This document shows, piece after piece, positions 1 through 64,000 of a stretch of 64,000 bases of DNA. The number at the start of each line of letters is the position of its first letter. Position 1 is the stretch's first letter. This stretch comes from a virus. Under the pieces are notes generated by a model. That model worked only from the letters and a program-made list of their open reading frames with translations. It was not told the DNA's origin and did not search any database. The translations under genes and the position numbers were made by a program. The stretch lies in the IMG/VR virus record IMGVR_UViG_3300007177_000160, positions 50,266-114,265 of that record; one strand, 5' to 3'.

Positions 1-36
1 TAGAAGAGGTTAACATTTAAAGTTAATTTATAAAAT

Positions 37-71
37 GTGGAAGCTCAGTTAATTCTGGGCTTTCACTTTTT
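37..71 (+). terminator. Intrinsic terminator of the upstream (out-of-window) gene
   Basis: Hairpin GTGGAAGCTCAG-ttaatt-CTGGGCTTTCAC followed by TTTTT. Confidence 0.7.
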
Positions 72-83
72 AAGTTAATTATT

Positions 84-91
84 TATATTTG
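84..91 (+). promoter_or_regulatory. Bacteroidota-type -7 promoter element (TAnnTTTG)
   Basis: TATATTTG just downstream of a terminator and 3 nt before the ATG at 95; the -33 position reads TTC rather than TTG. Confidence 0.5.
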
Positions 92-94
92 CTT

Positions 95-739
95 ATGTTC
101 AAACGCAACCCCAAAAAGGTTCCTGTAAAAGGAGAGCCTGAAAAGAAAGTCATTGAAACAATCTGTAATGACTGTGGTCGGAAACGGCCATACGCAAACA
201 AGACTAAGAAATTATGTAGTGTGTGCGTTCAGAAACAAGCAAAAGAGAAAGCCAAACTCAAAAGAGAAGCAGTCCGTAAAAAGAAAGCAGACACTATTAC
301 ACAAGCTAAGTTAGACCAAATGACTTCTTGGTTAATCAGAGCTGCCTTTGAAGAAAAATGCCATGCATGTGGGGTTCAGATGCCTAGAAAGCAATTACAA
401 TGCTGTCACTTCGTTAGTCGCACAAAGTCAATGACACGATATGATTTACGCAATATGCTTCCTGGTTGTCCTACCTGCAACATGTACACTCCTCACCACG
501 TATGGAACTTAGGTAAGTCCATCAACAAGATATGGGGTAACGACATGACTGAAACTCTTTTGGACATTTCTACTACTAGCCTTAAACTAAACAACAACGA
601 TCGTAGGCAAATCTATGATATCTTTAAGGATGCTTTGGAAAGAATCGAATCAGGCAATTATAATTTAAGTGAGAAGCAGGTAATACTAACCATCTGCTAC
701 AATGAATATTCTGTGATAGTAGATAAAATTATAAAGTAA
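95..739 (+). CDS. NinG/Rap-like recombination endonuclease with N-terminal Zn finger
   Basis: CxxC pairs, CHACG..QCCHFVSR...RYDLRN...CPTCN pattern typical of NinG; ATG at 95 preferred over TTG at 89. Confidence 0.75.
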   Translation: MFKRNPKKVPVKGEPEKKVIETICNDCGRKRPYANKTKKLCSVCVQKQAKEKAKLKREAVRKKKADTITQAKLDQMTSWLIRAAFEEKCHACGVQMPRKQLQCCHFVSRTKSMTRYDLRNMLPGCPTCNMYTPHHVWNLGKSINKIWGNDMTETLLDISTTSLKLNNNDRRQIYDIFKDALERIESGNYNLSEKQVILTICYNEYSVIVDKIIK

Positions 740-743
740 CAAG

Positions 744-2744
744 ATGATAGGATTTGTTTCAACAAGTAAAGAAAACATAGCTGCCATTCAAGGTAAGCAC
801 CCTGAGATTATCTGTTGTGGAGTTAATCACGCACTTGAATATCTGGATAAACTAGATTGGATAGGTTATGACTCCGAGACTTTGGGATTAGATCCTTATA
901 CTTCGGACATAATTACTATTCAGTTAGGCGACGCTAAACATCAATTTGTAATTGACGTTACCAGCGTAGATATCCAGTACTTTAAAGAGCTACTAGAGAC
1001 CAAGCCTATTATTGGTCATAACTTGAAGTTCGACTTACGTTTCTTATACCACGAAAGAATCATACCCTCTAAAGTATACGATACGTTCTTAGCCGAGAAA
1101 ACAACCCGCTTAGGTATAAACTCGCATCGTTCTAGTTTAGCAGATACCGTGTATAGACACTTAGGAGTTATCTTAGATAAGTCTGAGCGAGCAAATATCA
1201 ACGGCAGGTTCACGGTTCCTTTCGTACTCTATTCTGCGCTGGATGTAGCTTACTTACATCAAATTAAAGACATTCAGCTTGGTATACTAGAGAAACAAGG
1301 ATCACTAAACTCTATTGAATTAGATAACAGATTCGTAAAAGCACTTGCTTACATCGAGTACTGCGGTATTAAACTAGATGAAGGTAAGTGGCGTAGTAAG
1401 ATGGCTCGAGTTAGACAAGAGCTAGAAGAAACAGAAACTGCACTAAACCAGTTTGTAATAGATAATAAAATGAGTAAGTTCATTAATTATCAGACAGACT
1501 TGTTTTCTTCCAGTTTAAAAACCACAATTAATTGGAACTCTTCAACGCAAGTAGTCCAGTTCTATAAAGCTTTAGGTGTAGATACCTCCGTAACAGAAAA
1601 GGGAGAAACTAAAGACACAATAGAAGCAGGGCACTTATCCAAATTCGTTAAGAAGTTTCCAATTATAGAAACTTATCTACGCTATAAGCAAGCACAAAAA
1701 GACTTGGGTACTTATGGCGAGAACTTTATTAAACTAATCAACCCTGTAAGCGGTAGAATTCACACTCAATACAAACAGTTAATGAACACTGGTAGGTTGT
1801 CTAGCGGAGGAAAAGATAAAGCCACAGGAACGGCTTATCCTAATCTCCAGAACATTCCTAGCGATGAAGAAACAAGAAGTTGCTTCGTAGCCGAAGAAGG
1901 TAATGTCATTATCGGGTGTGACTATTCAGGTCAGGAACAGATTGTTCTAGTAAACAAATGTCTTGATCCTAACTTACTACAGTTTTACGACCAAGGATTA
2001 GGTGACATGCACAGCTTCGTGGCCAGCAAGATGTATCCTGAATTAGAAGGTTTAACATTAGATGAAATTAAATCTAAGCACAAGGACAAACGTCAAGCTG
2101 CAAAGTCTGCGGGTTTTGCTATTAACTACGGTGGTCAAGGTATTACCATCGCAGAAAACTTAGGTATCAGTTTAGAAGAGGGTAACAAAATTTATGAAGC
2201 TTACTTTCAGGCTTTTCCTGGACTTAAAACATATTTCGAGGAAGTCAAAAAGTTTGGTGTACAGAATGGATTTGTACTTATCTCTAAGGTAACAGGAAAG
2301 AAATCTTATGTAGATTATTACGAAGACTTCCTAGAAGCCAAGAAAGCAATTGAAACTCCAGGATTCTGGGATGACTACAAGAAACATAAAGCTCAACGCA
2401 CCGTGACGTACTCGAAGATGAAAGATCAAATCTCTCGATATTACACAAAGAAAGGCGAGATTGAGCGTATGTCCCTTAACTACCCGATACAAGGCGAAAG
2501 CGCAGAGATAACCAAGTTATCCTGTGTTTATTTCTGGGAAGAGTATCTAGTACCTAATCAACTTTTATTTACAGTTAAAATTATTAATACAGTCCACGAC
2601 GAGAACTTAGTGGAATGTCCAGAGTCTATCTCTGAAGAGGTAGCAAATGCACTTGAATCTGCGATGGTAAAAGCAGGTAAAGTATTTTGTAAACGGGTTC
2701 CGCTTAAAGCAGACCCCAGTATTTCTAAATATTGGAAAAAATAG
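744..2744 (+). CDS. polA: DNA polymerase, family A, with 3'-5' exonuclease domain
   Basis: Exo motifs DSETLG, GHNLKFD, YSALDV; polymerase motifs TGRLSS, DYSGQE (A), KSAGFAINYG (B), VHDE (C). Confidence 0.95.
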   Translation: MIGFVSTSKENIAAIQGKHPEIICCGVNHALEYLDKLDWIGYDSETLGLDPYTSDIITIQLGDAKHQFVIDVTSVDIQYFKELLETKPIIGHNLKFDLRFLYHERIIPSKVYDTFLAEKTTRLGINSHRSSLADTVYRHLGVILDKSERANINGRFTVPFVLYSALDVAYLHQIKDIQLGILEKQGSLNSIELDNRFVKALAYIEYCGIKLDEGKWRSKMARVRQELEETETALNQFVIDNKMSKFINYQTDLFSSSLKTTINWNSSTQVVQFYKALGVDTSVTEKGETKDTIEAGHLSKFVKKFPIIETYLRYKQAQKDLGTYGENFIKLINPVSGRIHTQYKQLMNTGRLSSGGKDKATGTAYPNLQNIPSDEETRSCFVAEEGNVIIGCDYSGQEQIVLVNKCLDPNLLQFYDQGLGDMHSFVASKMYPELEGLTLDEIKSKHKDKRQAAKSAGFAINYGGQGITIAENLGISLEEGNKIYEAYFQAFPGLKTYFEEVKKFGVQNGFVLISKVTGKKSYVDYYEDFLEAKKAIETPGFWDDYKKHKAQRTVTYSKMKDQISRYYTKKGEIERMSLNYPIQGESAEITKLSCVYFWEEYLVPNQLLFTVKIINTVHDENLVECPESISEEVANALESAMVKAGKVFCKRVPLKADPSISKYWKK

Positions 2745-2746
2745 TT

Positions 2747-2890
2747 ATGAAAGCAGAAGAAATTGCACAATTAAAGGAACTAACTCCTGAATACTTACAT
2801 GCTAGGTTAACAACACTTAATCATAAAATTCACGAACTTAGAATGGAAGCACAACAAATTAGACTAATAATCAAAGCACTTAAAAAATAA
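2747..2890 (+). CDS. Small helical protein, 47 aa (not in the ORF track)
   Basis: ATG 2 nt after the polA stop, reads MKAEEIAQLKELTPEYLHARLTTLNHKIHELRMEAQQIRLIIKALKK*, fills the gap to the next gene. Confidence 0.7.
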   Translation: MKAEEIAQLKELTPEYLHARLTTLNHKIHELRMEAQQIRLIIKALKK

Positions 2891-2894
2891 AATT

Positions 2895-3446
2895 ATGGGA
2901 GCAACACAATTTATCAATAAGACAAGAGCCTACTCTATGAGAGAGGCTTACGACCAACTTGTAGAAGATGCAACTTTTGAGCACGGAAACGACAGCTACA
3001 ATGGTACTATCAGTACTACTCAAGGATTTAGAGATATAACTTCTGAGTTCCGTAAAAGCGGATTAACTATTGACGAGTTTATTGACAAGAAAATAGAAGA
3101 CGCGAGTAAATGGGGTCCTGCATTTGGCGTTTGCATTGTAGATCCTATCCAAAACAAACTAAAAGTAAAATCTCAAGTAGAACAGGTTGTAGTTCCTGGA
3201 ACTAAGAAGTGGGAACTTATGTACTTTGTTTTAGATCCTAGAGGAAAGAAAATCGCTAGCAGTGACAACAAAACAGAAGCTGTTAAGTTGGCTCGTGCCT
3301 ACACGGAAAAAACCCAAGAGAACACAACTGTTATTATGGAGCGTGTATTGGTGTCTTGTAGTCCTGTTGTAGCAAGAATTAAATTTAAACATGATAAGAA
3401 CCAAAAACCAGGTGCTTATTATTTCTTCGGTTGGGCAGCAGAATAG
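2895..3446 (+). CDS. Hypothetical phage protein
   Basis: 183-aa ORF in a tightly packed operon. Confidence 0.75.
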   Translation: MGATQFINKTRAYSMREAYDQLVEDATFEHGNDSYNGTISTTQGFRDITSEFRKSGLTIDEFIDKKIEDASKWGPAFGVCIVDPIQNKLKVKSQVEQVVVPGTKKWELMYFVLDPRGKKIASSDNKTEAVKLARAYTEKTQENTTVIMERVLVSCSPVVARIKFKHDKNQKPGAYYFFGWAAE

Positions 3447-3449
3447 TTT

Positions 3450-3842
3450 GTGAGTAACAGTTCTGATTATTTTAACGGAAGTGTAACTGACAACGTAGAA
3501 AAACTATTAAGGGAAAGACCAGAAACCAGGGATGAAGACAGCAAACTAGTCGCTAATTATTATTATTACTTTCAAGCAGACCTTGTAAAGGGTAGAACTG
3601 CTGAAGAATTTTTAAAAGCACTAGGTCGAAATGAACTGGTTTCTTCTGACCTTATTACTAGAACTCGTAGAAAGTTACAGGAACACAATCCCGACTTACG
3701 AGGTAAGGTATGGGAAGAAAGACAAGAACGGAGAGAAGCAGTTAGGCAGGAAACCAGGAACGCAGAAGAATTTAAGCGACCTAAACCTCCTAAACCTCCT
3801 AAGCCTCCACAAATTAAACCAACTAACAAAAGAATTATTTAA
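3450..3842 (+). CDS. Hypothetical protein with C-terminal Pro/Lys repeat
   Basis: 130-aa ORF; stop overlaps the next start; PKPPKPPKPP tail. Confidence 0.7.
   Translation: MSNSSDYFNGSVTDNVEKLLRERPETRDEDSKLVANYYYYFQADLVKGRTAEEFLKALGRNELVSSDLITRTRRKLQEHNPDLRGKVWEERQERREAVRQETRNAEEFKRPKPPKPPKPPQIKPTNKRII
3781..3810 (+). repeat. Short 9-bp tandem repeat encoding PKP
   Basis: cctaaacct cctaaacct cctaagcct cca. Confidence 0.7.
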
Positions 3843-4498
3843 TGGCAAATTATTGTTACAACTCCATCACTTTTACAGGTGACATGGAACAACTAAAAAA
3901 ACTCGAAAAACGTTTACAAAAAGCCCAAGAAAATCGCCTTAAAGAAGCATACACGGACCAAGGACTTCCAATACCAACCACAGTTCCAGACGAAAATTCT
4001 CTATGGTTAAATGGTGCAAATTACCACTTTATCCTATTTAAAAAAGCAGATAATTGGTCGGACTCTAGTGAAGATGTGTATCAGAAGTACGGAAGTAAGT
4101 GGTTTGAACCTTATTGGAGTTTTGACGAAGACACTTTACAGATGTGGGGAGACAGTGCTTGGAGCCCTATGCTGCCTTTCTTTGTAAAAATCTGTAAGTT
4201 TTATAAACTTCAAGCTTCGGGTTTTTACTCAGAGCCAGGGATGAACTTTGCAGGAGACTTTGAGATGAACGAAGCTGGAATGATGCAACACATACCCGCA
4301 ACTTATAGAGCACACTTAGCAAAAAATAATCCTGAAGTTTTTTGGGAGGATATTATAGTGTGGATAAGTGACGGAGTTTATAATAGTTTAGATGCTATAT
4401 TTGCTGACTTCAAGGAAGTAGATTGGGAACTAACACCTAGTGAGATACAAACACTTGAAGAAGCATTTAAGGAGTTTAAAAACCTTCCAATTCCGTAA
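3842..4498 (+). CDS. DUF1281/YubB-type ferredoxin-like fold protein
   Basis: N-terminal MANYCYNSITF, KYGSKW, SAWSP and YSEPGMNFAG motifs. Confidence 0.65.
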   Translation: MANYCYNSITFTGDMEQLKKLEKRLQKAQENRLKEAYTDQGLPIPTTVPDENSLWLNGANYHFILFKKADNWSDSSEDVYQKYGSKWFEPYWSFDEDTLQMWGDSAWSPMLPFFVKICKFYKLQASGFYSEPGMNFAGDFEMNEAGMMQHIPATYRAHLAKNNPEVFWEDIIVWISDGVYNSLDAIFADFKEVDWELTPSEIQTLEEAFKEFKNLPIP

Positions 4499-4782
4499 TG
4501 AGTTTAAGTGAAGAACAGAAATTAAAGGATATAAGAAGGGCCTATGTATTAGCACGGGCCCTTAATATCCAGTACCAGTGGATTAGAGAATTTCTTAATC
4601 CAGAACTTAAAAAGGCAGCCAATGATGCTAAGGCAGCTAACTCTTACTTTATTAAAAAGATTGACGATGCTTTTAAACGCAGATTGCGTGAAGACAAACT
4701 TATCAACGAAGAAGAAGAGTTAGCGTTTAAGCTGCTAGAAGAATTAGAAAAATTAAATACGGATAAAGATGTCAATAAATAG
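4498..4782 (+). CDS. Hypothetical protein
   Basis: 94-aa ORF coupled to its neighbour by TAATG. Confidence 0.7.
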   Translation: MSLSEEQKLKDIRRAYVLARALNIQYQWIREFLNPELKKAANDAKAANSYFIKKIDDAFKRRLREDKLINEEEELAFKLLEELEKLNTDKDVNK

Positions 4783-5239
4783 AATTTATTTGCCAGCAAA
4801 ACTCAGCAAAAATATTGACGGCACTATTCATCTCAAGGTAGACAGGGAATTATTACAAGCCTACTACCTAGAGTTAATGATGGGTGATCCTGAAATTGAT
4901 GTTGAGATTTGTCTAACGAGGATTGACGCAAAGAAAACTATTCCTCAGTTAGCTTATTTCTTTGGCGTAGTGCTTCCTATTATAAAAGAACAACTAGAAG
5001 AACTCGAAGGAACTACTATGACTAAAGATGATGTAATGACTATTCTCAAAAGTCTTTTCTTGTACGAGGAGATTTTATTTGAAGGAGAGTTTAAAAAAGT
5101 ACCTATGTCTTTATCTAAAGCCAAGAAGTCCGAAGTCAATAAATTTATACAAGACGTTATGGACTTTGCTAGAGATATGCTAGGAGTAGAAATACCAGAA
5201 CCAACTAAAGAAATAGAATATGGAAGACAACCAAACTAA
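4769..5239 (+). CDS. NinB/Orf-like recombination accessory protein
   Basis: KTIPQLAYFFGVV...SLSKAKKSEVNKFIQDV...LGVEIPEP pattern. Confidence 0.55.
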   Translation: MSINRIYLPAKLSKNIDGTIHLKVDRELLQAYYLELMMGDPEIDVEICLTRIDAKKTIPQLAYFFGVVLPIIKEQLEELEGTTMTKDDVMTILKSLFLYEEILFEGEFKKVPMSLSKAKKSEVNKFIQDVMDFARDMLGVEIPEPTKEIEYGRQPN

Positions 5240-5684
5240 CCCACACATTGATCCAGTAGTAGACAGCTTCATGCAAGCTCTTAAACAACAAAAAGAGATG
5301 CTAGAGCACGTCGAATCTTCAAAGATTGATGCAATCAGAGAGTCAATGAAGATTAACCAAACCGCAGAACAAGCCTTGAGATACAATCAAGGTAAACCTC
5401 AATGGTCTTTAGTAGACTTTGATTCTCTTGAAGGACTTGTACACGTATTAGAATACGGAGCCAGAAAGTACAGTAAAGACAACTGGAAGAAAGGTATGCC
5501 TGTAACTCAAGTAAGTGAGTCTTTAATGCGTCACTTGTTTGCGTTCTTACGTGGAGACGATATAGATCCTGAGTCAGGCTGTCGTCACATCAGCCACGTT
5601 ATGTGTAATGCTATGTTCCTTGAATACATTCTAAGAGATAAGCCGCACTTCGATGACAGGAAAAATAGCAATAACATTCCATAA
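5220..5684 (+). CDS. dATP/dGTP diphosphohydrolase-domain (DUF5664-like) protein
   Basis: RYNQGKPQWSL..VLEYGARKYSKDNWKKG..SLMRHL..DPESGCRHISHVMCNAMFL. Confidence 0.85.
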   Translation: MEDNQTNPHIDPVVDSFMQALKQQKEMLEHVESSKIDAIRESMKINQTAEQALRYNQGKPQWSLVDFDSLEGLVHVLEYGARKYSKDNWKKGMPVTQVSESLMRHLFAFLRGDDIDPESGCRHISHVMCNAMFLEYILRDKPHFDDRKNSNNIP

Positions 5685-5862
5685 CTATTTTAGAAATAAA
5701 ATAGGCCAAAGAGATACGCCCTACGTGTATTTCTATTTTGTACCACTAGTAGCGTGGTCTAGAACAGCTAATCAATCCATCAGCTTACATATAGGATGGT
5801 TATATTTCACAATTTTAATTAGAATTAAAAATGATTACAGACGAAGAATATTTAGCAAGTAA
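5653..5862 (+). CDS. Small hydrophobic hypothetical protein
   Basis: 69-aa ORF overlapping both neighbours. Confidence 0.5.
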   Translation: MTGKIAITFHNYFRNKIGQRDTPYVYFYFVPLVAWSRTANQSISLHIGWLYFTILIRIKNDYRRRIFSK

Positions 5863-6811
5863 TGCTATCAGCCAAAGTAAGCTGAAGAAAATTTTGACTC
5901 ACCCATCTAACTATCTAGAAGATAGTTCTGATAGTGAGTTTGACGAACCAAAAGCAAATATTATTATAGGAGATGGTGTAGATATTCTCCTAACACAGAA
6001 TGAAGATGTTTTCTTTGAGCAGTTCCACATTAGTACAGTAGAAAGACCTACAGGACAGATGGGAGACTATGTGTGGAGTTTATTTATAAACAGAAGCAAT
6101 CCAGATGCAGAAGAGATTGCTTATCACGAAGCAGGATTTAAGCGTGATACCTTTGACAAAGTAAAAGAAAGATTTAAAACTGAAGGTGCTGCGTACTTTT
6201 ATGACTTACTTAACGGAGAAGACAAAACTGTAATTAGTCCACAGCAGTTTACGCAGATTCAAGTAGCTAAGGAAACTTTACTTACTCATCGATTTACTGC
6301 TAAGTATTTCCGCAATAACGAAAGATACGAGGTTAAGTATCAGGTACCAATTTATTTTAATTACGAAGGCACAGACTGTAAAGGTCTTATTGACTTAGTT
6401 ATTATAGATAAAGACACAAGAACTTTGTATCCAGTAGATATTAAGACAACGGGTTACAGATTGGATTCTTGGATTGGTAATTTCTGGTCTTTGCGTTACG
6501 ATATTCAAGCGGCTTTTTACAGTTATGGTTTAAATACTATGTTAGAAAAGTTTGGCTGCGAAAAACTAGGCAACTTCAAATTCATAGTGGTAAACCAAAC
6601 CAAGCCAGAAAACCCATTAATCTTTCAGGTAAGCGATGAAATATTAAAGTTTGGGGAAGTAGGTGGTAAAAAGATTTCAGTTGAATACGAAGGCTTTAAA
6701 CAAGCAATTGCTAGAGTTAAGTGGCATACGGAAAATGATCTTTGGGATTATCGTATGGAAGACTATTTGAATAATGGAGTTAGAACTATAAATTTGCCTA
6801 CGTTAAACTAA
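5831..6811 (+). CDS. PD-(D/E)XK exonuclease (RecE/DUF3799-like)
   Basis: ISQSKLK start, CKGLIDLV..VDIKTT, YDIQAAFY motifs. Confidence 0.85.
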   Translation: MITDEEYLASNAISQSKLKKILTHPSNYLEDSSDSEFDEPKANIIIGDGVDILLTQNEDVFFEQFHISTVERPTGQMGDYVWSLFINRSNPDAEEIAYHEAGFKRDTFDKVKERFKTEGAAYFYDLLNGEDKTVISPQQFTQIQVAKETLLTHRFTAKYFRNNERYEVKYQVPIYFNYEGTDCKGLIDLVIIDKDTRTLYPVDIKTTGYRLDSWIGNFWSLRYDIQAAFYSYGLNTMLEKFGCEKLGNFKFIVVNQTKPENPLIFQVSDEILKFGEVGGKKISVEYEGFKQAIARVKWHTENDLWDYRMEDYLNNGVRTINLPTLN

Positions 6812-7245
6812 TGGGTACTAATACAGAAGTGAAGGAATTAAATCTCACAGGTAAGCTTTTATGTGGATTTGTATTTTCTAAAGACAGTTTGGGTGCGTTG
6901 ATGAGTGCAGGGTTAATCAATATTTATCTTGATGATTATGGCTACACATCTCGACACACAGATTGTATGTTCTTTTTATTTAATTCTAACAACAAGTATT
7001 ACGACTCATTAGAAAAAAAGATTACCAGCTTTGTAAGCTTCCACGATTGGTATGAAGTGGGAGAAGGTAGACGTATGTTAGTGTTTAAGATAGGTGATGC
7101 TTACAAGAAAGACTTCAAAAACTTTAAACAGAATAATTTTAAAGATTTTTCTGTAAGTGCTTTGAAGGTTTTACCAATTGTAAACTTTAATTTTGAACTA
7201 GATTATTCAAAAGAAATTTATCGATATCACTTATGTCCAAACTAA
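6811..7245 (+). CDS. Hypothetical protein
   Basis: 144-aa ORF, translationally coupled. Confidence 0.7.
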   Translation: MGTNTEVKELNLTGKLLCGFVFSKDSLGALMSAGLINIYLDDYGYTSRHTDCMFFLFNSNNKYYDSLEKKITSFVSFHDWYEVGEGRRMLVFKIGDAYKKDFKNFKQNNFKDFSVSALKVLPIVNFNFELDYSKEIYRYHLCPN

Positions 7246-8237
7246 CACACGCTGAAAAGAAACTAAACCTATACCTAGACATAGCAGAAAGAGTCGCTCA
7301 AGAGTCTTACTGTAAGCGTTTACAAGTGGGCGCTATCATTGTAAAAGATGGAAATATTATTTCCTTTGGATACAATGGAGCTATAGCAGGCACTGTAAAC
7401 AAATGTGAAGAATGTCCTGCCGAAGAAATTTGGCAGGATACTTCATATTTAAACTATCAAGTTAGTTCTTTAGGAAAAGTCAAACGATTAGGTACTACAT
7501 TAACAAAAGAGATTAAAAAAGCAAATGGAACTGTTTATATACAGAATGTTTCTTTAGAAGAAAGAGAGTTAGGAATTTCTTGTAATAAAAAGGGTTATCC
7601 TGTTGTAAAAATTAACTCTAAAAGTGTTCTAGTACATCAATTAGTAGCAAAGGCATTTATTAAAAACCCAGACTATAGTTATTACAATCAAATAAACCAC
7701 ATAGATGGAGACAAAAATAATAACAACGTAACTAACTTAGAATGGTGTACTAATCGCTATAATTGTGAAGAGCGTAGTAAAAAAACACATGCAAATAGAG
7801 AACTTCCTTTAGGAGTCTATTTAGATAAGACTAGACCAAATACTCCATATATAGGAAGAATTTATGCAAATAATAAAATTCAAATATGTAGATTTGCTAC
7901 TATAGAAGAGGCTGAAAAATTTGTGAATTATTTTAAAAATAGTAAAGATTATAAAACTTTTCGGTACGATACTACTAACTTTAGTACGACTTTACCTAGC
8001 GTACTTCACGCAGAATCTAATGCTATAACTAAGGCTTGTAAGTCACCTATATCAACAGAAGGGGCTACAATGTACTTAACGCATTCGTGCTGCTTAGAGT
8101 GCGCCAAGTTGATTATTCAAAGTGGCATCAAAAAAGTCTACTATCTACAGGACTATAGGGATAAATCAGGGATCAATCTTTTAAAGAATTGTGACATTGA
8201 TGTAGTAAGAATTAACAGAAAACCAACCAACATATAA
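7233..8237 (+). CDS. dCMP deaminase interrupted in frame by a NUMOD4-HNH homing endonuclease module
   Basis: N part: SYCKRLQVGAIIVKDGNIISFGYNG; C part: HAESNAI...THSCCLECAKLIIQSGIKKVYY; ~190-aa insert between them. Confidence 0.85.
   Translation: MSKLTHAEKKLNLYLDIAERVAQESYCKRLQVGAIIVKDGNIISFGYNGAIAGTVNKCEECPAEEIWQDTSYLNYQVSSLGKVKRLGTTLTKEIKKANGTVYIQNVSLEERELGISCNKKGYPVVKINSKSVLVHQLVAKAFIKNPDYSYYNQINHIDGDKNNNNVTNLEWCTNRYNCEERSKKTHANRELPLGVYLDKTRPNTPYIGRIYANNKIQICRFATIEEAEKFVNYFKNSKDYKTFRYDTTNFSTTLPSVLHAESNAITKACKSPISTEGATMYLTHSCCLECAKLIIQSGIKKVYYLQDYRDKSGINLLKNCDIDVVRINRKPTNI
7413..7985 (+). mobile_element. In-frame homing endonuclease insertion (NUMOD4 + HNH + AP2-like DNA-binding region); boundaries approximate
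   Basis: EEIW...YQVSSLGKVK (NUMOD4), VHQLVAKAFI..INHIDGDKNNNNVTNLEWCT (HNH), LPLGVY..YIGRI..FATIEEA (AP2-like). Confidence 0.8.
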
Positions 8238-8239
8238 CT

Positions 8240-8515
8240 ATGAAACTAAGAGGAACAAGAGTCTTATTAGACCAACCTAAGATTAATGACTTAGGTTTAG
8301 AATTATCTCCCGAAATTGAGAAGGAGTTAATGGCTGACGAATTAAAAAAGTACAATGCTCTTACTGTATTTGCTGTAGGAGATGAAGTATCAGATGTAAA
8401 CGTAGGCGATAAAGTCTATGTAGCACCTACTACTTTAGCAATGTGCGAACTTGTAGAAGTTGATGAGGAAACAAAAATCCTTGTTAGAGCTATGGACATT
8501 TCAATTATCTGGTAA
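8240..8515 (+). CDS. GroES-like co-chaperonin
   Basis: KLRGTRVLL...VFAVGDEVSDVNVGDKVYV...ILVRAMDISII matches the cpn10 pattern; 91 aa. Confidence 0.65.
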   Translation: MKLRGTRVLLDQPKINDLGLELSPEIEKELMADELKKYNALTVFAVGDEVSDVNVGDKVYVAPTTLAMCELVEVDEETKILVRAMDISIIW

Positions 8516-8516
8516 T

Positions 8517-8831
8517 ATGGTAGCGATTTTATTAAGCATAATTGCAGGTATTTTAATTATAGTAAGTGTAGCTTTAATCAACGAGTTAAGAGCTATGAAC
8601 TATAATTTGAATAGACACTGTGCTCAAAACGAGCTTCAGGTAAACCATACTAGAATGAGTTTAGATATTCTACGCAGTAACTATAACTTAAACAAAGAGG
8701 TATCTGAATTACAAAGAAGCAAAGTTATGGAAGAACTTACTAACTTAGCTAAAGCTAATCCTGCTGCTGTGAATGACCAGATTACAGATGCTGTAACCCA
8801 AAAGCCCATTAGAAAAAAATCTACAAAATAA
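8517..8831 (+). CDS. Membrane-anchored coiled-coil protein
   Basis: The likely start MVAILLSIIAGILIIVSVALI (one TM helix) directly follows the GroES stop. Confidence 0.6.
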   Translation: MVAILLSIIAGILIIVSVALINELRAMNYNLNRHCAQNELQVNHTRMSLDILRSNYNLNKEVSELQRSKVMEELTNLAKANPAAVNDQITDAVTQKPIRKKSTK

Positions 8832-8832
8832 T

Positions 8833-9156
8833 ATGAGACTATTTTATTACACCGAAAAACAAAAAATCGAAGACGGTGAAGAAATGGAACTAGTTACCAA
8901 GACTGGTTTTTCTTTTGATTTAGATAAGGTTGTTATGACCTACCCTGAAGAAAAAGGACTAGCCGTTGTTTTGGCACACAATGCCGACAAAATCAATCCT
9001 GTAGAGTATGAATACAAGATTGACCCTGTAAGCAAGAAGAAAGTTCCAGTAAGAGTTAAGAAGTTTGAAATTACTTCCGAGCCTATTGTTATTTCTTTAA
9101 CTAACATCGAAGAGATTAACAGATTCTTTGCAGAAACAGGCGGACCCAAGTACTAA
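8833..9156 (+). CDS. Hypothetical protein
   Basis: 107-aa ORF, last gene of the + strand block. Confidence 0.7.
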   Translation: MRLFYYTEKQKIEDGEEMELVTKTGFSFDLDKVVMTYPEEKGLAVVLAHNADKINPVEYEYKIDPVSKKKVPVRVKKFEITSEPIVISLTNIEEINRFFAETGGPKY

Positions 9157-9174
9157 ACTCTAAACACTCTCTAT

Positions 9175-9213
9175 AAAAGAAAACCCAGTCTTAATAGGCT
9201 GGGTTTCTTTTTT
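9175..9213. terminator. Bidirectional intrinsic terminator between convergent blocks
   Basis: AAAAGAAAACCCAGTCT-taat-AGGCTGGGTTTCTTTTTT, with an A-run before and a T-run after the stem. Confidence 0.85.
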
Positions 9214-9215
9214 CG

Positions 9216-9583
9216 AGGAGATAGAGGGAATTGAACCCTCGTCCAGAGAAAGCTGCAATTTAATGCTGTTTACACGCTTAGTACTGAGCAAGCTCTGCAC
9301 CGTAAGGGTTGACCGAAGTCAGATTCCACCACCTAGTTGAGTTGTCGGTAAACTAGGAAACCTAGAAGCAAGCTTCATGTGCCATTTTCTGTTCCAGGGG
9401 ATGACTCCCCGTGACTTAGGCTGCCATTTGATATTCGTTCACGAACTCAACTGCATCTTCAAAAGTCATGTCAGATAATTCTACGTTGCCGTTTAATTAG
9501 TTTGATACGTGATTATAGAGAACAGTACCATCTCTCTGCGTGAGCACTAAACCCAATCAATCCTGTCGATTCCTGTTATCCCC
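9216..9583 (-). ncRNA. ssrA: tmRNA
   Basis: 5' GGGGATAACAGGAATCGAC; 3' GGACGAGGGTTCAATTCCCTCTATCTCC (T-arm plus acceptor); acceptor stem GGGGATA/TATCTCC with G3-U70; internal tag ORF 9490-9416 ending YQMAA*; about 368 nt. Confidence 0.92.
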
Positions 9584-9591
9584 AATTACTA

Positions 9592-9599
9592 CAAAGTTA
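9592..9599 (-). promoter_or_regulatory. -7 element upstream of the tmRNA
   Basis: TAACTTTG 8 nt upstream of the mature 5' end; no TTG at the -33 position. Confidence 0.5.
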
Positions 9600-9860
9600 T
9601 ATTCTAATTACTCTTGGTTGATCGATTTCGTCAGAAAAAATTACTTTTAATCCACAAATAGAACTTATAAAGACTCCTTCTGGAATCTCTGCATCTTCCT
9701 CAGTGTGAAATAACTCTCGTAAAAATTCTTTGTAATGAGCATCAGTCATCATAACAGCATTAGGGTAAACTCCCAAATGGCGAGTTCCTTTATCGTCTGT
9801 TTCTTTTTCCGAATCAAGAAAAAACTGGTTAATTTGGGATTCAAGTTCCTGAATTGTCAT
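9597..9860 (-). CDS. Hypothetical protein
   Basis: 87-aa ORF between the phosphoesterase and the tmRNA. Confidence 0.65.
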   Translation of the reverse strand: MTIQELESQINQFFLDSEKETDDKGTRHLGVYPNAVMMTDAHYKEFLRELFHTEEDAEIPEGVFISSICGLKVIFSDEIDQPRVIRI

Positions 9861-9869
9861 AGCGGTAGA

Positions 9870-10856
9870 CTAAATAATTTTGCCGTCAATAATCTTCATA
9901 TTATTAACATGGAAGGAAAGATCGGAATTAACTTCCACAAAAGCAAATCCATGTGACCATTTTGTGTAAGCAAAAGGTCTATAATCAGGTGATAAAGTAC
10001 AAAGACAACCCATTGACCAAACGCCAGTAGATTCTCCGTTGATGTTGTTTTCGGAGTGGTGAGATACTTGATGGTTGTGTCCAAACAAAGTAGAAGACTT
10101 AGCCTTTAAAAACATTCCTCTTGCAGGGTTAACAGGTGAGAATACACTTTCTCCCATTTCGTGTCCGTGCAATACGTTCAATTTACCTAATTTAATAATC
10201 TCCCTATTAACCAAGTTGATTTTAAACTCACTCAATGCTAACAGGTTTTCAAACTTCAAATTGTCAACGTCGCTAAACTCTTTGGCGTTACGTAATAGGT
10301 AATTACGAACACGCTCCTCGTGGTTACCTAACTTGTAATATATAGGTATAATTGGAAATAGTTCACGCAAGTAAGAGAAAAACGCTTTAGTCATCTCGAT
10401 TTCCTCACGTAACGATGGCATACCTACCTCCTTAATAAACGAACTTACTGGATGGCAGTCCATTATATCTCCATTTAGAATGATACAATCTATGTCATTG
10501 TTTAATCCCCACTCTAAGGCCGTAGACACAGCATCCATATCGTGATAAGGTATGTGTATGTCAGATAAAACTAAATAACGTCCTTCCTTTAGGTGAACGT
10601 TAGCCATTTCTTTGTTGTGGGAGAATACTTTTAGTTTTTCTAATCCCTCTTGAATTGTAGATTTATTAGTCACAAATGATTTGTCTTTTAAAGCCTTAAA
10701 ATGATAGTTCCCTTTTACTCCCCTAAAATATCTAATCGTATCTCTTACTCTCTCAATAGATGTAAGTTGTGGGTTTTCTTCTAAGATTAGTTTAGCAAGA
10801 GTGCGGTTCGGAACGTCAGGATACTTTTCTAAGTAAGCCTTAACGATTTCTCTCAT
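9870..10856 (-). CDS. Calcineurin-like metallophosphoesterase
   Basis: SDIHIP, NGDIMD, GNHEER, HGHE, GHNH motifs. Confidence 0.9.
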   Translation of the reverse strand: MREIVKAYLEKYPDVPNRTLAKLILEENPQLTSIERVRDTIRYFRGVKGNYHFKALKDKSFVTNKSTIQEGLEKLKVFSHNKEMANVHLKEGRYLVLSDIHIPYHDMDAVSTALEWGLNNDIDCIILNGDIMDCHPVSSFIKEVGMPSLREEIEMTKAFFSYLRELFPIIPIYYKLGNHEERVRNYLLRNAKEFSDVDNLKFENLLALSEFKINLVNREIIKLGKLNVLHGHEMGESVFSPVNPARGMFLKAKSSTLFGHNHQVSHHSENNINGESTGVWSMGCLCTLSPDYRPFAYTKWSHGFAFVEVNSDLSFHVNNMKIIDGKII

Positions 10857-10866
10857 AGTAATAATA

Positions 10867-11220
10867 TTAATTAAAAATAATTAACAGAAACGAAAGCACC
10901 ACTGCACCCCAAAAGCCCTTCTTGTAGAATTTTAATTCTGATTGGCTATCGTCGTATAGTTTATAATACTTTCGTAACTCTACTCCTGTAGTGTCAATAA
11001 CATGCTGCATGCTAGGGACTACAGAATCCTTGTAGTTGTGTATGATAACGCTATCTGCTTTTCTGATGCGTTGTAATGCTACTACCCTCTCTCTGGCTTG
11101 AATACCTTTGAGAAACTCTTTATTCAACTCCTTTAGCGGTAAGCTGTCTAGAGATTGAGAATAAGAGTTTTGTACCCTCAAGATCAGGCATAGTATCAAT
11201 AGCAATTTGAATCGTGTCAT
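10867..11220 (-). CDS. Putative spanin-like membrane protein (signal peptide plus C-terminal TM helix)
   Basis: Hydrophobic N-terminus, helical middle, C-terminal GFWGAVVLSFLLIIF; overlaps the upstream gene by 101 nt. Confidence 0.5.
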   Translation of the reverse strand: MTRFKLLLILCLILRVQNSYSQSLDSLPLKELNKEFLKGIQARERVVALQRIRKADSVIIHNYKDSVVPSMQHVIDTTGVELRKYYKLYDDSQSELKFYKKGFWGAVVLSFLLIIFN

Positions 11221-11452
11221 ATTTTAACTTTACTTTTGTGTACTCTTTGTAAAGCTGCACCTTTACCTTCTGTAAAGAATCAACCTTAGCAAATAAAAGC
11301 TCGTTCTTTTTATTAACTGAATCTAAGTACAAAAGCAAACGAGTGTCGTCTTGTTGTACAGGAGCAAACAATCTATAAGAAAGTACGAGGGCTATAATAA
11401 ACAAAAGGACTACTATAAGAGTCCCTTGTGCGTTATTTTCTTTGTTTTTCAT
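11120..11452 (-). CDS. Putative i-spanin-like protein
   Basis: N-terminal TM helix plus coiled coil; directly downstream of the holin. Confidence 0.5.
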   Translation of the reverse strand: MKNKENNAQGTLIVVLLFIIALVLSYRLFAPVQQDDTRLLLYLDSVNKKNELLFAKVDSLQKVKVQLYKEYTKVKLKYDTIQIAIDTMPDLEGTKLLFSISRQLTAKGVE

Positions 11453-11855
11453 TTACCTTATGGGTATCTATTTTTTCCAGAATGATAGTAAGTAATTCAT
11501 TCTTAATTAAACCTGCTCGTGCCGCGTTCTTTAGAGCCGAGATTAATTGAAATAAAATAAATGGAGCCACTACAGTTTCGCTCAACCAGAAAGTTCCATC
11601 AAATCCTTTTTCTATAACAAGTACCCCTGTCAATAAAAAAATCCAAACTACTAATGTTTGTAGTACTTTAATTGCTTTGTTTGTACGAAAACCTTCCATT
11701 TTAGTTCCCGCAATAACTCCAAAGAATCCATCTATGAAGATTACGCAAACTACAGCTAAGTACTGGTCAATGTTTTCTGCACCTAGATTAAAGAAATAAG
11801 TACCTAAAAAGGCAAAGACGGTGGTAGAGAGATATAACAACGTAGTAGTTTTCAT
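11433..11855 (-). CDS. Phage holin (holin_4-like)
   Basis: 3-4 TM helices, IDGFFGVIAG, ISALKNAARAG and a charged C-terminus. Confidence 0.7.
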   Translation of the reverse strand: MKTTTLLYLSTTVFAFLGTYFFNLGAENIDQYLAVVCVIFIDGFFGVIAGTKMEGFRTNKAIKVLQTLVVWIFLLTGVLVIEKGFDGTFWLSETVVAPFILFQLISALKNAARAGLIKNELLTIILEKIDTHKVNEKQRK

Positions 11856-12070
11856 TATGGGTAGTCAATAACTATTGGTGGGAAATCATCATCAGTTAAA
11901 GTTATAATAGGAGCGCCTTGTGGTAAAATATCTCCAAAGTCTCCTAATGAGTTAGCGTTACACACATAACGACCATCTAAAGTAACAGCATAGTTAAAAG
12001 TATCTACACCTCTGCGTAGACCTACGTTAGTTTCAGCTACTTCCTGAGATATAACAATGTATTGTGCCAT
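11855..12070 (-). CDS. Hypothetical protein
   Basis: 71-aa ORF coupled on both sides by TAATG. Confidence 0.7.
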   Translation of the reverse strand: MAQYIVISQEVAETNVGLRRGVDTFNYAVTLDGRYVCNANSLGDFGDILPQGAPIITLTDDDFPPIVIDYP

Positions 12071-12966
12071 TATTTTCCAACTGCTGTTTGAAAGTTATAC
12101 AAAGCCAATCTAAACTGTAAGAATTGAGCATCGTCAATCGCAGCTTTTGACATATAAAAATACTTATACAATTTATTAGAGCGTAAGGATGGAGTATTAG
12201 CTCCTCCGACACCATCAGACGTTGCAGCTAAGAACATTTTATTAGTGAAAGAAGCACTTGGATTTATAGTAACAAAGTTTTGTCCTCTCATGTAGTTACT
12301 TCCTGAACCTGTGTTAAAATAAAATACCTTTGCTTCACTAGCAGATCTTCTTACAAATGCCCAGTGACCTACAGCTTGGCCATTTCCGTCTACACTATTA
12401 AAAGTAACACGTGCAGCTTGTTCATTAAAAGACCAAATATCTAGTAAGTTTGCATTATTAGAAAACCATACGGCTCTAGCACGGCTATAACCCCCTGTAC
12501 CATCAACAGTTTCTGTAATGCCCATAGGAATTTCTGTTCTAGAATTAAATCCTGTAGCATCGTAACATCCAAACATAAAATCAGCTATAGAAAATCCAGG
12601 AACAGAAATAGGAGAAAAATTAGTATCTCCGTGTTGAGTAGTTCCATCAAACTGAAGTCCTTTTGCTACTAACGTAGGACTGCCTGTCCAAATAATCTGA
12701 TAAGTAGCAGGATCTTTTAGGTTATAAGTTGTTTGTGATAAACTATTTCCAAGTAAAGGATAAAAAGCATACATTCTATCCCACATATTACAAGCCTTTA
12801 AAGCAATAACAAAGTTATCTACAGCGGTTCTTTCAGTAGAATCAGTAATATTAGCTGCAGTAACATAAGCTAATGCATCTAAATCATTTACAGGAGAGAG
12901 TGCTCCTCCCCCTCCTCCGCCTATGATTTTAATAGGATTACGTATGCCAAAACTTAACCCAATCAT
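12070..12966 (-). CDS. Putative virion/tail-associated beta-sandwich protein
   Basis: Gly-rich N-terminus; GLQFDGTTQHGDT resembles the start of a LamG/ConA-like domain. Confidence 0.45.
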   Translation of the reverse strand: MIGLSFGIRNPIKIIGGGGGGALSPVNDLDALAYVTAANITDSTERTAVDNFVIALKACNMWDRMYAFYPLLGNSLSQTTYNLKDPATYQIIWTGSPTLVAKGLQFDGTTQHGDTNFSPISVPGFSIADFMFGCYDATGFNSRTEIPMGITETVDGTGGYSRARAVWFSNNANLLDIWSFNEQAARVTFNSVDGNGQAVGHWAFVRRSASEAKVFYFNTGSGSNYMRGQNFVTINPSASFTNKMFLAATSDGVGGANTPSLRSNKLYKYFYMSKAAIDDAQFLQFRLALYNFQTAVGK

Positions 12967-12971
12967 GAGTC

Positions 12972-13283
12972 TTATTTATAAGCTATGATACTTCCAGAAG
13001 AAATAGCAAATCCTGTAATGTTACCTCCGCCAGGTAAGTAAGCGCCTTGTTTAAAAGTTACGCCTGACATACCGCGAAGAGTAAGTTGTTCTACTCCATT
13101 AACTTTAAATGAAGTAAACACAGTGTCTTCTTGTGGAACAACTGCCACAAAGTTTACATCGTTTACAGTACCTGTTGCGTAACGAACAAAACCACCTGCA
13201 CCAGCTAATGTTCCAGTGCTTGCAGCAATCTGTCTTAATTTCTTAGAATGTTCGTCTAATTTTTGAGAAATGTCCCATGCCAT
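12972..13283 (-). CDS. Hypothetical, probably structural, protein
   Basis: 103-aa beta-rich ORF ending SGSIIAYK. Confidence 0.6.
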   Translation of the reverse strand: MAWDISQKLDEHSKKLRQIAASTGTLAGAGGFVRYATGTVNDVNFVAVVPQEDTVFTSFKVNGVEQLTLRGMSGVTFKQGAYLPGGGNITGFAISSGSIIAYK

Positions 13284-13330
13284 AATTGTATACGTTTAAA
13301 TTAATAAACCAGTCTTTCGACTCGCTTATA

Positions 13331-13360
13331 CAAATATAACTTTAAATAAAATAAATGCAA
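13331..13360 (-). promoter_or_regulatory. Bacteroidota sigma-type promoter
   Basis: TTG-N19-TATATTTG upstream of the 13283 to holin operon. Confidence 0.75.
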
Positions 13361-13369
13361 GAGACTGAT

Positions 13370-16300
13370 TTAAAACTCTTCTGTAATATCTAAGCCTTCT
13401 CTAGTTAAGAAATAAGGTCTAAATAAAGCAGGAGTATATGTTCTATCAGTATCTTTTCTTGCGTCCATTTCTGATACAGCTTTAGCAAATCTAGTTTGTA
13501 AGTCTGTCATTTCTTCATAGATTGAAGCAGGAACCTCACGACCACTTGAAGTATAAGCTTGCATCTTCTTTTGAATTTCTTTCAATTGTTTTTTATACTG
13601 GAGTTTAAGCTGGCCGCCTATAGTACGAGTTTTCATTGTTTCTACTCCACCATAGTTTTCTTTGTAACGTGTTCTTAAATCTCTAGTATAGGTCTTTGGC
13701 ATATAAGAGTTAAATGCACGGTTTTGGTAATCCATTGATTGCGCATCTAAACCTAAAGACAATCCTCTCGCTCCGAGTAATTCCATAGCTAAGACTTGTA
13801 ACCCAGGTTTTCCAGCTTGGGTTGGGTGAGTACGATCCCAATCTATCTTAGAAGAATTAGGTCTGTATTTATAGTATGGGTCTGTACTATATAAACCTCC
13901 ATCAAAATCAGCAAACTTTCTAAATACGCTAAACGGACCAAACAATGACCAACCAAATTTCTCAAACCCACCAATACCATTGGCATTCTCTCTAAGGTAG
14001 GTAAATAAGAACTCATTGGCTCCCCAAATAGTAAACACACCCTCGACTTCATTGTTAATCTTCTTAGAGAAGAAACAGAAATAGTCTTTCCAGTTAGCTT
14101 CACCATCGTCTTCACAATTCATGTAAGCTGACATAGCCCCAATAGCATTAGCAAACATAACAAACATACCGTAGTTTAAACCAAATTGTTGTAAACCTGC
14201 TCGCTCTGCTGCCGTTAGATTTTGGTATCCTGTCCAGAACTTACCATTTTCATAGAAAGTTTCTTGTAAGAAACGACCAAAGGCTCTATGTGCTCCTATT
14301 GTTTTTATTCCAGAACCGTAGTGAATAGTGCCACCACCCCATTCAGTTTTTAAATGTTGAGGCATCCATTTTTTCAAGAACAAAAGTTGACGAACTAGTG
14401 AATACTTTGCAACAGTTGGCTGTCCTAACTTATCATATACACCTTGGGCTCTGTAGTTAGCCAAGCGGATATCGTCCCTGATTTTCTGGAGAAATGCTGG
14501 GCTAATCTTTATGTTAGGTTTGATAGATAAAACACCATCTACTAACTCAAACGCATCTTTTAATTTGTAAATAGTTCCGTCGTCTGCAGTTACATTATAC
14601 TTGTCTAAGAAAGCAAACGTAGTCATTGCAGCAATATCATATTCTGTATATTCTCTGTAAGTTCCTACTGCTCTCCAAAACTTAGAGTATCTACGTAATC
14701 CTCGATTAGTAAGTTTAGCAAAGTCTTCCGAGTAATTAGCTTGTGTACCTCCAAAGAAATCAATAATCTGCATGCGCAATGGTTGCATGCCTGTTTGATT
14801 GTGTGAAGTAAAGAAATCATAAGATAAACCAAATGTTTCTTTGTATGCTGCTAGGTAGTTGGCATAAGTTAATCCATTACTTTTGGTAAAAATTAAGTTA
14901 TTCTTATATCCCGTAAACTGGTTGACTGGTGCACTAATAACGTTATACGCTAATGACTTTGAACCTGCCAAACGGCCTACAATATTGAAGATAGCGTTCA
15001 TAATCTTACCTCCAATATGTTTAGGATTATTTACTACTTTACCGTAGAACTGTCTGTCAATTAAATCACGTACTACGCCTCCCTCTTTTATTCCAGAAAG
15101 ATTCTCGTACACCTCCTCCATAGCTAACACGGTAGACTGTAGGTTTCTGAGCGATTTAAACCTAGCCGAAGACTCCGCATACAAACCGATAGATCTTAAT
15201 AGGTCGTAAGATTGTTGCTCAATAGGTAAAGGTTTGCTGTATCTAATAAATAGTTTACGCGATTCTCTTTCTATTGGGTTTCCGTAAGGATCTAATTGGT
15301 CTTCTTCTGTAGTTTCATCTACATCAGACATTGCTGTACGTGCACCTAGTACAAAGTTTTTGCTTTCTTCAATAATATTAGCAAGCGGATTAGCTCGCCC
15401 AGTTACCAAGTCAATAGCATTTTCTGCGCCTGTTTTATAAACACCTGGCAATACATCTCCTGGTTTATCTTTTGCGTAGTTACCTTCTTGGCTCTTATAA
15501 TAAAATGCTCTTAAATTTTCTAACGCACTTTTTTGTTGAGCAGATAAGTTGGCGTAACTAGCATTATAGTAAGGACCTGATGTAGTCTCTTTAAAAGTAA
15601 CATTGCCTGGACTATATTTAGGGTTTCTAAATTGTTCAGATACTTTAGGAGTATACCAATAAAAAGACGGAGCTTCTTTGTCTACGTAACTTGGATTGTT
15701 TGGAACTGTTACACGCCAGAAATACAAAGGTTCGTAAACAGAAACCATTTGCTGTATATCTTTATCGTAGCGAGACTTAATAATATGGTTGTCTTGAAAC
15801 CACTGAGATTCTCTAAAAGCTTTGTGAACTAGTTCTTCAATATCAGCAGTTTCAAGAGTTGGATTAGCACCAGTTATTTGTGTCCGTAAACTGGCCTTAA
15901 TGCTTGCTACAGTTTCTTCATAATATTTACTATTAGTAGATGATTGTAAATCTTGTAATTCAGCAAATAAATCTTTTAAATCTTCTTTGTCTTGCTTACT
16001 TAGCGGTGATTTACTTTTATCAATTGCTTTAATGTTTTCTATTTCTTCTTCAATTGCTTTAGCAGTTCTTCTTACGTTATCGTTAATCTCAGAAGGTTTG
16101 TAGTGACCGTCTCGGTCTTTCTTACCCAACAATAAATTAAATAAAGACTCATACGCGGTTTTAAGTTGAGGACCTTGCTCACCTAAGATTTCTTGAATCT
16201 GATCAATAATAGCCTGACGCTCATCATAAAACTCTTGTTTATAGATAGTGCGAGTGTAAATATCTAACCATCTATTATAGTCATCATAAGCAGCTTGTTT

Positions 16301-19300
16301 TTCTGCTGGAGTAGAAGCAGCCGCTAAAGCGTTGGTTAATTCAGCTTTCTTAGAATTTAAGGCAGCCTGGAATAACTCTTGAGTTTCTTGATTTAAAGGA
16401 GGAAACTCAACGACTTGATTAGCTCTTCTTAGATTCTTCCAATCATAAATAGCTTTAGCTACTCGGTAGCCTTCACTGTTTTCAGGTTTTAAGTTACCAT
16501 TGGTGTCATAGAAAGATTCCATGTCATCTAATTCTTTTTGATAACTTCTTAGTAACTGGTAGTCGTCATAATCTACGGTGTCTGCACTTACAAAAGATGC
16601 ACGACTAGCAGCCATTGCTCTATATAATTCGTTTCTACGGTCTCTAATATCTTGAGGCAATTGCTCTTGTATCTCGTAGTACTCGTCAGTAAATGGTCTT
16701 TCAGTATATTTAGCTTGGAACTCTTTTAGGTCTTCGGCAGCTTGCTCTATCTTTTGAGTTACAGCAAGTCTACGCGCTTGTGCTTGAGTACTATTATCGT
16801 TAGGATCTAAATCAGCTATTTCATTCATAGAATAATCTATGATGAATTTTAACTCAGTCATTCTATTACGCATTGCAATAGTATCAGTTGAGTTATTTAA
16901 AGCCAAAACAATCTTATCGGTTACTAATTTACCGTCAACAACTTCGTACAAAGGAACTTCTCTGTACATTCCATCATAGAATGTCTTAGAGTCAACTATA
17001 GAACCAGCGAATTGTGGACCTTGTGCATCAAATACTTCGTCGGTTAATCTCTCTAACTCGCCACGCATACCTACGAGAGACGCTCTGTAATCAGAATCTA
17101 ATCCTTGTAAATAGGTAGCAATAATTTGAATACCTGCATTTTTAGTAGTACTAGCGGTATCCAATGCAGCAAACCAAGTGCTATTCGTATCGCTTAATTG
17201 TTTACGAATATTATCTTTAGTTGGTACGTTTTTATCAAACTCTTTCTGGAGATTACTGGCTTTGTTAATTAAACGCTCAACAGCCTTGCTCTTTAAACTA
17301 AATTGCTTAGTAAATTCTCCTAGACTATAATCACGCTCAGTACCATCATTGAAAGAAACCCTCATCTTTAAATCTACGCCACTTCCTATTGTACTAACAT
17401 TTGTAGCTCTTACATTAGGATCGGTAGGTAGAGATTGTCCAGTTACATCATAGTTGTCTGGAGTTAAACGAGACATAAAATTATTTATGTCATTATTGTA
17501 TACGGTTTTTAAATTCTCAGCAGCTTCTTTAAAATACTCTTCAAGTTCTTCCAATACAGGTTCTTGAATAAGACCTTCATGATTAGAGATAATAGTATTT
17601 ACAGATTGCTGCATCCAAAATAACGCTTTTGCTATTGGATGATTTTTAAATAAAGCAGGGTTGTTTTTAGCTTGTTCTATGCTCTCTCTTAATTCAGGAC
17701 CAAATAATCCTTTATTAGGATTAGCAACCACGCCTAACAATGCGTCAATTTGTTTTTTAACTGCTTGAGCCTGTAAGTAAGCTCTATGATAATCCCCTAG
17801 TTTCTTTCCAGGAGGAATATCAGTTGCTTTTTGTAAAGCAGCAATATGTCTTTGAATAGAATTTAGGTAAATAGTCATGTACCTAACATATTCAGCAAAG
17901 TCTAATACGGCTTCTGCAACATCTTCTTTAGTTAAGGTTGCAACTAATCGACCTTTATTCTTGTTTAGAATATCTCCTGCAGCAGGAAGAGATTCTGATT
18001 TACGTAATTCTTCAGCGGCAAAGTACTTGTTTCGCTCAATCATACGTCCCATATCACTCTCAGTAATAGCTTCAGTAATTAGCTTTATTTGTTCAGCTGC
18101 TGTTTGAAACTCATTAGGTGCATTAGGATCTTTTTTAACATAAATAGTTATAGCGTCTTGTTGTTCTGGAGAAAGTAATCTACTTTCCATGTAATCAGAC
18201 AACTCAGGTGACTTGGGATAAAATTCAAAGGATGCATCAGGATCATGCAGACTCTTAACTAAATCACTTAAGTTTTTAGGCTCTGCACCATACATACCTA
18301 AAGAAGCTAGCAAGTCAGTAAAGAACTTTTTAATTTTGGCAAATATTCCAGTCTTGGGACTAAAGTCAGCAGCTTGTCTGCCTAATTCAGTAGTAATTAC
18401 TTCTTCCCAAAACTTATCACCTGTATAATCAGGATATAAACTTTCTACTAAAGTCTTTGCAGACATAGTAGGATTTTCGTCGTGTAATTTAATTACCTCA
18501 CGTTTAAGCGACTCAAATAACTCAGGGTTAGTTTGTTTTATTCCCCGAACTAAAATATGCCCAAACTCGTGCCAAGGTGTCTCGTCATTAATAAAGTAAG
18601 GATTAAGTAACACTACGCCTGTGTTCATATCAATCTTACCTGCACCTGGTATGCTAGAGTCCCATTTCCAGGTAACTCCAGGGAATCTACTAACAAGTTT
18701 ATTTAGTGTGTTAGTATATCTTTCTACGTTAGCTTCACTAATAGCAGCTTTCTCAATAATAACACGCTGAGCAAACTCTCCATTTAACGGAAGAACTTCT
18801 CCATCAATAAGCAATTCATTGCCTTGTATCAGTTTTTCAGCAATAGCAGCTCTTTCTTTATTTAAAGATTCTTGTAATTCAATTAACTCAAACTCTGCGC
18901 GTACTTCTTCCTCCGTTACGGTATCAGCAACTCGAACAATATTATCAGCAAAGTCTGTAGTAACTTCTAATTCAACGTAAGTAGTTCCGTTAGGTTCTTG
19001 TCTAGCCCAGGCTATTTGTTGACCTCCAAAAAGGTTGTAGCGGGTGTTAATCTCGTTAGCTGTTCTGTTTGCATAAGACCACAATGATTCTCTACTAAAA
19101 GATTTGCTTGAATTAGGATTGTTTACGTGGAATATAAAATTACCTTGCATGCGAATAGACTTTCGTCCACCAATACGAGCCTGCTCAAGTTCTAAAATCC
19201 TACGATAAGCAATTTGCCTAGCTTCATATTTAGTTTGAGCAGCTAAAAAGTTTCTATCGTTGCGTAAAGACTCTACTAAATCTGAACTAATCTCTTGGCG

Positions 19301-19510
19301 TAAGTACCGAGCTATAACAGTTTCTACTGGAGCGCGAGATTCCATTACATCTTCATCAGTAATTGAATTAGAAGCAGCCAAGTTATAATACTTGGCTGGG
19401 ACTTCTCCTTGATATTTATTCCAAAGATAGTATGCGGACTCAGGTACTATAGATTCGAGCAAACGAAACTTCTTTGCTACTTCTGGATCATTTAGATTAG
19501 GGCAGATCAT
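13370..19510 (-). CDS. Large virion cargo/ejection protein associated with the RNAP cluster, with a zincin-like motif
   Basis: 2046 aa, adjacent to the vRNAP; WHEFGH..EE zincin-like motif at ~18557-18571; starts MICPN. Confidence 0.7.
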   Translation of the reverse strand: MICPNLNDPEVAKKFRLLESIVPESAYYLWNKYQGEVPAKYYNLAASNSITDEDVMESRAPVETVIARYLRQEISSDLVESLRNDRNFLAAQTKYEARQIAYRRILELEQARIGGRKSIRMQGNFIFHVNNPNSSKSFSRESLWSYANRTANEINTRYNLFGGQQIAWARQEPNGTTYVELEVTTDFADNIVRVADTVTEEEVRAEFELIELQESLNKERAAIAEKLIQGNELLIDGEVLPLNGEFAQRVIIEKAAISEANVERYTNTLNKLVSRFPGVTWKWDSSIPGAGKIDMNTGVVLLNPYFINDETPWHEFGHILVRGIKQTNPELFESLKREVIKLHDENPTMSAKTLVESLYPDYTGDKFWEEVITTELGRQAADFSPKTGIFAKIKKFFTDLLASLGMYGAEPKNLSDLVKSLHDPDASFEFYPKSPELSDYMESRLLSPEQQDAITIYVKKDPNAPNEFQTAAEQIKLITEAITESDMGRMIERNKYFAAEELRKSESLPAAGDILNKNKGRLVATLTKEDVAEAVLDFAEYVRYMTIYLNSIQRHIAALQKATDIPPGKKLGDYHRAYLQAQAVKKQIDALLGVVANPNKGLFGPELRESIEQAKNNPALFKNHPIAKALFWMQQSVNTIISNHEGLIQEPVLEELEEYFKEAAENLKTVYNNDINNFMSRLTPDNYDVTGQSLPTDPNVRATNVSTIGSGVDLKMRVSFNDGTERDYSLGEFTKQFSLKSKAVERLINKASNLQKEFDKNVPTKDNIRKQLSDTNSTWFAALDTASTTKNAGIQIIATYLQGLDSDYRASLVGMRGELERLTDEVFDAQGPQFAGSIVDSKTFYDGMYREVPLYEVVDGKLVTDKIVLALNNSTDTIAMRNRMTELKFIIDYSMNEIADLDPNDNSTQAQARRLAVTQKIEQAAEDLKEFQAKYTERPFTDEYYEIQEQLPQDIRDRRNELYRAMAASRASFVSADTVDYDDYQLLRSYQKELDDMESFYDTNGNLKPENSEGYRVAKAIYDWKNLRRANQVVEFPPLNQETQELFQAALNSKKAELTNALAAASTPAEKQAAYDDYNRWLDIYTRTIYKQEFYDERQAIIDQIQEILGEQGPQLKTAYESLFNLLLGKKDRDGHYKPSEINDNVRRTAKAIEEEIENIKAIDKSKSPLSKQDKEDLKDLFAELQDLQSSTNSKYYEETVASIKASLRTQITGANPTLETADIEELVHKAFRESQWFQDNHIIKSRYDKDIQQMVSVYEPLYFWRVTVPNNPSYVDKEAPSFYWYTPKVSEQFRNPKYSPGNVTFKETTSGPYYNASYANLSAQQKSALENLRAFYYKSQEGNYAKDKPGDVLPGVYKTGAENAIDLVTGRANPLANIIEESKNFVLGARTAMSDVDETTEEDQLDPYGNPIERESRKLFIRYSKPLPIEQQSYDLLRSIGLYAESSARFKSLRNLQSTVLAMEEVYENLSGIKEGGVVRDLIDRQFYGKVVNNPKHIGGKIMNAIFNIVGRLAGSKSLAYNVISAPVNQFTGYKNNLIFTKSNGLTYANYLAAYKETFGLSYDFFTSHNQTGMQPLRMQIIDFFGGTQANYSEDFAKLTNRGLRRYSKFWRAVGTYREYTEYDIAAMTTFAFLDKYNVTADDGTIYKLKDAFELVDGVLSIKPNIKISPAFLQKIRDDIRLANYRAQGVYDKLGQPTVAKYSLVRQLLFLKKWMPQHLKTEWGGGTIHYGSGIKTIGAHRAFGRFLQETFYENGKFWTGYQNLTAAERAGLQQFGLNYGMFVMFANAIGAMSAYMNCEDDGEANWKDYFCFFSKKINNEVEGVFTIWGANEFLFTYLRENANGIGGFEKFGWSLFGPFSVFRKFADFDGGLYSTDPYYKYRPNSSKIDWDRTHPTQAGKPGLQVLAMELLGARGLSLGLDAQSMDYQNRAFNSYMPKTYTRDLRTRYKENYGGVETMKTRTIGGQLKLQYKKQLKEIQKKMQAYTSSGREVPASIYEEMTDLQTRFAKAVSEMDARKDTDRTYTPALFRPYFLTREGLDITEEF

Positions 19511-19515
19511 TATTA

Positions 19516-19523
19516 CAAATATA
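19516..19523 (-). promoter_or_regulatory. -7 element 5 nt upstream of the start codon
   Basis: TATATTTG-TAATA-ATG; no -33 TTG. Confidence 0.45.
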
Positions 19524-19538
19524 AATGGTAATTAAAAA

Positions 19539-22500
19539 TTAACTTCCGCCTTTACAGAAATTCTTAAAGGCTTCGTTTTGTTCTGATAACTCATTAAAGG
19601 AAGCTTTGATTGCTTCTGCACGAATAGCTTCATAGTTTTCAGGAATCACATCTAAGTTGGCAGCGCTAGCTACAGTGGTCATAGACACAATAGGTTTGGC
19701 ATCTCGCACCTCAAACATTTTTGGTAAGACTACATTATCTCCGATTAAGTTAATGTGCTTAGCAAAAATAGTTTTTATTTGACTAGGTGTCCAACCTGCA
19801 AGCTTTATTCCTATTTCAGTTACTAAAAACTCTAATTCAGGATTTTGACGTGCTGTTTCAAGCATAGCTACTATAGAATTTTCTACTACAGATAGACTTA
19901 CGCTGCGTTTGTTGCCTATGCGTACTACTTGCTCACCTTGATTATTAGTGTCGACCTGTGCATACTTTGTAATTACACCAAAAGATTTTCCTTGTTGGCC
20001 TTCCATAAGTTGATTTACGACACCGTACTCAGCCCACATACCTCTAGTGCCTTTATCATACACCGTGTAGTTTGCTTGTGCATTGCCAAACATTGCATAT
20101 CCAGCCCCACCTGCTCCATGATGGCCCGCAGTATTAGCACCAAATACAAATACTTGATTAGGCTCTAACTTAGTAATTTCTTTTGGAGTGTATTTACGTT
20201 GTTTAATTGCTTCTTGTCTAACAGGACTAATTGGCATATTTGCAGTTAGAGGCATTACTCTACGCATTGTTATAGTAACTCTGTAGGAACCTGGCTCATA
20301 AGTCTTGCCATCAATTGCAGTAGTTAATTCAGGCAGAAAACTGTCTTGGGGTTTAGGAAAAGTTCTATGGAATACTTGTCTATTTACTCCATTTACTCCA
20401 AAAACATAAGCACTTCCAGCTTGAAGACTGAGCATCTTAGGAGTTTCATTTCTAAACTCAATAGAAAAGTTACCTGTACCTCCAAGATTAATTCCTATCA
20501 CAGGATAATTAACTGCAGATAAACTTTCATCAACGTCGTTATGAGAACTTATAAAACTATCTGCCTCGTATAAATTAATAATAGCACCGTCATAATGCGT
20601 CATATCAACTCCAGACGCTTTCTGCATTAACTCGCGGAATCTAGGACTAATAGGAGCTAAAGGTTGATTATTTATTGAGGTATTATAGTAACCGTATTTA
20701 GTTTTATTCGCGGGATTAATAGGATCAGGAATATTAATGGCCTGTTTATCAGGATTATTGGATTTATAATCCCATCTTAATCCTAATCCAATCATCTTAC
20801 TAGCAGATTTACCTTTGTTTGTTTTAGCTGCTTGGCTCTCTAGATAAGGTTTTAAATAATTAAATAATTCTAATTGTTCTTCTTTTGTAAGAGCACCTTG
20901 ATTTAAGTAAATACCTTCACTTACTTTCTCGCCTTTTAGTCCAATATTAGCTTGTTGTGTAGTATTAATTTGAGATATTTCTTCACCCTTAAACGTAGGA
21001 GTAATAGAATCACGGAACAAATCGTAATCTTTAAAGTAAAGTAGGTCTTTGTTGGTTCCGTATTTACCTCGTAACTCTGGGTGGTTAGCTAAGAATCTAT
21101 CCAAGAACTTAGAGATAAAAGTATTGCTTCCTGTTAATAAAGAGGAAAGTTTATCTTGTAGTATATCGTTTACTACATCAGTGTAGTCTGCTGCATCAGT
21201 AACTAAGTATTCGGCTGCTTCTTTAGTAACTTCTTTTGTTTCTTGTTGAGTTACGAACTGATAAACGATGTCACTTACCTGATCGAATGTGTTGTTCATC
21301 TCTTCAGTAAAGTTTTCGATGATACTTGACATACGAGTTGTGTAGATTGACTCAGGGATATAAGGCAAATAAGAATCGTATTTCTTATTAAGCTGAGATC
21401 CTATAATCCCTGCGTAACCATAAGCCAAGAAGAAAGATTGCATATCTCTTTGAAGTTCTGCGTCCTCTTCGTTATCTGGATTTAAATTAGGATGTGACCA
21501 ATTTAAACCAGACTCAAACTCTTCACGTAAGATATTTACAGAATCTTCTGCATCTACGCTAGAGAATCCTGTGCGGATAAAGGCTGAGCTTTCTTCGGTA
21601 GCAAAAGATACTCCGTCGAAGATTAAATTGTCTGAAGCAATTTTACGCTCAAACAAACGAGCTTTTAGATTCTCATAAATAGCTACGATGTTTCCTGGAT
21701 TTCTTTTATCCAACAAAGATTCTATCTCAGCAACTTGTGGTACATTGTTTCTGAACAATGCATACAACAAATCATTCTTGAATATACGAGAAAACTGGTC
21801 GTAGTTTAATTCAGGATTAGCTTTCTTAACAGCAGAGTATGCAGTAGTGATTAGTGTTCCTAACTTGCTACTAGCAGATATTGGGAATATTTTCTCAAAC
21901 GAGTTAAAGATTTCTTCTTGAATCTGGAAAGGAGAAACAACACTCTCACTAATTACTCTCTTTACTCCGTCTTCGTTAAAGAACTTTTCTTTAATCAATA
22001 GGCGCAACTCATTCGCTCCCTTACGGAAAGCTTCAAAGTTCTGTGGGGAGAAAGTATCAAAGTCTGTATTAGATGAAAGAGTAAATAATTTTGACTGCTG
22101 GTCTTTAACACTCAAGAAACTAACGAATCTAATAAGATTACCATAACTTGTAGTATCATTTAATACTATTGATGGATTTTCTTCAATGATATCAGCAACT
22201 AATGCTTTTAGTTTAGATAGTTTAAAGTTACCAAAGTTGCCTATAGATTTTGAAAGTAACTCTACTTCAGGTAAAGTTTCATAGTTTTCATTGCTCCAGG
22301 CTGTTGACTTTTCATAAATATCACTAAGTATGCTTTGTATAAATTCAGAGTCACTCATACGAGCATTACCTCTACCATAGGTAATAATACTGCTATTTGA
22401 CGGTTTAGTTTCTCCAGCTGCTGTATAATTTAAGTTTACTAACTTAACAATATCAGCAAAACTAGAACCTACTCCGACCATGTAGTTAGTCACGGGGTTG

Positions 22501-25500
22501 ATTCGCACGTTTAAGTTAATCCAAGCAACTTGGTCTTCTTTTTCAATATCTACGTGTGCAGTGATTAACTGTCCAGTTAGATCTCCAATACGAACTCCGT
22601 CTACTCCAAAAGACTTACTAAAGTCTAGAATACCCTCAGCTTTACCGTTAGCGTTTAAAGGATAGGCTTTAACCGCTTTTTTATCTACTACACGCAAGTT
22701 AGCTTTCTGTAAGATAGCAAACAATACGTTCATCTTTGCATCCTGCCCCAAAGCCTTCTTAAATGAGTTTAAACGGTGTACATATAATTGATAGATAGGA
22801 TTAACAATATTAGTGTACGAAGCTTTAGTCCATTCATTCTGAATACCAAACTCTTTTGCTAATTTTTTAATCACATCTGAACTATTAGGTTTTAATAGTT
22901 TATCAAATACATCAGGTTGAGTTAATCTTTCACTTACCGCAACAAGCAAACTATTAGTCATACGATTCCGTGTTCCTTTAATTTCATTAGTAAGGAACTG
23001 GTTTCTTTTAGATAGTGAGTTAATTTGACTACCTAACGCATTAATTGCTTGGCTTAGTCCTTCGTTTTTGGCTTCTTTTAGAGCTTGTCTAACACGCTTT
23101 ATCTCATCGTTAATCTCACGAGCTTTTGTAGTTACAGGAGCAGATACTCCCGACATACGCTCGCGAATTAACTCAGCTAAAGTTTCCTTATCCATCTCTT
23201 CAAGTTCTAGTTCATCTTCAGAAATTGTATCAGCTGCTTTTAATTTTGCGTATAGTTCTTTTAGACGAACTGCATTAGGATCAAAACCATACTTCTCAAT
23301 AATCTTAGCTACATCAGCAGCCAAAGCATTACGTTGAGCCAAAGTTTCTTTTAGGATAATCTTATTATCTGCTAACTCTTCTTTTAATTCTTTCTCGTAT
23401 TCAAATGCTTCTTCAGCACTCATATCATTTACGCGGAAAGAACCATCGGCTTCTAGGAATGGGTCGTAACAGAACAACTTATCAATATCAAAGTCAGAAC
23501 CTGACTTAATAACCATTTCATCAGGAACCAAAATAATTTCCCCTGATTCTTCGGGTAAAAACTCAACGATTTCAAAATTCTCCATTGAGTTATAATCCTG
23601 ACCAGGTACACGAATTGCAGCAATAGTTAAAGCTTTGTCTAATATATCTGCATACTTGCTTCTAAATAGAGGATTAGCTATCGCTTCATTTAATCTTTGA
23701 ACAGCAGAAAATAAGTTAACAGGCTTTCCGAACTCATCAAACTGTCCAATAGGTTTACCATTGTACTGTAAATTTAATAACGGATAGAAACCTTTTGAGA
23801 AAGAAACAATGGTTTCTGCTTTAGTTACTTTTCCATCAACTAAGTCGTAGTATTTTAATGTTCTTCCTGGACGAATTAAAGATACTGGATACTGAACACG
23901 CTGTGCTCCTGGAACTTTCTGTTTAATGATAGCGTTCTTTAAAGAAGCAATCATTGTGCTTTCCATAATAGTTCTATCTACAAAAGCATCTAATGTATGT
24001 TTTAGTTGTCCGTTCTCTTTTAATTGAATTAAATCTTTAGTAGCCTCAGCTATATTCTTTTTAGATAATTCAGAAACAATAAAGTTTACTAACTTCTCTT
24101 GGTCTTCAATTTTAGATAAGAATTTAACTTTGTCAAAGTCAACTAAGTTTTCAATAGCTGTGCGGTACTCTTGGTATAACTCTTCACTCTCTGCAGGACT
24201 GTCTTTAAATAATAGTTTTCTAAACTGAGTACTAAAGATAGTCATGAATGTTTCTTTGTTCTCAATTAAAACTTGTTCTTTTAAGTACTGAGTATCAATT
24301 TTACCTACAGAGTTTGGAACATAGTTTGAGTTGACTGAGCCGTCGCTATTAAATAAAGAGATTGGGTCTACAGTTTCGGCAATCTTAGTACCAGAACTAA
24401 ATACTGCATAATCCGCAGATGATGCATGTAATTTTTGTAAGATAGAACCTAAAATAGGATCTCCTACAACTTCTGAAGGTAAGATAGGCTTAACAGAGTA
24501 TTTATGGAATACAGGAATAGTTTTGTCTCCTACTAAGTTATGACCTGCGTACTGAAGTTTTTTAATAGTAAACGTGTAGTAAGGGCCTTCATTAAGTGCA
24601 TTTTCTAATTCAGCCTGTACGTTTTCTCCACGTTGAGACTGTAGGTATAAAGCGTAAATACGATTTTGTCTATCAATCTCTTTCTTCATAGCTAAAGTAA
24701 GTCCAGTAGACATAGCATAGAAGTTTGCGTAGAAGTCTAATGTAGAAAATGCAGCAGCATCTTGTTTCTTTGCATCGGTATTATTTACATAATAACTAGC
24801 TAAGGTTACAGATTCTCCTGTAGCAGGGTCTACTACTTTAGTTTGATACGCTGGACTGTTTTTAGCTGTTTGAGAATCAACACTCGTATCTTTTAGAACC
24901 AAGTAAGAGATTTTAGTTACATCGGTATTTAAATCAGGATTTACTTCTACCTTATTCTCGCCTAGTGCATTGTTATGCTCTAGGAAAGCTTTACGCTGGC
25001 TAAAGCCTGACTTATTTATTTCTTGAATATTTTGTTCGTCTAATAAAGCATAGCTACCGTAAGCGTTCCAAGCAGACAAACGCTTTTCAATATCTTTAGC
25101 ATTTTTATAATAGTAAGGATGACCGAAGAATAACTTATGCTGCTCTATTCTAGAGAACATAGAAAATATATGGTAGCGAATTAAATCCCCATCTGATACA
25201 GTAGCAGTGTTTGAATCAAAAGCATTGTTTAAAATACCTTTACTAACATCGACACTCTTAGCTATATAGTTTGTGTACTGTTGTTTAACGCTGGCTAATA
25301 AATCAGGATTTATCTGCCCTAAAGCAGTAGATAAACCACTAGGAGCCACATTTGCAAAGTAATTATACAATTCAATACGGGTAGCTTCATCAAAGATATC
25401 TTCAAAGTAAGTTAGTCTAGGTTTAGTATTTTCTTTATCTAAGAAAGGACTTACTTTAAAGAAAGGATTGCGAGAGTCGGCATACTTTTTAGCAACCTGT

Positions 25501-28500
25501 ATTTCTGAATAAACATTAGGTAGAAGTATTGAATAAGTAACAGAGTCTGGAATAACTACTTTTCCTGGAGTATTAAAAGCATCATTATCGAAACCTAATT
25601 CTTTTAATAAGCTAGTAGGCATTACCAAAGATCTCGTGGTAGATTTACCCGATAAACGGTTTAATTCTTCTACGCCACGTTTAATAAAGCCCTGTATCTC
25701 ACTGAAGTGTTTAAGGGACTCGGTAGAGTCTACAGTTTTAGTTGCATTGTCTTCTGTTTTAATTCCAAGTAAACTAGCAATCTCAGCAGTACGAGGTGTA
25801 CCATCAGTTTCTACATTACGCTCACCAGTTACGACATTAAATAAATAATTTAAAAGTAAAGAGTAGTTACCGCCCCCATTAAAACTAGAATTTAACTGCG
25901 GATATGCTGCCAATAAAGATGGTAAAGTAGGATACTTTTGGTAGTCGTTCATTGCAGCTACTATACGAGTCATATACGTATGAGGAGTAACTGACCACAC
26001 TTTTTTATTAAGTGCGTTGAATTGCATATCATTTGCGTATTCAACATTCACTTTAATTTCAGCATCAACTAATTTGTAAAGAGAACGTACTTCAGAGTTA
26101 ACATTCTTGCCTTCAGAATCTTTATGAGTACCTCTTAAAACTTCCAAAGGTTTGTAGATAAGACCAGTTTCTGTAGACTGTGCAAAGCTTTGAATCTTAT
26201 TGTAGATTAACTTAACATCAGACTGTAAGTCTTTCGCGCTTCTAGTTAAGATTGTTTGCTTAGCCAACTCAGTAAAGTTAAAACCAAGTGGCTCTAGAAG
26301 ATTTAATAGTTGAAGCTTGTACTCATTAAGTGTTTCTTCTGTGACAGAAACTCCTGCAGGAATAGCAGGAATTGCGTAGTCTGCAAAGTATTTGTCTGTA
26401 TTTAAGTAATAACTTCCTGTTTTTGGGTCTACTAGCTTATATAAACCTGGGGATGAAGTAAATACATTATCCCACATTTTAGAAAGGTTTAATACATCAG
26501 AAGTTTTTGCTTTATAAATTTGGAAGTCTACAAATGAATCTCCGTTTTCATTTTCTACTACTCGAATTTCTTTAATGAATCCATCTACATAAGGCATAGC
26601 AAATGTATTGTAGAATAGATTTTTAAAGTTTAAAGTAGATTGCTTTACATTAGCTTCTTTAGGGTTAGGCAAGTAAGCTAACAATGCGCGGAACTGAGGT
26701 TGTTCTTTAGATAATTGAGTTAAACGATTATAAAGTTCCTCGTAAGAGTTTGAACCAGATAAAGTTCTTTGTAAACTATTCCAGTTTAAATCAAAACTGC
26801 CTACAGTATTTACTCCAAAGACATTATCCTTAACAGGTCTGCGATTCTTGTAAAGAGGTAAACTCTTAATAGCAGAAATAATTAAAGGATGCGCTGTAGT
26901 CTTCTGAGACATTTCCTCAATAGAAGTTTCTAAACGAGCAAACTCTCTAAGCGGACCAGTTTCCTGTTCGTCCTCTACTACTTCTTCTATAGCTATTTTT
27001 CTTATTTTATCACTAAACAAAGGAGAGTTAGCTTTAAAGAAAGTAAATAGAGTATTAGAGTTGGTATATAAAAGAGATGTGTAGTTAAACTTACGAGTTG
27101 CAGCTGCAGTAGGATTTTCTTCTACTTTAGCAGCATACCGTGTGCGAGCTTCTCCTATCAGTCTGTGCATCTCTTGTAACACTGCTTTAGTTAATTGAGG
27201 ATTCTCAACAACGTTTACAAAACTTGCTCCGTAAGGCTGACCTAGTTTAGCGGCAACATCAACAAACAAAGAATCCATTTGGGTTAGAATCTGCTGACTC
27301 TCACGGAAACTAAATACTTTGTCTGTATTGTCTGGGTGTTTTACTACAAGCTTAGCACTGTATAAAGTTTTAAAGTAACCTGCATCCTCATTACGAGTGT
27401 AGGAACTAATGTTACCTTTGTATAACTGAGAGAAGTATTTGTCTACAGTTAGTTTATCAGTAAAGAAACCTGTTAAGAAATCCCAAATTTTCTGGAAGAT
27501 ATTCTTAGTGCTTTCGTACTTAGCAATCTCGCTTGGCATTTCAGTACCATTGCTTAAAGCAAATTGACGGAAAGACTCGGCTAGCTTCTCTTCTAATTCT
27601 ACTAAAGGAAGTTCTCCATAAATCTTTCTTGCTTCTGCGTATAAAGCTTCACGCTGTGCAGGGGTTAAATACATTTGAGAAAACTCGTGCCAAGCTTCGT
27701 GGTATGCTTCTGCGTAGTTAGCATCTGCAAACAAAGTTATAGCTGCTTTAGACCAAGTAGCATAAGCTAGAGGATGGCGTAAGGTTTTATCAAAAATAAA
27801 CTTAGTATTCTTAAAGATAGGGTGACTATTTACCCACTCTTCTGCTGCTTTATTTTGAGCCTCAGTAATATCATTCTCTAACTCTAAAGACCTAAAGAAA
27901 TCGTCTTCAAAAGGATTTGGAATGTTTGCTGGTGGTGGCTGGTCCCAAGGATCTCTAAAGTCAAAGGTATCACTAGAAAATTCATCTTGTGCAAACTCTT
28001 TTGATGCTGCACGTTCTTCCTTAGCAATAATTCCTCTTATGCCGTCATACTTTGGATTTTTCTTAGGATTAAATCTTCCATAGACTGTATCTATGTTGCG
28101 AGAATTTATTGTACCAATACCTCCAGGATAAGTAGTCATAAAGTCTACTAACTCCGAAGGACTTACTTCACGACCAATTCGATCTTCAATAAGTTGAGCA
28201 ATTTGGTCTAAACCTAATATACTAGTTGCAGGGGTACTTCTTTTGGGGAAATACGTCTTCTTAATTTTATCTCCGTAAACTCCGTCTAAACTATTTTTAT
28301 CACCAAAGCGAATGAAAGATTGTTTGCTGGTTATAAATGCACCACCAAATAAACTATCGATAGCTGCCTGTAAGTCATTTAAGAAAGACCCTGTACGGAA
28401 TGCTTCTAAATCAACTTGGTATTCTTGATACATTTCAGCCTGGGCTCTTTGTATAGCCTCTCTGCGCTCATTAGCATCTTGTATTCTTCTGGAAGGGAGT

Positions 28501-31500
28501 TGTGCAGCCTCTTCAGCTTCTTCGGGAGTTAGTTGAGGTTGATCTACAAATAAGTCTAGTTGTTTTTCTAATTGCTCTAGTTGCTCTTCAGGAATTTCAA
28601 CAGTTTCTGCTTCAATAATAGCTGTGCTTGGAATATCAGAAACTAAAGGAACTTCAGGTAATACATCTTCAAATCCTTTCTCTGCATTTGAGATAGTGCT
28701 TTCTATTGTAAGTTCTGGACTTAAAGCAAAACGAGAATTACCACGCATTATTACTTGTGCACCAAACTCAGGACTAAGAACTAATGCTTCGTAGTTAGGG
28801 AAACTCTTTAATCTTATTCCATTTTGTTCATAAAGCAATGTAGAAGGTTGATTTGTAGTAAGCGATTGCTTACTTACCATATAGCGTAAGTTAGCAAAAG
28901 CCCCACGAATTAGCCCAAGCTGAACTTCTTCGCTACCAGTAATAGCTTGATACTTACCGTTCTTATTTTTCTTTTTAAATACTAATTTGTTGTTCTGCGT
29001 AGAACCTAAAATTAATCCTTGAGTGTCTGCATTAAAGTAGAAAAGATTTTCTAAATAAGATTTAAATGCTTCTGCACTCTCGTAGATTTCAGAAGGTAGT
29101 CCTGTAGGAAGAATACCATTATTAAATGCGTCTACTAGTTTAATTAAAAAATCAGGACTTGCTTGTGGGAGTTTTACAGGTTGGTACTGATAAGGGTCGC
29201 CAGCAATCTCCACATAGGTATAACCTGGATTTAAAATAAACTTACCAAATGGAGTAGCGTATTCTTCGGCTGTAGTTTCAAAGTGAACATACACCTTAGC
29301 TTTTTTCAAGTCTGATACAGCTACTTGCTTAGAGGAAGCTAATCCAATAATGTCTGCTGTAACAAATCCGTTCTCTCCTAAAGACTCTACAGTGTTTCTA
29401 AGCTGAAGTTCTGCTTGATTAACGTTTAGATGTTTTTTAGTCTTTAAAGCCGCAAGAACTGGAATATCATCAATAGATCCCTCTAAACCATTTTCTCTAA
29501 AGTAGACAGGGTTTAAATTACTATCTACAATTAAACTCATAATCCCAGAACCAATCTCTTTAGGATTTGATACTAGATATTTAATAAAGTCATTATTATG
29601 TAGAGGAATACCTTTTACTTGTAAAGCAGAACGCAATAATCTTTCTTCTTCACTAGTAAGTTTTCTATTTAACTGCTGTAAGTTTTCTAATAACTCGATA
29701 GAGTCTGGAAGTAACTTACGATAAATATTCATGGTACTTGCCATGTATGCTTTATACGCAGGTTTAGCCTCACGGCTTTCTGCATATACAGCCAGAACTC
29801 TTTGGATAAAAGAAACATTAGGATCGTCAAGTAACGACTTATTATCTTGGGAGATACTAGTCATACTTAAAGTCAAACTAAATGGACCTTCTACTAATTC
29901 AAGACTAAGTAACTGTTGACCTACTTCCTGATTAGTTTGATCTGGAACAACTACAGGTTCTTCATTAATTACTAACTCAGGCTGCATTGTTGGAGCAACT
30001 TCAGTAGGAGTTACCTCAGCTTCAGGCGTAGGATTTAATAATGTTGATATATGTTTACCTAATTGACTAACAAAAGTGTTTGATGGGCCATTAGGTAATC
30101 CTAAAATCAAAGAAGTATCAAGGGAACCTTGCTCTGCTTTATTTATAAAGTCGGTAATCTTTGCTTCATTACCAGGGAAAGCAGCAACAAGAATACTATA
30201 AATATTAGTTAAGTCTGATTCATCTTTAATATCAGCTAGTAATCTAGAACGAAACTCACTGACAATTTGACTGCGTTCTTCTGGATCTAAGTTAGTATTA
30301 CTTAAAGTATTATTTAATTCATTTACTAAAGCTGAGTATTGTTGATACAAATCAGCATTTACAGGATGTAAATCTACGTCTACGTCTTGTAAATTAATTT
30401 CCTCACCTAATGGTGACGCAGGATCTACTTCTACTGGTTGTCCTGCTTGTGCAGCGGCTAGTGCTTCAGCTTCTCTTGCGGCTTGTTCTTCTTGTTGTCT
30501 TTTAGCTTCTGCCTCGGCTTGTGCAGCTTGGAAAGCAGAACCTTGAAACGAACTGTTAACAGGCTGACTTTTTGCAGCTTCAGTAGCTAACGTATTTGCA
30601 TTTTGAATTGCAACTAAGTCGTAGGTGCCGTCTTCGTCCTTTGCAAAGTAATAATCGTTATTTCTAATCTGTGCTACTCTAGTGCTAAGAGTATCCTTAC
30701 CGTTTTTAGCAATTCTTTGTTTATTCTTCTGTAACTCAATTGCTAAATTAAAAATCTGAGTTTTAGACAAGTTAGGATGTAGTGCTGCATTAACTTCCCC
30801 AGATTCAATTTCTTCTGGAGTTAATTGAGCCATAGCCATTCTTGTTTGTTGAATAGACTTTAATTCTAAGTTTTGTAAGTTCTTACTAACCTCCTGTAAA
30901 AATACATCGGGGTTTGTATACACAGAACGCTCCAACATCAAAGCCTTAATTCTGTCTACAATAGGTTTTGTAGGCATAAAAGGAACACTAACTCCCTGAG
31001 CGCCTTCTGAAAGCATCTCAGGCATTGGTCCTTCTAGTGCAGATAAGTTAGCAAGTGGATATCCAAAAACTTCTGCAAAAGTCTGTAACTCTAAGTTGGT
31101 TAAAGACTCGGGACTGTTCTCTGCTTGATTAACAAAGTTAGCTACTCTGTCATTTAAGTTCGCCAGTACACTATTATAGAAGTCGTTATAGTTTTCTTTT
31201 AGGAAATCAAACTCTGGAGTTTGTTTTTTATTTAAGTTATTGATAACGGGATTTAAACCAGCAGCCATCTGTAGCATCTCTGCCATTGAGACTTCCCCTA
31301 ATTTATCTTTACGCTGTTCAAATACTCTCTTTAAGTTTGCTTGTTTTTCCTGCTCCGTTAATGCTTTGTTTTGAGAAATTAATTGACGAGTGCTTAGTAC
31401 TTCATTAGTAACCTGGGTAGTCATTGCTTCATACTCAGCTAATTGTTCAGGAGTAAAGTTTGAAGTATCTGTTCCTAATAAATCTTCTTGGTGAAGAAGG

Positions 31501-33935
31501 TTATTAAAGTAACTGTATTGTCTTTCTCTATCTACTGCTAATCCATAGATATCTCTAATATTACCCAAGTCATCAGTCATAGACTGAAACTTAGTAGCAA
31601 GCTGTTGGATTTTAGCGACTTGTTTAATTTCTTCCTCTCTAGTAATCTTACCAGCTTCTCTGTCCCTAGCTGCTAGTTGTTTATACAACTCAGGGTTATT
31701 TGCTACGTTCCAACGGGCTTGTTCTAAACGTTGTACGTAGGGCATGTACTGCCAACGTTCAACTTGCTTACCATTAGCATCTAGAACAGGATTACTAAAT
31801 TGATCGAACTGTTTAACCTTAGTTGGAGTATTAACCTGGAAACCAGAAATAAACAAAGAAGGAATAAATCCTTCAACCAAAGTTTCTTTAAAACTATCCC
31901 AACTTAATTCGTTTTGTTTTTCGTATTCAAAGTTATTTGGTTGAGCCACATAGTTATCCACTAAATGGTTTCCTACTAAAGACGCAAGTTCTTCTATGGT
32001 TTCTTGAGTTGCCCCTGAGATAGTTTTACGAATAGCAGTAGGTGCAACTATCTTTAAAGCATCTAACTTACTTAGAGAACCTGGAGGAACTAAAGTAAGC
32101 AAACGATCTGCCATAAACGACATCTTTCCAATGCCAGGAACTTTAGAAAGACCTTTGCTAATGCCATCTAATGCAGGATCAATATATTTATCAAACATAC
32201 CTATAGTCTTTCCTCCTTTAAAGAAAGAAGCGTCAGGTACTATTGTCTCTGTTAAACCCTCTACTACAGCTCTAGTAAGTGCTACGTTAAACGCATCATT
32301 ATCATCCTTAAAGAAAGAACGTTCTTCTGCATAAAAACGCGGGAATGTCGTTGCGGTTACAGAACCAAAGGTAGAAATATAAGGCGCTAACTTTGGTAAA
32401 GTCTCTGCCATACCTACTGTCTTACCTATATTAGCATAAGACAACCCAGCTCCCCTAGCCATAGAACCAATACCTCGGGTAATAGCAACAGTAGCTGCTA
32501 CGTCAAAGGCAATAGGAAGTGTGGCTTCAATAGGTGCTTGTAGGTTCCAGTTAGTTACTGTGTTTCCTTTGTCGTCTTTATATTCAAACTTAGCTTGATC
32601 AAAACTGATAGCATCTCCGTAGATATCACGGGTGATTTCATTTTGGTCAATCTTATTATTTTTATTTATATCTGCTCCTAAAAACAAAGTTGGAGGTGCA
32701 GCTAAATTAGCCCCAGATCTAATTCTATATCCAGTTTCATTGTCACCTATTAAATGAGTTAACCCTGCAACTTGGTTTAAAAAGTTTCTTTTTGTAGCCT
32801 GTGCTCCTCTAACAAAAATACCATTCTCTCCAAACCACTGTACTTCATCCCCTGCGGCAAAGTTTCTATTCTTTACCATTTCTAAAGATTGTCTATGCTT
32901 TTCTTTAGCATAAACTTCTGGGTAGAATTTCTTTAAGTATACGTCAGGATTTGATTCGTTTTTAAGTTTAGTATTAAGTTGACCTAAGTAATCAATTTCC
33001 TTGGTAAGATTAGCTTTAGTTAGAGCTAATTGATTCTTTTGATTCTGATCTACAGATTCTGTAATTTGTTTATCTAAATCATAAATCTGTTGTTGGTAGT
33101 TTTGGATTTTGTTTTGGACAGCATACTGCTTAGTAGCAGCATAAGTCATGTCAAACTGAGCATACAAGTCGTCGTCAGTTTTAACATAAGTATTTTTAAA
33201 TACCTCTAAGTCTTCTGGGTTATATAAACGAGAACCGTAAACATTGGACTCTAAATCAGCAAGCTCATTTATTACGTCGCTGTTTCTTTTGTTAGGACTT
33301 TTGATAGCATAACTTAATCTTTGGTTGTCCTGATTAAACTTACCTAACTCTTGTACTCTAGTATTTAAATCTTTAGAGTTTAAATAGTCTTCTAAGTCTT
33401 GGTTAGCTAATTGAATTTTAGCTTTAGAGTTTGCTACGTCTACTATCTTTTTATATTCTTTACTAAGCTTGGCTTTCCCCGCATCATCTAGTAATGATAT
33501 ATTGTCATTAAAAGTAGTTCGTAAATCTTTTAACGCTTGGTCAATTTCTTTTGATGAGCCACTCTGAATAGCTGTTTTAAATGCAGCAGTAGCAGCAATT
33601 ACTCCAGAATCAGTAGAGAAGTTTGCTAAGTCTTTTAGTTCTCTTCCAGTAAAAAACTCGCCTATACTTCTGTCAGGTACCATAAGTCCAACAATAGGAC
33701 TAGGCTGGGCTTTTAATCCAGCATTAATAGACAGAATTGAATTAATACTATTAGAAAGTTCTTGGTCTTCTTTTCTTTGTTGAGCAAAATATCTTTCGTT
33801 ACTTAAATCAAGTTCTCTGACAGTTTGGCCAAGTGACTGGACTTTTACAAGATCTGCAGCAATGCGTTCTGATTCAGTATTTAATTGCTCTCCTGGTTTT
33901 ACCAAGGATTTATAGTATTCGGGAGATTTTGGCAT
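19539..33935 (-). CDS. Virion RNA polymerase polyprotein (crAss-like), with zincin-like, 2OG-Fe(II) dioxygenase and macro-like domains
   Basis: 4798 aa; catalytic GSDFDIDK (23481-23495) preceded by IRVPGQ, as in phi14:2 gp66-type RNAPs; HEAWHE at 27687-27701; extra C-terminal domains. Confidence 0.9.
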   Translation of the reverse strand: MPKSPEYYKSLVKPGEQLNTESERIAADLVKVQSLGQTVRELDLSNERYFAQQRKEDQELSNSINSILSINAGLKAQPSPIVGLMVPDRSIGEFFTGRELKDLANFSTDSGVIAATAAFKTAIQSGSSKEIDQALKDLRTTFNDNISLLDDAGKAKLSKEYKKIVDVANSKAKIQLANQDLEDYLNSKDLNTRVQELGKFNQDNQRLSYAIKSPNKRNSDVINELADLESNVYGSRLYNPEDLEVFKNTYVKTDDDLYAQFDMTYAATKQYAVQNKIQNYQQQIYDLDKQITESVDQNQKNQLALTKANLTKEIDYLGQLNTKLKNESNPDVYLKKFYPEVYAKEKHRQSLEMVKNRNFAAGDEVQWFGENGIFVRGAQATKRNFLNQVAGLTHLIGDNETGYRIRSGANLAAPPTLFLGADINKNNKIDQNEITRDIYGDAISFDQAKFEYKDDKGNTVTNWNLQAPIEATLPIAFDVAATVAITRGIGSMARGAGLSYANIGKTVGMAETLPKLAPYISTFGSVTATTFPRFYAEERSFFKDDNDAFNVALTRAVVEGLTETIVPDASFFKGGKTIGMFDKYIDPALDGISKGLSKVPGIGKMSFMADRLLTLVPPGSLSKLDALKIVAPTAIRKTISGATQETIEELASLVGNHLVDNYVAQPNNFEYEKQNELSWDSFKETLVEGFIPSLFISGFQVNTPTKVKQFDQFSNPVLDANGKQVERWQYMPYVQRLEQARWNVANNPELYKQLAARDREAGKITREEEIKQVAKIQQLATKFQSMTDDLGNIRDIYGLAVDRERQYSYFNNLLHQEDLLGTDTSNFTPEQLAEYEAMTTQVTNEVLSTRQLISQNKALTEQEKQANLKRVFEQRKDKLGEVSMAEMLQMAAGLNPVINNLNKKQTPEFDFLKENYNDFYNSVLANLNDRVANFVNQAENSPESLTNLELQTFAEVFGYPLANLSALEGPMPEMLSEGAQGVSVPFMPTKPIVDRIKALMLERSVYTNPDVFLQEVSKNLQNLELKSIQQTRMAMAQLTPEEIESGEVNAALHPNLSKTQIFNLAIELQKNKQRIAKNGKDTLSTRVAQIRNNDYYFAKDEDGTYDLVAIQNANTLATEAAKSQPVNSSFQGSAFQAAQAEAEAKRQQEEQAAREAEALAAAQAGQPVEVDPASPLGEEINLQDVDVDLHPVNADLYQQYSALVNELNNTLSNTNLDPEERSQIVSEFRSRLLADIKDESDLTNIYSILVAAFPGNEAKITDFINKAEQGSLDTSLILGLPNGPSNTFVSQLGKHISTLLNPTPEAEVTPTEVAPTMQPELVINEEPVVVPDQTNQEVGQQLLSLELVEGPFSLTLSMTSISQDNKSLLDDPNVSFIQRVLAVYAESREAKPAYKAYMASTMNIYRKLLPDSIELLENLQQLNRKLTSEEERLLRSALQVKGIPLHNNDFIKYLVSNPKEIGSGIMSLIVDSNLNPVYFRENGLEGSIDDIPVLAALKTKKHLNVNQAELQLRNTVESLGENGFVTADIIGLASSKQVAVSDLKKAKVYVHFETTAEEYATPFGKFILNPGYTYVEIAGDPYQYQPVKLPQASPDFLIKLVDAFNNGILPTGLPSEIYESAEAFKSYLENLFYFNADTQGLILGSTQNNKLVFKKKNKNGKYQAITGSEEVQLGLIRGAFANLRYMVSKQSLTTNQPSTLLYEQNGIRLKSFPNYEALVLSPEFGAQVIMRGNSRFALSPELTIESTISNAEKGFEDVLPEVPLVSDIPSTAIIEAETVEIPEEQLEQLEKQLDLFVDQPQLTPEEAEEAAQLPSRRIQDANERREAIQRAQAEMYQEYQVDLEAFRTGSFLNDLQAAIDSLFGGAFITSKQSFIRFGDKNSLDGVYGDKIKKTYFPKRSTPATSILGLDQIAQLIEDRIGREVSPSELVDFMTTYPGGIGTINSRNIDTVYGRFNPKKNPKYDGIRGIIAKEERAASKEFAQDEFSSDTFDFRDPWDQPPPANIPNPFEDDFFRSLELENDITEAQNKAAEEWVNSHPIFKNTKFIFDKTLRHPLAYATWSKAAITLFADANYAEAYHEAWHEFSQMYLTPAQREALYAEARKIYGELPLVELEEKLAESFRQFALSNGTEMPSEIAKYESTKNIFQKIWDFLTGFFTDKLTVDKYFSQLYKGNISSYTRNEDAGYFKTLYSAKLVVKHPDNTDKVFSFRESQQILTQMDSLFVDVAAKLGQPYGASFVNVVENPQLTKAVLQEMHRLIGEARTRYAAKVEENPTAAATRKFNYTSLLYTNSNTLFTFFKANSPLFSDKIRKIAIEEVVEDEQETGPLREFARLETSIEEMSQKTTAHPLIISAIKSLPLYKNRRPVKDNVFGVNTVGSFDLNWNSLQRTLSGSNSYEELYNRLTQLSKEQPQFRALLAYLPNPKEANVKQSTLNFKNLFYNTFAMPYVDGFIKEIRVVENENGDSFVDFQIYKAKTSDVLNLSKMWDNVFTSSPGLYKLVDPKTGSYYLNTDKYFADYAIPAIPAGVSVTEETLNEYKLQLLNLLEPLGFNFTELAKQTILTRSAKDLQSDVKLIYNKIQSFAQSTETGLIYKPLEVLRGTHKDSEGKNVNSEVRSLYKLVDAEIKVNVEYANDMQFNALNKKVWSVTPHTYMTRIVAAMNDYQKYPTLPSLLAAYPQLNSSFNGGGNYSLLLNYLFNVVTGERNVETDGTPRTAEIASLLGIKTEDNATKTVDSTESLKHFSEIQGFIKRGVEELNRLSGKSTTRSLVMPTSLLKELGFDNDAFNTPGKVVIPDSVTYSILLPNVYSEIQVAKKYADSRNPFFKVSPFLDKENTKPRLTYFEDIFDEATRIELYNYFANVAPSGLSTALGQINPDLLASVKQQYTNYIAKSVDVSKGILNNAFDSNTATVSDGDLIRYHIFSMFSRIEQHKLFFGHPYYYKNAKDIEKRLSAWNAYGSYALLDEQNIQEINKSGFSQRKAFLEHNNALGENKVEVNPDLNTDVTKISYLVLKDTSVDSQTAKNSPAYQTKVVDPATGESVTLASYYVNNTDAKKQDAAAFSTLDFYANFYAMSTGLTLAMKKEIDRQNRIYALYLQSQRGENVQAELENALNEGPYYTFTIKKLQYAGHNLVGDKTIPVFHKYSVKPILPSEVVGDPILGSILQKLHASSADYAVFSSGTKIAETVDPISLFNSDGSVNSNYVPNSVGKIDTQYLKEQVLIENKETFMTIFSTQFRKLLFKDSPAESEELYQEYRTAIENLVDFDKVKFLSKIEDQEKLVNFIVSELSKKNIAEATKDLIQLKENGQLKHTLDAFVDRTIMESTMIASLKNAIIKQKVPGAQRVQYPVSLIRPGRTLKYYDLVDGKVTKAETIVSFSKGFYPLLNLQYNGKPIGQFDEFGKPVNLFSAVQRLNEAIANPLFRSKYADILDKALTIAAIRVPGQDYNSMENFEIVEFLPEESGEIILVPDEMVIKSGSDFDIDKLFCYDPFLEADGSFRVNDMSAEEAFEYEKELKEELADNKIILKETLAQRNALAADVAKIIEKYGFDPNAVRLKELYAKLKAADTISEDELELEEMDKETLAELIRERMSGVSAPVTTKAREINDEIKRVRQALKEAKNEGLSQAINALGSQINSLSKRNQFLTNEIKGTRNRMTNSLLVAVSERLTQPDVFDKLLKPNSSDVIKKLAKEFGIQNEWTKASYTNIVNPIYQLYVHRLNSFKKALGQDAKMNVLFAILQKANLRVVDKKAVKAYPLNANGKAEGILDFSKSFGVDGVRIGDLTGQLITAHVDIEKEDQVAWINLNVRINPVTNYMVGVGSSFADIVKLVNLNYTAAGETKPSNSSIITYGRGNARMSDSEFIQSILSDIYEKSTAWSNENYETLPEVELLSKSIGNFGNFKLSKLKALVADIIEENPSIVLNDTTSYGNLIRFVSFLSVKDQQSKLFTLSSNTDFDTFSPQNFEAFRKGANELRLLIKEKFFNEDGVKRVISESVVSPFQIQEEIFNSFEKIFPISASSKLGTLITTAYSAVKKANPELNYDQFSRIFKNDLLYALFRNNVPQVAEIESLLDKRNPGNIVAIYENLKARLFERKIASDNLIFDGVSFATEESSAFIRTGFSSVDAEDSVNILREEFESGLNWSHPNLNPDNEEDAELQRDMQSFFLAYGYAGIIGSQLNKKYDSYLPYIPESIYTTRMSSIIENFTEEMNNTFDQVSDIVYQFVTQQETKEVTKEAAEYLVTDAADYTDVVNDILQDKLSSLLTGSNTFISKFLDRFLANHPELRGKYGTNKDLLYFKDYDLFRDSITPTFKGEEISQINTTQQANIGLKGEKVSEGIYLNQGALTKEEQLELFNYLKPYLESQAAKTNKGKSASKMIGLGLRWDYKSNNPDKQAINIPDPINPANKTKYGYYNTSINNQPLAPISPRFRELMQKASGVDMTHYDGAIINLYEADSFISSHNDVDESLSAVNYPVIGINLGGTGNFSIEFRNETPKMLSLQAGSAYVFGVNGVNRQVFHRTFPKPQDSFLPELTTAIDGKTYEPGSYRVTITMRRVMPLTANMPISPVRQEAIKQRKYTPKEITKLEPNQVFVFGANTAGHHGAGGAGYAMFGNAQANYTVYDKGTRGMWAEYGVVNQLMEGQQGKSFGVITKYAQVDTNNQGEQVVRIGNKRSVSLSVVENSIVAMLETARQNPELEFLVTEIGIKLAGWTPSQIKTIFAKHINLIGDNVVLPKMFEVRDAKPIVSMTTVASAANLDVIPENYEAIRAEAIKASFNELSEQNEAFKNFCKGGS

Positions 33936-33962
33936 AATTCAAAAATAGTTAAAAAGATAGGT

Positions 33963-35828
33963 TTACTCAATACCTAAAGAAGAAATATCAACTTCGGAAC
34001 TAAATTTAGGTCCTTTATTTACTTTGTTTGTGTAGTCTACACTTTTGGTATTAATCATAATAGGATTACCATCTTTATCTTTTGCTATATTTCCTGCAGC
34101 ATCTAGCATAGGTTTAGTAGTGTATCCTATACTAGAAGGTAAACCAACAGCATAACGATCAGTTAACCTATTTCTATTCATAAAGAAGTTTAAGTTATCT
34201 ATGTTACCTAAAGAATAATCAAAAGAATTACTAAAACTAAATGGCTTACTTACTCCATTGTCTGATTTCTTTTCATTATCAATAAAACTAATCATTTGAT
34301 CTATCTGAGTTAGAGCATTATTTATAGTGTTGTCGTAATCTTTTACACTAACTGCATCAGTAAATCCTAAAATTTGAGCAACTGCTGGTTTGTAGTTCCA
34401 ATTTAATTTCTTTGGGCCTAAATAATTTTTAATTAAAGTTTTAAGTCCTGTAAGTTGTGCTACCCCACTTTGGTTTTTAATCTTCTCAACTTCTTCTACA
34501 AACTTAATAAGATTATTAGAAGCTACTGCATTTTGCGGATCTGCAAAATCTTTTCTAGCTTCTTGAGCTAATGCAACTAATTGGCTCATTTGATTTCCTT
34601 GTATGTTTTTAATAATCTTATTCATCTCAGGAACTACTATTTCATTCTTAGCAGTACCTAGATAGTTGATCTCTTGATTTATTTTAATCTTAGCACGCTC
34701 ACGTTCCAGAGCAAGATTGTGCTGTAGATATACTCGGTTATTCTTTTGCTGCTCTTCCCAGTATTTATTTCCAATTAAGTCATCTGTTACTTTCTTAGCA
34801 GCATACATATTACCCATGTTAGAGATAAACTTATCTTGATAAATTTGAGAATACTCTTGTATATCAAATTCATCATAAGGTTTGTTTACGTTCTCATTAG
34901 CTTTTACTCTAACTTGCTCAAAGTATTGAAGACCTTGTTTTGCTTGTTCTAGCTGAGCTTTTGTAGTAGCACTAGGAGCTTTAGAATATGCATCTTCGTA
35001 TGCAGCTACTAATTGAGCTTGTTGTTGGGCTTTTAAAGATGCGTCATCAGCAATAGTTTTATTGTATTCTACAAACCCTTGGTATGCGTTATCTTTACCT
35101 AAACGATTTAAGTTGTATTGAGAATCAATCTGAAGCTGACGCATAGCCTTTGGATCAGCCTGTAAGAAACTTCTAAAGCGTGAAGCTATATCAGCTTCGC
35201 TATAACCTTCTTCGGTTCTCTTTAATAGATACGCGGGACCATAACCAGTTCCTTGTCCAGGAGCACTTATAGAAGTTTGAGAAGGAGTAATCTTTTGACT
35301 CTTCATAAAGTCATTCCACTTCTCAGTCAAGTCATAATACTCTTCGTAAGTTTTACCGTAGGCTATTTTCTGACCTACTTTTCCAGAAGATAGATACTGT
35401 TGAGCATCATTCATAAAGAAGAAATCATTAGCAGCTGAGCGTTTCTTAGAATCCATTTTACTAAGTTCGCTTTGTCTGCGTCTAATTTCTTTTCCATTAC
35501 TTATAGCAGTAAGAATGTTATCGTCACGCTCAACGTATTGACCCATGTTTAAAACAGCGTCTACATTTGCTTTATACGAAAAGTCAATTCCTGCATTAGA
35601 ATTTACCTGCTTAACTAACTTAGTCATTGCAGTATCAAAGTACTCACGCTCTGCGTCAGTGACTATATTATTTCTAAGTGCACTATACTGATCTAAGGTA
35701 GTTCTAACTTGAGCTAGACCTTCATCATATAATTGTTGCTTTTTTTCTGCTAACTTAATAAACTCGTCAGCAGGTAAAGCGGAGATATAGTCAGGATACT
35801 TAAAACTACTACTAGAGTGTGAAATCAT
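33963..35828 (-). CDS. Virion cargo protein in the RNAP cluster
   Basis: 621-aa helical protein directly upstream of the vRNAP, in the conserved crAss-like gene order. Confidence 0.6.
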   Translation of the reverse strand: MISHSSSSFKYPDYISALPADEFIKLAEKKQQLYDEGLAQVRTTLDQYSALRNNIVTDAEREYFDTAMTKLVKQVNSNAGIDFSYKANVDAVLNMGQYVERDDNILTAISNGKEIRRRQSELSKMDSKKRSAANDFFFMNDAQQYLSSGKVGQKIAYGKTYEEYYDLTEKWNDFMKSQKITPSQTSISAPGQGTGYGPAYLLKRTEEGYSEADIASRFRSFLQADPKAMRQLQIDSQYNLNRLGKDNAYQGFVEYNKTIADDASLKAQQQAQLVAAYEDAYSKAPSATTKAQLEQAKQGLQYFEQVRVKANENVNKPYDEFDIQEYSQIYQDKFISNMGNMYAAKKVTDDLIGNKYWEEQQKNNRVYLQHNLALERERAKIKINQEINYLGTAKNEIVVPEMNKIIKNIQGNQMSQLVALAQEARKDFADPQNAVASNNLIKFVEEVEKIKNQSGVAQLTGLKTLIKNYLGPKKLNWNYKPAVAQILGFTDAVSVKDYDNTINNALTQIDQMISFIDNEKKSDNGVSKPFSFSNSFDYSLGNIDNLNFFMNRNRLTDRYAVGLPSSIGYTTKPMLDAAGNIAKDKDGNPIMINTKSVDYTNKVNKGPKFSSEVDISSLGIE

Positions 35829-35839
35829 GGTTGGTAAAA

Positions 35840-38746
35840 TTAATTATTCTTTTTTACTTTCTTATACAACTGTCCGCCTGTTTTTATATAACTACCTAAC
35901 TTAGAAGACTTTTTAGTTTTAGGTGCTGCCGCCTCGGTTACGGGAGCAGTGGTAGTTAAATCCTGGGGGTTAAGGGTTGTATTAACTAAAGGAGTTCTTT
36001 GGTTGTAAATAGGATTAGCTACAGGAGTCCAAGTTCTTGTATTAGCGTCGTAAGAATACGAAGGCATAAAGTTTTTAGAGTACAGCTCTTTTAGTGCCTC
36101 GTCTTGTTCGTACTGGGCTCTGCTTTCTACTAGATTAGTCAGTGCGGCTTGTTTAGCCTCAGATTGTTTAGCTTTAGCTGTAGCGTATAACTGATTGTAA
36201 GTTCTATCAAACAATTCTGCATTAGCCATTTGGGTTTGCATATCTGCCTGGAAATTAGTTACATCTGCTTTCCAGCGGCCCTCAGCATCATAGTTTTGTT
36301 TTGTTTGGTATGCTTTATTCTTAGCATCTAGTGCCATAGCATAAGCCATATTAGGATCAGCACCAGCACGCAAAGCTGAAACTTGCATATTATCTACATC
36401 TTGTAATTGGCTTTGGATATTCAAAGTCTGAGGTCTGATATAAGGTGCCTCAATTTCAGGCACTGCATAAGGGAAAATTTCTTGAGACTGTGCAAGTGCA
36501 TAGGCTCCAGGAACTGCCTGCATTAAATCATAAGGCTCTCTTTCGTAAGTACCAAACTTTGGTTTAACCATTGCAGGAACTTCCCCTGGAGTAGGCTGTG
36601 TAAATTCTTCAGCTACAATTTCTTGTTCGTCATATACACTAGGTACAGTAGACTTAGCGTATTGACCTGCAGTAGTGTTTGTGTACGCAGCATCAATAGG
36701 ACTAATTTGACGATTACCTGCGATTACACCTGGCTCGTCAGTAACCCCACGTTGTCCAATATCAAAGTATTGGATTTTCTGAGATAATTCAGGGCTTAAT
36801 TGATTGTTAGTCCTTGCATCAATTAAGTCACGATAACCTAAATAAGTAGCCTGTTGTAAAGCAGCAGTCTTTGGGTCTTCCGCTAGAGGAATACCTGCGG
36901 CTTTAAATTCAGCAGCTAGTCTTTTATTAGTTACTGAATTAGGATCATTAGGATCTCCTATTTGACTTAAATCTATATTACGAGCCTTAAGGGCCAAGTT
37001 ACGTTTGTTTAATTCTAAGAAGTTTTTAACTATCTCCTCATCTTTCATATTATCTATGTCAGAAAGTTGACCATAAGCTTTTGAGGTCTTTCCTTTCTTA
37101 CCTGTGTAGTAAGCTTGGTTTTTAGCAGCGGCTCTTGTTCTTTCTACTAGAGCTTTTCTTACTTCAGGATCCGATAATTGTTGTTCTAGATAAGCGTATT
37201 CATTTGCAGTAGCTTGGTCGCCTGCAAAAGTAGTTCCTAAGTCTGTGCCTTTATATTGAGGTAAAGCAGAACGTTGTCCAGTAACCTTAACTAAATTACC
37301 CTTATCGTTACGGTAGTATTCGCCTACCTTAGCTTCACCTTTAGGTTTAATTTTAGATTCAGGGACTACTAATTGTTTTCTACGTTTATTATCTCCTAAG
37401 TCTAAAATTTGGTAAGTGTTACCTTCAGAGTCGACTTCAGTTCCTAAAAGTTTATAACTCTGTCCACCTCCCTGCATGTTGGAAAGAATCTTAGCTTGTA
37501 CATATCCAGGAAGTGCTTTAAATCCAGGATTGTTAGTGCCACCATCTTTCATCTGTGACATAGGCTCGCCAGTTGAGTTACCGTTTAATAGTTGCTGCTC
37601 TTGGAATAACTTATCCAAAACAGCTTCATTTTTAGCTTTCATGATAGCGGCCGTGTTTTTGTCTACCTGCTTTGCAAAAGGATTATCTAAAATTTCTTGG
37701 TACTTAGTACTGTCGTATTTCTTAGCAATCTGAGCAAAAGTCTTATTAGAGTCTTTTCCTTTTGTGCCACCCGACATAAAGGTATTAAAATCAAAACCAG
37801 TTAATTCTCCACCACTTTGCATAAATGCACCAAGCTTCATCATTTTTTCTTCTGGACTAAGTTTCTGCAAGTCACCTGGTTTTAAGTGATCAGAAAACAC
37901 TCGAGTTCCTTCAGGGAGATTTGTATTTGTTCCTCCCATAGATACACCGTTAACTTGATACTTGTCACTGTGACTGGGACCAGAAGCTATCTCACTAGTT
38001 CCATCAGGAAGTAGTAAGTATTCGTTATTTTCTATTTCAACATTATTAACTCCGTACTGGGGAGTATTAGGACGAGTTGAAATTCTTGCGCCTTTTTCTG
38101 CCATAATAATTGGTTGATATTCTGTTCCACCTGATGTAGTACGACCATACATATAGTTGTAATCATATACAGGCTTAGATTGTCTTTGTTGTATGGAACG
38201 ATTAAATTCTGTTTGACGACGTAAATCATCTTTATAGTTTAACCCAGCAGAAATGCCAGTTAATCCTAATGTAGCCCAGCTACTCCAATCAAGGGGGTTT
38301 TTAGATTTGGTGTCTTTTGTATCTTCTGTATCTTCTTCATCTCCTCCACCTAATGATTCTTCTGCAGCTATGCTAATGCCTTGAGCTTGTTTTACACTAG
38401 CTGGAGTAGATGTTTCGTACTCAGTAATATTTAAAACATCGTCTTGAGGCAAACCTTCTAGTTTTGGTAGTGGTTGATTTTTATTAGGTACCTGATTAGG
38501 AGTAAAAAAATCTTCACCTGTAAAAGGAAAAGACTCTTTCATTTTTTTGATTTCCTTGTCTGTATATTTTTTAGGCAGACTTAATGGATTGTTTTGGAAG
38601 TACGCTTGTTGTTTAGCAAATTCTTCCTCAAATTGTTTTTGAAAATCAACGGCCTCTAAACCTTTACCTTCTAAATTGTTGGTATTAACACCTGCATTTT
38701 GCATGTATTTTTTACCAAACTTTTTATATAAGGAGTGCCTTAACAT
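35840..38746 (-). CDS. Virion cargo protein with multiple MxxGG motifs
   Basis: 968 aa; VEIENNE..GPSHS..GG..RVFSDHLK segment; low-complexity Q/A-rich C-terminus. Confidence 0.65.
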   Translation of the reverse strand: MLRHSLYKKFGKKYMQNAGVNTNNLEGKGLEAVDFQKQFEEEFAKQQAYFQNNPLSLPKKYTDKEIKKMKESFPFTGEDFFTPNQVPNKNQPLPKLEGLPQDDVLNITEYETSTPASVKQAQGISIAAEESLGGGDEEDTEDTKDTKSKNPLDWSSWATLGLTGISAGLNYKDDLRRQTEFNRSIQQRQSKPVYDYNYMYGRTTSGGTEYQPIIMAEKGARISTRPNTPQYGVNNVEIENNEYLLLPDGTSEIASGPSHSDKYQVNGVSMGGTNTNLPEGTRVFSDHLKPGDLQKLSPEEKMMKLGAFMQSGGELTGFDFNTFMSGGTKGKDSNKTFAQIAKKYDSTKYQEILDNPFAKQVDKNTAAIMKAKNEAVLDKLFQEQQLLNGNSTGEPMSQMKDGGTNNPGFKALPGYVQAKILSNMQGGGQSYKLLGTEVDSEGNTYQILDLGDNKRRKQLVVPESKIKPKGEAKVGEYYRNDKGNLVKVTGQRSALPQYKGTDLGTTFAGDQATANEYAYLEQQLSDPEVRKALVERTRAAAKNQAYYTGKKGKTSKAYGQLSDIDNMKDEEIVKNFLELNKRNLALKARNIDLSQIGDPNDPNSVTNKRLAAEFKAAGIPLAEDPKTAALQQATYLGYRDLIDARTNNQLSPELSQKIQYFDIGQRGVTDEPGVIAGNRQISPIDAAYTNTTAGQYAKSTVPSVYDEQEIVAEEFTQPTPGEVPAMVKPKFGTYEREPYDLMQAVPGAYALAQSQEIFPYAVPEIEAPYIRPQTLNIQSQLQDVDNMQVSALRAGADPNMAYAMALDAKNKAYQTKQNYDAEGRWKADVTNFQADMQTQMANAELFDRTYNQLYATAKAKQSEAKQAALTNLVESRAQYEQDEALKELYSKNFMPSYSYDANTRTWTPVANPIYNQRTPLVNTTLNPQDLTTTAPVTEAAAPKTKKSSKLGSYIKTGGQLYKKVKKNN

Positions 38747-38803
38747 TAGATTAATTTTTTATGTTATAACTTTAATAATGAAAGTTAATAATTACACTAA
38801 TTA

Positions 38804-38833
38804 CAAATATAATTTATTAACTAAAAAAAGCAA
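38804..38833 (-). promoter_or_regulatory. Bacteroidota sigma-type promoter for the cargo/RNAP operon
   Basis: TTG-N19-TATATTTG; the -33 TTG lies inside the upstream terminator stem. Confidence 0.75.
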
Positions 38834-38850
38834 GGGATTATTTCCCTTGC
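38823..38850 (-). terminator. Intrinsic terminator overlapping the stop of the small basic ORF
   Basis: GCAAGGGA-aataa-TCCCTTGC followed by TTTTTTT. Confidence 0.8.
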
Positions 38851-38987
38851 CCTCTATATGCTTTTTGATAGTTCTTACTCTGCTTTAACTTAGAAGATTT
38901 AGTCTTAGCGTGAATGCCTGGTCTGCTTACTTTGGGTTTGTCTTTAAATGCAGACGAAACACTAGTGGATTTTGCTTTAGTTGCCAT
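38838..38987 (-). CDS. Small, highly basic protein, 49 aa (not in the ORF track)
   Basis: MATKAKSTSVSSAFKDKPKVSRPGIHAKTKSSKLKQSKNYQKAYRGQGK*; A-rich leader; stop lies in the terminator loop. Confidence 0.75.
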   Translation of the reverse strand: MATKAKSTSVSSAFKDKPKVSRPGIHAKTKSSKLKQSKNYQKAYRGQGK

Positions 38988-39009
38988 AGTATTAATTTTA
39001 AAAGTTAAT

Positions 39010-39525
39010 TTACCATTTTACTTTGTTAGCGACACTTATACACAAAGAAACAAATTCTTCTTGTGTGTATTGTTGTTTGCACATATTTACCATCTTATGT
39101 ACCCATTGAAGATTTCCTTCAATATATCCTTTAGATGAGTCTATTCTATCTAATGATGCTGTGTTTTTATTTACTTGCATTGCGTCAATATCCCAGCCTG
39201 TTAATGCACATTTATAATCTTGTTCGATAAGCAAGTCAGCTAAATACTCTGCCGTTACTTGCCAAGTTATATTTCTAAGAGCTGCTTGTATCCTATACTT
39301 ATCACAAAAAGAATATCTTAAAACTCCTTTAACCCATCCTTTATGTTGGTTATTTTCAGGTCGAGAGTTGCTACAAGCTTTACATTCTTTACCTGCATTG
39401 TAAGAATTAATAGCATAGTTTCTACGTAAGTAAGATTGTAATTCTCCGCAATTAGGGCATTTTTTGTACCAACGTTTATCTGTCCCTAAATAAACTTCGT
39501 TAGGTAAATCTAGAGCGTCTGACAT
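39010..39525 (-). CDS. Free-standing HNH-type homing endonuclease with Zn finger
   Basis: CPNC..CKAC, QDYKCALTG, ASLDRIDSSKGYIEGNLQWVHKMVNMCK; likely ATG start at MSDAL (39525). Confidence 0.75.
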   Translation of the reverse strand: MSDALDLPNEVYLGTDKRWYKKCPNCGELQSYLRRNYAINSYNAGKECKACSNSRPENNQHKGWVKGVLRYSFCDKYRIQAALRNITWQVTAEYLADLLIEQDYKCALTGWDIDAMQVNKNTASLDRIDSSKGYIEGNLQWVHKMVNMCKQQYTQEEFVSLCISVANKVKW

Positions 39526-40127
39526 AACATTAAAGGTATAAATAAAATCCACTTAATTTTGTTGGCCCAGTACGCTGCAGAAGATTTTCCTTTTGCAATA
39601 TTCTTTGCGTGACGTGCCTTAAATGCCTTGTTACGTGCAGATCCATCAGGAGATCCTGACACACCTTTCTGACCAAAACGAATTAATTTATAGTTACCAT
39701 TAACTTTTGTTACAACTGCGTGACTCTTGTTACCACTAGTAGTTCTCTTTGGTTTATCTACTCCAGAAAATCCCATCTTCTTATATCTATCGGGGAAGCC
39801 TCCGACTTTACCACCACTAGCCATATAACTTTGATATAAGCTGCCTCCCTTTTTGAATTTATATCCGTACTTAGAAGCATCTTGTCTGGCCTCTTGTATG
39901 TTGCCATTATTAGCTGCAACAAATCTAGCCTTAGCCACAGGAGTAGGCATCTTACCTCCGCTCTCCATCTGCATACCATACTTAGCTTTTCTCCAAGTAC
40001 CGCCTTTAGACTTATAATATTTAGCAGCCCAGCCATTAGCATAAGCTGAAGGATACACATCAAACTTTTGTCTAGCAAGAGATTTTGCTCTAGACCACAA
40101 ACTAGGATTATTAGGTTTATTTGCCAT
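39510..40127 (-). CDS. Basic modular protein (three short modules separated by xxGG motifs)
   Basis: PSAYANGWAAKYYKSKGGTW module; KLIRFGQKG...FKARH...SAAYWANK module. Confidence 0.75.
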   Translation of the reverse strand: MANKPNNPSLWSRAKSLARQKFDVYPSAYANGWAAKYYKSKGGTWRKAKYGMQMESGGKMPTPVAKARFVAANNGNIQEARQDASKYGYKFKKGGSLYQSYMASGGKVGGFPDRYKKMGFSGVDKPKRTTSGNKSHAVVTKVNGNYKLIRFGQKGVSGSPDGSARNKAFKARHAKNIAKGKSSAAYWANKIKWILFIPLMLCQTL

Positions 40128-40129
40128 TG

Positions 40130-41653
40130 TTATTTTCTTTTATGATTGTAAGGTATTCTTTGTGAAGATGTTTTAGTTGCTTTAAATCTTGCTTTTTCTT
40201 GACTAGACATCTCAGAACTAGTCTTAGGGGTTTTACTGCTTATTCTGCGAGAAGGACGACAAGCAGGATACGCTCTATTTTCACCCTCTTGACGACCACA
40301 TGGTTTACCTGATTTTACGTCTACCCACTTTTCAGCAAACCATCTATCAAGTCCTCCATGATTTCCGCCTGATTTATATTTTTTATAAAGCGACGGAGTA
40401 GATGCTATTACAGTACCATTAACTCCTGGAATAGACATGCCTCCCATTTGCATTACTCGGGAAGCTTCTAAAAAATTATCGAGATTGTAGTCTACATCTT
40501 CTTCTTCAAAGTCTTCAACCATCTTTTTTGCAATCTGCTTTCTATTATCCTTATCCTTAACTTGTCTTAAAATACCAGCAATACCTTCTACCATTTCTCT
40601 ATCGTCATCGTCTTCTTCCTCTTCCTCTATTTTGCCTCCTACTTTCATATTAGGAACATAATCAGACATCTTAAATCTGATTGGGTCTGCTAACATGTTG
40701 TACTTAGCAGTACGTAAAGCAGAAGCATTTTCTGCATCTTGGACTGTATTGTACTTACCCATGTGCAGTCCAGTCTTATAGTAGTTAGCAACAGCTTCGT
40801 CTTCTGTAAGCTGTCTGCCTTGTACTACTGTAGGAATAAGAACTTCTTTACTATTATCGTTAATTCCGATTTTATACTCAGAACGCATACCACCAAACTC
40901 ATCTTTATATGATGGTCTATTTATATCTGGTAAAAGATAGTTACCTTCTTTAGGAGCCTTCATTTGGTCGTAGGGACCTACAGCAAACTTGCCGCCACCT
41001 TGCATAATTGGTCTAGGTCTAGGTGCAACATAAGTAGACTCACGTTGCGGAGTTCTTTGAGTGTTTAAATAAGTACTAGTGTTATAAATTGTTCTTGTTT
41101 TGTCGACAGGTTTTGTAAAACTATTTATTACATTAGACCCTCGATTTAAACTTCGCGAAGTAGCTGCTAGTCCTCTAGCAGTATTTCGTGCGCCTGCATT
41201 TGCTGCATATCTAGCTAAAGACATTGCTCCCTTAGCGGCTCCGCCTGTTAAAATATTTGCGGTATTTAATCCTACTCCCCACAAATCTCCTTGAACTGCG
41301 TCATTTACTAATCCTACTCCAGAAGCGTATATACCAGTAGGACCTGGAATATAAGATGCAAGATCTAATAACATTTCCCCACCACTCTGCATGCGTTTTT
41401 CAAACACCTGCTTATCATTTGGAAAATGGTATTCTTTACCTGGCTGCATTACTTTAACTTCACCAGACTGCACTCCTTGTCCTATAATCGGTTCTTTAAA
41501 ATAATCTTCAGAACCATCAGGACCTTTCATAGTAATGCGATTTGATGGAACAATTACGTCTTTATCTTGAAACCACATCCCTGTTTGACTGACAGGGACG
41601 GGCTTCAAGTTTTGCTTTAGTTGTAGTAAGTAAGAAGCTAAGCGTTTAGACAT
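40130..41653 (-). CDS. Modular protein (about five modules separated by [MY]xxGG); C-terminal DUF5872-like module
   Basis: GGLDRWFAEKWVDV..CGR..YPACRPSRRISSKTPKT C-terminal module. Confidence 0.75.
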   Translation of the reverse strand: MSKRLASYLLQLKQNLKPVPVSQTGMWFQDKDVIVPSNRITMKGPDGSEDYFKEPIIGQGVQSGEVKVMQPGKEYHFPNDKQVFEKRMQSGGEMLLDLASYIPGPTGIYASGVGLVNDAVQGDLWGVGLNTANILTGGAAKGAMSLARYAANAGARNTARGLAATSRSLNRGSNVINSFTKPVDKTRTIYNTSTYLNTQRTPQRESTYVAPRPRPIMQGGGKFAVGPYDQMKAPKEGNYLLPDINRPSYKDEFGGMRSEYKIGINDNSKEVLIPTVVQGRQLTEDEAVANYYKTGLHMGKYNTVQDAENASALRTAKYNMLADPIRFKMSDYVPNMKVGGKIEEEEEDDDDREMVEGIAGILRQVKDKDNRKQIAKKMVEDFEEEDVDYNLDNFLEASRVMQMGGMSIPGVNGTVIASTPSLYKKYKSGGNHGGLDRWFAEKWVDVKSGKPCGRQEGENRAYPACRPSRRISSKTPKTSSEMSSQEKARFKATKTSSQRIPYNHKRK

Positions 41654-41658
41654 GCGGA

Positions 41659-42531
41659 TTATCTAATTTTGATTGGAGAAATAGGTTTACTGCTATTTCT
41701 AATATAGGAAGATAAAGTGGCTTTCTTTACAGGAGTAGTTTTTTTCGCAGAAGTTGTGGGAGCCGCAGGTTGATTTCCTGACACAGGCATACGACGAAGA
41801 TCTCCTACTGCTTTATCAAAACCTTTATTGTTTTGAGGTACTGCATTTAAATAAGTAGAAAGAGAAGGACGACTAGTAGTGGGCATCATATTTATGGGAA
41901 CACTAAACTTAGGCTCAGGAGTTTTCATCCAAGAAGCAGTGTTTGCTTTTGAAGGGGCTGTAGAACTTGTTTTAGCGTTCTTGACATACATCTCGTAGGC
42001 CTTTTGTGTTTTAGGGCCCCAAGATCCATCTTCCGCTAAACCAGCTCCATACTTTTCGTTAAGCATCTTTTGATATGCTTTTACTCTTTCTTTTTCTTGT
42101 TGTTTGCCTAGTTCTTTTTCAGCAGAAGCAAGCACTTGACGAGCTTGAGTCATATTAGGATCTAATAGTTCTACAGCATTGTCTAATGGACTAATGTCCA
42201 TCATAGCAGAACTCTGCACCATTTCATCAGGCTCACTCATCATGCGATCTGGTCCCATTGGGTCTTTAAACTCCATACCACCTTGGCCCTTACGCATACG
42301 AGAAAGTGTCTTAGCTAAGTTAGCCCTCTTAACAGTAGTAGAAGAATAGTCTTCTTTATTAGCAAGTACTTTGTCTCTAAATGCAGGAACAGACATTCCA
42401 GCAGATTGTGCTTGTTTTGTAAATGAACCTGGATTTTTAATAGCAGACTGTATCCATTTACCGCCAGACTTCATTTTCATTTTACCTCCACATTCCATGC
42501 AGGTAGAATAAGATTTTTGTAAGCGTCCCAT
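41659..42531 (-). CDS. Modular protein with a peptidoglycan-binding-like motif
   Basis: VKAYQKMLN...LAEDGSWGPKTQKAY matches PG_binding_1; N-terminal MECGG and MKSGG. Confidence 0.7.
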   Translation of the reverse strand: MGRLQKSYSTCMECGGKMKMKSGGKWIQSAIKNPGSFTKQAQSAGMSVPAFRDKVLANKEDYSSTTVKRANLAKTLSRMRKGQGGMEFKDPMGPDRMMSEPDEMVQSSAMMDISPLDNAVELLDPNMTQARQVLASAEKELGKQQEKERVKAYQKMLNEKYGAGLAEDGSWGPKTQKAYEMYVKNAKTSSTAPSKANTASWMKTPEPKFSVPINMMPTTSRPSLSTYLNAVPQNNKGFDKAVGDLRRMPVSGNQPAAPTTSAKKTTPVKKATLSSYIRNSSKPISPIKIR

Positions 42532-42912
42532 TTATGTTAAGGTTAAAAGGTAATTTGTCTTTGCAATTAAAGCTAAAATCTCGTCTACAATATTTTGCAG
42601 ATGAGTATTTTCTGAACCAAATACACTACGATGCTTTTTAATGTATTCCATTAATTGCGGCAAGTGTTGAGTTGGGTTCATGTACTCAGACGCAGGAATC
42701 TTAAAGTTAAGTCTTTTGCCTACAGTGCCAAAGTAAGCTTCTAAAAGACTATCTGTTAAATCCAAGATGCCGTCATAGTACTCATTTAAAGCTTTATGTT
42801 CAGCGTAGTTTAAAGTCTGGAGATGTGCAATGTGCATCATGTCTCTAGATTGAAACAACTGTCCGATAACTAGTTCAGGTTTAACAGTTGTAAAAATTTC
42901 TTTTTCTTTCAT
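42532..42912 (-). CDS. Ferritin/Dps-like protein (DUF5856-like)
   Basis: HIAHLQT..YAEHKALNEYYD..DSLLEAY...NIVDEILALIAKTNYLLTL. Confidence 0.75.
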   Translation of the reverse strand: MKEKEIFTTVKPELVIGQLFQSRDMMHIAHLQTLNYAEHKALNEYYDGILDLTDSLLEAYFGTVGKRLNFKIPASEYMNPTQHLPQLMEYIKKHRSVFGSENTHLQNIVDEILALIAKTNYLLTLT

Positions 42913-42919
42913 GGTATGG

Positions 42920-45900
42920 TTATAAAGAGGTAGTGTTTAATTGGTTAATCTGCAAGTTGTTTACAAACTTATAGCGATTATACTTATCCTGTATTAATCT
43001 AACTTTTGTAAAGTCTGCTTTGATTTTGTTTTTCTGGAAAGCTACTCCTACGTTACGCACCGCTTTAACGTTAGGCATCTTATCAATAAAATAATCTGCT
43101 TGTAAATCTTCCCACTTAGTAGTCCACAAAGGCTGACCATTCGCTTGTGCGGCTAAGTTCCAAAAACCATTAAAGGTATATTTATTCTCTCTGCGAGAGA
43201 TAATAGTATCTATTCCTTGTGGTGTAACTTTTGGATACATTAGTTTTTGTCTTGTGTTACCAAAGATTTCAGGAATCAAATTAATAATTCCAGAAGACTG
43301 TTCACGGTTATAAACAATTGCTTTGGTAAAGTTAGCTACATTTTTATTATTTGTAGTTCCTAGCGAATAATATTCGTATTTAGAATAGTACTCCTGAATG
43401 TCTTGAACTAAGCTAACTGAGTTTAAAATAGAGTTAGCAGGGAGACTATTCACTAAGTACTCAATAATGTAAGGATATAATTTACCGTAATAGGTTTGAT
43501 AAATATATGGACTTAAATTATGATTCCATAAAGACGATCCTAGTGGTGTAGTTATGATAGTCTGGAAATGCCCTAACTGAGGAATAAAGAAATTAGGTAA
43601 GAAAGAATAGAAAGAAATAAAGTTTTTCAACTTAGGACTATATGCTACAGTCCATGACTTGTTCTCAAAGTATTCTTTCTGACTAAAGTCAATACGTGTG
43701 CGTACTCCATTGGTATTAAGAACGTAGTAGCGATAGTCAGGGTCTAGTCTATCGGTTATGTATTCTACTTTAGTCGTGCCTGTTCTATATTGAAGTCTTA
43801 CTCTGTAGTCTAACTTAGTTATAAAGATACGCTCAAAACGTTCGTCCCAACCCATAACAATTCCAATACCTAATGAAGGAACATCTACGTCTGCTTCAGG
43901 GAAATCTTTTAGGATTTGGAATGGTAGGTTTTCTTTAAACCAGTTATAGTTTAACTCGGACTTAATCTCGTTAAATCCTTGACCAGTGATTTGATAAATA
44001 TGACCACGCTTAGCATCTACCCAGAATGTGCCATATTCAGTTCTTACATAAGCTTTGTGCTGAGATCCGATATATCCTAAATCAGTAGTAGAAAGATCCA
44101 CAGGCTTCTGCTTGAACATATCTGCGTTGCCTATCTCTAACTGATAAGGAGAAGTAGAGCTTAATACAATACGTGCATTATATACTTTTGTGGTGTTTTC
44201 AAATCGAGCATATACTCTTTCGCTTTCTCCCGCATTTAAGTCGATTAAGCGACCACCTTGTTTAGGGAAGTCATAGAAGTTTCCTGGGCGGAAAGACAAC
44301 CACTTATCTGAGGTAAGATTAGAGTCACTAGCCTGATCTGAATAGATTACTCTGTTCTGGTGATTAATAATACACTCTAAGTTAGGATACTTTAATCGGT
44401 AAGGCTGGTTAGGCGACATATTCTGTATAGAGTAAGTCGCATTGTAGTGATAGTAGTTATCAAACTTAATTGGCACAGTAGCTTCTTGTAACCACTCATC
44501 AGGTACTCCTCCCCCTACGTTAGGATAGAAGTTCTCTTTATCTAAATCACGTCCGTGGCGGAAGTGTAGGTTTACATCAGACTCTACAAAGAAAATTGGA
44601 ATACCATAAGACGCTGTATAGAAAATACCATCCTTATGGTATCTAGTGTTTTCTGCTTTGTCTAAAGATGTTTTCTTAACAAATTTGCTCCAAATAGCAT
44701 TAACTCCTAAAGTAATAAAAGGAGCTGCACCATTCATAAAAACGTAGTTAGTAACAATTTGACTTACATAATTCCAAACTCCTGTTAAACCTCCTGAAGA
44801 ATTAATTGCATAAGTAGCTGCTACAGCAGCAGCAATGCCAGTAATAAACGCAGCAATATCTCCAGAATTTAAGCTGTCCATGTTTGAGCTGGTCCCAATA
44901 AAGAACTTTGGATATCCCAAGTTAGGAAATAACCAGTAGTCAAATGGCATTTCATCGGCTTTGGCTGGAAGATTAACTAAGTTTCTTGTAAAGAAAGAAT
45001 GCTTACGCTTAATAGCAAAAGGTGTAATATAAGTATCTCCTCCAAAAGCAGGATAATACTTATAAGATAAACTTACAGAACCTCCACTATGTCTTATAAG
45101 ATCTTGACGATAACCTGTACTTACATAACGTAAATTCTCAAGCGGACCATACTGATTAGGGAATTGACGTTTTACTGATGAGTAATAAGCTCTAGTCAAT
45201 CTATCTTCAGTTAAATCTTGCGGATTACTAGAAGCATGATTTGAAGCTAGGTAACGACTATTGTCTATAATCTGAGTAGAATGTAAGGGAAGGTAGTCTC
45301 TTAGTTTAAGATAAACTGAGGTTTCTCTAAGTCTGTTGTGCAAAGGAGCGTCGTCAAATACTTGTACAATTCTGTCGTTTGCGTAGTAACCTAAGTCAAT
45401 AAATCTACGTGACTTTCCTCTATGTATAGAAGGAAGATTAAGCGGGTCTATTGCAACGTACTGGTTATAAGTAGCAATTGAGTTATACTGATAAGCAAAG
45501 TTTACAAATGGAATAAGTTTCTCAGCTATATCTAAGAACAATTGTTCATTCGTAAACAGTTTATCTATTCTAGCAGTAAATGCACTTCGGTTTCTACCTC
45601 CTACGGTAACAGAAATGTCGGCTTCAGTCTCTGACTTTTGTTCAAAAGAAATAAGAGAAGCTAAAGTACCTGCGTCGATAAATGCTTGTTTCTTCAAGAA
45701 TCTGTAACGAGGATGCTCAGCCACTGGCATAAAGTGACCTAGTACTTTACCAAACTCAATGGTCTCTAATTTAAGCTCTGTTCCAATTTTAGGATATTGA
45801 AAAGATGTATCGGGAGAATAGAAAGTGTATCTGTTGTTCCCGATAATAGGAACATTGGCAAATCCACCTACACCACCCACGCCAGTAGAACCATCTTCCT

Positions 45901-48900
45901 CCAGTACCTTTTCACTTTCCTGATACCATCTTGAGTCATTCATCAAGTAAGGATCCGCAAATAAGTCGTTGTATGGGTAGTTAGGATAGTAGTACTTCTT
46001 AATAGGACCGTCCCCAGAATTATCTTCAAATACACCTACGTCATATAAAAGACCTTTTGCTATAACAGACTTGTTACCTACGCGAGTTGCGTGAACTAGT
46101 TCGTATCCGCAAATAACATCTTTAATTGGAACGTTAGTCTTTTTAATAGGGTCGTAAACAGTGTATGCATAAGTTCCGTCTGCTTTCTTTTGATTTAACA
46201 AAGAAGTCAAAGCAGCTTCATCTATACGTACTCCAATAGGATAGATGGTCGAGTTGTAGTCGTTGGTTACGGTGTGATCTATCTCTCCGTCATGTGCCAT
46301 CTGCTTGTCGTGTATATGGACTTTAGCAGAGTCAGGAAACTTATGATGTCTTATAGGTTTACCTGCTAAGGCATTTGGGTCGTAATAAGGTGCGTTAGGA
46401 TCGGTAGACTGTCCCCATATCTCATCGTAGCATGGATATACTTCGGTAGACTCCCAGTAAGCAAATTGACCTTGCTTATGATTCTTAATAGCACAGTTAT
46501 ATTGTTTTTCAATTTCATCAGAAAGATCTTCATCTTTAGATATAGGTACGCCAGCACTTGCAGTGTTGTATACTTGCCAACGAGGAAGTTCGCTTGGGAA
46601 TATACAATCAGACTCTCCAACAAAAACATCTGGATTACTTGCAGCTTGTTCTAGTATTAAATCATTTGAAGTAGCCTTTCTTCCTGGAATATGGAATACG
46701 TCTGTGTACTTACCGTTCTTTAGTCTGAACTTAATACCAAAAGCGTAAACCTCATCACGCTGATAAGTGCGGAAGAAGTATGCAACTTCAGGAGAAGAGT
46801 AATCAAATTGCCCGTCAGCAGGCATCTGTACGGTTTCCCACAAAAGGTTAATCTTAGAAGCAAACGGCTGGAAGTTATATTTAGGAGCCTCCTCTAAGTC
46901 AGCTAACATTAGAATGTCGTTTTGCTTTTCAATAATGTTTGCTGTTTCGTAATGAGGGCCTCTTATAATAGGAACAATTGAAGAGAAACTAGATTTATAG
47001 TCTCCTGTATAAATAACTTGATCTGTATCTGAATACTGGTTAACTCTGTAAGTTCCTACTAAATGATAAGTAGTGGTAGTGTTTATAGTTTCAGCTACTA
47101 CTACGTTGAAGTATTCAAATATCTTAGTCTTATGAAAAACTTTTAAGTTAACTGATTTAGAAGTTACATACTCGGTCTGCTCTGTAATTGCTCTTTCGTA
47201 AATAGGAATTGGATTAGTAAGATCACAATACTCAGTAAGCTCAATTCCTTGTTCGTCTGCATAAGCAATAGCAAAAGAATAAACACCTGCCTTTAATTGT
47301 CCTCCGTCATTTACATCAGTTACATGTACTTCTGGAATACAAAAGTCAGCAAAGATTTTAGAGTCCTCACAAGATTCTTTAATACAGGTTCTTGCTTCAC
47401 CACAAGCATCTCTACCATAAGGATATTCTACAGAAAAATATCTAGGAGGATTATTCCTAGAGATATAGTAAATTTTAGTCTCGCACTCATCTATGCGGTA
47501 TTCTGCGTTTACAGGAAAAGCAATATCAAAGTTTAAACAACAGTTATCTTTAGAAAAAGTCTGCGTTTGTCCTGTTACAAGAACTTCTTGAATTACAACT
47601 AGTCTTGGGTGATTTAAATCTAAGGTACCTTTCTTTGCTTTGAATCTTTTGTTAGTAGCTAGGATAAAGTCTTCTACATAATTGCCTTCACAGTCAGTGT
47701 AACTAAATGTTTTTTGTACTGTACTGAGTGGATCTCCTACAACTATAACTTCGCCAGTAGTAGGATCTGTTACTGCAATACCTGAAGCCGTATAACCTAC
47801 TACATATTCGTAGCAGTTGTCTTCACAAGAATCTAAGCAGTCATCTACAACGAGATCTTCGTATTTACAGCAAGTAGGTTCAGAAGTAATCTCAATTTGA
47901 TTTTGAGTAATTATTCCCTTGCATCTTACAAGACAGTTTTCATCAGCAACTAGTGTATAACCTTCAGGACAAGCACTAGTTAACTCAGTAAACAAACCAC
48001 CTAATCCTGGAGGATTAGCAGTAGTAGGACGTTTAGGTTGAGAACTAATAGGCTGACCATTACTTATAACTCTTTTACTCTGTAAAGTAGCTTTTGTTAA
48101 AGAAGGACTTGTAAGTTCGGCTAAGGTAATGTCGTATAACTCATACGCAAACATTCCAATACCTAAACTGTTTTTATACTCAAACTTAATTAAGTGACTG
48201 CCTGCAGTAAATTCAACTGGGAAGATATGGAAGGCTGACCACATAATAAATCCATTCTCTGCTGGGTTTATTGGATAAGTCGAGTAGAGTCTTTTTGCAG
48301 ACTCACTTGGACTTGTTCCCGCCTGAATATCTAAAATAACAACACCATCTACAGTAATACGTAAAGATTCGTCAGCTGCAACTCCTAAAAAATATTTTTT
48401 AGTTTCAGGAATACATACTGTTTCTGTAAATCCAATAAAGTCATGCGCTACAGTATGACAGGTTCGACACGACCCACCTGAAGGATTTAAATCTGCTTGA
48501 ACAGCAATGTCTTTTACATAAGTAGGAACGTTAAATACGCCCGAACCATTGGGCACCCAGAAAGACTGACTTAGGGAGGTATAAACGGACGAGTAACTGT
48601 TAGGAGTCAAAGTTGTCCAAGTATCACCATATACTCTGGGATAAAGACAACCGTGAGTAGAAACAACTCCACAAGGTCCACCGTCTATACAAGTTTCAAT
48701 TACAGGAACACCTGGTAACTCTGTGTTCAATGCTCTATATGCAACTTGTTCACACTTCTTTGTAGTCGGATTATAAGTAAATCCATCTGGACACTCTAAA
48801 GAAACAGTTGGCTCAGGTAGGTCTTCAAATACAGTATTCTCTGTTATGATTGTTCCTTCTTTACAGCCACAGTCCTTTTCAGTTATCTCTATATCTAAGC

Positions 48901-49201
48901 AGGCGTTGTTAATTGCTGTAATCTGCCCTATGCGAGAACGTCCATCGGGGTGTGTAAGAAATAAAATAACCTTTGACTGCTCAACAATATTAGTAAATCC
49001 AACAACTTTAAATCCAGCTAACTCTCCTTCAGTAAAATTATAGCAAGAAGTATTACCTGGCTCGTTGGTGTACGTGATAGAATCTCCGTCCATACCTTGT
49101 ACGTTGGCGTTAAGTGCCCACGTAACCTGGTTTTCTTTTACTTGCCAAGTAATTGAATCTAGATTTAAACCTATTATATTTTGATTTACTTTAGTCTCCA
49201 T
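42920..49201 (-). CDS. Tail stabilization/muzzle-type protein
   Basis: 2093 aa; GLNLD..ALNAN start, TYQRDEVYAFGI, FGGDTYI, SWTVAYSP..FISFYSFLP motifs; position after the ring protein. Confidence 0.75.
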   Translation of the reverse strand: METKVNQNIIGLNLDSITWQVKENQVTWALNANVQGMDGDSITYTNEPGNTSCYNFTEGELAGFKVVGFTNIVEQSKVILFLTHPDGRSRIGQITAINNACLDIEITEKDCGCKEGTIITENTVFEDLPEPTVSLECPDGFTYNPTTKKCEQVAYRALNTELPGVPVIETCIDGGPCGVVSTHGCLYPRVYGDTWTTLTPNSYSSVYTSLSQSFWVPNGSGVFNVPTYVKDIAVQADLNPSGGSCRTCHTVAHDFIGFTETVCIPETKKYFLGVAADESLRITVDGVVILDIQAGTSPSESAKRLYSTYPINPAENGFIMWSAFHIFPVEFTAGSHLIKFEYKNSLGIGMFAYELYDITLAELTSPSLTKATLQSKRVISNGQPISSQPKRPTTANPPGLGGLFTELTSACPEGYTLVADENCLVRCKGIITQNQIEITSEPTCCKYEDLVVDDCLDSCEDNCYEYVVGYTASGIAVTDPTTGEVIVVGDPLSTVQKTFSYTDCEGNYVEDFILATNKRFKAKKGTLDLNHPRLVVIQEVLVTGQTQTFSKDNCCLNFDIAFPVNAEYRIDECETKIYYISRNNPPRYFSVEYPYGRDACGEARTCIKESCEDSKIFADFCIPEVHVTDVNDGGQLKAGVYSFAIAYADEQGIELTEYCDLTNPIPIYERAITEQTEYVTSKSVNLKVFHKTKIFEYFNVVVAETINTTTTYHLVGTYRVNQYSDTDQVIYTGDYKSSFSSIVPIIRGPHYETANIIEKQNDILMLADLEEAPKYNFQPFASKINLLWETVQMPADGQFDYSSPEVAYFFRTYQRDEVYAFGIKFRLKNGKYTDVFHIPGRKATSNDLILEQAASNPDVFVGESDCIFPSELPRWQVYNTASAGVPISKDEDLSDEIEKQYNCAIKNHKQGQFAYWESTEVYPCYDEIWGQSTDPNAPYYDPNALAGKPIRHHKFPDSAKVHIHDKQMAHDGEIDHTVTNDYNSTIYPIGVRIDEAALTSLLNQKKADGTYAYTVYDPIKKTNVPIKDVICGYELVHATRVGNKSVIAKGLLYDVGVFEDNSGDGPIKKYYYPNYPYNDLFADPYLMNDSRWYQESEKVLEEDGSTGVGGVGGFANVPIIGNNRYTFYSPDTSFQYPKIGTELKLETIEFGKVLGHFMPVAEHPRYRFLKKQAFIDAGTLASLISFEQKSETEADISVTVGGRNRSAFTARIDKLFTNEQLFLDIAEKLIPFVNFAYQYNSIATYNQYVAIDPLNLPSIHRGKSRRFIDLGYYANDRIVQVFDDAPLHNRLRETSVYLKLRDYLPLHSTQIIDNSRYLASNHASSNPQDLTEDRLTRAYYSSVKRQFPNQYGPLENLRYVSTGYRQDLIRHSGGSVSLSYKYYPAFGGDTYITPFAIKRKHSFFTRNLVNLPAKADEMPFDYWLFPNLGYPKFFIGTSSNMDSLNSGDIAAFITGIAAAVAATYAINSSGGLTGVWNYVSQIVTNYVFMNGAAPFITLGVNAIWSKFVKKTSLDKAENTRYHKDGIFYTASYGIPIFFVESDVNLHFRHGRDLDKENFYPNVGGGVPDEWLQEATVPIKFDNYYHYNATYSIQNMSPNQPYRLKYPNLECIINHQNRVIYSDQASDSNLTSDKWLSFRPGNFYDFPKQGGRLIDLNAGESERVYARFENTTKVYNARIVLSSTSPYQLEIGNADMFKQKPVDLSTTDLGYIGSQHKAYVRTEYGTFWVDAKRGHIYQITGQGFNEIKSELNYNWFKENLPFQILKDFPEADVDVPSLGIGIVMGWDERFERIFITKLDYRVRLQYRTGTTKVEYITDRLDPDYRYYVLNTNGVRTRIDFSQKEYFENKSWTVAYSPKLKNFISFYSFLPNFFIPQLGHFQTIITTPLGSSLWNHNLSPYIYQTYYGKLYPYIIEYLVNSLPANSILNSVSLVQDIQEYYSKYEYYSLGTTNNKNVANFTKAIVYNREQSSGIINLIPEIFGNTRQKLMYPKVTPQGIDTIISRRENKYTFNGFWNLAAQANGQPLWTTKWEDLQADYFIDKMPNVKAVRNVGVAFQKNKIKADFTKVRLIQDKYNRYKFVNNLQINQLNTTSL

Positions 49202-50037
49202 TATTTAATATGGTATTTTACAAAACGATTACGAGCCTTTACAACACTATCTGCACTTTGCTGTTTTGTTTTAGTCAACAAGTAAGAGAAAGCAGCTTGT
49301 AGTTTTGCTAACTGATCTTGTTTATAATATTGGAACTTGCGTTCTATTTGTGCTGCGCTTTCATCCAATTGAGAATGCCAAAGCATTTCAAAGAATTTAA
49401 ACTTTAGATAAGATTTAATGTATTCTTCTACCTCTAGAATTTCAGGAACCATAGGAATCCCTTCATCGTCTACGGGACGAGCAAAGTATCTAACATAAAT
49501 ACAACCCTCCTCAAAAGAAGAACTTACAGTCCTATTATCATGAATTTGAATTACATCAGGGCTTGGGTGAGTTAGATTAGGACATCCTTCAGTACATAGT
49601 GATTTTGATCCGTGATAAACTCTCAACCACTTTGGATTCTTCATTGTAATCTTAAATCCAGGAGTAGGTATCATCAACTGCTCAAAAAACTCGGTTTTAG
49701 GACTACAGTCTACACAGCCATCTAGTACTTCATAAGATTGATACCAGTAGCCCTTTAGTGCAACCATACCTGCAGAAAAAGTAATATCTGAATCGTATAA
49801 TGTAGCTCGATCTAACAGAGCAAAATCACAAGGTAATTCCGACTTGTAATTAACAAAATGAAGTACAGCATCTTCAGGTTTCAAAACCATTACCTTTAAC
49901 TTACGCAAGGCTTGATCTATAAATGTAGGAATCAAAACCTCACTAACAGCTCCAGCCTCAAAATAAGACTTTAACTCTTGCTTTACTTCAGCAATAAGTG
50001 GCTCAGAGGTTATGAAGTTTATATGTTCGTACTTCAT
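49201..50037 (-). CDS. Tail tubular/ring protein
   Basis: 278 aa; DDEGIPMVP motif; upstream of the stabilization protein as in crAss-like tail modules. Confidence 0.6.
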   Translation of the reverse strand: MKYEHINFITSEPLIAEVKQELKSYFEAGAVSEVLIPTFIDQALRKLKVMVLKPEDAVLHFVNYKSELPCDFALLDRATLYDSDITFSAGMVALKGYWYQSYEVLDGCVDCSPKTEFFEQLMIPTPGFKITMKNPKWLRVYHGSKSLCTEGCPNLTHPSPDVIQIHDNRTVSSSFEEGCIYVRYFARPVDDEGIPMVPEILEVEEYIKSYLKFKFFEMLWHSQLDESAAQIERKFQYYKQDQLAKLQAAFSYLLTKTKQQSADSVVKARNRFVKYHIK

Positions 50038-50492
50038 CGTAGTAGTTCGTTATTTTTTATTTTTTGAGCTAATGCTCTTTGGTGTTTTACAGCTAGGCTA
50101 AATTTAAAAAAGGTTAAAGACACATGCTTCTTTTGATAGAAGTAAAAATGAACTTTATACAGTTTACCATTTGTATGAGTGTTTCTGTACGGAACCCACT
50201 CTCCTGTTTTTCGGTATCTTCCCCAGTCAATTCGTAAAGAAAGATCTCTATAGGGAGTAAGCTTTAACATACGCAAAGTCCCAAATTTAGGAATCTTAAT
50301 TGCGTACTGTCCAGAGTAAAGTTTGTTAATTGCTTTCTCGTGGATTAAAGCTGGTACTTTAGAAAATACCTCAAAGGAAATGTCAGAACGGCCTGTTTCT
50401 TTTATAAATTGTCGATAAGCTTTTTTTGTCGAGTTGTTTACGTCAGATTTTCTAGTTTTATACTTAGGTGGTTGGCTTACTTTAACTTCCAT
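50034..50492 (-). CDS. IHF/HU-like basic DNA-binding protein
   Basis: Basic; AIKIPKFGTLRM beta-arm motif; crAss-like position. Confidence 0.55.
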   Translation of the reverse strand: MEVKVSQPPKYKTRKSDVNNSTKKAYRQFIKETGRSDISFEVFSKVPALIHEKAINKLYSGQYAIKIPKFGTLRMLKLTPYRDLSLRIDWGRYRKTGEWVPYRNTHTNGKLYKVHFYFYQKKHVSLTFFKFSLAVKHQRALAQKIKNNELLR

Positions 50493-50494
50493 AA

Positions 50495-51136
50495 TTACAT
50501 TTGTTCATCTCTATTGTTATCTTCTTGTTCCACAGGTAACTTATGGTAGTTAATTAAATCTTGATTAACTAACTGAATTAATGGATCTAAAAGATAAGGC
50601 GCTATCTTAAATTGTTTGTCGTACATACTCATGCAGGCGGAACCGTCAGCGTCCTCAATAGACTCAGTAAAATAAGCATACATGTTTACTGACTCAATGT
50701 CTGGATCAAGAACATAAAGATATCCGTTTCTAATAGTGTAGTATTTACGATTAGATTTAATTCTTAACCTAGAGTGGTTAATAAAATCTCTAATTGTAGT
50801 TGGAAACAATTCTTCGGAGTTAGATGTATTAAAGACACCTTGAATAAAATAAGAATAAAGTCCTTCTTCAATTTGAGGAAGTTTGTTCTTTGTTCTACGA
50901 ATAGGGCAACCTAAGTCGCACTCTGCTCCTGGAGCCTCAATTAAACATACGCACTCGTATGCTTGGTAGAGATTATCTGAGTAAAGTAATTTTTTTAAGT
51001 TGACTTCTCTTTTAATTAAAACAGAGGCTTTACTCTTTAGCAAGCTATAGATAAAACGATCGCTAATTAAGTCATCATCGCTGACAAACTTATTAGCACT
51101 TTTAACTCTTGCAATTAATTCACCGTTGGTAACCAT
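50495..51136 (-). CDS. Tail ring/adaptor protein
   Basis: 213 aa; YYTIRNGYLYV; crAss-like gene order. Confidence 0.55.
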   Translation of the reverse strand: MVTNGELIARVKSANKFVSDDDLISDRFIYSLLKSKASVLIKREVNLKKLLYSDNLYQAYECVCLIEAPGAECDLGCPIRRTKNKLPQIEEGLYSYFIQGVFNTSNSEELFPTTIRDFINHSRLRIKSNRKYYTIRNGYLYVLDPDIESVNMYAYFTESIEDADGSACMSMYDKQFKIAPYLLDPLIQLVNQDLINYHKLPVEQEDNNRDEQM

Positions 51137-51150
51137 AACTTGCTTTATTA

Positions 51151-51180
51151 CAAATATAAATAAATTTAAAGTTTAGTCAA
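51151..51180 (-). promoter_or_regulatory. Bacteroidota sigma-type promoter for the tail operon
   Basis: TTG-N19-TATATTTG, 14 nt upstream of the ATG. Confidence 0.75.
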
Positions 51181-51202
51181 GTTTAGCGTTGGTTAGTTTA
51201 AA

Positions 51203-51235
51203 CTGATAGAGCCTAGTCTCCTAGGCTCATTTCAG
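51203..51235 (-). terminator. Hairpin downstream of the tail fibre gene
   Basis: GAGCCTAG-tctc-CTAGGCTC with an extended CTGA/TCAG stem; short T-run on the - strand. Confidence 0.55.
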
Positions 51236-51274
51236 CATTAGACAGGGGAAACCAACCTAAATCCTGTCAATATC

Positions 51275-53191
51275 TTATATAGCGTAGGTAACGCCTCCTA
51301 TTACTATTTCAATCAAGTCTCCTGAAGTAAGTACGATACCTCCCGCAGGATTCATTAAATTTAAATTTAAGTTACCTCCAGGTGTAATGTGTCCCGTAGC
51401 TCTAGTATAAATTGAAGAGTAGTTTGCTCCTACTTTAATGTATAGTTCTGCGTTAAAGTACACATCAGTTGAAGCAGGTCTTACTGCTGCAGGTAATGTA
51501 GCTACTAACTTAGAGGCTAAATGGTTCCAAGTAAAGCTTATAATATTAAGCTGAAGTACACCGTGTAGAGTTACCATGTTTCCGTGCAATACTGCGTAAG
51601 GAAAAGGTTGACCTCCTAATGGGAATCTAGTAGCATTAACTACCGCAAACTCAACAGAACTTGCACCAATCAACGGATGAATAACTGGAGTATTATTAAC
51701 TAAAGCTAAGTCAAAGGCAACCTCACTTGCACTTACAGTCTTAGTAACTCCAGCAGTTGAGCCGTTTACTTTTACAGTAATTGCTTTGTTCTTCCAAACT
51801 GCTGATTCATAAGTCAAAATATCTCCGTTAGAAGGCGAAGCTATAATTACGTCTCCTAAGTCATTCAATACAGCAGCATTCAAACTAGCTGGAGTAAATG
51901 CAACTCCTGCAGCTAAACCAATTGTAGGACCGCATGCTCCTGCAGTAATGGTAAATTTCGTGTTATCGAATTTTATGTTTAGCGTAGAAAGAACTGCTAC
52001 TATACGATCTAATTGAGTTTGTAAAGTAGCTGCTGTGTTGGTGTAGTTCCAGGTTTGTCCAGTAAATACTGAGTTAGCTGGGAAAGAACCAGGGAAACAA
52101 GATGCCCAAGTTAGTGCGTAGTTTGCAGTAGGTACTGTTAACAAAGTTCCGTTAATACTAGCAACTTGAGCAACCAATAAGTTAATAGCTGCTGACGCAG
52201 TACTAGTTGCAGATCCTCCAGGCAAAGAAGACGTGTTTACGTTTGCAGGAACTGCACCAGCGCCAGAGATATAGGTCTTTAAACTATTTGCTGTAGAAGT
52301 TACAGTAGTAATGTTACCATTTAGCGTAGTGTACATACCACACATGTTTGTGGTAATCCAATCAATATAGTGAGCAATATTATCAGTAGTTGGTCTAGCA
52401 GTAAACGTATAGGCTACGCAAGGATTTCCCATAATGGTTTCCATTTCTACATAGTTTCTGATTGTGTTTACATACGAGGTTAGTGCAGTTAAATACTGAT
52501 CCAAGTTATAAGTTGCAGGTAATCCTGGGATTGGTCCTTCAATACTATTCAAAATAATTTGAGCATCATAGTCTTGCAATGTTGTATTTAATGCACACAT
52601 TGCAGCAGATGCAGACTGAACAAATTGAGGTTCGGTAGTAATTGGAGTTCCAATTCCTGTTAAGACTCCGTTTTGACGAAGGCAAGAGTAGTTTAATGCA
52701 GAATAGTCTACGCCACCGCCACCAACTACTGCAGAACACAAAGCATTGTGGAAAGTAGTAATAATGGTGTCTAAGTTAGCTCCTGTAGGAATAACTGCAT
52801 TTAGTGTTTGTACAGTTAACGTAATATCGTTAGCTGGAGAAGCACCTCCTACACTAGTTCCTAAAATCTTAATTTGATTTAAAGGAGCATATCCAGAACC
52901 TCTGTTAGCAATAATTACTGTGTAAGTATTACTTCCTGCAGTACGTACTACGTCGAAGGTAGCACCTACGCCTGAGCCGCTAAGGTTTACTCCAGATACA
53001 TTTGAGTGCGTAGTAGTAGTTCCAGGCACAACAGCAGTACCAGAAGCACTAATAGTTCCAAGTGCGCCAGTTGCGCAATATAAGTCTACGCCTGAGTAAG
53101 TAATACACTTAGCCCAGTTGGTCGATAAGCAACCTTGATCGCTGCAAGGTGCCACAACCGAAGATCCGTAACAATCAGTACAATGTCCCAT
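51275..53191 (-). CDS. Putative tail fibre/spike protein
   Basis: 638 aa, rich in G/S/T/A; NRGSGY, LNDLGDVIIASPSNGDILTY; C-terminal VATLPAAVRP fibre-like motif. Confidence 0.6.
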   Translation of the reverse strand: MGHCTDCYGSSVVAPCSDQGCLSTNWAKCITYSGVDLYCATGALGTISASGTAVVPGTTTTHSNVSGVNLSGSGVGATFDVVRTAGSNTYTVIIANRGSGYAPLNQIKILGTSVGGASPANDITLTVQTLNAVIPTGANLDTIITTFHNALCSAVVGGGGVDYSALNYSCLRQNGVLTGIGTPITTEPQFVQSASAAMCALNTTLQDYDAQIILNSIEGPIPGLPATYNLDQYLTALTSYVNTIRNYVEMETIMGNPCVAYTFTARPTTDNIAHYIDWITTNMCGMYTTLNGNITTVTSTANSLKTYISGAGAVPANVNTSSLPGGSATSTASAAINLLVAQVASINGTLLTVPTANYALTWASCFPGSFPANSVFTGQTWNYTNTAATLQTQLDRIVAVLSTLNIKFDNTKFTITAGACGPTIGLAAGVAFTPASLNAAVLNDLGDVIIASPSNGDILTYESAVWKNKAITVKVNGSTAGVTKTVSASEVAFDLALVNNTPVIHPLIGASSVEFAVVNATRFPLGGQPFPYAVLHGNMVTLHGVLQLNIISFTWNHLASKLVATLPAAVRPASTDVYFNAELYIKVGANYSSIYTRATGHITPGGNLNLNLMNPAGGIVLTSGDLIEIVIGGVTYAI

Positions 53192-53199
53192 AGTTTAAT

Positions 53200-53751
53200 T
53201 TATTGAATAGTATCGCAGCACAAACAAATCTTTTTAATCAAAGCCTGAAGTAATACTCCTAGGGTTTGAATCTGTTGAGTTGGATCGCAAGGATCATTGC
53301 CTAAACAAGCGGCATATCCATTTTGTTGCATCCAATTTTTAAAATCAGGACTCAATGGTAAATCTTCCCAATGAAGATTGCCTGAATTTACGTTGATGTT
53401 CTCGTTTACTAAATAGTTTAATCTAGAACGAAGTTCGCAGATTACTCCTACAAGTTTAAGAACTACTTCAGACGAATAATATTTATCGTCTTTTACTGTT
53501 ATAGTGCTAGTATTGATAACAGGAGTAGTGCCGCAAGCTGTGTTAGCTGTGTCTAATGCGGTTTTGTCTATACCTACCCGAACATCTAATGAGGTTAAGT
53601 TGTCATCGAACAACTTAATGATATCATTAATATAAGGATCACAGTAGTCCTGTTTATCAATAAGTCCTCCTTCGGTAGGAGTACCAGTGTATCGAACGCA
53701 CCCTGATGGTGTTAGTTCTACGCAGTTATTTGTTTGACAACATTTGGCCAT
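53200..53751 (-). CDS. Cys-rich structural (fibre-associated) protein
   Basis: CVRYTG N-terminal motif similar to CITYSG in the neighbouring fibre protein. Confidence 0.55.
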   Translation of the reverse strand: MAKCCQTNNCVELTPSGCVRYTGTPTEGGLIDKQDYCDPYINDIIKLFDDNLTSLDVRVGIDKTALDTANTACGTTPVINTSTITVKDDKYYSSEVVLKLVGVICELRSRLNYLVNENINVNSGNLHWEDLPLSPDFKNWMQQNGYAACLGNDPCDPTQQIQTLGVLLQALIKKICLCCDTIQ

Positions 53752-53752
53752 G

Positions 53753-53941
53753 TTAGTGTTTTGTTTTAAAATTTAAAGTTTGTGCGCAATCTAAGCAATG
53801 TTGGTATCTAAGAAAGCTTGCGTACTTTCTAGACTTTTTATGATATGGTTTAGTGAGATACTTGATATGCTGCAACTCTTTGTAGGCAGCATTAGCAAGT
53901 TTCTTCTTAACAGTCAAGTTCAATTCTTCTGAGTAAGTCAT
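53753..53941 (-). CDS. Small hypothetical protein
   Basis: Likely ATG at 53941 (MTYSEEL...), 62 aa. Confidence 0.5.
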   Translation of the reverse strand: MTYSEELNLTVKKKLANAAYKELQHIKYLTKPYHKKSRKYASFLRYQHCLDCAQTLNFKTKH

Positions 53942-54419
53942 CTGCTTTTCTATAAAGTTCAGTGGCTTTTTCTGGGTTGCACAAATCGGCTTGAGCCTCA
54001 GCTCCCCGTAACAAGAAGTCAATTTTATCTAAGTAGTATAACATTTTTTCATCGTCGCAGCAATCAACGTACTTAACCCACTGAGCAGCTAGGCGACAAT
54101 CAATGTTACAGGTTCTTAGATGGAATCTACTATTTAATCCTAAGTCAGGACAAGTAGTAATAGTCAAATGGTAAACACCGTCAGGTAATTGATACTGAGC
54201 GCTGTCCTCATCATTTGCAACTAAGCCAAACGAATAAGCGTTTAAAATATTTATCTCGTTTAAGATAAAAGGAAAGTTATATGGAGTATCATAACCTGGT
54301 ACATCAATAGTGATACTAGCAGTATCAGGTGGTACTGGATAGTAGGACGTATCAAGTACAGCCATGCTGCCACAGTCCTTTGATTTATATACTTCTAAGT
54401 TTAGTTTAATGTTTGGCAT
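53907..54419 (-). CDS. Structural protein (tail hub/fibre-attachment-like)
   Basis: 170 aa; LPDGVYHLT motif. Confidence 0.55.
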   Translation of the reverse strand: MPNIKLNLEVYKSKDCGSMAVLDTSYYPVPPDTASITIDVPGYDTPYNFPFILNEINILNAYSFGLVANDEDSAQYQLPDGVYHLTITTCPDLGLNSRFHLRTCNIDCRLAAQWVKYVDCCDDEKMLYYLDKIDFLLRGAEAQADLCNPEKATELYRKADDLLRRIELDC

Positions 54420-54426
54420 AGGTTTA

Positions 54427-54451
54427 AATAAAGGGGAGATTTCTCTCCCCT
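54427..54451 (-). terminator. Hairpin/terminator
   Basis: AGGGGAGA-gaaa-TCTCCCCT followed by TTATTT on the - strand. Confidence 0.65.
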
Positions 54452-54461
54452 ATTAAGTTGT

Positions 54462-54908
54462 TTAGAAAATTGCAAAAGCAACAGTTACAGTTCCAGTGTT
54501 TGCAACAACGCCTCCTAAAGAGATTGAGCAAGAACCTGCTACAATGTTATCTACTTGTACAGCAATTAAGCCAGAACCAGTAGTATCATTTACTACAGCA
54601 AGAATTACAGAATCAGCTTTAATAAAGCTATTGTTCAACGTAAACGTAGACATAGCACCTGCAGCAATAGTAGCACTTACAGTTGTAATCTCACCAGCAG
54701 GCTGGTTAAGAGTAACAGCAGTTGTAATACTTCCACTTTGAGTAACTACACCTTTAGTCAAAGAAACAAACTTGGCACAGCAAGTTGGATTCTTTAATAG
54801 GTTAACTAAAAACTTTTCCAAAGAAGCGCCAGGGACAGCTTTGCTTTGGGTGTTCTTGCTTGTAACTAACTCTACGTATGTTCCATTTTTTAAGATTAAA
54901 TCTTTCAT
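54462..54908 (-). CDS. Putative head fibre/decoration protein
   Basis: VTQSGSITTAVTLNQPAGEITT..FTLNNSFI beta-rich pattern. Confidence 0.55.
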   Translation of the reverse strand: MKDLILKNGTYVELVTSKNTQSKAVPGASLEKFLVNLLKNPTCCAKFVSLTKGVVTQSGSITTAVTLNQPAGEITTVSATIAAGAMSTFTLNNSFIKADSVILAVVNDTTGSGLIAVQVDNIVAGSCSISLGGVVANTGTVTVAFAIF

Positions 54909-54929
54909 TTATTTTTTGGGTTAAAGGTT

Positions 54930-54954
54930 AAAAAGGGGGAGTGTTACCTCCCCC
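54930..54954 (-). terminator. Intrinsic terminator
   Basis: GGGGGAG-gtaaca-CTCCCCC followed by TTTTT. Confidence 0.75.
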
Positions 54955-54961
54955 AAGTAGA

Positions 54962-56278
54962 TTACACGTGAAGTGAAGTAGGCAATACGTTGTTCAACGC
55001 AGTAGTTACTGCAGCAGTTACACCAGCAGCAGCCAACACAACCAACGAATGAGTGTTGCGAGTCTTATTCTCAAATCCTACAGGAGAATCTTCCAAATAA
55101 GTAATTTCGTACATGTCATAAGTAGTAGAAGAGTTAACGTACAAGTACTGGTTAGCATCTTCGTTGTAGATTGGATTCCAGTAGTAACGAGCTTCTGCAA
55201 CTGCAGGCAAGTTATTAGTGAAGTGGTGACGCTCGAACTCGGCCATAGCAGTACCAACACCTACAGGATACTTGATGTCTTGAACCTTAGTTACAGACCA
55301 GTTTCCGCAATCTGAAGGTAAGTCAAAATCCATAGTAGTGAAAGGACCTTTGTGAACTACAGCTTGGAAACGAACCAAGTTGAACACGTAAGGAACTGCA
55401 TCAGGAACGCAAGCGTTTCCGAAAGCATCCAAAGCTTTACCAGTTAACTTGATACCGCAAGCAGTAACAGAACCAGCAGTTGCTTCGAATTTTTCCCAAG
55501 CAATACCATTGTAAGGAGGTAACTCCTGAGCACCGCTATTGATAGCAGCTACGTTAGAAGTCAACTCATACATGATGTTAGTGTCGTTACCGTCACCGTC
55601 GGTGTCAGAAGTAACTACGATGTCAGTGGTGCTGTTTGCTACATAAGAAGCATAAGCGGCACGTACAGCAGTAGTTGGATCTGTACCAGGATCAGGAAGA
55701 ACCAAACGGAACTTGTAAGTAGGCGCAGTACCTTTGTTTACGATAGCAGCACTTACATACTTACTCAACAAAGGATTGTTGTTCACTTTGTTTACCAATT
55801 CAATCATGAATGGGTAGCAACCTAAAGCGTCGCAGTTTCCGCCACATTCAGTGCAGCAAGTGGTTTTAACACGTACTGATTCCTGAATCATAGGCTGGAA
55901 TACGCCTTTAGACCAATACTCATCAATCTTGATGGTTAAAGTGTACTCTTCGTCACAACCAAATACGGGAGACTTAGAATCGTTAACCTCATCGTAACCG
56001 ATGTAAGTGATCTGCTGTTGTACAGTAGTATCAGCTACAGTTTTACGAGTAGAGATGATGTTAGACAATTTGATGGGGGAACTTTTGAAAGAACCGTATT
56101 TGCTACCTACAGCAGCAGAACCGATAGCTACCAAGAAGTCTGCATCAGCTGCAGTACCACCAATGTTAGCATAAGTGCTAGGGTTGTAAATACCCATCAC
56201 TTGTTTTCCTAATCCGTCGGTACCTAGAGAAGTATCTACTGAGGTAGGAACGAATACTTGTGTGATTTTGTGATTCAT
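54962..56278 (-). CDS. Auxiliary capsid/structural protein
   Basis: 438 aa near the MCP; codon usage rich in C-ending codons like the MCP, suggesting high expression. Confidence 0.6.
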   Translation of the reverse strand: MNHKITQVFVPTSVDTSLGTDGLGKQVMGIYNPSTYANIGGTAADADFLVAIGSAAVGSKYGSFKSSPIKLSNIISTRKTVADTTVQQQITYIGYDEVNDSKSPVFGCDEEYTLTIKIDEYWSKGVFQPMIQESVRVKTTCCTECGGNCDALGCYPFMIELVNKVNNNPLLSKYVSAAIVNKGTAPTYKFRLVLPDPGTDPTTAVRAAYASYVANSTTDIVVTSDTDGDGNDTNIMYELTSNVAAINSGAQELPPYNGIAWEKFEATAGSVTACGIKLTGKALDAFGNACVPDAVPYVFNLVRFQAVVHKGPFTTMDFDLPSDCGNWSVTKVQDIKYPVGVGTAMAEFERHHFTNNLPAVAEARYYWNPIYNEDANQYLYVNSSTTYDMYEITYLEDSPVGFENKTRNTHSLVVLAAAGVTAAVTTALNNVLPTSLHV

Positions 56279-56290
56279 GTTATTTTATTT

Positions 56291-57007
56291 TTATTCTGAG
56301 TTTCTAACTATACGATCCTCTGCAAAAGCAGCTTGAATTTGATTATCATTTGAGTGTGCAGCAAATTTTACAGCAAGGTCAACTATGTCAGGCTTTGCAT
56401 ATGCAGGCAACTCACAGTCGACATTCTGAGAAAGAGTACCATCAAACTTTTCGTATCCCTCAAAGTCAATTTGATTTGGATAACGTAGGTAAGTTAAATA
56501 CACTTCCTTAATGGAAAAATCTGGGTAGTGATACACGAACAACTTATCATCGCCAATGGTAGCCAGTGTGCTTCTCCATTCAAATGAAGGGCTAAAGTTT
56601 GTATCTAAGTATCTTGTACCTAAATCACCATGTTTAATTAAATCTACTGACATGTTCACTTCGCACTTTTTCTGCTTAGCAATACAATGACAAGATAGAT
56701 AAAACATATAATCTGCGGCATCCTCTAAAGAACATTCATAGCTCTGGTAGAAGAGGTCGTTAGTTTTAACGGGCTTTAAGAGAACATTAGTTTTCTTCAA
56801 TACTTGAAGATCATCAATTCGTTTTCTTATGGAATCAAAACCTGCTTTGTATACGTTGTTTGGATTAATTTTTGTTTTAATCCAAGAAAGTTGAGCACGA
56901 TTAAGATAAATGACGATATCCTCGATTGGAATATCGACATTATCTTGACGATTAACTTTATTAATCATCAACTTAAACTCGTATATCAACTCTTGAACAG
57001 GTATCAT
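56291..57007 (-). CDS. Ring/head-tail adaptor protein
   Basis: IYLNRAQ, GFDSIRKRIDDL, YLRYP, CELP..IVDLAV motifs of crAss-like ring proteins. Confidence 0.6.
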   Translation of the reverse strand: MIPVQELIYEFKLMINKVNRQDNVDIPIEDIVIYLNRAQLSWIKTKINPNNVYKAGFDSIRKRIDDLQVLKKTNVLLKPVKTNDLFYQSYECSLEDAADYMFYLSCHCIAKQKKCEVNMSVDLIKHGDLGTRYLDTNFSPSFEWRSTLATIGDDKLFVYHYPDFSIKEVYLTYLRYPNQIDFEGYEKFDGTLSQNVDCELPAYAKPDIVDLAVKFAAHSNDNQIQAAFAEDRIVRNSE

Positions 57008-57945
57008 TATAGGTTATTGATTGTTACTTTTTGTTTTAGTTTGTCTTTGAATGATTCGTACTCCTGAGTGTTTTTAGGATCAGCCAATAAAAGTTCAAAC
57101 TCTTCTATTGATTTAGCCCAACTATGTTCACCCTCATAAACTACAGAACCTTTCACTCGTACAATATTAGTATCTATTAAATCTTTTACAAGTGCTTTTA
57201 CTTCTAACAAGTCTTCACTGTAAGATACAATGCGAATAAAGTTTTCGATTGGATCTGTTTGAAGGGCGCTTGTAGGGGTACGTAAGTACTCATCTAAAGC
57301 AATGTATACTTGTTCTTCTGTTGCATCTACAGGTAAGCCCAAGCCAATAAGTTTTTGAACTTTTCTGCGTTTTACTGCGGACATTTTATCCAATGCAGCA
57401 ATTGCGCTGTTAATTCTCTTCTTACGCTCAAACGTTACTTTAGACTCTACAGTACCGTCGTATACAAAGAACTTTACCAAAGCACTATCTACCTCTCCCG
57501 ATTCAATAGCATCAAGACTTTCTGCAATCATTTCTGTCTCCATAAGCCAGAAAAAGTTTACAGCATCTCTTGGATTTTCCATGTTAAAAATGTTATCGCC
57601 ATCTTCTAAGCTGATTCCATTTTCTTTTATTTCGTCATAGAACGTGGAGTTAGGCTCTAAAGATTCGTCGAGTATTGCTTCGTAGTATTCTTTCAACTGC
57701 TTTACTCTATCCATCTCTTGTTGTCTAACTTTTAAATCTAGAATAGATTTTAACTTTTGTGAGTTTTCATCTAAACCAGTTCTGATTACTCCTCTTGAAT
57801 CTGTCTTGGGATAAAACTTACGAGCAGTTCCAGGAATAAATGAGTAACCGTTTGTGTACAATGATCCTTCTAATGTGCGAAGATTAGTTGGTGGTTTTTT
57901 GTAAGGTCTGATAATACGCACACCTTTTGTTATATTATTTTTCAT
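57007..57945 (-). CDS. Conserved crAss-like protein downstream of the MCP
   Basis: 312-aa ORF in the conserved position. Confidence 0.6.
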   Translation of the reverse strand: MKNNITKGVRIIRPYKKPPTNLRTLEGSLYTNGYSFIPGTARKFYPKTDSRGVIRTGLDENSQKLKSILDLKVRQQEMDRVKQLKEYYEAILDESLEPNSTFYDEIKENGISLEDGDNIFNMENPRDAVNFFWLMETEMIAESLDAIESGEVDSALVKFFVYDGTVESKVTFERKKRINSAIAALDKMSAVKRRKVQKLIGLGLPVDATEEQVYIALDEYLRTPTSALQTDPIENFIRIVSYSEDLLEVKALVKDLIDTNIVRVKGSVVYEGEHSWAKSIEEFELLLADPKNTQEYESFKDKLKQKVTINNL

Positions 57946-57982
57946 GGTTGGTTTATTTTTTGGTTTAATCTTTATCTCTAAT

Positions 57983-58004
57983 GGGGGAGTTTTAAGGCTC
58001 CCCC
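57983..58004 (-). other. GC-rich hairpin after the MCP stop (mRNA-stabilising or weak terminator)
   Basis: GGGGGAG-ccttaaaa-CTCCCCC with no U-tract. Confidence 0.55.
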
Positions 58005-58020
58005 GTCAGAGACCGCTAGA

Positions 58021-59565
58021 TTAGAAGCGGGGGTATTCTTTGATGATTACAGTTCTGGTTGGATCTTCCAAGAAGATACCGCAGAAGTCTTTCATAATGT
58101 AGGTGCTATAAGGATCCTTATTAGCAATTACAGTCTGCTGGCTTCCGAAACCAACTGAACCAGGGATGTACTGGTAGTACATGTTAGGACGGCTAGACAA
58201 TTTCACCTCGCGGATGTTAGAGCCACCTTCGTTGCTCACGTCCATGATGATGAAAATTGGTGGAACTTTCTTGTTAGGACCTAACTCTAAGAAAGTAGCA
58301 TGCTCGTTCAATTGTTCTAGTTCGATGAACTCAACTGGACCAGTTTCAGTAGTCATGAAGTGGTCAAACTGTAAAGCGTAACCTTGCTTCAAACGATCTT
58401 TACCATCCATGAACTTGTCAGCAGACAACATGAAGTTAGAGTTGTTGAAGTCTTTACGCATTGCAGAAGAAGCTAACTCCATACCTGCACGGTTAGTGTA
58501 TACTTTAACGTAACGCTCAGATACTTTCACACGGTTGTAGAACAAGTCACCGATTGCAGAACGCAACAAGTTTAAGCTGAACTGACCGCGATCGTAGTAG
58601 ATAACGTTACCCAAATGCAACTGCTGCCACAAACCTGGCTTCAAACGAGTAGGACGACCCTTCTCATCTTTAGTGTTACCTTGACGGCCCCACATCAACA
58701 TGTTTGCACGCATACGCATCATCTCCATACGAAGCAATCTAGAAACTGTAGGTTCCCAACCAACAATTTTGGTCTTTTCACCTTCAGCGTTTGCATCAGT
58801 TACAGAGTAATAAGTGATATCCAAAGGATTACCAGCAGCGTCAGTTTGTGCACCTAATTTGGTAGCATCAGCCCAGTCAGTGATAGTGTGCTCTACACCG
58901 TATTGGTTAAGAACATCAGCCATAACTTCTAAGTGACCATCGAACAAACCTAAACCAGAGAAGCTGGTAGAGAACTCGCCCAATACGTTACCTACTTTGA
59001 AGTACTCAACTCCGACAGCTAAGAAACGAGAAGTTACGAAATCAGCAGAGGTAGAACCAGCTGCACGGCAACGGTAACGGAAAGCATTTTGGAAACGCTC
59101 ACCTTCAGACACGATCTGAACTTGAACTTCTTGCTCATAACGGTGAGAAGTGATAATATCGTTAACAGCAAAAGCTTGCTTGTCGAAGATAATGTCAAAC
59201 TCTTGTCCGTCGATACCTGGTTTTGCAGGCAAAGCTGAAGTGGTACCAGCAGAGTAAGCAGCAACAACTTTAGGAAGTTCAGCACGCTTCTTAATTTTGT
59301 AGGTGAAAACACCGTTAGGATCGTTTACCATGAAAGGCTTGCCAGACTTCATAACAAGATCGATCAAATCGTTAGAATACAAACGAGTGTCTGTAAACAA
59401 ACGAATCATCATTTTGTCATACTGGTCAGGCTTAGTACGTAACATGGTCTCGACAAAGTTCTTGTCGGTAAGTTTGTTCAAACCATTTTTGGAATAGTAA
59501 GAACTAGTCATGTGGGCGTTGGCTATCACTCGCCCATTGACTCTTGGAATGTTTTGATTTGGCAT
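58021..59565 (-). CDS. Major capsid protein
   Basis: 514 aa; order portal, acidic scaffold-like, MCP; GLWQQL, YTNRAG, C-terminal GIFLEDPTR; biased codon usage. Confidence 0.8.
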   Translation of the reverse strand: MPNQNIPRVNGRVIANAHMTSSYYSKNGLNKLTDKNFVETMLRTKPDQYDKMMIRLFTDTRLYSNDLIDLVMKSGKPFMVNDPNGVFTYKIKKRAELPKVVAAYSAGTTSALPAKPGIDGQEFDIIFDKQAFAVNDIITSHRYEQEVQVQIVSEGERFQNAFRYRCRAAGSTSADFVTSRFLAVGVEYFKVGNVLGEFSTSFSGLGLFDGHLEVMADVLNQYGVEHTITDWADATKLGAQTDAAGNPLDITYYSVTDANAEGEKTKIVGWEPTVSRLLRMEMMRMRANMLMWGRQGNTKDEKGRPTRLKPGLWQQLHLGNVIYYDRGQFSLNLLRSAIGDLFYNRVKVSERYVKVYTNRAGMELASSAMRKDFNNSNFMLSADKFMDGKDRLKQGYALQFDHFMTTETGPVEFIELEQLNEHATFLELGPNKKVPPIFIIMDVSNEGGSNIREVKLSSRPNMYYQYIPGSVGFGSQQTVIANKDPYSTYIMKDFCGIFLEDPTRTVIIKEYPRF

Positions 59566-59582
59566 AGTTATTTAATTTTTTT

Positions 59583-60767
59583 TTATTTAAAATACTTTTG
59601 GAATAAATCTCCGTCGGATTTACTTCCTTTGGTAGTTTTCTTGGTTTTAGTTTTAAGGTCGTTAAAGATAGAGTTGGTCTCTTCAGAAACACCCTTACGC
59701 TTCACTGGAGTTAAGTCCAAATCAGATTGTACAATTCTGGCAACTGCTAAGAACTTTTCAGGCTCCTCTTGTCTCATTTTAGCTAGTTTATATTCAAAAT
59801 CGCTTATTCTTTGTCCGTTTGGTAATTGGTGAGGTTTGTCTAAAACAAAAGAAAACAATTCATCAGCAGCTTGCTCATTAATTGGATATCCTTTGATGTC
59901 TCCTGTTTTTAAAGACTGTTGCAATACAGAAGCGTATTGTTGATTACGCTGTTCCTCTAACTCAGCACGACGTTGTGTTTCTATACGACTCTGCTCAGCT
60001 AAGGATGCTCTTTCTTGTTCCATTCTCTCAAGTAACTTACCGTGGTACTTTTTTGCATAAGCCTCTAGTTTTTCGTTAGAGTTCATGTAAGTTAATTGGT
60101 CTTCAATGGCATCTTCGTCTAGTCCTGTTTTAGCCAAGTATAAACGAACAACTCGTTCTTGGTTTACGGGAGATTCAAGATTTACATTCTCTACAATTTG
60201 CTCATTATTGAACATTTGTAGATATTGTTGTAGAGGGGCTTTATTAATAAATAAATCCTCTACTAATTTAACTCCAGCTTCTCCATACGTTTCCGCAGCT
60301 AGTGACTCAAGTGTATCCCAAGCTCGTTTTTCAACAGTTTCAGACATTTTAGACAAGAAAGTCTCTTCAGTCCATTCTATATCTTCGCTTTCTTCTAGTT
60401 CAAGGACACCTGCTTTAGCAAGACCTTTACCAAAAACTTCAAAGTAATTAACTTCATCGTCATCGTCATCTTCTAGGCCTGGAGCAGGGGGTTCTAAATT
60501 ATTACCATCATCATTGTCATCATCTTCATCATCATCCAAAGGATCTATTGGGGAATCTGCTGGAGGATTTGGAGTCGGAGCAGGAGCTGGTGGTTCTGGA
60601 TTATCGTCGTCTGGGTCTAGGATAGGATCTTGAATAGCATCAGGGTTACCTAGAATATCAGCGGCAATATTCTTGTTAGGATCATACGCGGGTGTCTCTA
60701 GCGGGTCGTCGTTGGAGAACATTTCAAAGAACTCAAGGTTCTCTAATGGATTAGCATTAGTGGACAT
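59583..60767 (-). CDS. Scaffolding-like acidic protein
   Basis: D/E/P-rich N-terminus plus coiled coil; lies between portal and MCP. Confidence 0.6.
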   Translation of the reverse strand: MSTNANPLENLEFFEMFSNDDPLETPAYDPNKNIAADILGNPDAIQDPILDPDDDNPEPPAPAPTPNPPADSPIDPLDDDEDDDNDDGNNLEPPAPGLEDDDDDEVNYFEVFGKGLAKAGVLELEESEDIEWTEETFLSKMSETVEKRAWDTLESLAAETYGEAGVKLVEDLFINKAPLQQYLQMFNNEQIVENVNLESPVNQERVVRLYLAKTGLDEDAIEDQLTYMNSNEKLEAYAKKYHGKLLERMEQERASLAEQSRIETQRRAELEEQRNQQYASVLQQSLKTGDIKGYPINEQAADELFSFVLDKPHQLPNGQRISDFEYKLAKMRQEEPEKFLAVARIVQSDLDLTPVKRKGVSEETNSIFNDLKTKTKKTTKGSKSDGDLFQKYFK

Positions 60768-60788
60768 ATTAGGTTGGTTTGGTTAATT

Positions 60789-60818
60789 CAAAAGTACTAT
60801 ATTTAAAAAATAACACAA
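60789..60818 (-). promoter_or_regulatory. Bacteroidota sigma-type promoter for the scaffold-MCP operon
   Basis: TTG-N19-TACTTTTG. Confidence 0.7.
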
Positions 60819-60824
60819 GAAGTT

Positions 60825-60862
60825 AAAAAAGGGCGTTATTATTATAGAAATAGTGAACGCCC
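60825..60862 (-). terminator. Terminator after the portal gene
   Basis: GGGCGTT...AACGCCC followed by TTTTTT on the - strand. Confidence 0.6.
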
Positions 60863-60869
60863 TACCTCT

Positions 60870-63314
60870 TTATTTTTTCTTATCAAACTTATTTCGGTTG
60901 ATTTTGGCTATTTCGAGCTTAGTATCTATGTCTTTTTCTTTAATCTGCAGTTCTCTTTCTTTCAAAGACATTTCTTGCTTTTTAGTAGCTCGTTCAAAAT
61001 TTGTTTTAGATCCTTCTTGAGCTATTTTAGTTTGCTCAATAAGAAGTGCGGTTGTATCAGATTCTGGATTATACGAACCTTCATTAGCAATCCCTTTAAG
61101 TTTTTCAACTTCAAGGCGATTTTGGCGATCAAGTTCTCTATTCATATCATCACGCTGAGCCTCTTCTTGCTTCATAGCCATATCCATCTGCATCTTCTGT
61201 TGGAATTGTTCTTGCTGTTGAGCCAACTCTTGTTGCTTCATAGCATTTTGTTGTTCCATTATAGCTTGCTTACGTTTCTGAACATCTTCTAAAGTCTTAC
61301 GAAGACTTCTTTCAGAGGAAGCAGTAAACAAATCAAGCATCTCAATAAGCTCTGCTCCATTCTGCATGGCAGGCTGAGCTAGCTGCTTAAGCTGTTCGAG
61401 GGTAACTTTATCTTCTGCATAAGAAGACACAAACACAAATAACTCATGAAGAAGTTCGTCTTTGGTAATCTGTAAGAAGACTGTCTCTAATTCAGAATTA
61501 AGATAGTTTAAAGTAGAAGTAGGTTTCTGTAACTCTATATATTGAGCTACATCCAACATTGTTTGGTAGACTTTTTGCAAAACTGCGTCATGGAAAGCAA
61601 ACCAGGTTTCTGTTTGAGCAAAAGATTGTACTAATGCATTATTAGTAGCAGTTGCGGTTTCTGAAGGCTGAGTACTTCCTAAACGTTGACGAGTAATACC
61701 TATTAATTCATAAGCTTCTGCTCTTAACTGCTGAGCTAGTTGGATACGAGATTGAATTTCAGCTGTACGAGTCAAATCAACACGAGTCATTTGGTTAAAT
61801 TGTACAGCACCTCCAGTATTCTCTATTGAAGTATCAATAAATAAAGCACCTCTGTTCTTAGCGTTCCACAACATCATTTCAATTGGATCTTGTGAGTCTT
61901 TCTTTGGAACAACTTTTAAGTCACCCAAGAATACAACACCAATTTCTTTTTCTAGCAATTCCCACAATTGGTTCATTGCTACGTTATACAAAATCTGATA
62001 AGGCTTGAGTAAATCCAAAAGTGACTTACCTTGAGTATTACGAGTTGTATTTACTATACCTACAATAGGTGCAATCTGAGAAAACTCTAACGGTTCAAAA
62101 TCAATGTAGATATCGGCTCCAATTTTAATTCCCCTCCACCACTCGTTAATCCAGGTTTCTTCTAAAGAAATATCTCCAGCGGTCTTGTCGAACTTATAGT
62201 CTTCGCTTACAAACTCTTCTTGTTTGTATCCGTCTTGGTCAATGTAGGTTCTTTTATAGATTAACTTTTTGGATTGCCAGTAAGCTGTTACAACTGTAAA
62301 AGCATGCTGGGAGTTAAACGAGAATACGTTGTGGTCAATACCTCCGTTAGCAAAGTCACCTACGTTTTCAAAAGTAAGCTGCCACAAAGGATCGTTGGGG
62401 TTAGGAAGTGCAGGGGCTAAAGGAGAGTACTCATTATTCCTTAAGTTCTGAAGAGCACGACTGTTAAGATGTTCAATTTCTTCACCTGTTAAGTTATATC
62501 TATCTACGATTTCACTCATAGATAAAACTTCAATAGTTCCAATTGCCCAACAGTCTGTGGTGTAAATTGCATTACGATTTGCTAAGTACCAAACGTTGGA
62601 TGGATTCTCTACTTTGTAGTTAAATCCTATACGAGAATTATCTGGATAAAAATGGTGAAATTCTTTTCCAGTTATCAAGAAATCCAAGAAAGACTGAGCA
62701 GACTTTTCTTTAAAATTAAAATTATACTTAAGAGCATTTAGGACTTTATTACCCCATTTCTCTGCTGCACTTGTATAATCTAAAATATCGTTTTGGATCT
62801 GTTGTGCTTTCTCTGCTTTTTCTTCAGGAGACATTGGCTGACCCTCAGACGCACGTTCCAAACTTTCTAAGAAGAAATCTTTTATAAGATTTGTTCTGTA
62901 GTCAATTACTTCGTTTACTGCATCCTCATCAACAGCCTTTACTTTATACTTATTGGGTCTATTGATTAATTCACCTTTCATTTGATTAATAGGTGAAGTT
63001 ACAATAGAGTAATGTTTCAAGTATTGTGGAACATCAGGTTCCTGATCTGGAATATCTGCTAGATAGTCAATTAGTTCTTTGTATTCGGGTTGATTAACAT
63101 AATCTTGGAAGTTAAACTCTCCATTATACAAACGATAGTTCTTACGGAACTGGATATTCTGCTTATACTGAGCAAAGGCAATATTTGCAAAATAGTCCAT
63201 AGTAGACTTTATAAACTGAGGCTTTTGTTTCTTTGCCTTAGTTGTAAATTGCTCAGGATAAAAATACGCATGGTTTAGCGGGTCATGGTATTCTTTTAGA
63301 GATTCTATAATCAT
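60870..63314 (-). CDS. Portal protein
   Basis: 814 aa directly after the terminase; WINEWWRGIKIG, SLLDLLKPYQILYN, IGITRQRLG; Q-rich C-terminal coil. Confidence 0.85.
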   Translation of the reverse strand: MIIESLKEYHDPLNHAYFYPEQFTTKAKKQKPQFIKSTMDYFANIAFAQYKQNIQFRKNYRLYNGEFNFQDYVNQPEYKELIDYLADIPDQEPDVPQYLKHYSIVTSPINQMKGELINRPNKYKVKAVDEDAVNEVIDYRTNLIKDFFLESLERASEGQPMSPEEKAEKAQQIQNDILDYTSAAEKWGNKVLNALKYNFNFKEKSAQSFLDFLITGKEFHHFYPDNSRIGFNYKVENPSNVWYLANRNAIYTTDCWAIGTIEVLSMSEIVDRYNLTGEEIEHLNSRALQNLRNNEYSPLAPALPNPNDPLWQLTFENVGDFANGGIDHNVFSFNSQHAFTVVTAYWQSKKLIYKRTYIDQDGYKQEEFVSEDYKFDKTAGDISLEETWINEWWRGIKIGADIYIDFEPLEFSQIAPIVGIVNTTRNTQGKSLLDLLKPYQILYNVAMNQLWELLEKEIGVVFLGDLKVVPKKDSQDPIEMMLWNAKNRGALFIDTSIENTGGAVQFNQMTRVDLTRTAEIQSRIQLAQQLRAEAYELIGITRQRLGSTQPSETATATNNALVQSFAQTETWFAFHDAVLQKVYQTMLDVAQYIELQKPTSTLNYLNSELETVFLQITKDELLHELFVFVSSYAEDKVTLEQLKQLAQPAMQNGAELIEMLDLFTASSERSLRKTLEDVQKRKQAIMEQQNAMKQQELAQQQEQFQQKMQMDMAMKQEEAQRDDMNRELDRQNRLEVEKLKGIANEGSYNPESDTTALLIEQTKIAQEGSKTNFERATKKQEMSLKERELQIKEKDIDTKLEIAKINRNKFDKKK

Positions 63315-63325
63315 GGCTGTATTTT

Positions 63326-64000
63326 TTAAAATTTAAATGGCATTGTTCCCAAAGTTCTAAATGGACTGTTTACCTTACGTGCATTAAAGTACTCTTTTAT
63401 GCGATCGTCCTCACTGTTACTATGTACAGCAACCTTGTTTGTTAAAGTTCTAGACATAGCTAACGTCAATCCAAATGCAATAATACGGTCAACGTTAAGT
63501 TTTGGTGTAAATTTTAGTAATTCTTTTAGTAAAAGAGGATCTAAAATTCTACTAACACCCAAACGTTTACCTACAATTTCTCCCTTATCATCTCGCACTA
63601 AATCAATTTCTTCGGTCAGGTACTCAATAATTAAACCCAAAATATGGGCTTTAATTTCTTTGGTCATGTGAATACCGTAGTCTCTGTTTACTGTAGAATT
63701 TGGGTGAATATCTGTAAGGAAAGAAGGAGTTCTTTCTAAAACACGTGGGCCAATATTTTTCTCTACGCAATGTTGAATAAAACCATAGTCCATGTTTTCA
63801 CACAAGGTCTTAGCATTGTAGTAGAGTAAAAGCATTTTTGTGGTTTCGTACCACTGTTCAATTTTCTTAGGACGACCTACATAACAAGCAACTGGCATAT
63901 TCTGCCATCCCTCGCCTGAAAGATTGTGTACTCTTTTATAAATGTAGGTAGCTCCCAAAGAAGTAGAGTAGTGTGCTTGAGATTGTTTATATGGGTCAGT
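63326..64000 (-). CDS. terL: Terminase large subunit, C-terminal nuclease part (5' truncated by the window edge)
   Basis: Frame open to the window edge: TDPYKQ..SLGATYIYKR, YVGRP, LCEN, NVDRIIA. Confidence 0.85.
   Translation of the reverse strand, partial: TDPYKQSQAHYSTSLGATYIYKRVHNLSGEGWQNMPVACYVGRPKKIEQWYETTKMLLLYYNAKTLCENMDYGFIQHCVEKNIGPRVLERTPSFLTDIHPNSTVNRDYGIHMTKEIKAHILGLIIEYLTEEIDLVRDDKGEIVGKRLGVSRILDPLLLKELLKFTPKLNVDRIIAFGLTLAMSRTLTNKVAVHSNSEDDRIKEYFNARKVNSPFRTLGTMPFKF

Follow-up and report, generated by a model that had tools for sequence, protein, structure and literature searches.

A Gly-Gly motif at the module seams of cargo proteins in a freshwater crAss-like phage: a putative processing site

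In polyprotein processing, adenain cuts at (M/I/L)xGG|x and ASFV pS273R cuts at GG|x. The internal proteins of phage T4, small and basic, are packaged inside the head and injected. Ahead of the mature part they have a short N-terminal leader, and the gp21 prohead protease removes their capsid-targeting sequence. Marine podophages and giant viruses encode small proteins of the DUF5872, DUF5754 and PHROG 7595 and 20603 groups. Polyvalent proteins, which occur in phages and conjugative elements, have several domains, are packaged with the DNA and injected along with it, and are subject to rampant domain shuffling; they include virion RNA polymerases fused to HExxH, zincin processing has been predicted for them and no junction motif has been described (Iyer, Burroughs, Anand, de Souza, Aravind 2017, PMC5512222). 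The cargo proteins C1 (gp45) and C2 (gp46) of phage crAss001 are encoded in the slot from the muzzle to the virion RNA polymerase (Bayfield et al. 2023, PMC10172136; PF25725).

Four ORFs in the same slot are described here. They resemble crAss001 gp45, in which FDTGG at residue 17 comes after a basic N-terminal leader. SAYGG, FAEGG (260–264), AFGG and FAYGG (559–563) lie at the borders of the resolved pieces of gp45, which also has a Gly-zipper transmembrane segment. Unlike in crAss001, three extra, strongly basic multi-module proteins are present, the motif is far denser and dominated by Met, and the crAss_CARG1 portal-binding domain (PF25725) has no match anywhere in the genome at E ≤ 10. 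As in polyvalent proteins, each polypeptide contains several unrelated domains that are shuffled among relatives, and the genome encodes a 4798-aa virion RNA polymerase fused to HExxH. The four ORFs, however, carry tiny non-enzymatic modules and not the catalogued enzymatic domains, and Pfam MPTase-PolyVal (PF18818) has no match in the genome.

Adenain and pS273R substrates share with these proteins a hydrophobic residue before an invariant Gly-Gly, a placement at unit junctions and a virion-internal, partly basic character. However, the hydrophobic residue here stands one position farther from GG (P5 for a cut after GG, P4 in adenain), Tyr and Phe are as acceptable as Met, and Leu and Ile are rare. 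No clan CE protease of the Ulp1/adenain type (PF02902, C48; PF00770, C5) was matched in the complete 114-kb genome. The analogy with these two enzymes, drawn in the original prediction, fails where it is testable, namely in the spacing and the protease. The likeness to T4 internal proteins, with their leaders, is also partial, as the T4 site is L/I-x-E and the units here are concatenated; no prohead protease of family S77 (PF03420) or S78 (PF04586) and no ClpP (PF00574) was matched in the genome. The modules are members or half-members of the podophage and giant virus families named above. In podophages these are separate small genes without the motif, whereas here DUF5872 is split and permuted, its C-terminal half ending ORF507 and its N-terminal half starting ORF205.

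The cargo gene block and its modules

The source genome is that of a crassvirus, an uncultured freshwater crAss-like phage of 114 kb; the window is the 64,000-nucleotide stretch of it that is given above. A 2093-aa ORF (42920..49201; minus strand, as are all features given with coordinates below) matches Pfam crAss_MUZ (PF25731, E 2.8e-37); this muzzle gene bounds the cargo block at its upstream end. The crAss ring proteins 1, 2 and 3/4 are encoded upstream of the block, and the polymerase fusion and its partner align with crAss001 gp47, gp50 and gp49. With the muzzle gene on one side and the virion RNA-polymerase genes on the other, in the gene order of crAss001, the four motif ORFs constitute the variable front part of the crassvirus cargo (ejected-protein) gene block. 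On the strength of this synteny, of the structural or DNA-transfer annotation of module homologues and of one relative that has SLT and LysM modules, their products are most likely carried in the particle and injected. ORF621 (33963..35828), in the slot of crAss001 cargo protein 2, has neither a GG dipeptide nor the motif. An HNH homing-type endonuclease gene (39010..39552; phrog_3322, E 3e-22) between ORF205 and ORF968 sits within the cargo block yet outside the motif system; the last 12 residues of ORF205 are an extension due to this adjoining gene.

ORF290 (41659..42531) is a basic (net +22), modular protein of cargo type. Its N-terminal leader contains MECGG (42484..42498, residues 12–16), where a Cys just before the motif (CMECGG) forms a CxxC, and MKSGG (42460..42474, residues 20–24). 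The phrog_20603 module (residues 25–81) follows, the stand-alone profile beginning at the residue next to MKSGG; after a GQGG seam come a PG-binding-like stretch (residues 128–203) and a Pro/Ser/Thr-rich tail.

ORF507 (40130..41653) is modular and has five motifs. An N-terminal module (19–91) with MQSGG at its end (41378..41392, residues 88–92) is followed by a Gly-zipper hydrophobic module (92–216), MQGGG (40991..41005, residues 217–221) and a module (228–312) also present in ‘minor structural / DNA transfer’ proteins of podophages, P22-like ones among them. Farther along come MKVGG (40634..40648, residues 336–340), an acidic module (341–397), MQMGG (40439..40453, residues 401–405) and the C-terminal half of DUF5872 (423–495), to which YKSGG (40364..40378, residues 426–430) is immediately N-terminal. 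ORF205 (39510..40127, net +33) begins with the N-terminal half of DUF5872 (5–52). A disordered linker (50–110) with MESGG (39954..39968, residues 54–58), FKKGG (39843..39857, residues 91–95) and MASGG (39810..39824, residues 102–106) leads to the phrog_7595 module (114–193), position 1 of whose profile projects to residue 107. No single polypeptide holds a whole DUF5872 above the gathering score; the halves are in two proteins, in reversed order. Of the 116 profile positions, ORF507 matches 42–110 with 56.3 bits (cut-off 27.5) and ORF205 matches 1–48 with 19.2 bits, below that cut-off.

ORF968 (35840..38746) occupies the slot of crAss001 cargo protein 1. In its N-terminal leader the motif is degenerate (YMQNAG); a TM-like segment lies near residue 160 and a conserved beta-rich domain near 205–300. 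Four motifs lie between residues 309 and 428: MQSGG (37808..37822, residues 309–313), FMSGG (37766..37780, residues 323–327), MKDGG (37538..37552, residues 399–403) and MQGGG (37463..37477, residues 424–428). This ORF has no Pfam match, and hhalign of its domain against crAss001 gp45 gave a probability of 8%, which is not significant. Each of the four ORFs is a chain of small, independently evolving modules; the set comprises the two DUF5872 halves, phrog_20603, phrog_7595, the PG-binding-like piece, the membrane-type Gly-zipper and the podophage-ejection-protein module.

A seam signal in disordered linkers

The original prediction had listed 14 copies of [MFY]xxGG in the four ORFs, and all 14 were found at its positions when coordinates were recomputed from residue numbers. 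The pattern is real and conserved; no publication describing it was found, and it is apparently undescribed. Within the four ORFs MxxGG occurs 11 times, against a mean of 0.47 in 20,000 residue shuffles, and [MFY]xxGG 14 times, against 1.47; neither count was reached in any shuffle (0/20,000). The predicted enrichment also holds against the rest of the genome (116 ORFs, 33,480 aa, 130 GG dipeptides), which has no Met at −3 of GG and no MxxGG. The copies differ in codons, and Gly codon usage inside the motif is that of other glycines (GGT 0.61 vs 0.59); as had been proposed, the motif is therefore kept at the protein level and is not a DNA repeat.

In relatives from about 30 viral contigs, the first motif position is M (48%), Y (32%), F (14%), L (4%) or I (3%), while GG and the spacing are strict. 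Among 57 non-identical cargo ORFs of these relatives, M/Y/F stands at −3 of 43% of GG, compared with 12% in the background; counted from the first Gly, position −3 is enriched in these residues (43%) and position −2 is not (7%). After [MYF]xx, GG is enriched 6-fold, whereas GA, AG, GS and SG are not enriched. Motif density is 6.7 per 1000 aa in the relatives’ cargo ORFs and 1.15 in neighbouring ORFs. Weaker preferences are seen in the flanks, for P and E/M before the motif and for E/Q/Y, then I/M, then P after it. Between close relatives M/Y/F and GG are kept while the x positions vary (MESGG/MADGG, FKKGG/FMSGG, MASGG/MAKGG). Tandem arrays of 3–4 motifs within 30 residues occur, and other copies lie 1–12 residues from C-termini, among them IKTGG of ORF968, 12 residues before its C-terminus, and the FCKGGS that ends the polymerase fusion. 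In 19 of 63 cargo ORFs the first motif is at most 25 residues from the start, resembling a propeptide leader.

Motif positions coincide with the borders of modules defined independently by PHROG/Pfam matches, tblastn and the AlphaFold model, in line with the border placement proposed at the outset, and almost all seams have a copy. BLAST homology blocks between shuffled relatives start at motifs 312 times (against 124 ± 16) and end at them 341 times (against 149 ± 18), and stand-alone PHROG profiles begin at the first residue past GG. In 81 cases the ‘MA’ with which ORF205 or an orthologue opens is aligned to the ‘GG’ of a fused relative. Relative L007 has a separate gene whose start aligns with the residue right after MQMGG of ORF507, and the GQGG seam of ORF290 is a stop codon in L007 and L003. 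In siovirus-type and other podophages, the modules are adjacent small genes without the motif, beside large internal-virion-type proteins. In the AlphaFold model of ORF205, residues 50–110, with all three motifs, have pLDDT 40–64 and the flanking modules above 85. The seam signal [M/Y/F]-x-x-G-G lies in disordered linker, and the following module starts exactly where the signal stops. The expectation that related phages would have the modules in other orders, fused or split, with stand-alone counterparts in podophages, is borne out. The proposed polyproteins of exchangeable cargo stand as far as the beads-on-a-string modules and the protein-level seam signal at block ends, fusions and fissions are concerned, but not in the adenain/pS273R analogy.

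Cleavage and its alternatives

The leading, tentative reading of the seam motif is a putative processing site, at not far short of an even chance. A co-packaged protease would cut at or just after GG, and cutting would release the modules as small proteins, the ones that podophages encode separately. The motif statistics, the seams, the equivalent N-termini, the propeptide-like leaders, the disorder, the separate small genes and a zincin candidate all count for cutting; the failure to find a GG-specific or prohead protease family and the state of two crAss001 proteins count against it. Residues 425–552 of gp45 form one continuous resolved domain that contains AFGG, TQGG and INEGG uncut (PMC10172136), and gp47, with five motif-like sites, runs at full length (~270 kDa), its peptides ranging from residue 23 as far as residue 2341. 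Since these motif-bearing virion proteins look uncut, cutting, if any, may be limited to exposed linker copies or delayed until after ejection into the host. The crAss001 data are indirect and ambiguous; weak hints for cutting come from gp45, two parts of which lie 420 Å apart, in tail and capsid (PMC10172136). In a peptide-mass re-analysis of published crAss001 gel data (bands 11–13 left out), gp45 (90.7 kDa) was never above chance in the 77–100 kDa bands, which is negative evidence from mixtures; these bands clearly identify gp20, gp26, gp22, gp25 and gp23. The crAss001 paper mentions neither the motif nor any cleavage (PMC10172136).

The motif may instead be a never-cleaved short linear motif used for docking or packing, bound by a virion component (portal, tail-barrel rings, capsid interior or scaffold) or acting by itself through aromatic/Met ‘stickers’; this is a real possibility, if one with the balance somewhat against it. 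The occurrence of the motif in N-terminal leaders, between modules, in tandem arrays and near C-termini is the distribution of a multivalent tag, and the arrays and near-C-terminal copies suit a binding tag better than a cutting site. Peptide-groove binding typically has a footprint like that of the motif, which spans about 9–10 residues and shows preferences in both flanks. The motif is also confined to cargo proteins of crass-like phages, while the same podophage modules lack it, and no protease family was found in the genome. In crAss001, cargo is held by short segments at 12-fold sites, which agrees with such docking, as does the uncut state of the gp45 domain; the motif stretches, however, are not resolved in the maps, although a 14-residue unassigned cargo fragment was (PMC10172136). 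The gp45 helix 214–245 is flanked by SAYGG and FAEGG. No receptor is known, 3–13 copies per protein exceed the needs of loading, and a tag would not have to stop precisely where the following module starts, nor to match gene fission points. Nor does the choice of M or Y/F show a lineage-specific shift suggestive of receptor co-evolution (chi-square p = 0.14).

A passive joint, either a flexible GG hinge or an unfolding breakpoint between tail-threaded modules with no specific reader, is improbable. It would suit motifs placed in low-confidence, presumably flexible modelled linkers, and the crAss001 authors argue that cargo must partly unfold for tail passage (PMC10172136). A hinge, however, requires neither M/Y/F at exactly −3 nor a strict GG, alternatives to which are not enriched, and it would be useless 3–20 residues from an N-terminus or 1–12 from a C-terminus; the retention of M/Y/F and GG between close relatives also speaks against it. 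The possibility that the Met is an old or still-used start codon of once separate small genes is already disfavoured and has very little left to recommend it. Although 11 of the 14 window copies start with Met and the modules exist elsewhere as separate genes, Tyr or Phe comes first in 46% of the relatives’ copies and cannot be a start codon, stand-alone homologues begin after GG and not at Met, and GG is left without explanation.

The zincin-like domain of the polymerase fusion

A single protease candidate emerged from the genome, a zincin-like HExxH...E domain within the virion RNA-polymerase fusion, and this would be the cutting enzyme if the motif is a processing site. The C39 peptidase of double-glycine leader export (PF03412) has no match in the genome, and the original remark that there is no protease other than zincin-like motifs holds genome-wide for the families searched. 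To our knowledge, zincins do not cut after Gly-Gly. The HEAWH(E)...LEEKLAE core (27576..27701) covers residues 2079–2120 of the 4798-aa protein; HExxH and the downstream Glu are invariant in five homologues, and the region aligns with crAss001 gp47. The model of this region has pLDDT 46, too poor to confirm the fold, and a PDB profile search with the region gave no match. Zincin domains have been predicted to process injected polyvalent proteins, while the HExxH-bearing virion polymerase of N4 is packaged unprocessed (PMC5512222).

A possible but rather doubtful extension is that [M/Y/F]xxGG represents the cleavage code of a phage ‘effector polyprotein’ system, in which small injected proteins are strung into a few long genes and parted, possibly after ejection, by the co-injected zincin-like domain of the polymerase. 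If true, this would be a polyprotein strategy in a phage, and both its site grammar and its protease would be new; until now such strategies have been known from eukaryotic viruses.

As a separate observation, the Atlas neighbours of the zincin-like region are LPD/polyvalent clusters at 0.89–0.90, which is a lead only.

Genome context and the cargo slot

The window makes up the right-hand 64 kb of its genome, which is complete, with 114,265 bp and direct terminal repeats. Its late operon, on the minus strand, opens with the genes of the terminase, the portal, an acidic 394-aa protein and the major capsid protein (PHROG assignments), followed by crAss tail ring proteins 3/4, 2 and 1 (Pfam) and a 2093-aa crassvirus muzzle protein (PF25731, E = 2.8e-37). 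Past the muzzle, a DUF5856 protein gene precedes the four motif-bearing ORFs: ORF290 (41659..42531), ORF507 (40130..41653), ORF205 (39510..40127) and ORF968 (35840..38746), all on the minus strand. An HNH endonuclease gene (39010–39552, minus strand) lies between ORF205 and ORF968, and a 621-aa ORF comes after the four. The series ends with proteins of 4798 and 2046 aa, which align with the crAss001 virion RNA-polymerase proteins gp47/gp50 and gp49. In crAss001, the place between muzzle and polymerase genes belongs to the cargo proteins C1 (gp45) and C2 (gp46); capsid and tail contain both, and their ejection is believed to come first (PMC10172136). The position of the four ORFs is the same and they therefore fill the crassvirus cargo slot. 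By position and content their products belong with crassvirus cargo; they also resemble polyvalent proteins, while membership of the CARG1 family is not demonstrable.

At DNA and protein level, isolated phages (Siovirus, roseophages, cyanophages and P22-like phages) matched in single modules only; ORF968 had no match in these comparisons. ORF205 and the HNH gene overlap at the end of the former, where 12 odd residues (ILFIPLMLCQTL) have been added behind the conserved terminus ...YWANKIKW that is seen in the related locus L003. The phage also encodes a tmRNA with a 24-residue tag (9215–9583, minus strand; ARAGORN).

The motif and its grammar

The four ORFs, 1970 aa together, contain 11 copies of MxxGG as well as FMSGG, FKKGG and YKSGG, and each position at which the original prediction placed a copy is correct. 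The enrichment that it had advised testing for is real: shuffling residues within ORFs gave a mean of 0.47 MxxGG against the 11 seen and of 1.47 [MFY]xxGG against 14, the observed values being reached in none of 20,000 shuffles. Methionine stands three residues ahead of GG in 11 of the 27 GG dipeptides of these ORFs, compared with 0 of 130 in the rest of the genome (116 other ORFs, 33,480 aa). The copies differ in codons, and glycine codon usage inside the motif equals that outside it; selection therefore acts on the peptide. A DNA repeat or a DNA-level recombination signal is ruled out by the same ordinary codon usage.

A scan of viral contigs with ORF507 found 80 loci of two kinds. About 30, on contigs of roughly 30–127 kb, carry the same cargo block, with long, multi-module, motif-dense ORFs. 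About 50 are on small podophage contigs, where the same modules (the DUF5872 N-half, the DUF5872 C-half and the phrog_7595 module) are separate, small, adjoining genes without the motif. The isolated Siovirus Celeribacter phage P12053L has such small module genes at the end of its structural region, after large hypothetical proteins and a PG-binding-domain protein. The cargo genes of the cultured Cellulophaga phage phi14:2 have few motifs.

The grammar of the motif was computed on 57 non-identical cargo ORFs of the motif-dense kind. The first position is M (48%), Y (32%), F (14%), L (4%) or I (3%). Of all GG dipeptides, 43% have M, Y or F at position −3, where the background is 12%, and just 7% have one at −2. 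After [MYF]xx, GG is enriched 6-fold, and none of GA, AG, GS and SG exceeds expectation. Weaker preferences are found for P at −2 and E, M or C at −1 of the hydrophobic residue, for A, K or Q at the first variable position (x1), and, past GG, for E, Q or Y, then I or M, then P. Per 1000 aa, cargo ORFs have 6.7 motifs and the remaining ORFs of these loci 1.15. The choice of M versus Y/F, which might betray co-evolution with a reader of the motif if it were lineage-specific, showed no significant dependence on lineage. A sub-variant, C-[MFY]-E-C-G-G, forms a CxxC in the window (42484–42501, minus strand) and in relatives, and Cys at −1 and at the second variable position (x2) is about 16-fold enriched across relatives; from its sequence, the CxxC may bind a metal or form a disulfide.

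In 19 of 63 cargo ORFs, the motif lies in the first 25 residues, behind a short basic or hydrophobic leader, as in C1-position proteins (MKKYKVRIKSAPES-MAYGG-Q). The leader of crAss001 gp45 has the same layout (MAKKKIKRRGKMPPNI-FDTGG-Q), and that of ORF968 has a degenerate copy, YMQNAG. Tandem arrays place three or four copies inside 30 residues, and copies also occur near C-termini: IKTGG stands 12 residues before the end of ORF968, and the 4798-aa polymerase fusion ends in FCKGGS. Many cargo ORFs of relatives (e.g., L005:1762-4053 and L026:7938-10535) close with one and the same acidic stretch of some 25 residues, ...E-h-x-h-T/S-x-E-E-h-x-x-h-x-x-x-G-x-x-h-E-h-h-D, which none of the four ORFs of the window has. 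Relatives also have a conserved acidic mini-domain at the C-terminus that sometimes contains LxxGG; it was not counted as the motif, its GG being often QG, LG or MG.

Module borders and shuffling

The motif ends where modules begin. In ORF290, MKSGG (residues 20–24) is followed by residue 25, position 2 of phrog_20603, a stand-alone family of 59 residues; in ORF205, position 1 of phrog_7595 projects to residue 107, directly past MASGG (102–106); in ORF507, YKSGG (426–430) is ahead of the DUF5872 C-half and of phrog_23735, whose position 2 is residue 433. Distinct starts and ends of homology blocks were taken from an all-against-all BLAST of shuffled relatives. Within −5 to +10 residues of a motif there were 312 block starts, compared with 124 ± 16 for random motif placement, and 341 block ends, compared with 149 ± 18; the hits are non-independent and the excess is large. 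Where the module that opens ORF205-type proteins is internal, the opening 'MA' aligns with the 'GG' of [M]xxGG-NVPTNPELW (81 alignments). In the related locus L007, the start of one gene is the residue aligned just past MQMGG of ORF507, and the GQGG seam of ORF290 is a stop codon in both L007 and L003.

An AlphaFold model of ORF205, built with 53 aligned segments as input, has two confident modules (1–49 and 111–195, pLDDT 85–97) joined by a low-confidence stretch (50–110, pLDDT 40–64) that contains all three motifs. Foldseek found no match to this model in the PDB at E ≤ 0.001.

The original prediction had advised checking whether modules recur in other orders or as stand-alone genes in related phages, with the motif at junctions, and these results bear it out: module order varies among phages, block borders fall at motifs, and the single genes of podophages lack it. 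DUF5872 is split and permuted in the window (39972–40387, minus strand), its C-half closing ORF507 and its N-half opening ORF205; five related loci (L002, L018, L026, L027 and L073) have both halves in one ORF in the same reversed order. ORF507 residues 228–312 are matched by proteins of podophages, P22-like ones among them, that are annotated as 'minor structural' or 'DNA transfer', and one relative has LysM and SLT transglycosylase modules. Such predicted module content fits ejected, periplasm- and membrane-active cargo.

In some 40 further podophage loci (L029–L080) and in L034:7832-8291, DUF5872 is spread over two ORFs that overlap in different frames. The ORF of the N-half ends in ...DGGKKAKKRR*, the ATG of the C-half is about 30 nt upstream of that stop, and the overlap contains an A7 run (GGAAAAAAAGCGAAAAAG); the halves would be either two genes or joined by a +1/−2 shift or transcriptional slippage. 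Elsewhere in ORF507, residues 341–397 (40463–40633, minus strand) weakly match an archaeal RPA32 winged-helix domain (E = 0.025) and residues 84–125 very weakly match the nodavirus gamma peptide (E = 0.37).

Cutting site or docking tag

The original prediction had proposed that the GG is either cut or used for loading. As it had advised, the full genome was searched for a Ulp1/adenain-like protease; translated in all six frames, it gave no match to Pfam C48 (Ulp1), C5 (adenain), C39, S77, S78, ClpP or MPTase-PolyVal, and none of the late gene products scanned contains a protease domain. The window's cargo proteins depart from adenain-type processing on both testable counts. The sole protease candidate is HEAWHE, residues 2079–2084 of the polymerase fusion; it and the conserved glutamates about 36–41 residues downstream are invariant in five homologues and align with residues 2131–2217 of crAss001 gp47. 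A Pfam search at E ≤ 10 with the nearby residues 1446–1812 yielded nothing informative. Homologue searches for this zincin-like region found 2 + 2 sequences, sequence and profile searches of the PDB gave no matches, its AlphaFold model has a pLDDT of 46, and Atlas gave leads only. Zincin-like domains accompany N4-type virion polymerases and are predicted to process injected polyvalent proteins; the N4 polymerase itself is packaged uncut (PMC5512222; PMC13434306).

The resolved pieces of crAss001 gp45, 214–245 in the tail barrel and 425–552 on the portal, are both bounded by GG motifs (SAYGG 206–210, FAEGG 260–264, AFGG 425–428 and FAYGG 559–563), and within 425–552 AFGG, TQGG and INEGG all lie in a single modelled chain. 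The virion gel of 2018 was re-analysed from its published MALDI peak lists, excluding bands 11–13, where gp45 fragments would run. Bands 1–9 identify gp44, gp47 + gp50, gp49 (+ gp44), gp20, gp26 + gp22, gp22 + gp25, gp25 and gp23, each protein with 8–57 matching peptides. Peptides of gp47 span residues 23 to 2341 in a band at ~270 kDa, and its five motif-like sites are therefore uncut. For gp45 (90.7 kDa), 0–5 matches were found against 1–8 for shuffled sequences, never above chance, even in bands with proteins of 77–97 kDa; this negative evidence from mixtures is consistent with gp45 not being one 91-kDa species.

That the motif is a processing site, cut at some stage, is a serious possibility, a little short of an even chance. 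It is favoured by the exact coincidence of the motif's end with the beginnings of modules and stand-alone genes, by a motif number that tracks module number, and by the short leaders that carry the motif. The uncut crAss001 sites and the missing protease speak instead for an uncut docking or sticker tag, as do the tandem arrays, the C-terminal copies and the two-sided footprint; we consider such a tag plausible, if on balance doubtful. Most data would be reconciled if a processing site were cut only after ejection, by a co-injected zincin domain or a host enzyme. Were the seams cut after GG, K, E or Q would stand at many of the resulting N-termini. A passive hinge between modules is improbable, leaving the strict M/Y/F position, the strict GG and the terminal copies unexplained. 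A relic of start codons is ruled out because close to half of the copies have Tyr or Phe.

Crassviruses rank with the most abundant phages of guts and waters, and the crAss001 structure raised the question of how several megadaltons of their cargo protein are loaded and delivered; the seam peptide is a handle on it. The peptide marks borders, by which hundreds of unannotated cargo genes could be parsed into units. If the motif is a cutting site, injected phage proteins would turn out to be processed as polyproteins, and the HExxH domain of virion RNA polymerases, so far enigmatic, would gain a function; if it is a docking tag, it would amount to a portable signal by which foreign proteins could be packed into phage particles. 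No paper was found in the literature on the motif, on DUF5872 function or on crassvirus cargo processing. New here are the coincidence of stand-alone N-termini with the residue after GG and the re-analysed crAss001 gel data, together with the link to the small-gene trios of podophages and the split and permuted DUF5872.

HExxH sequences were also seen in phi14:2, where g070 (L084:10360-12141), the first cargo-position protein past the muzzle, has two, HEFTH and HEFIH; this pair suggests that zincin-like domains recur in crassvirus cargo blocks.
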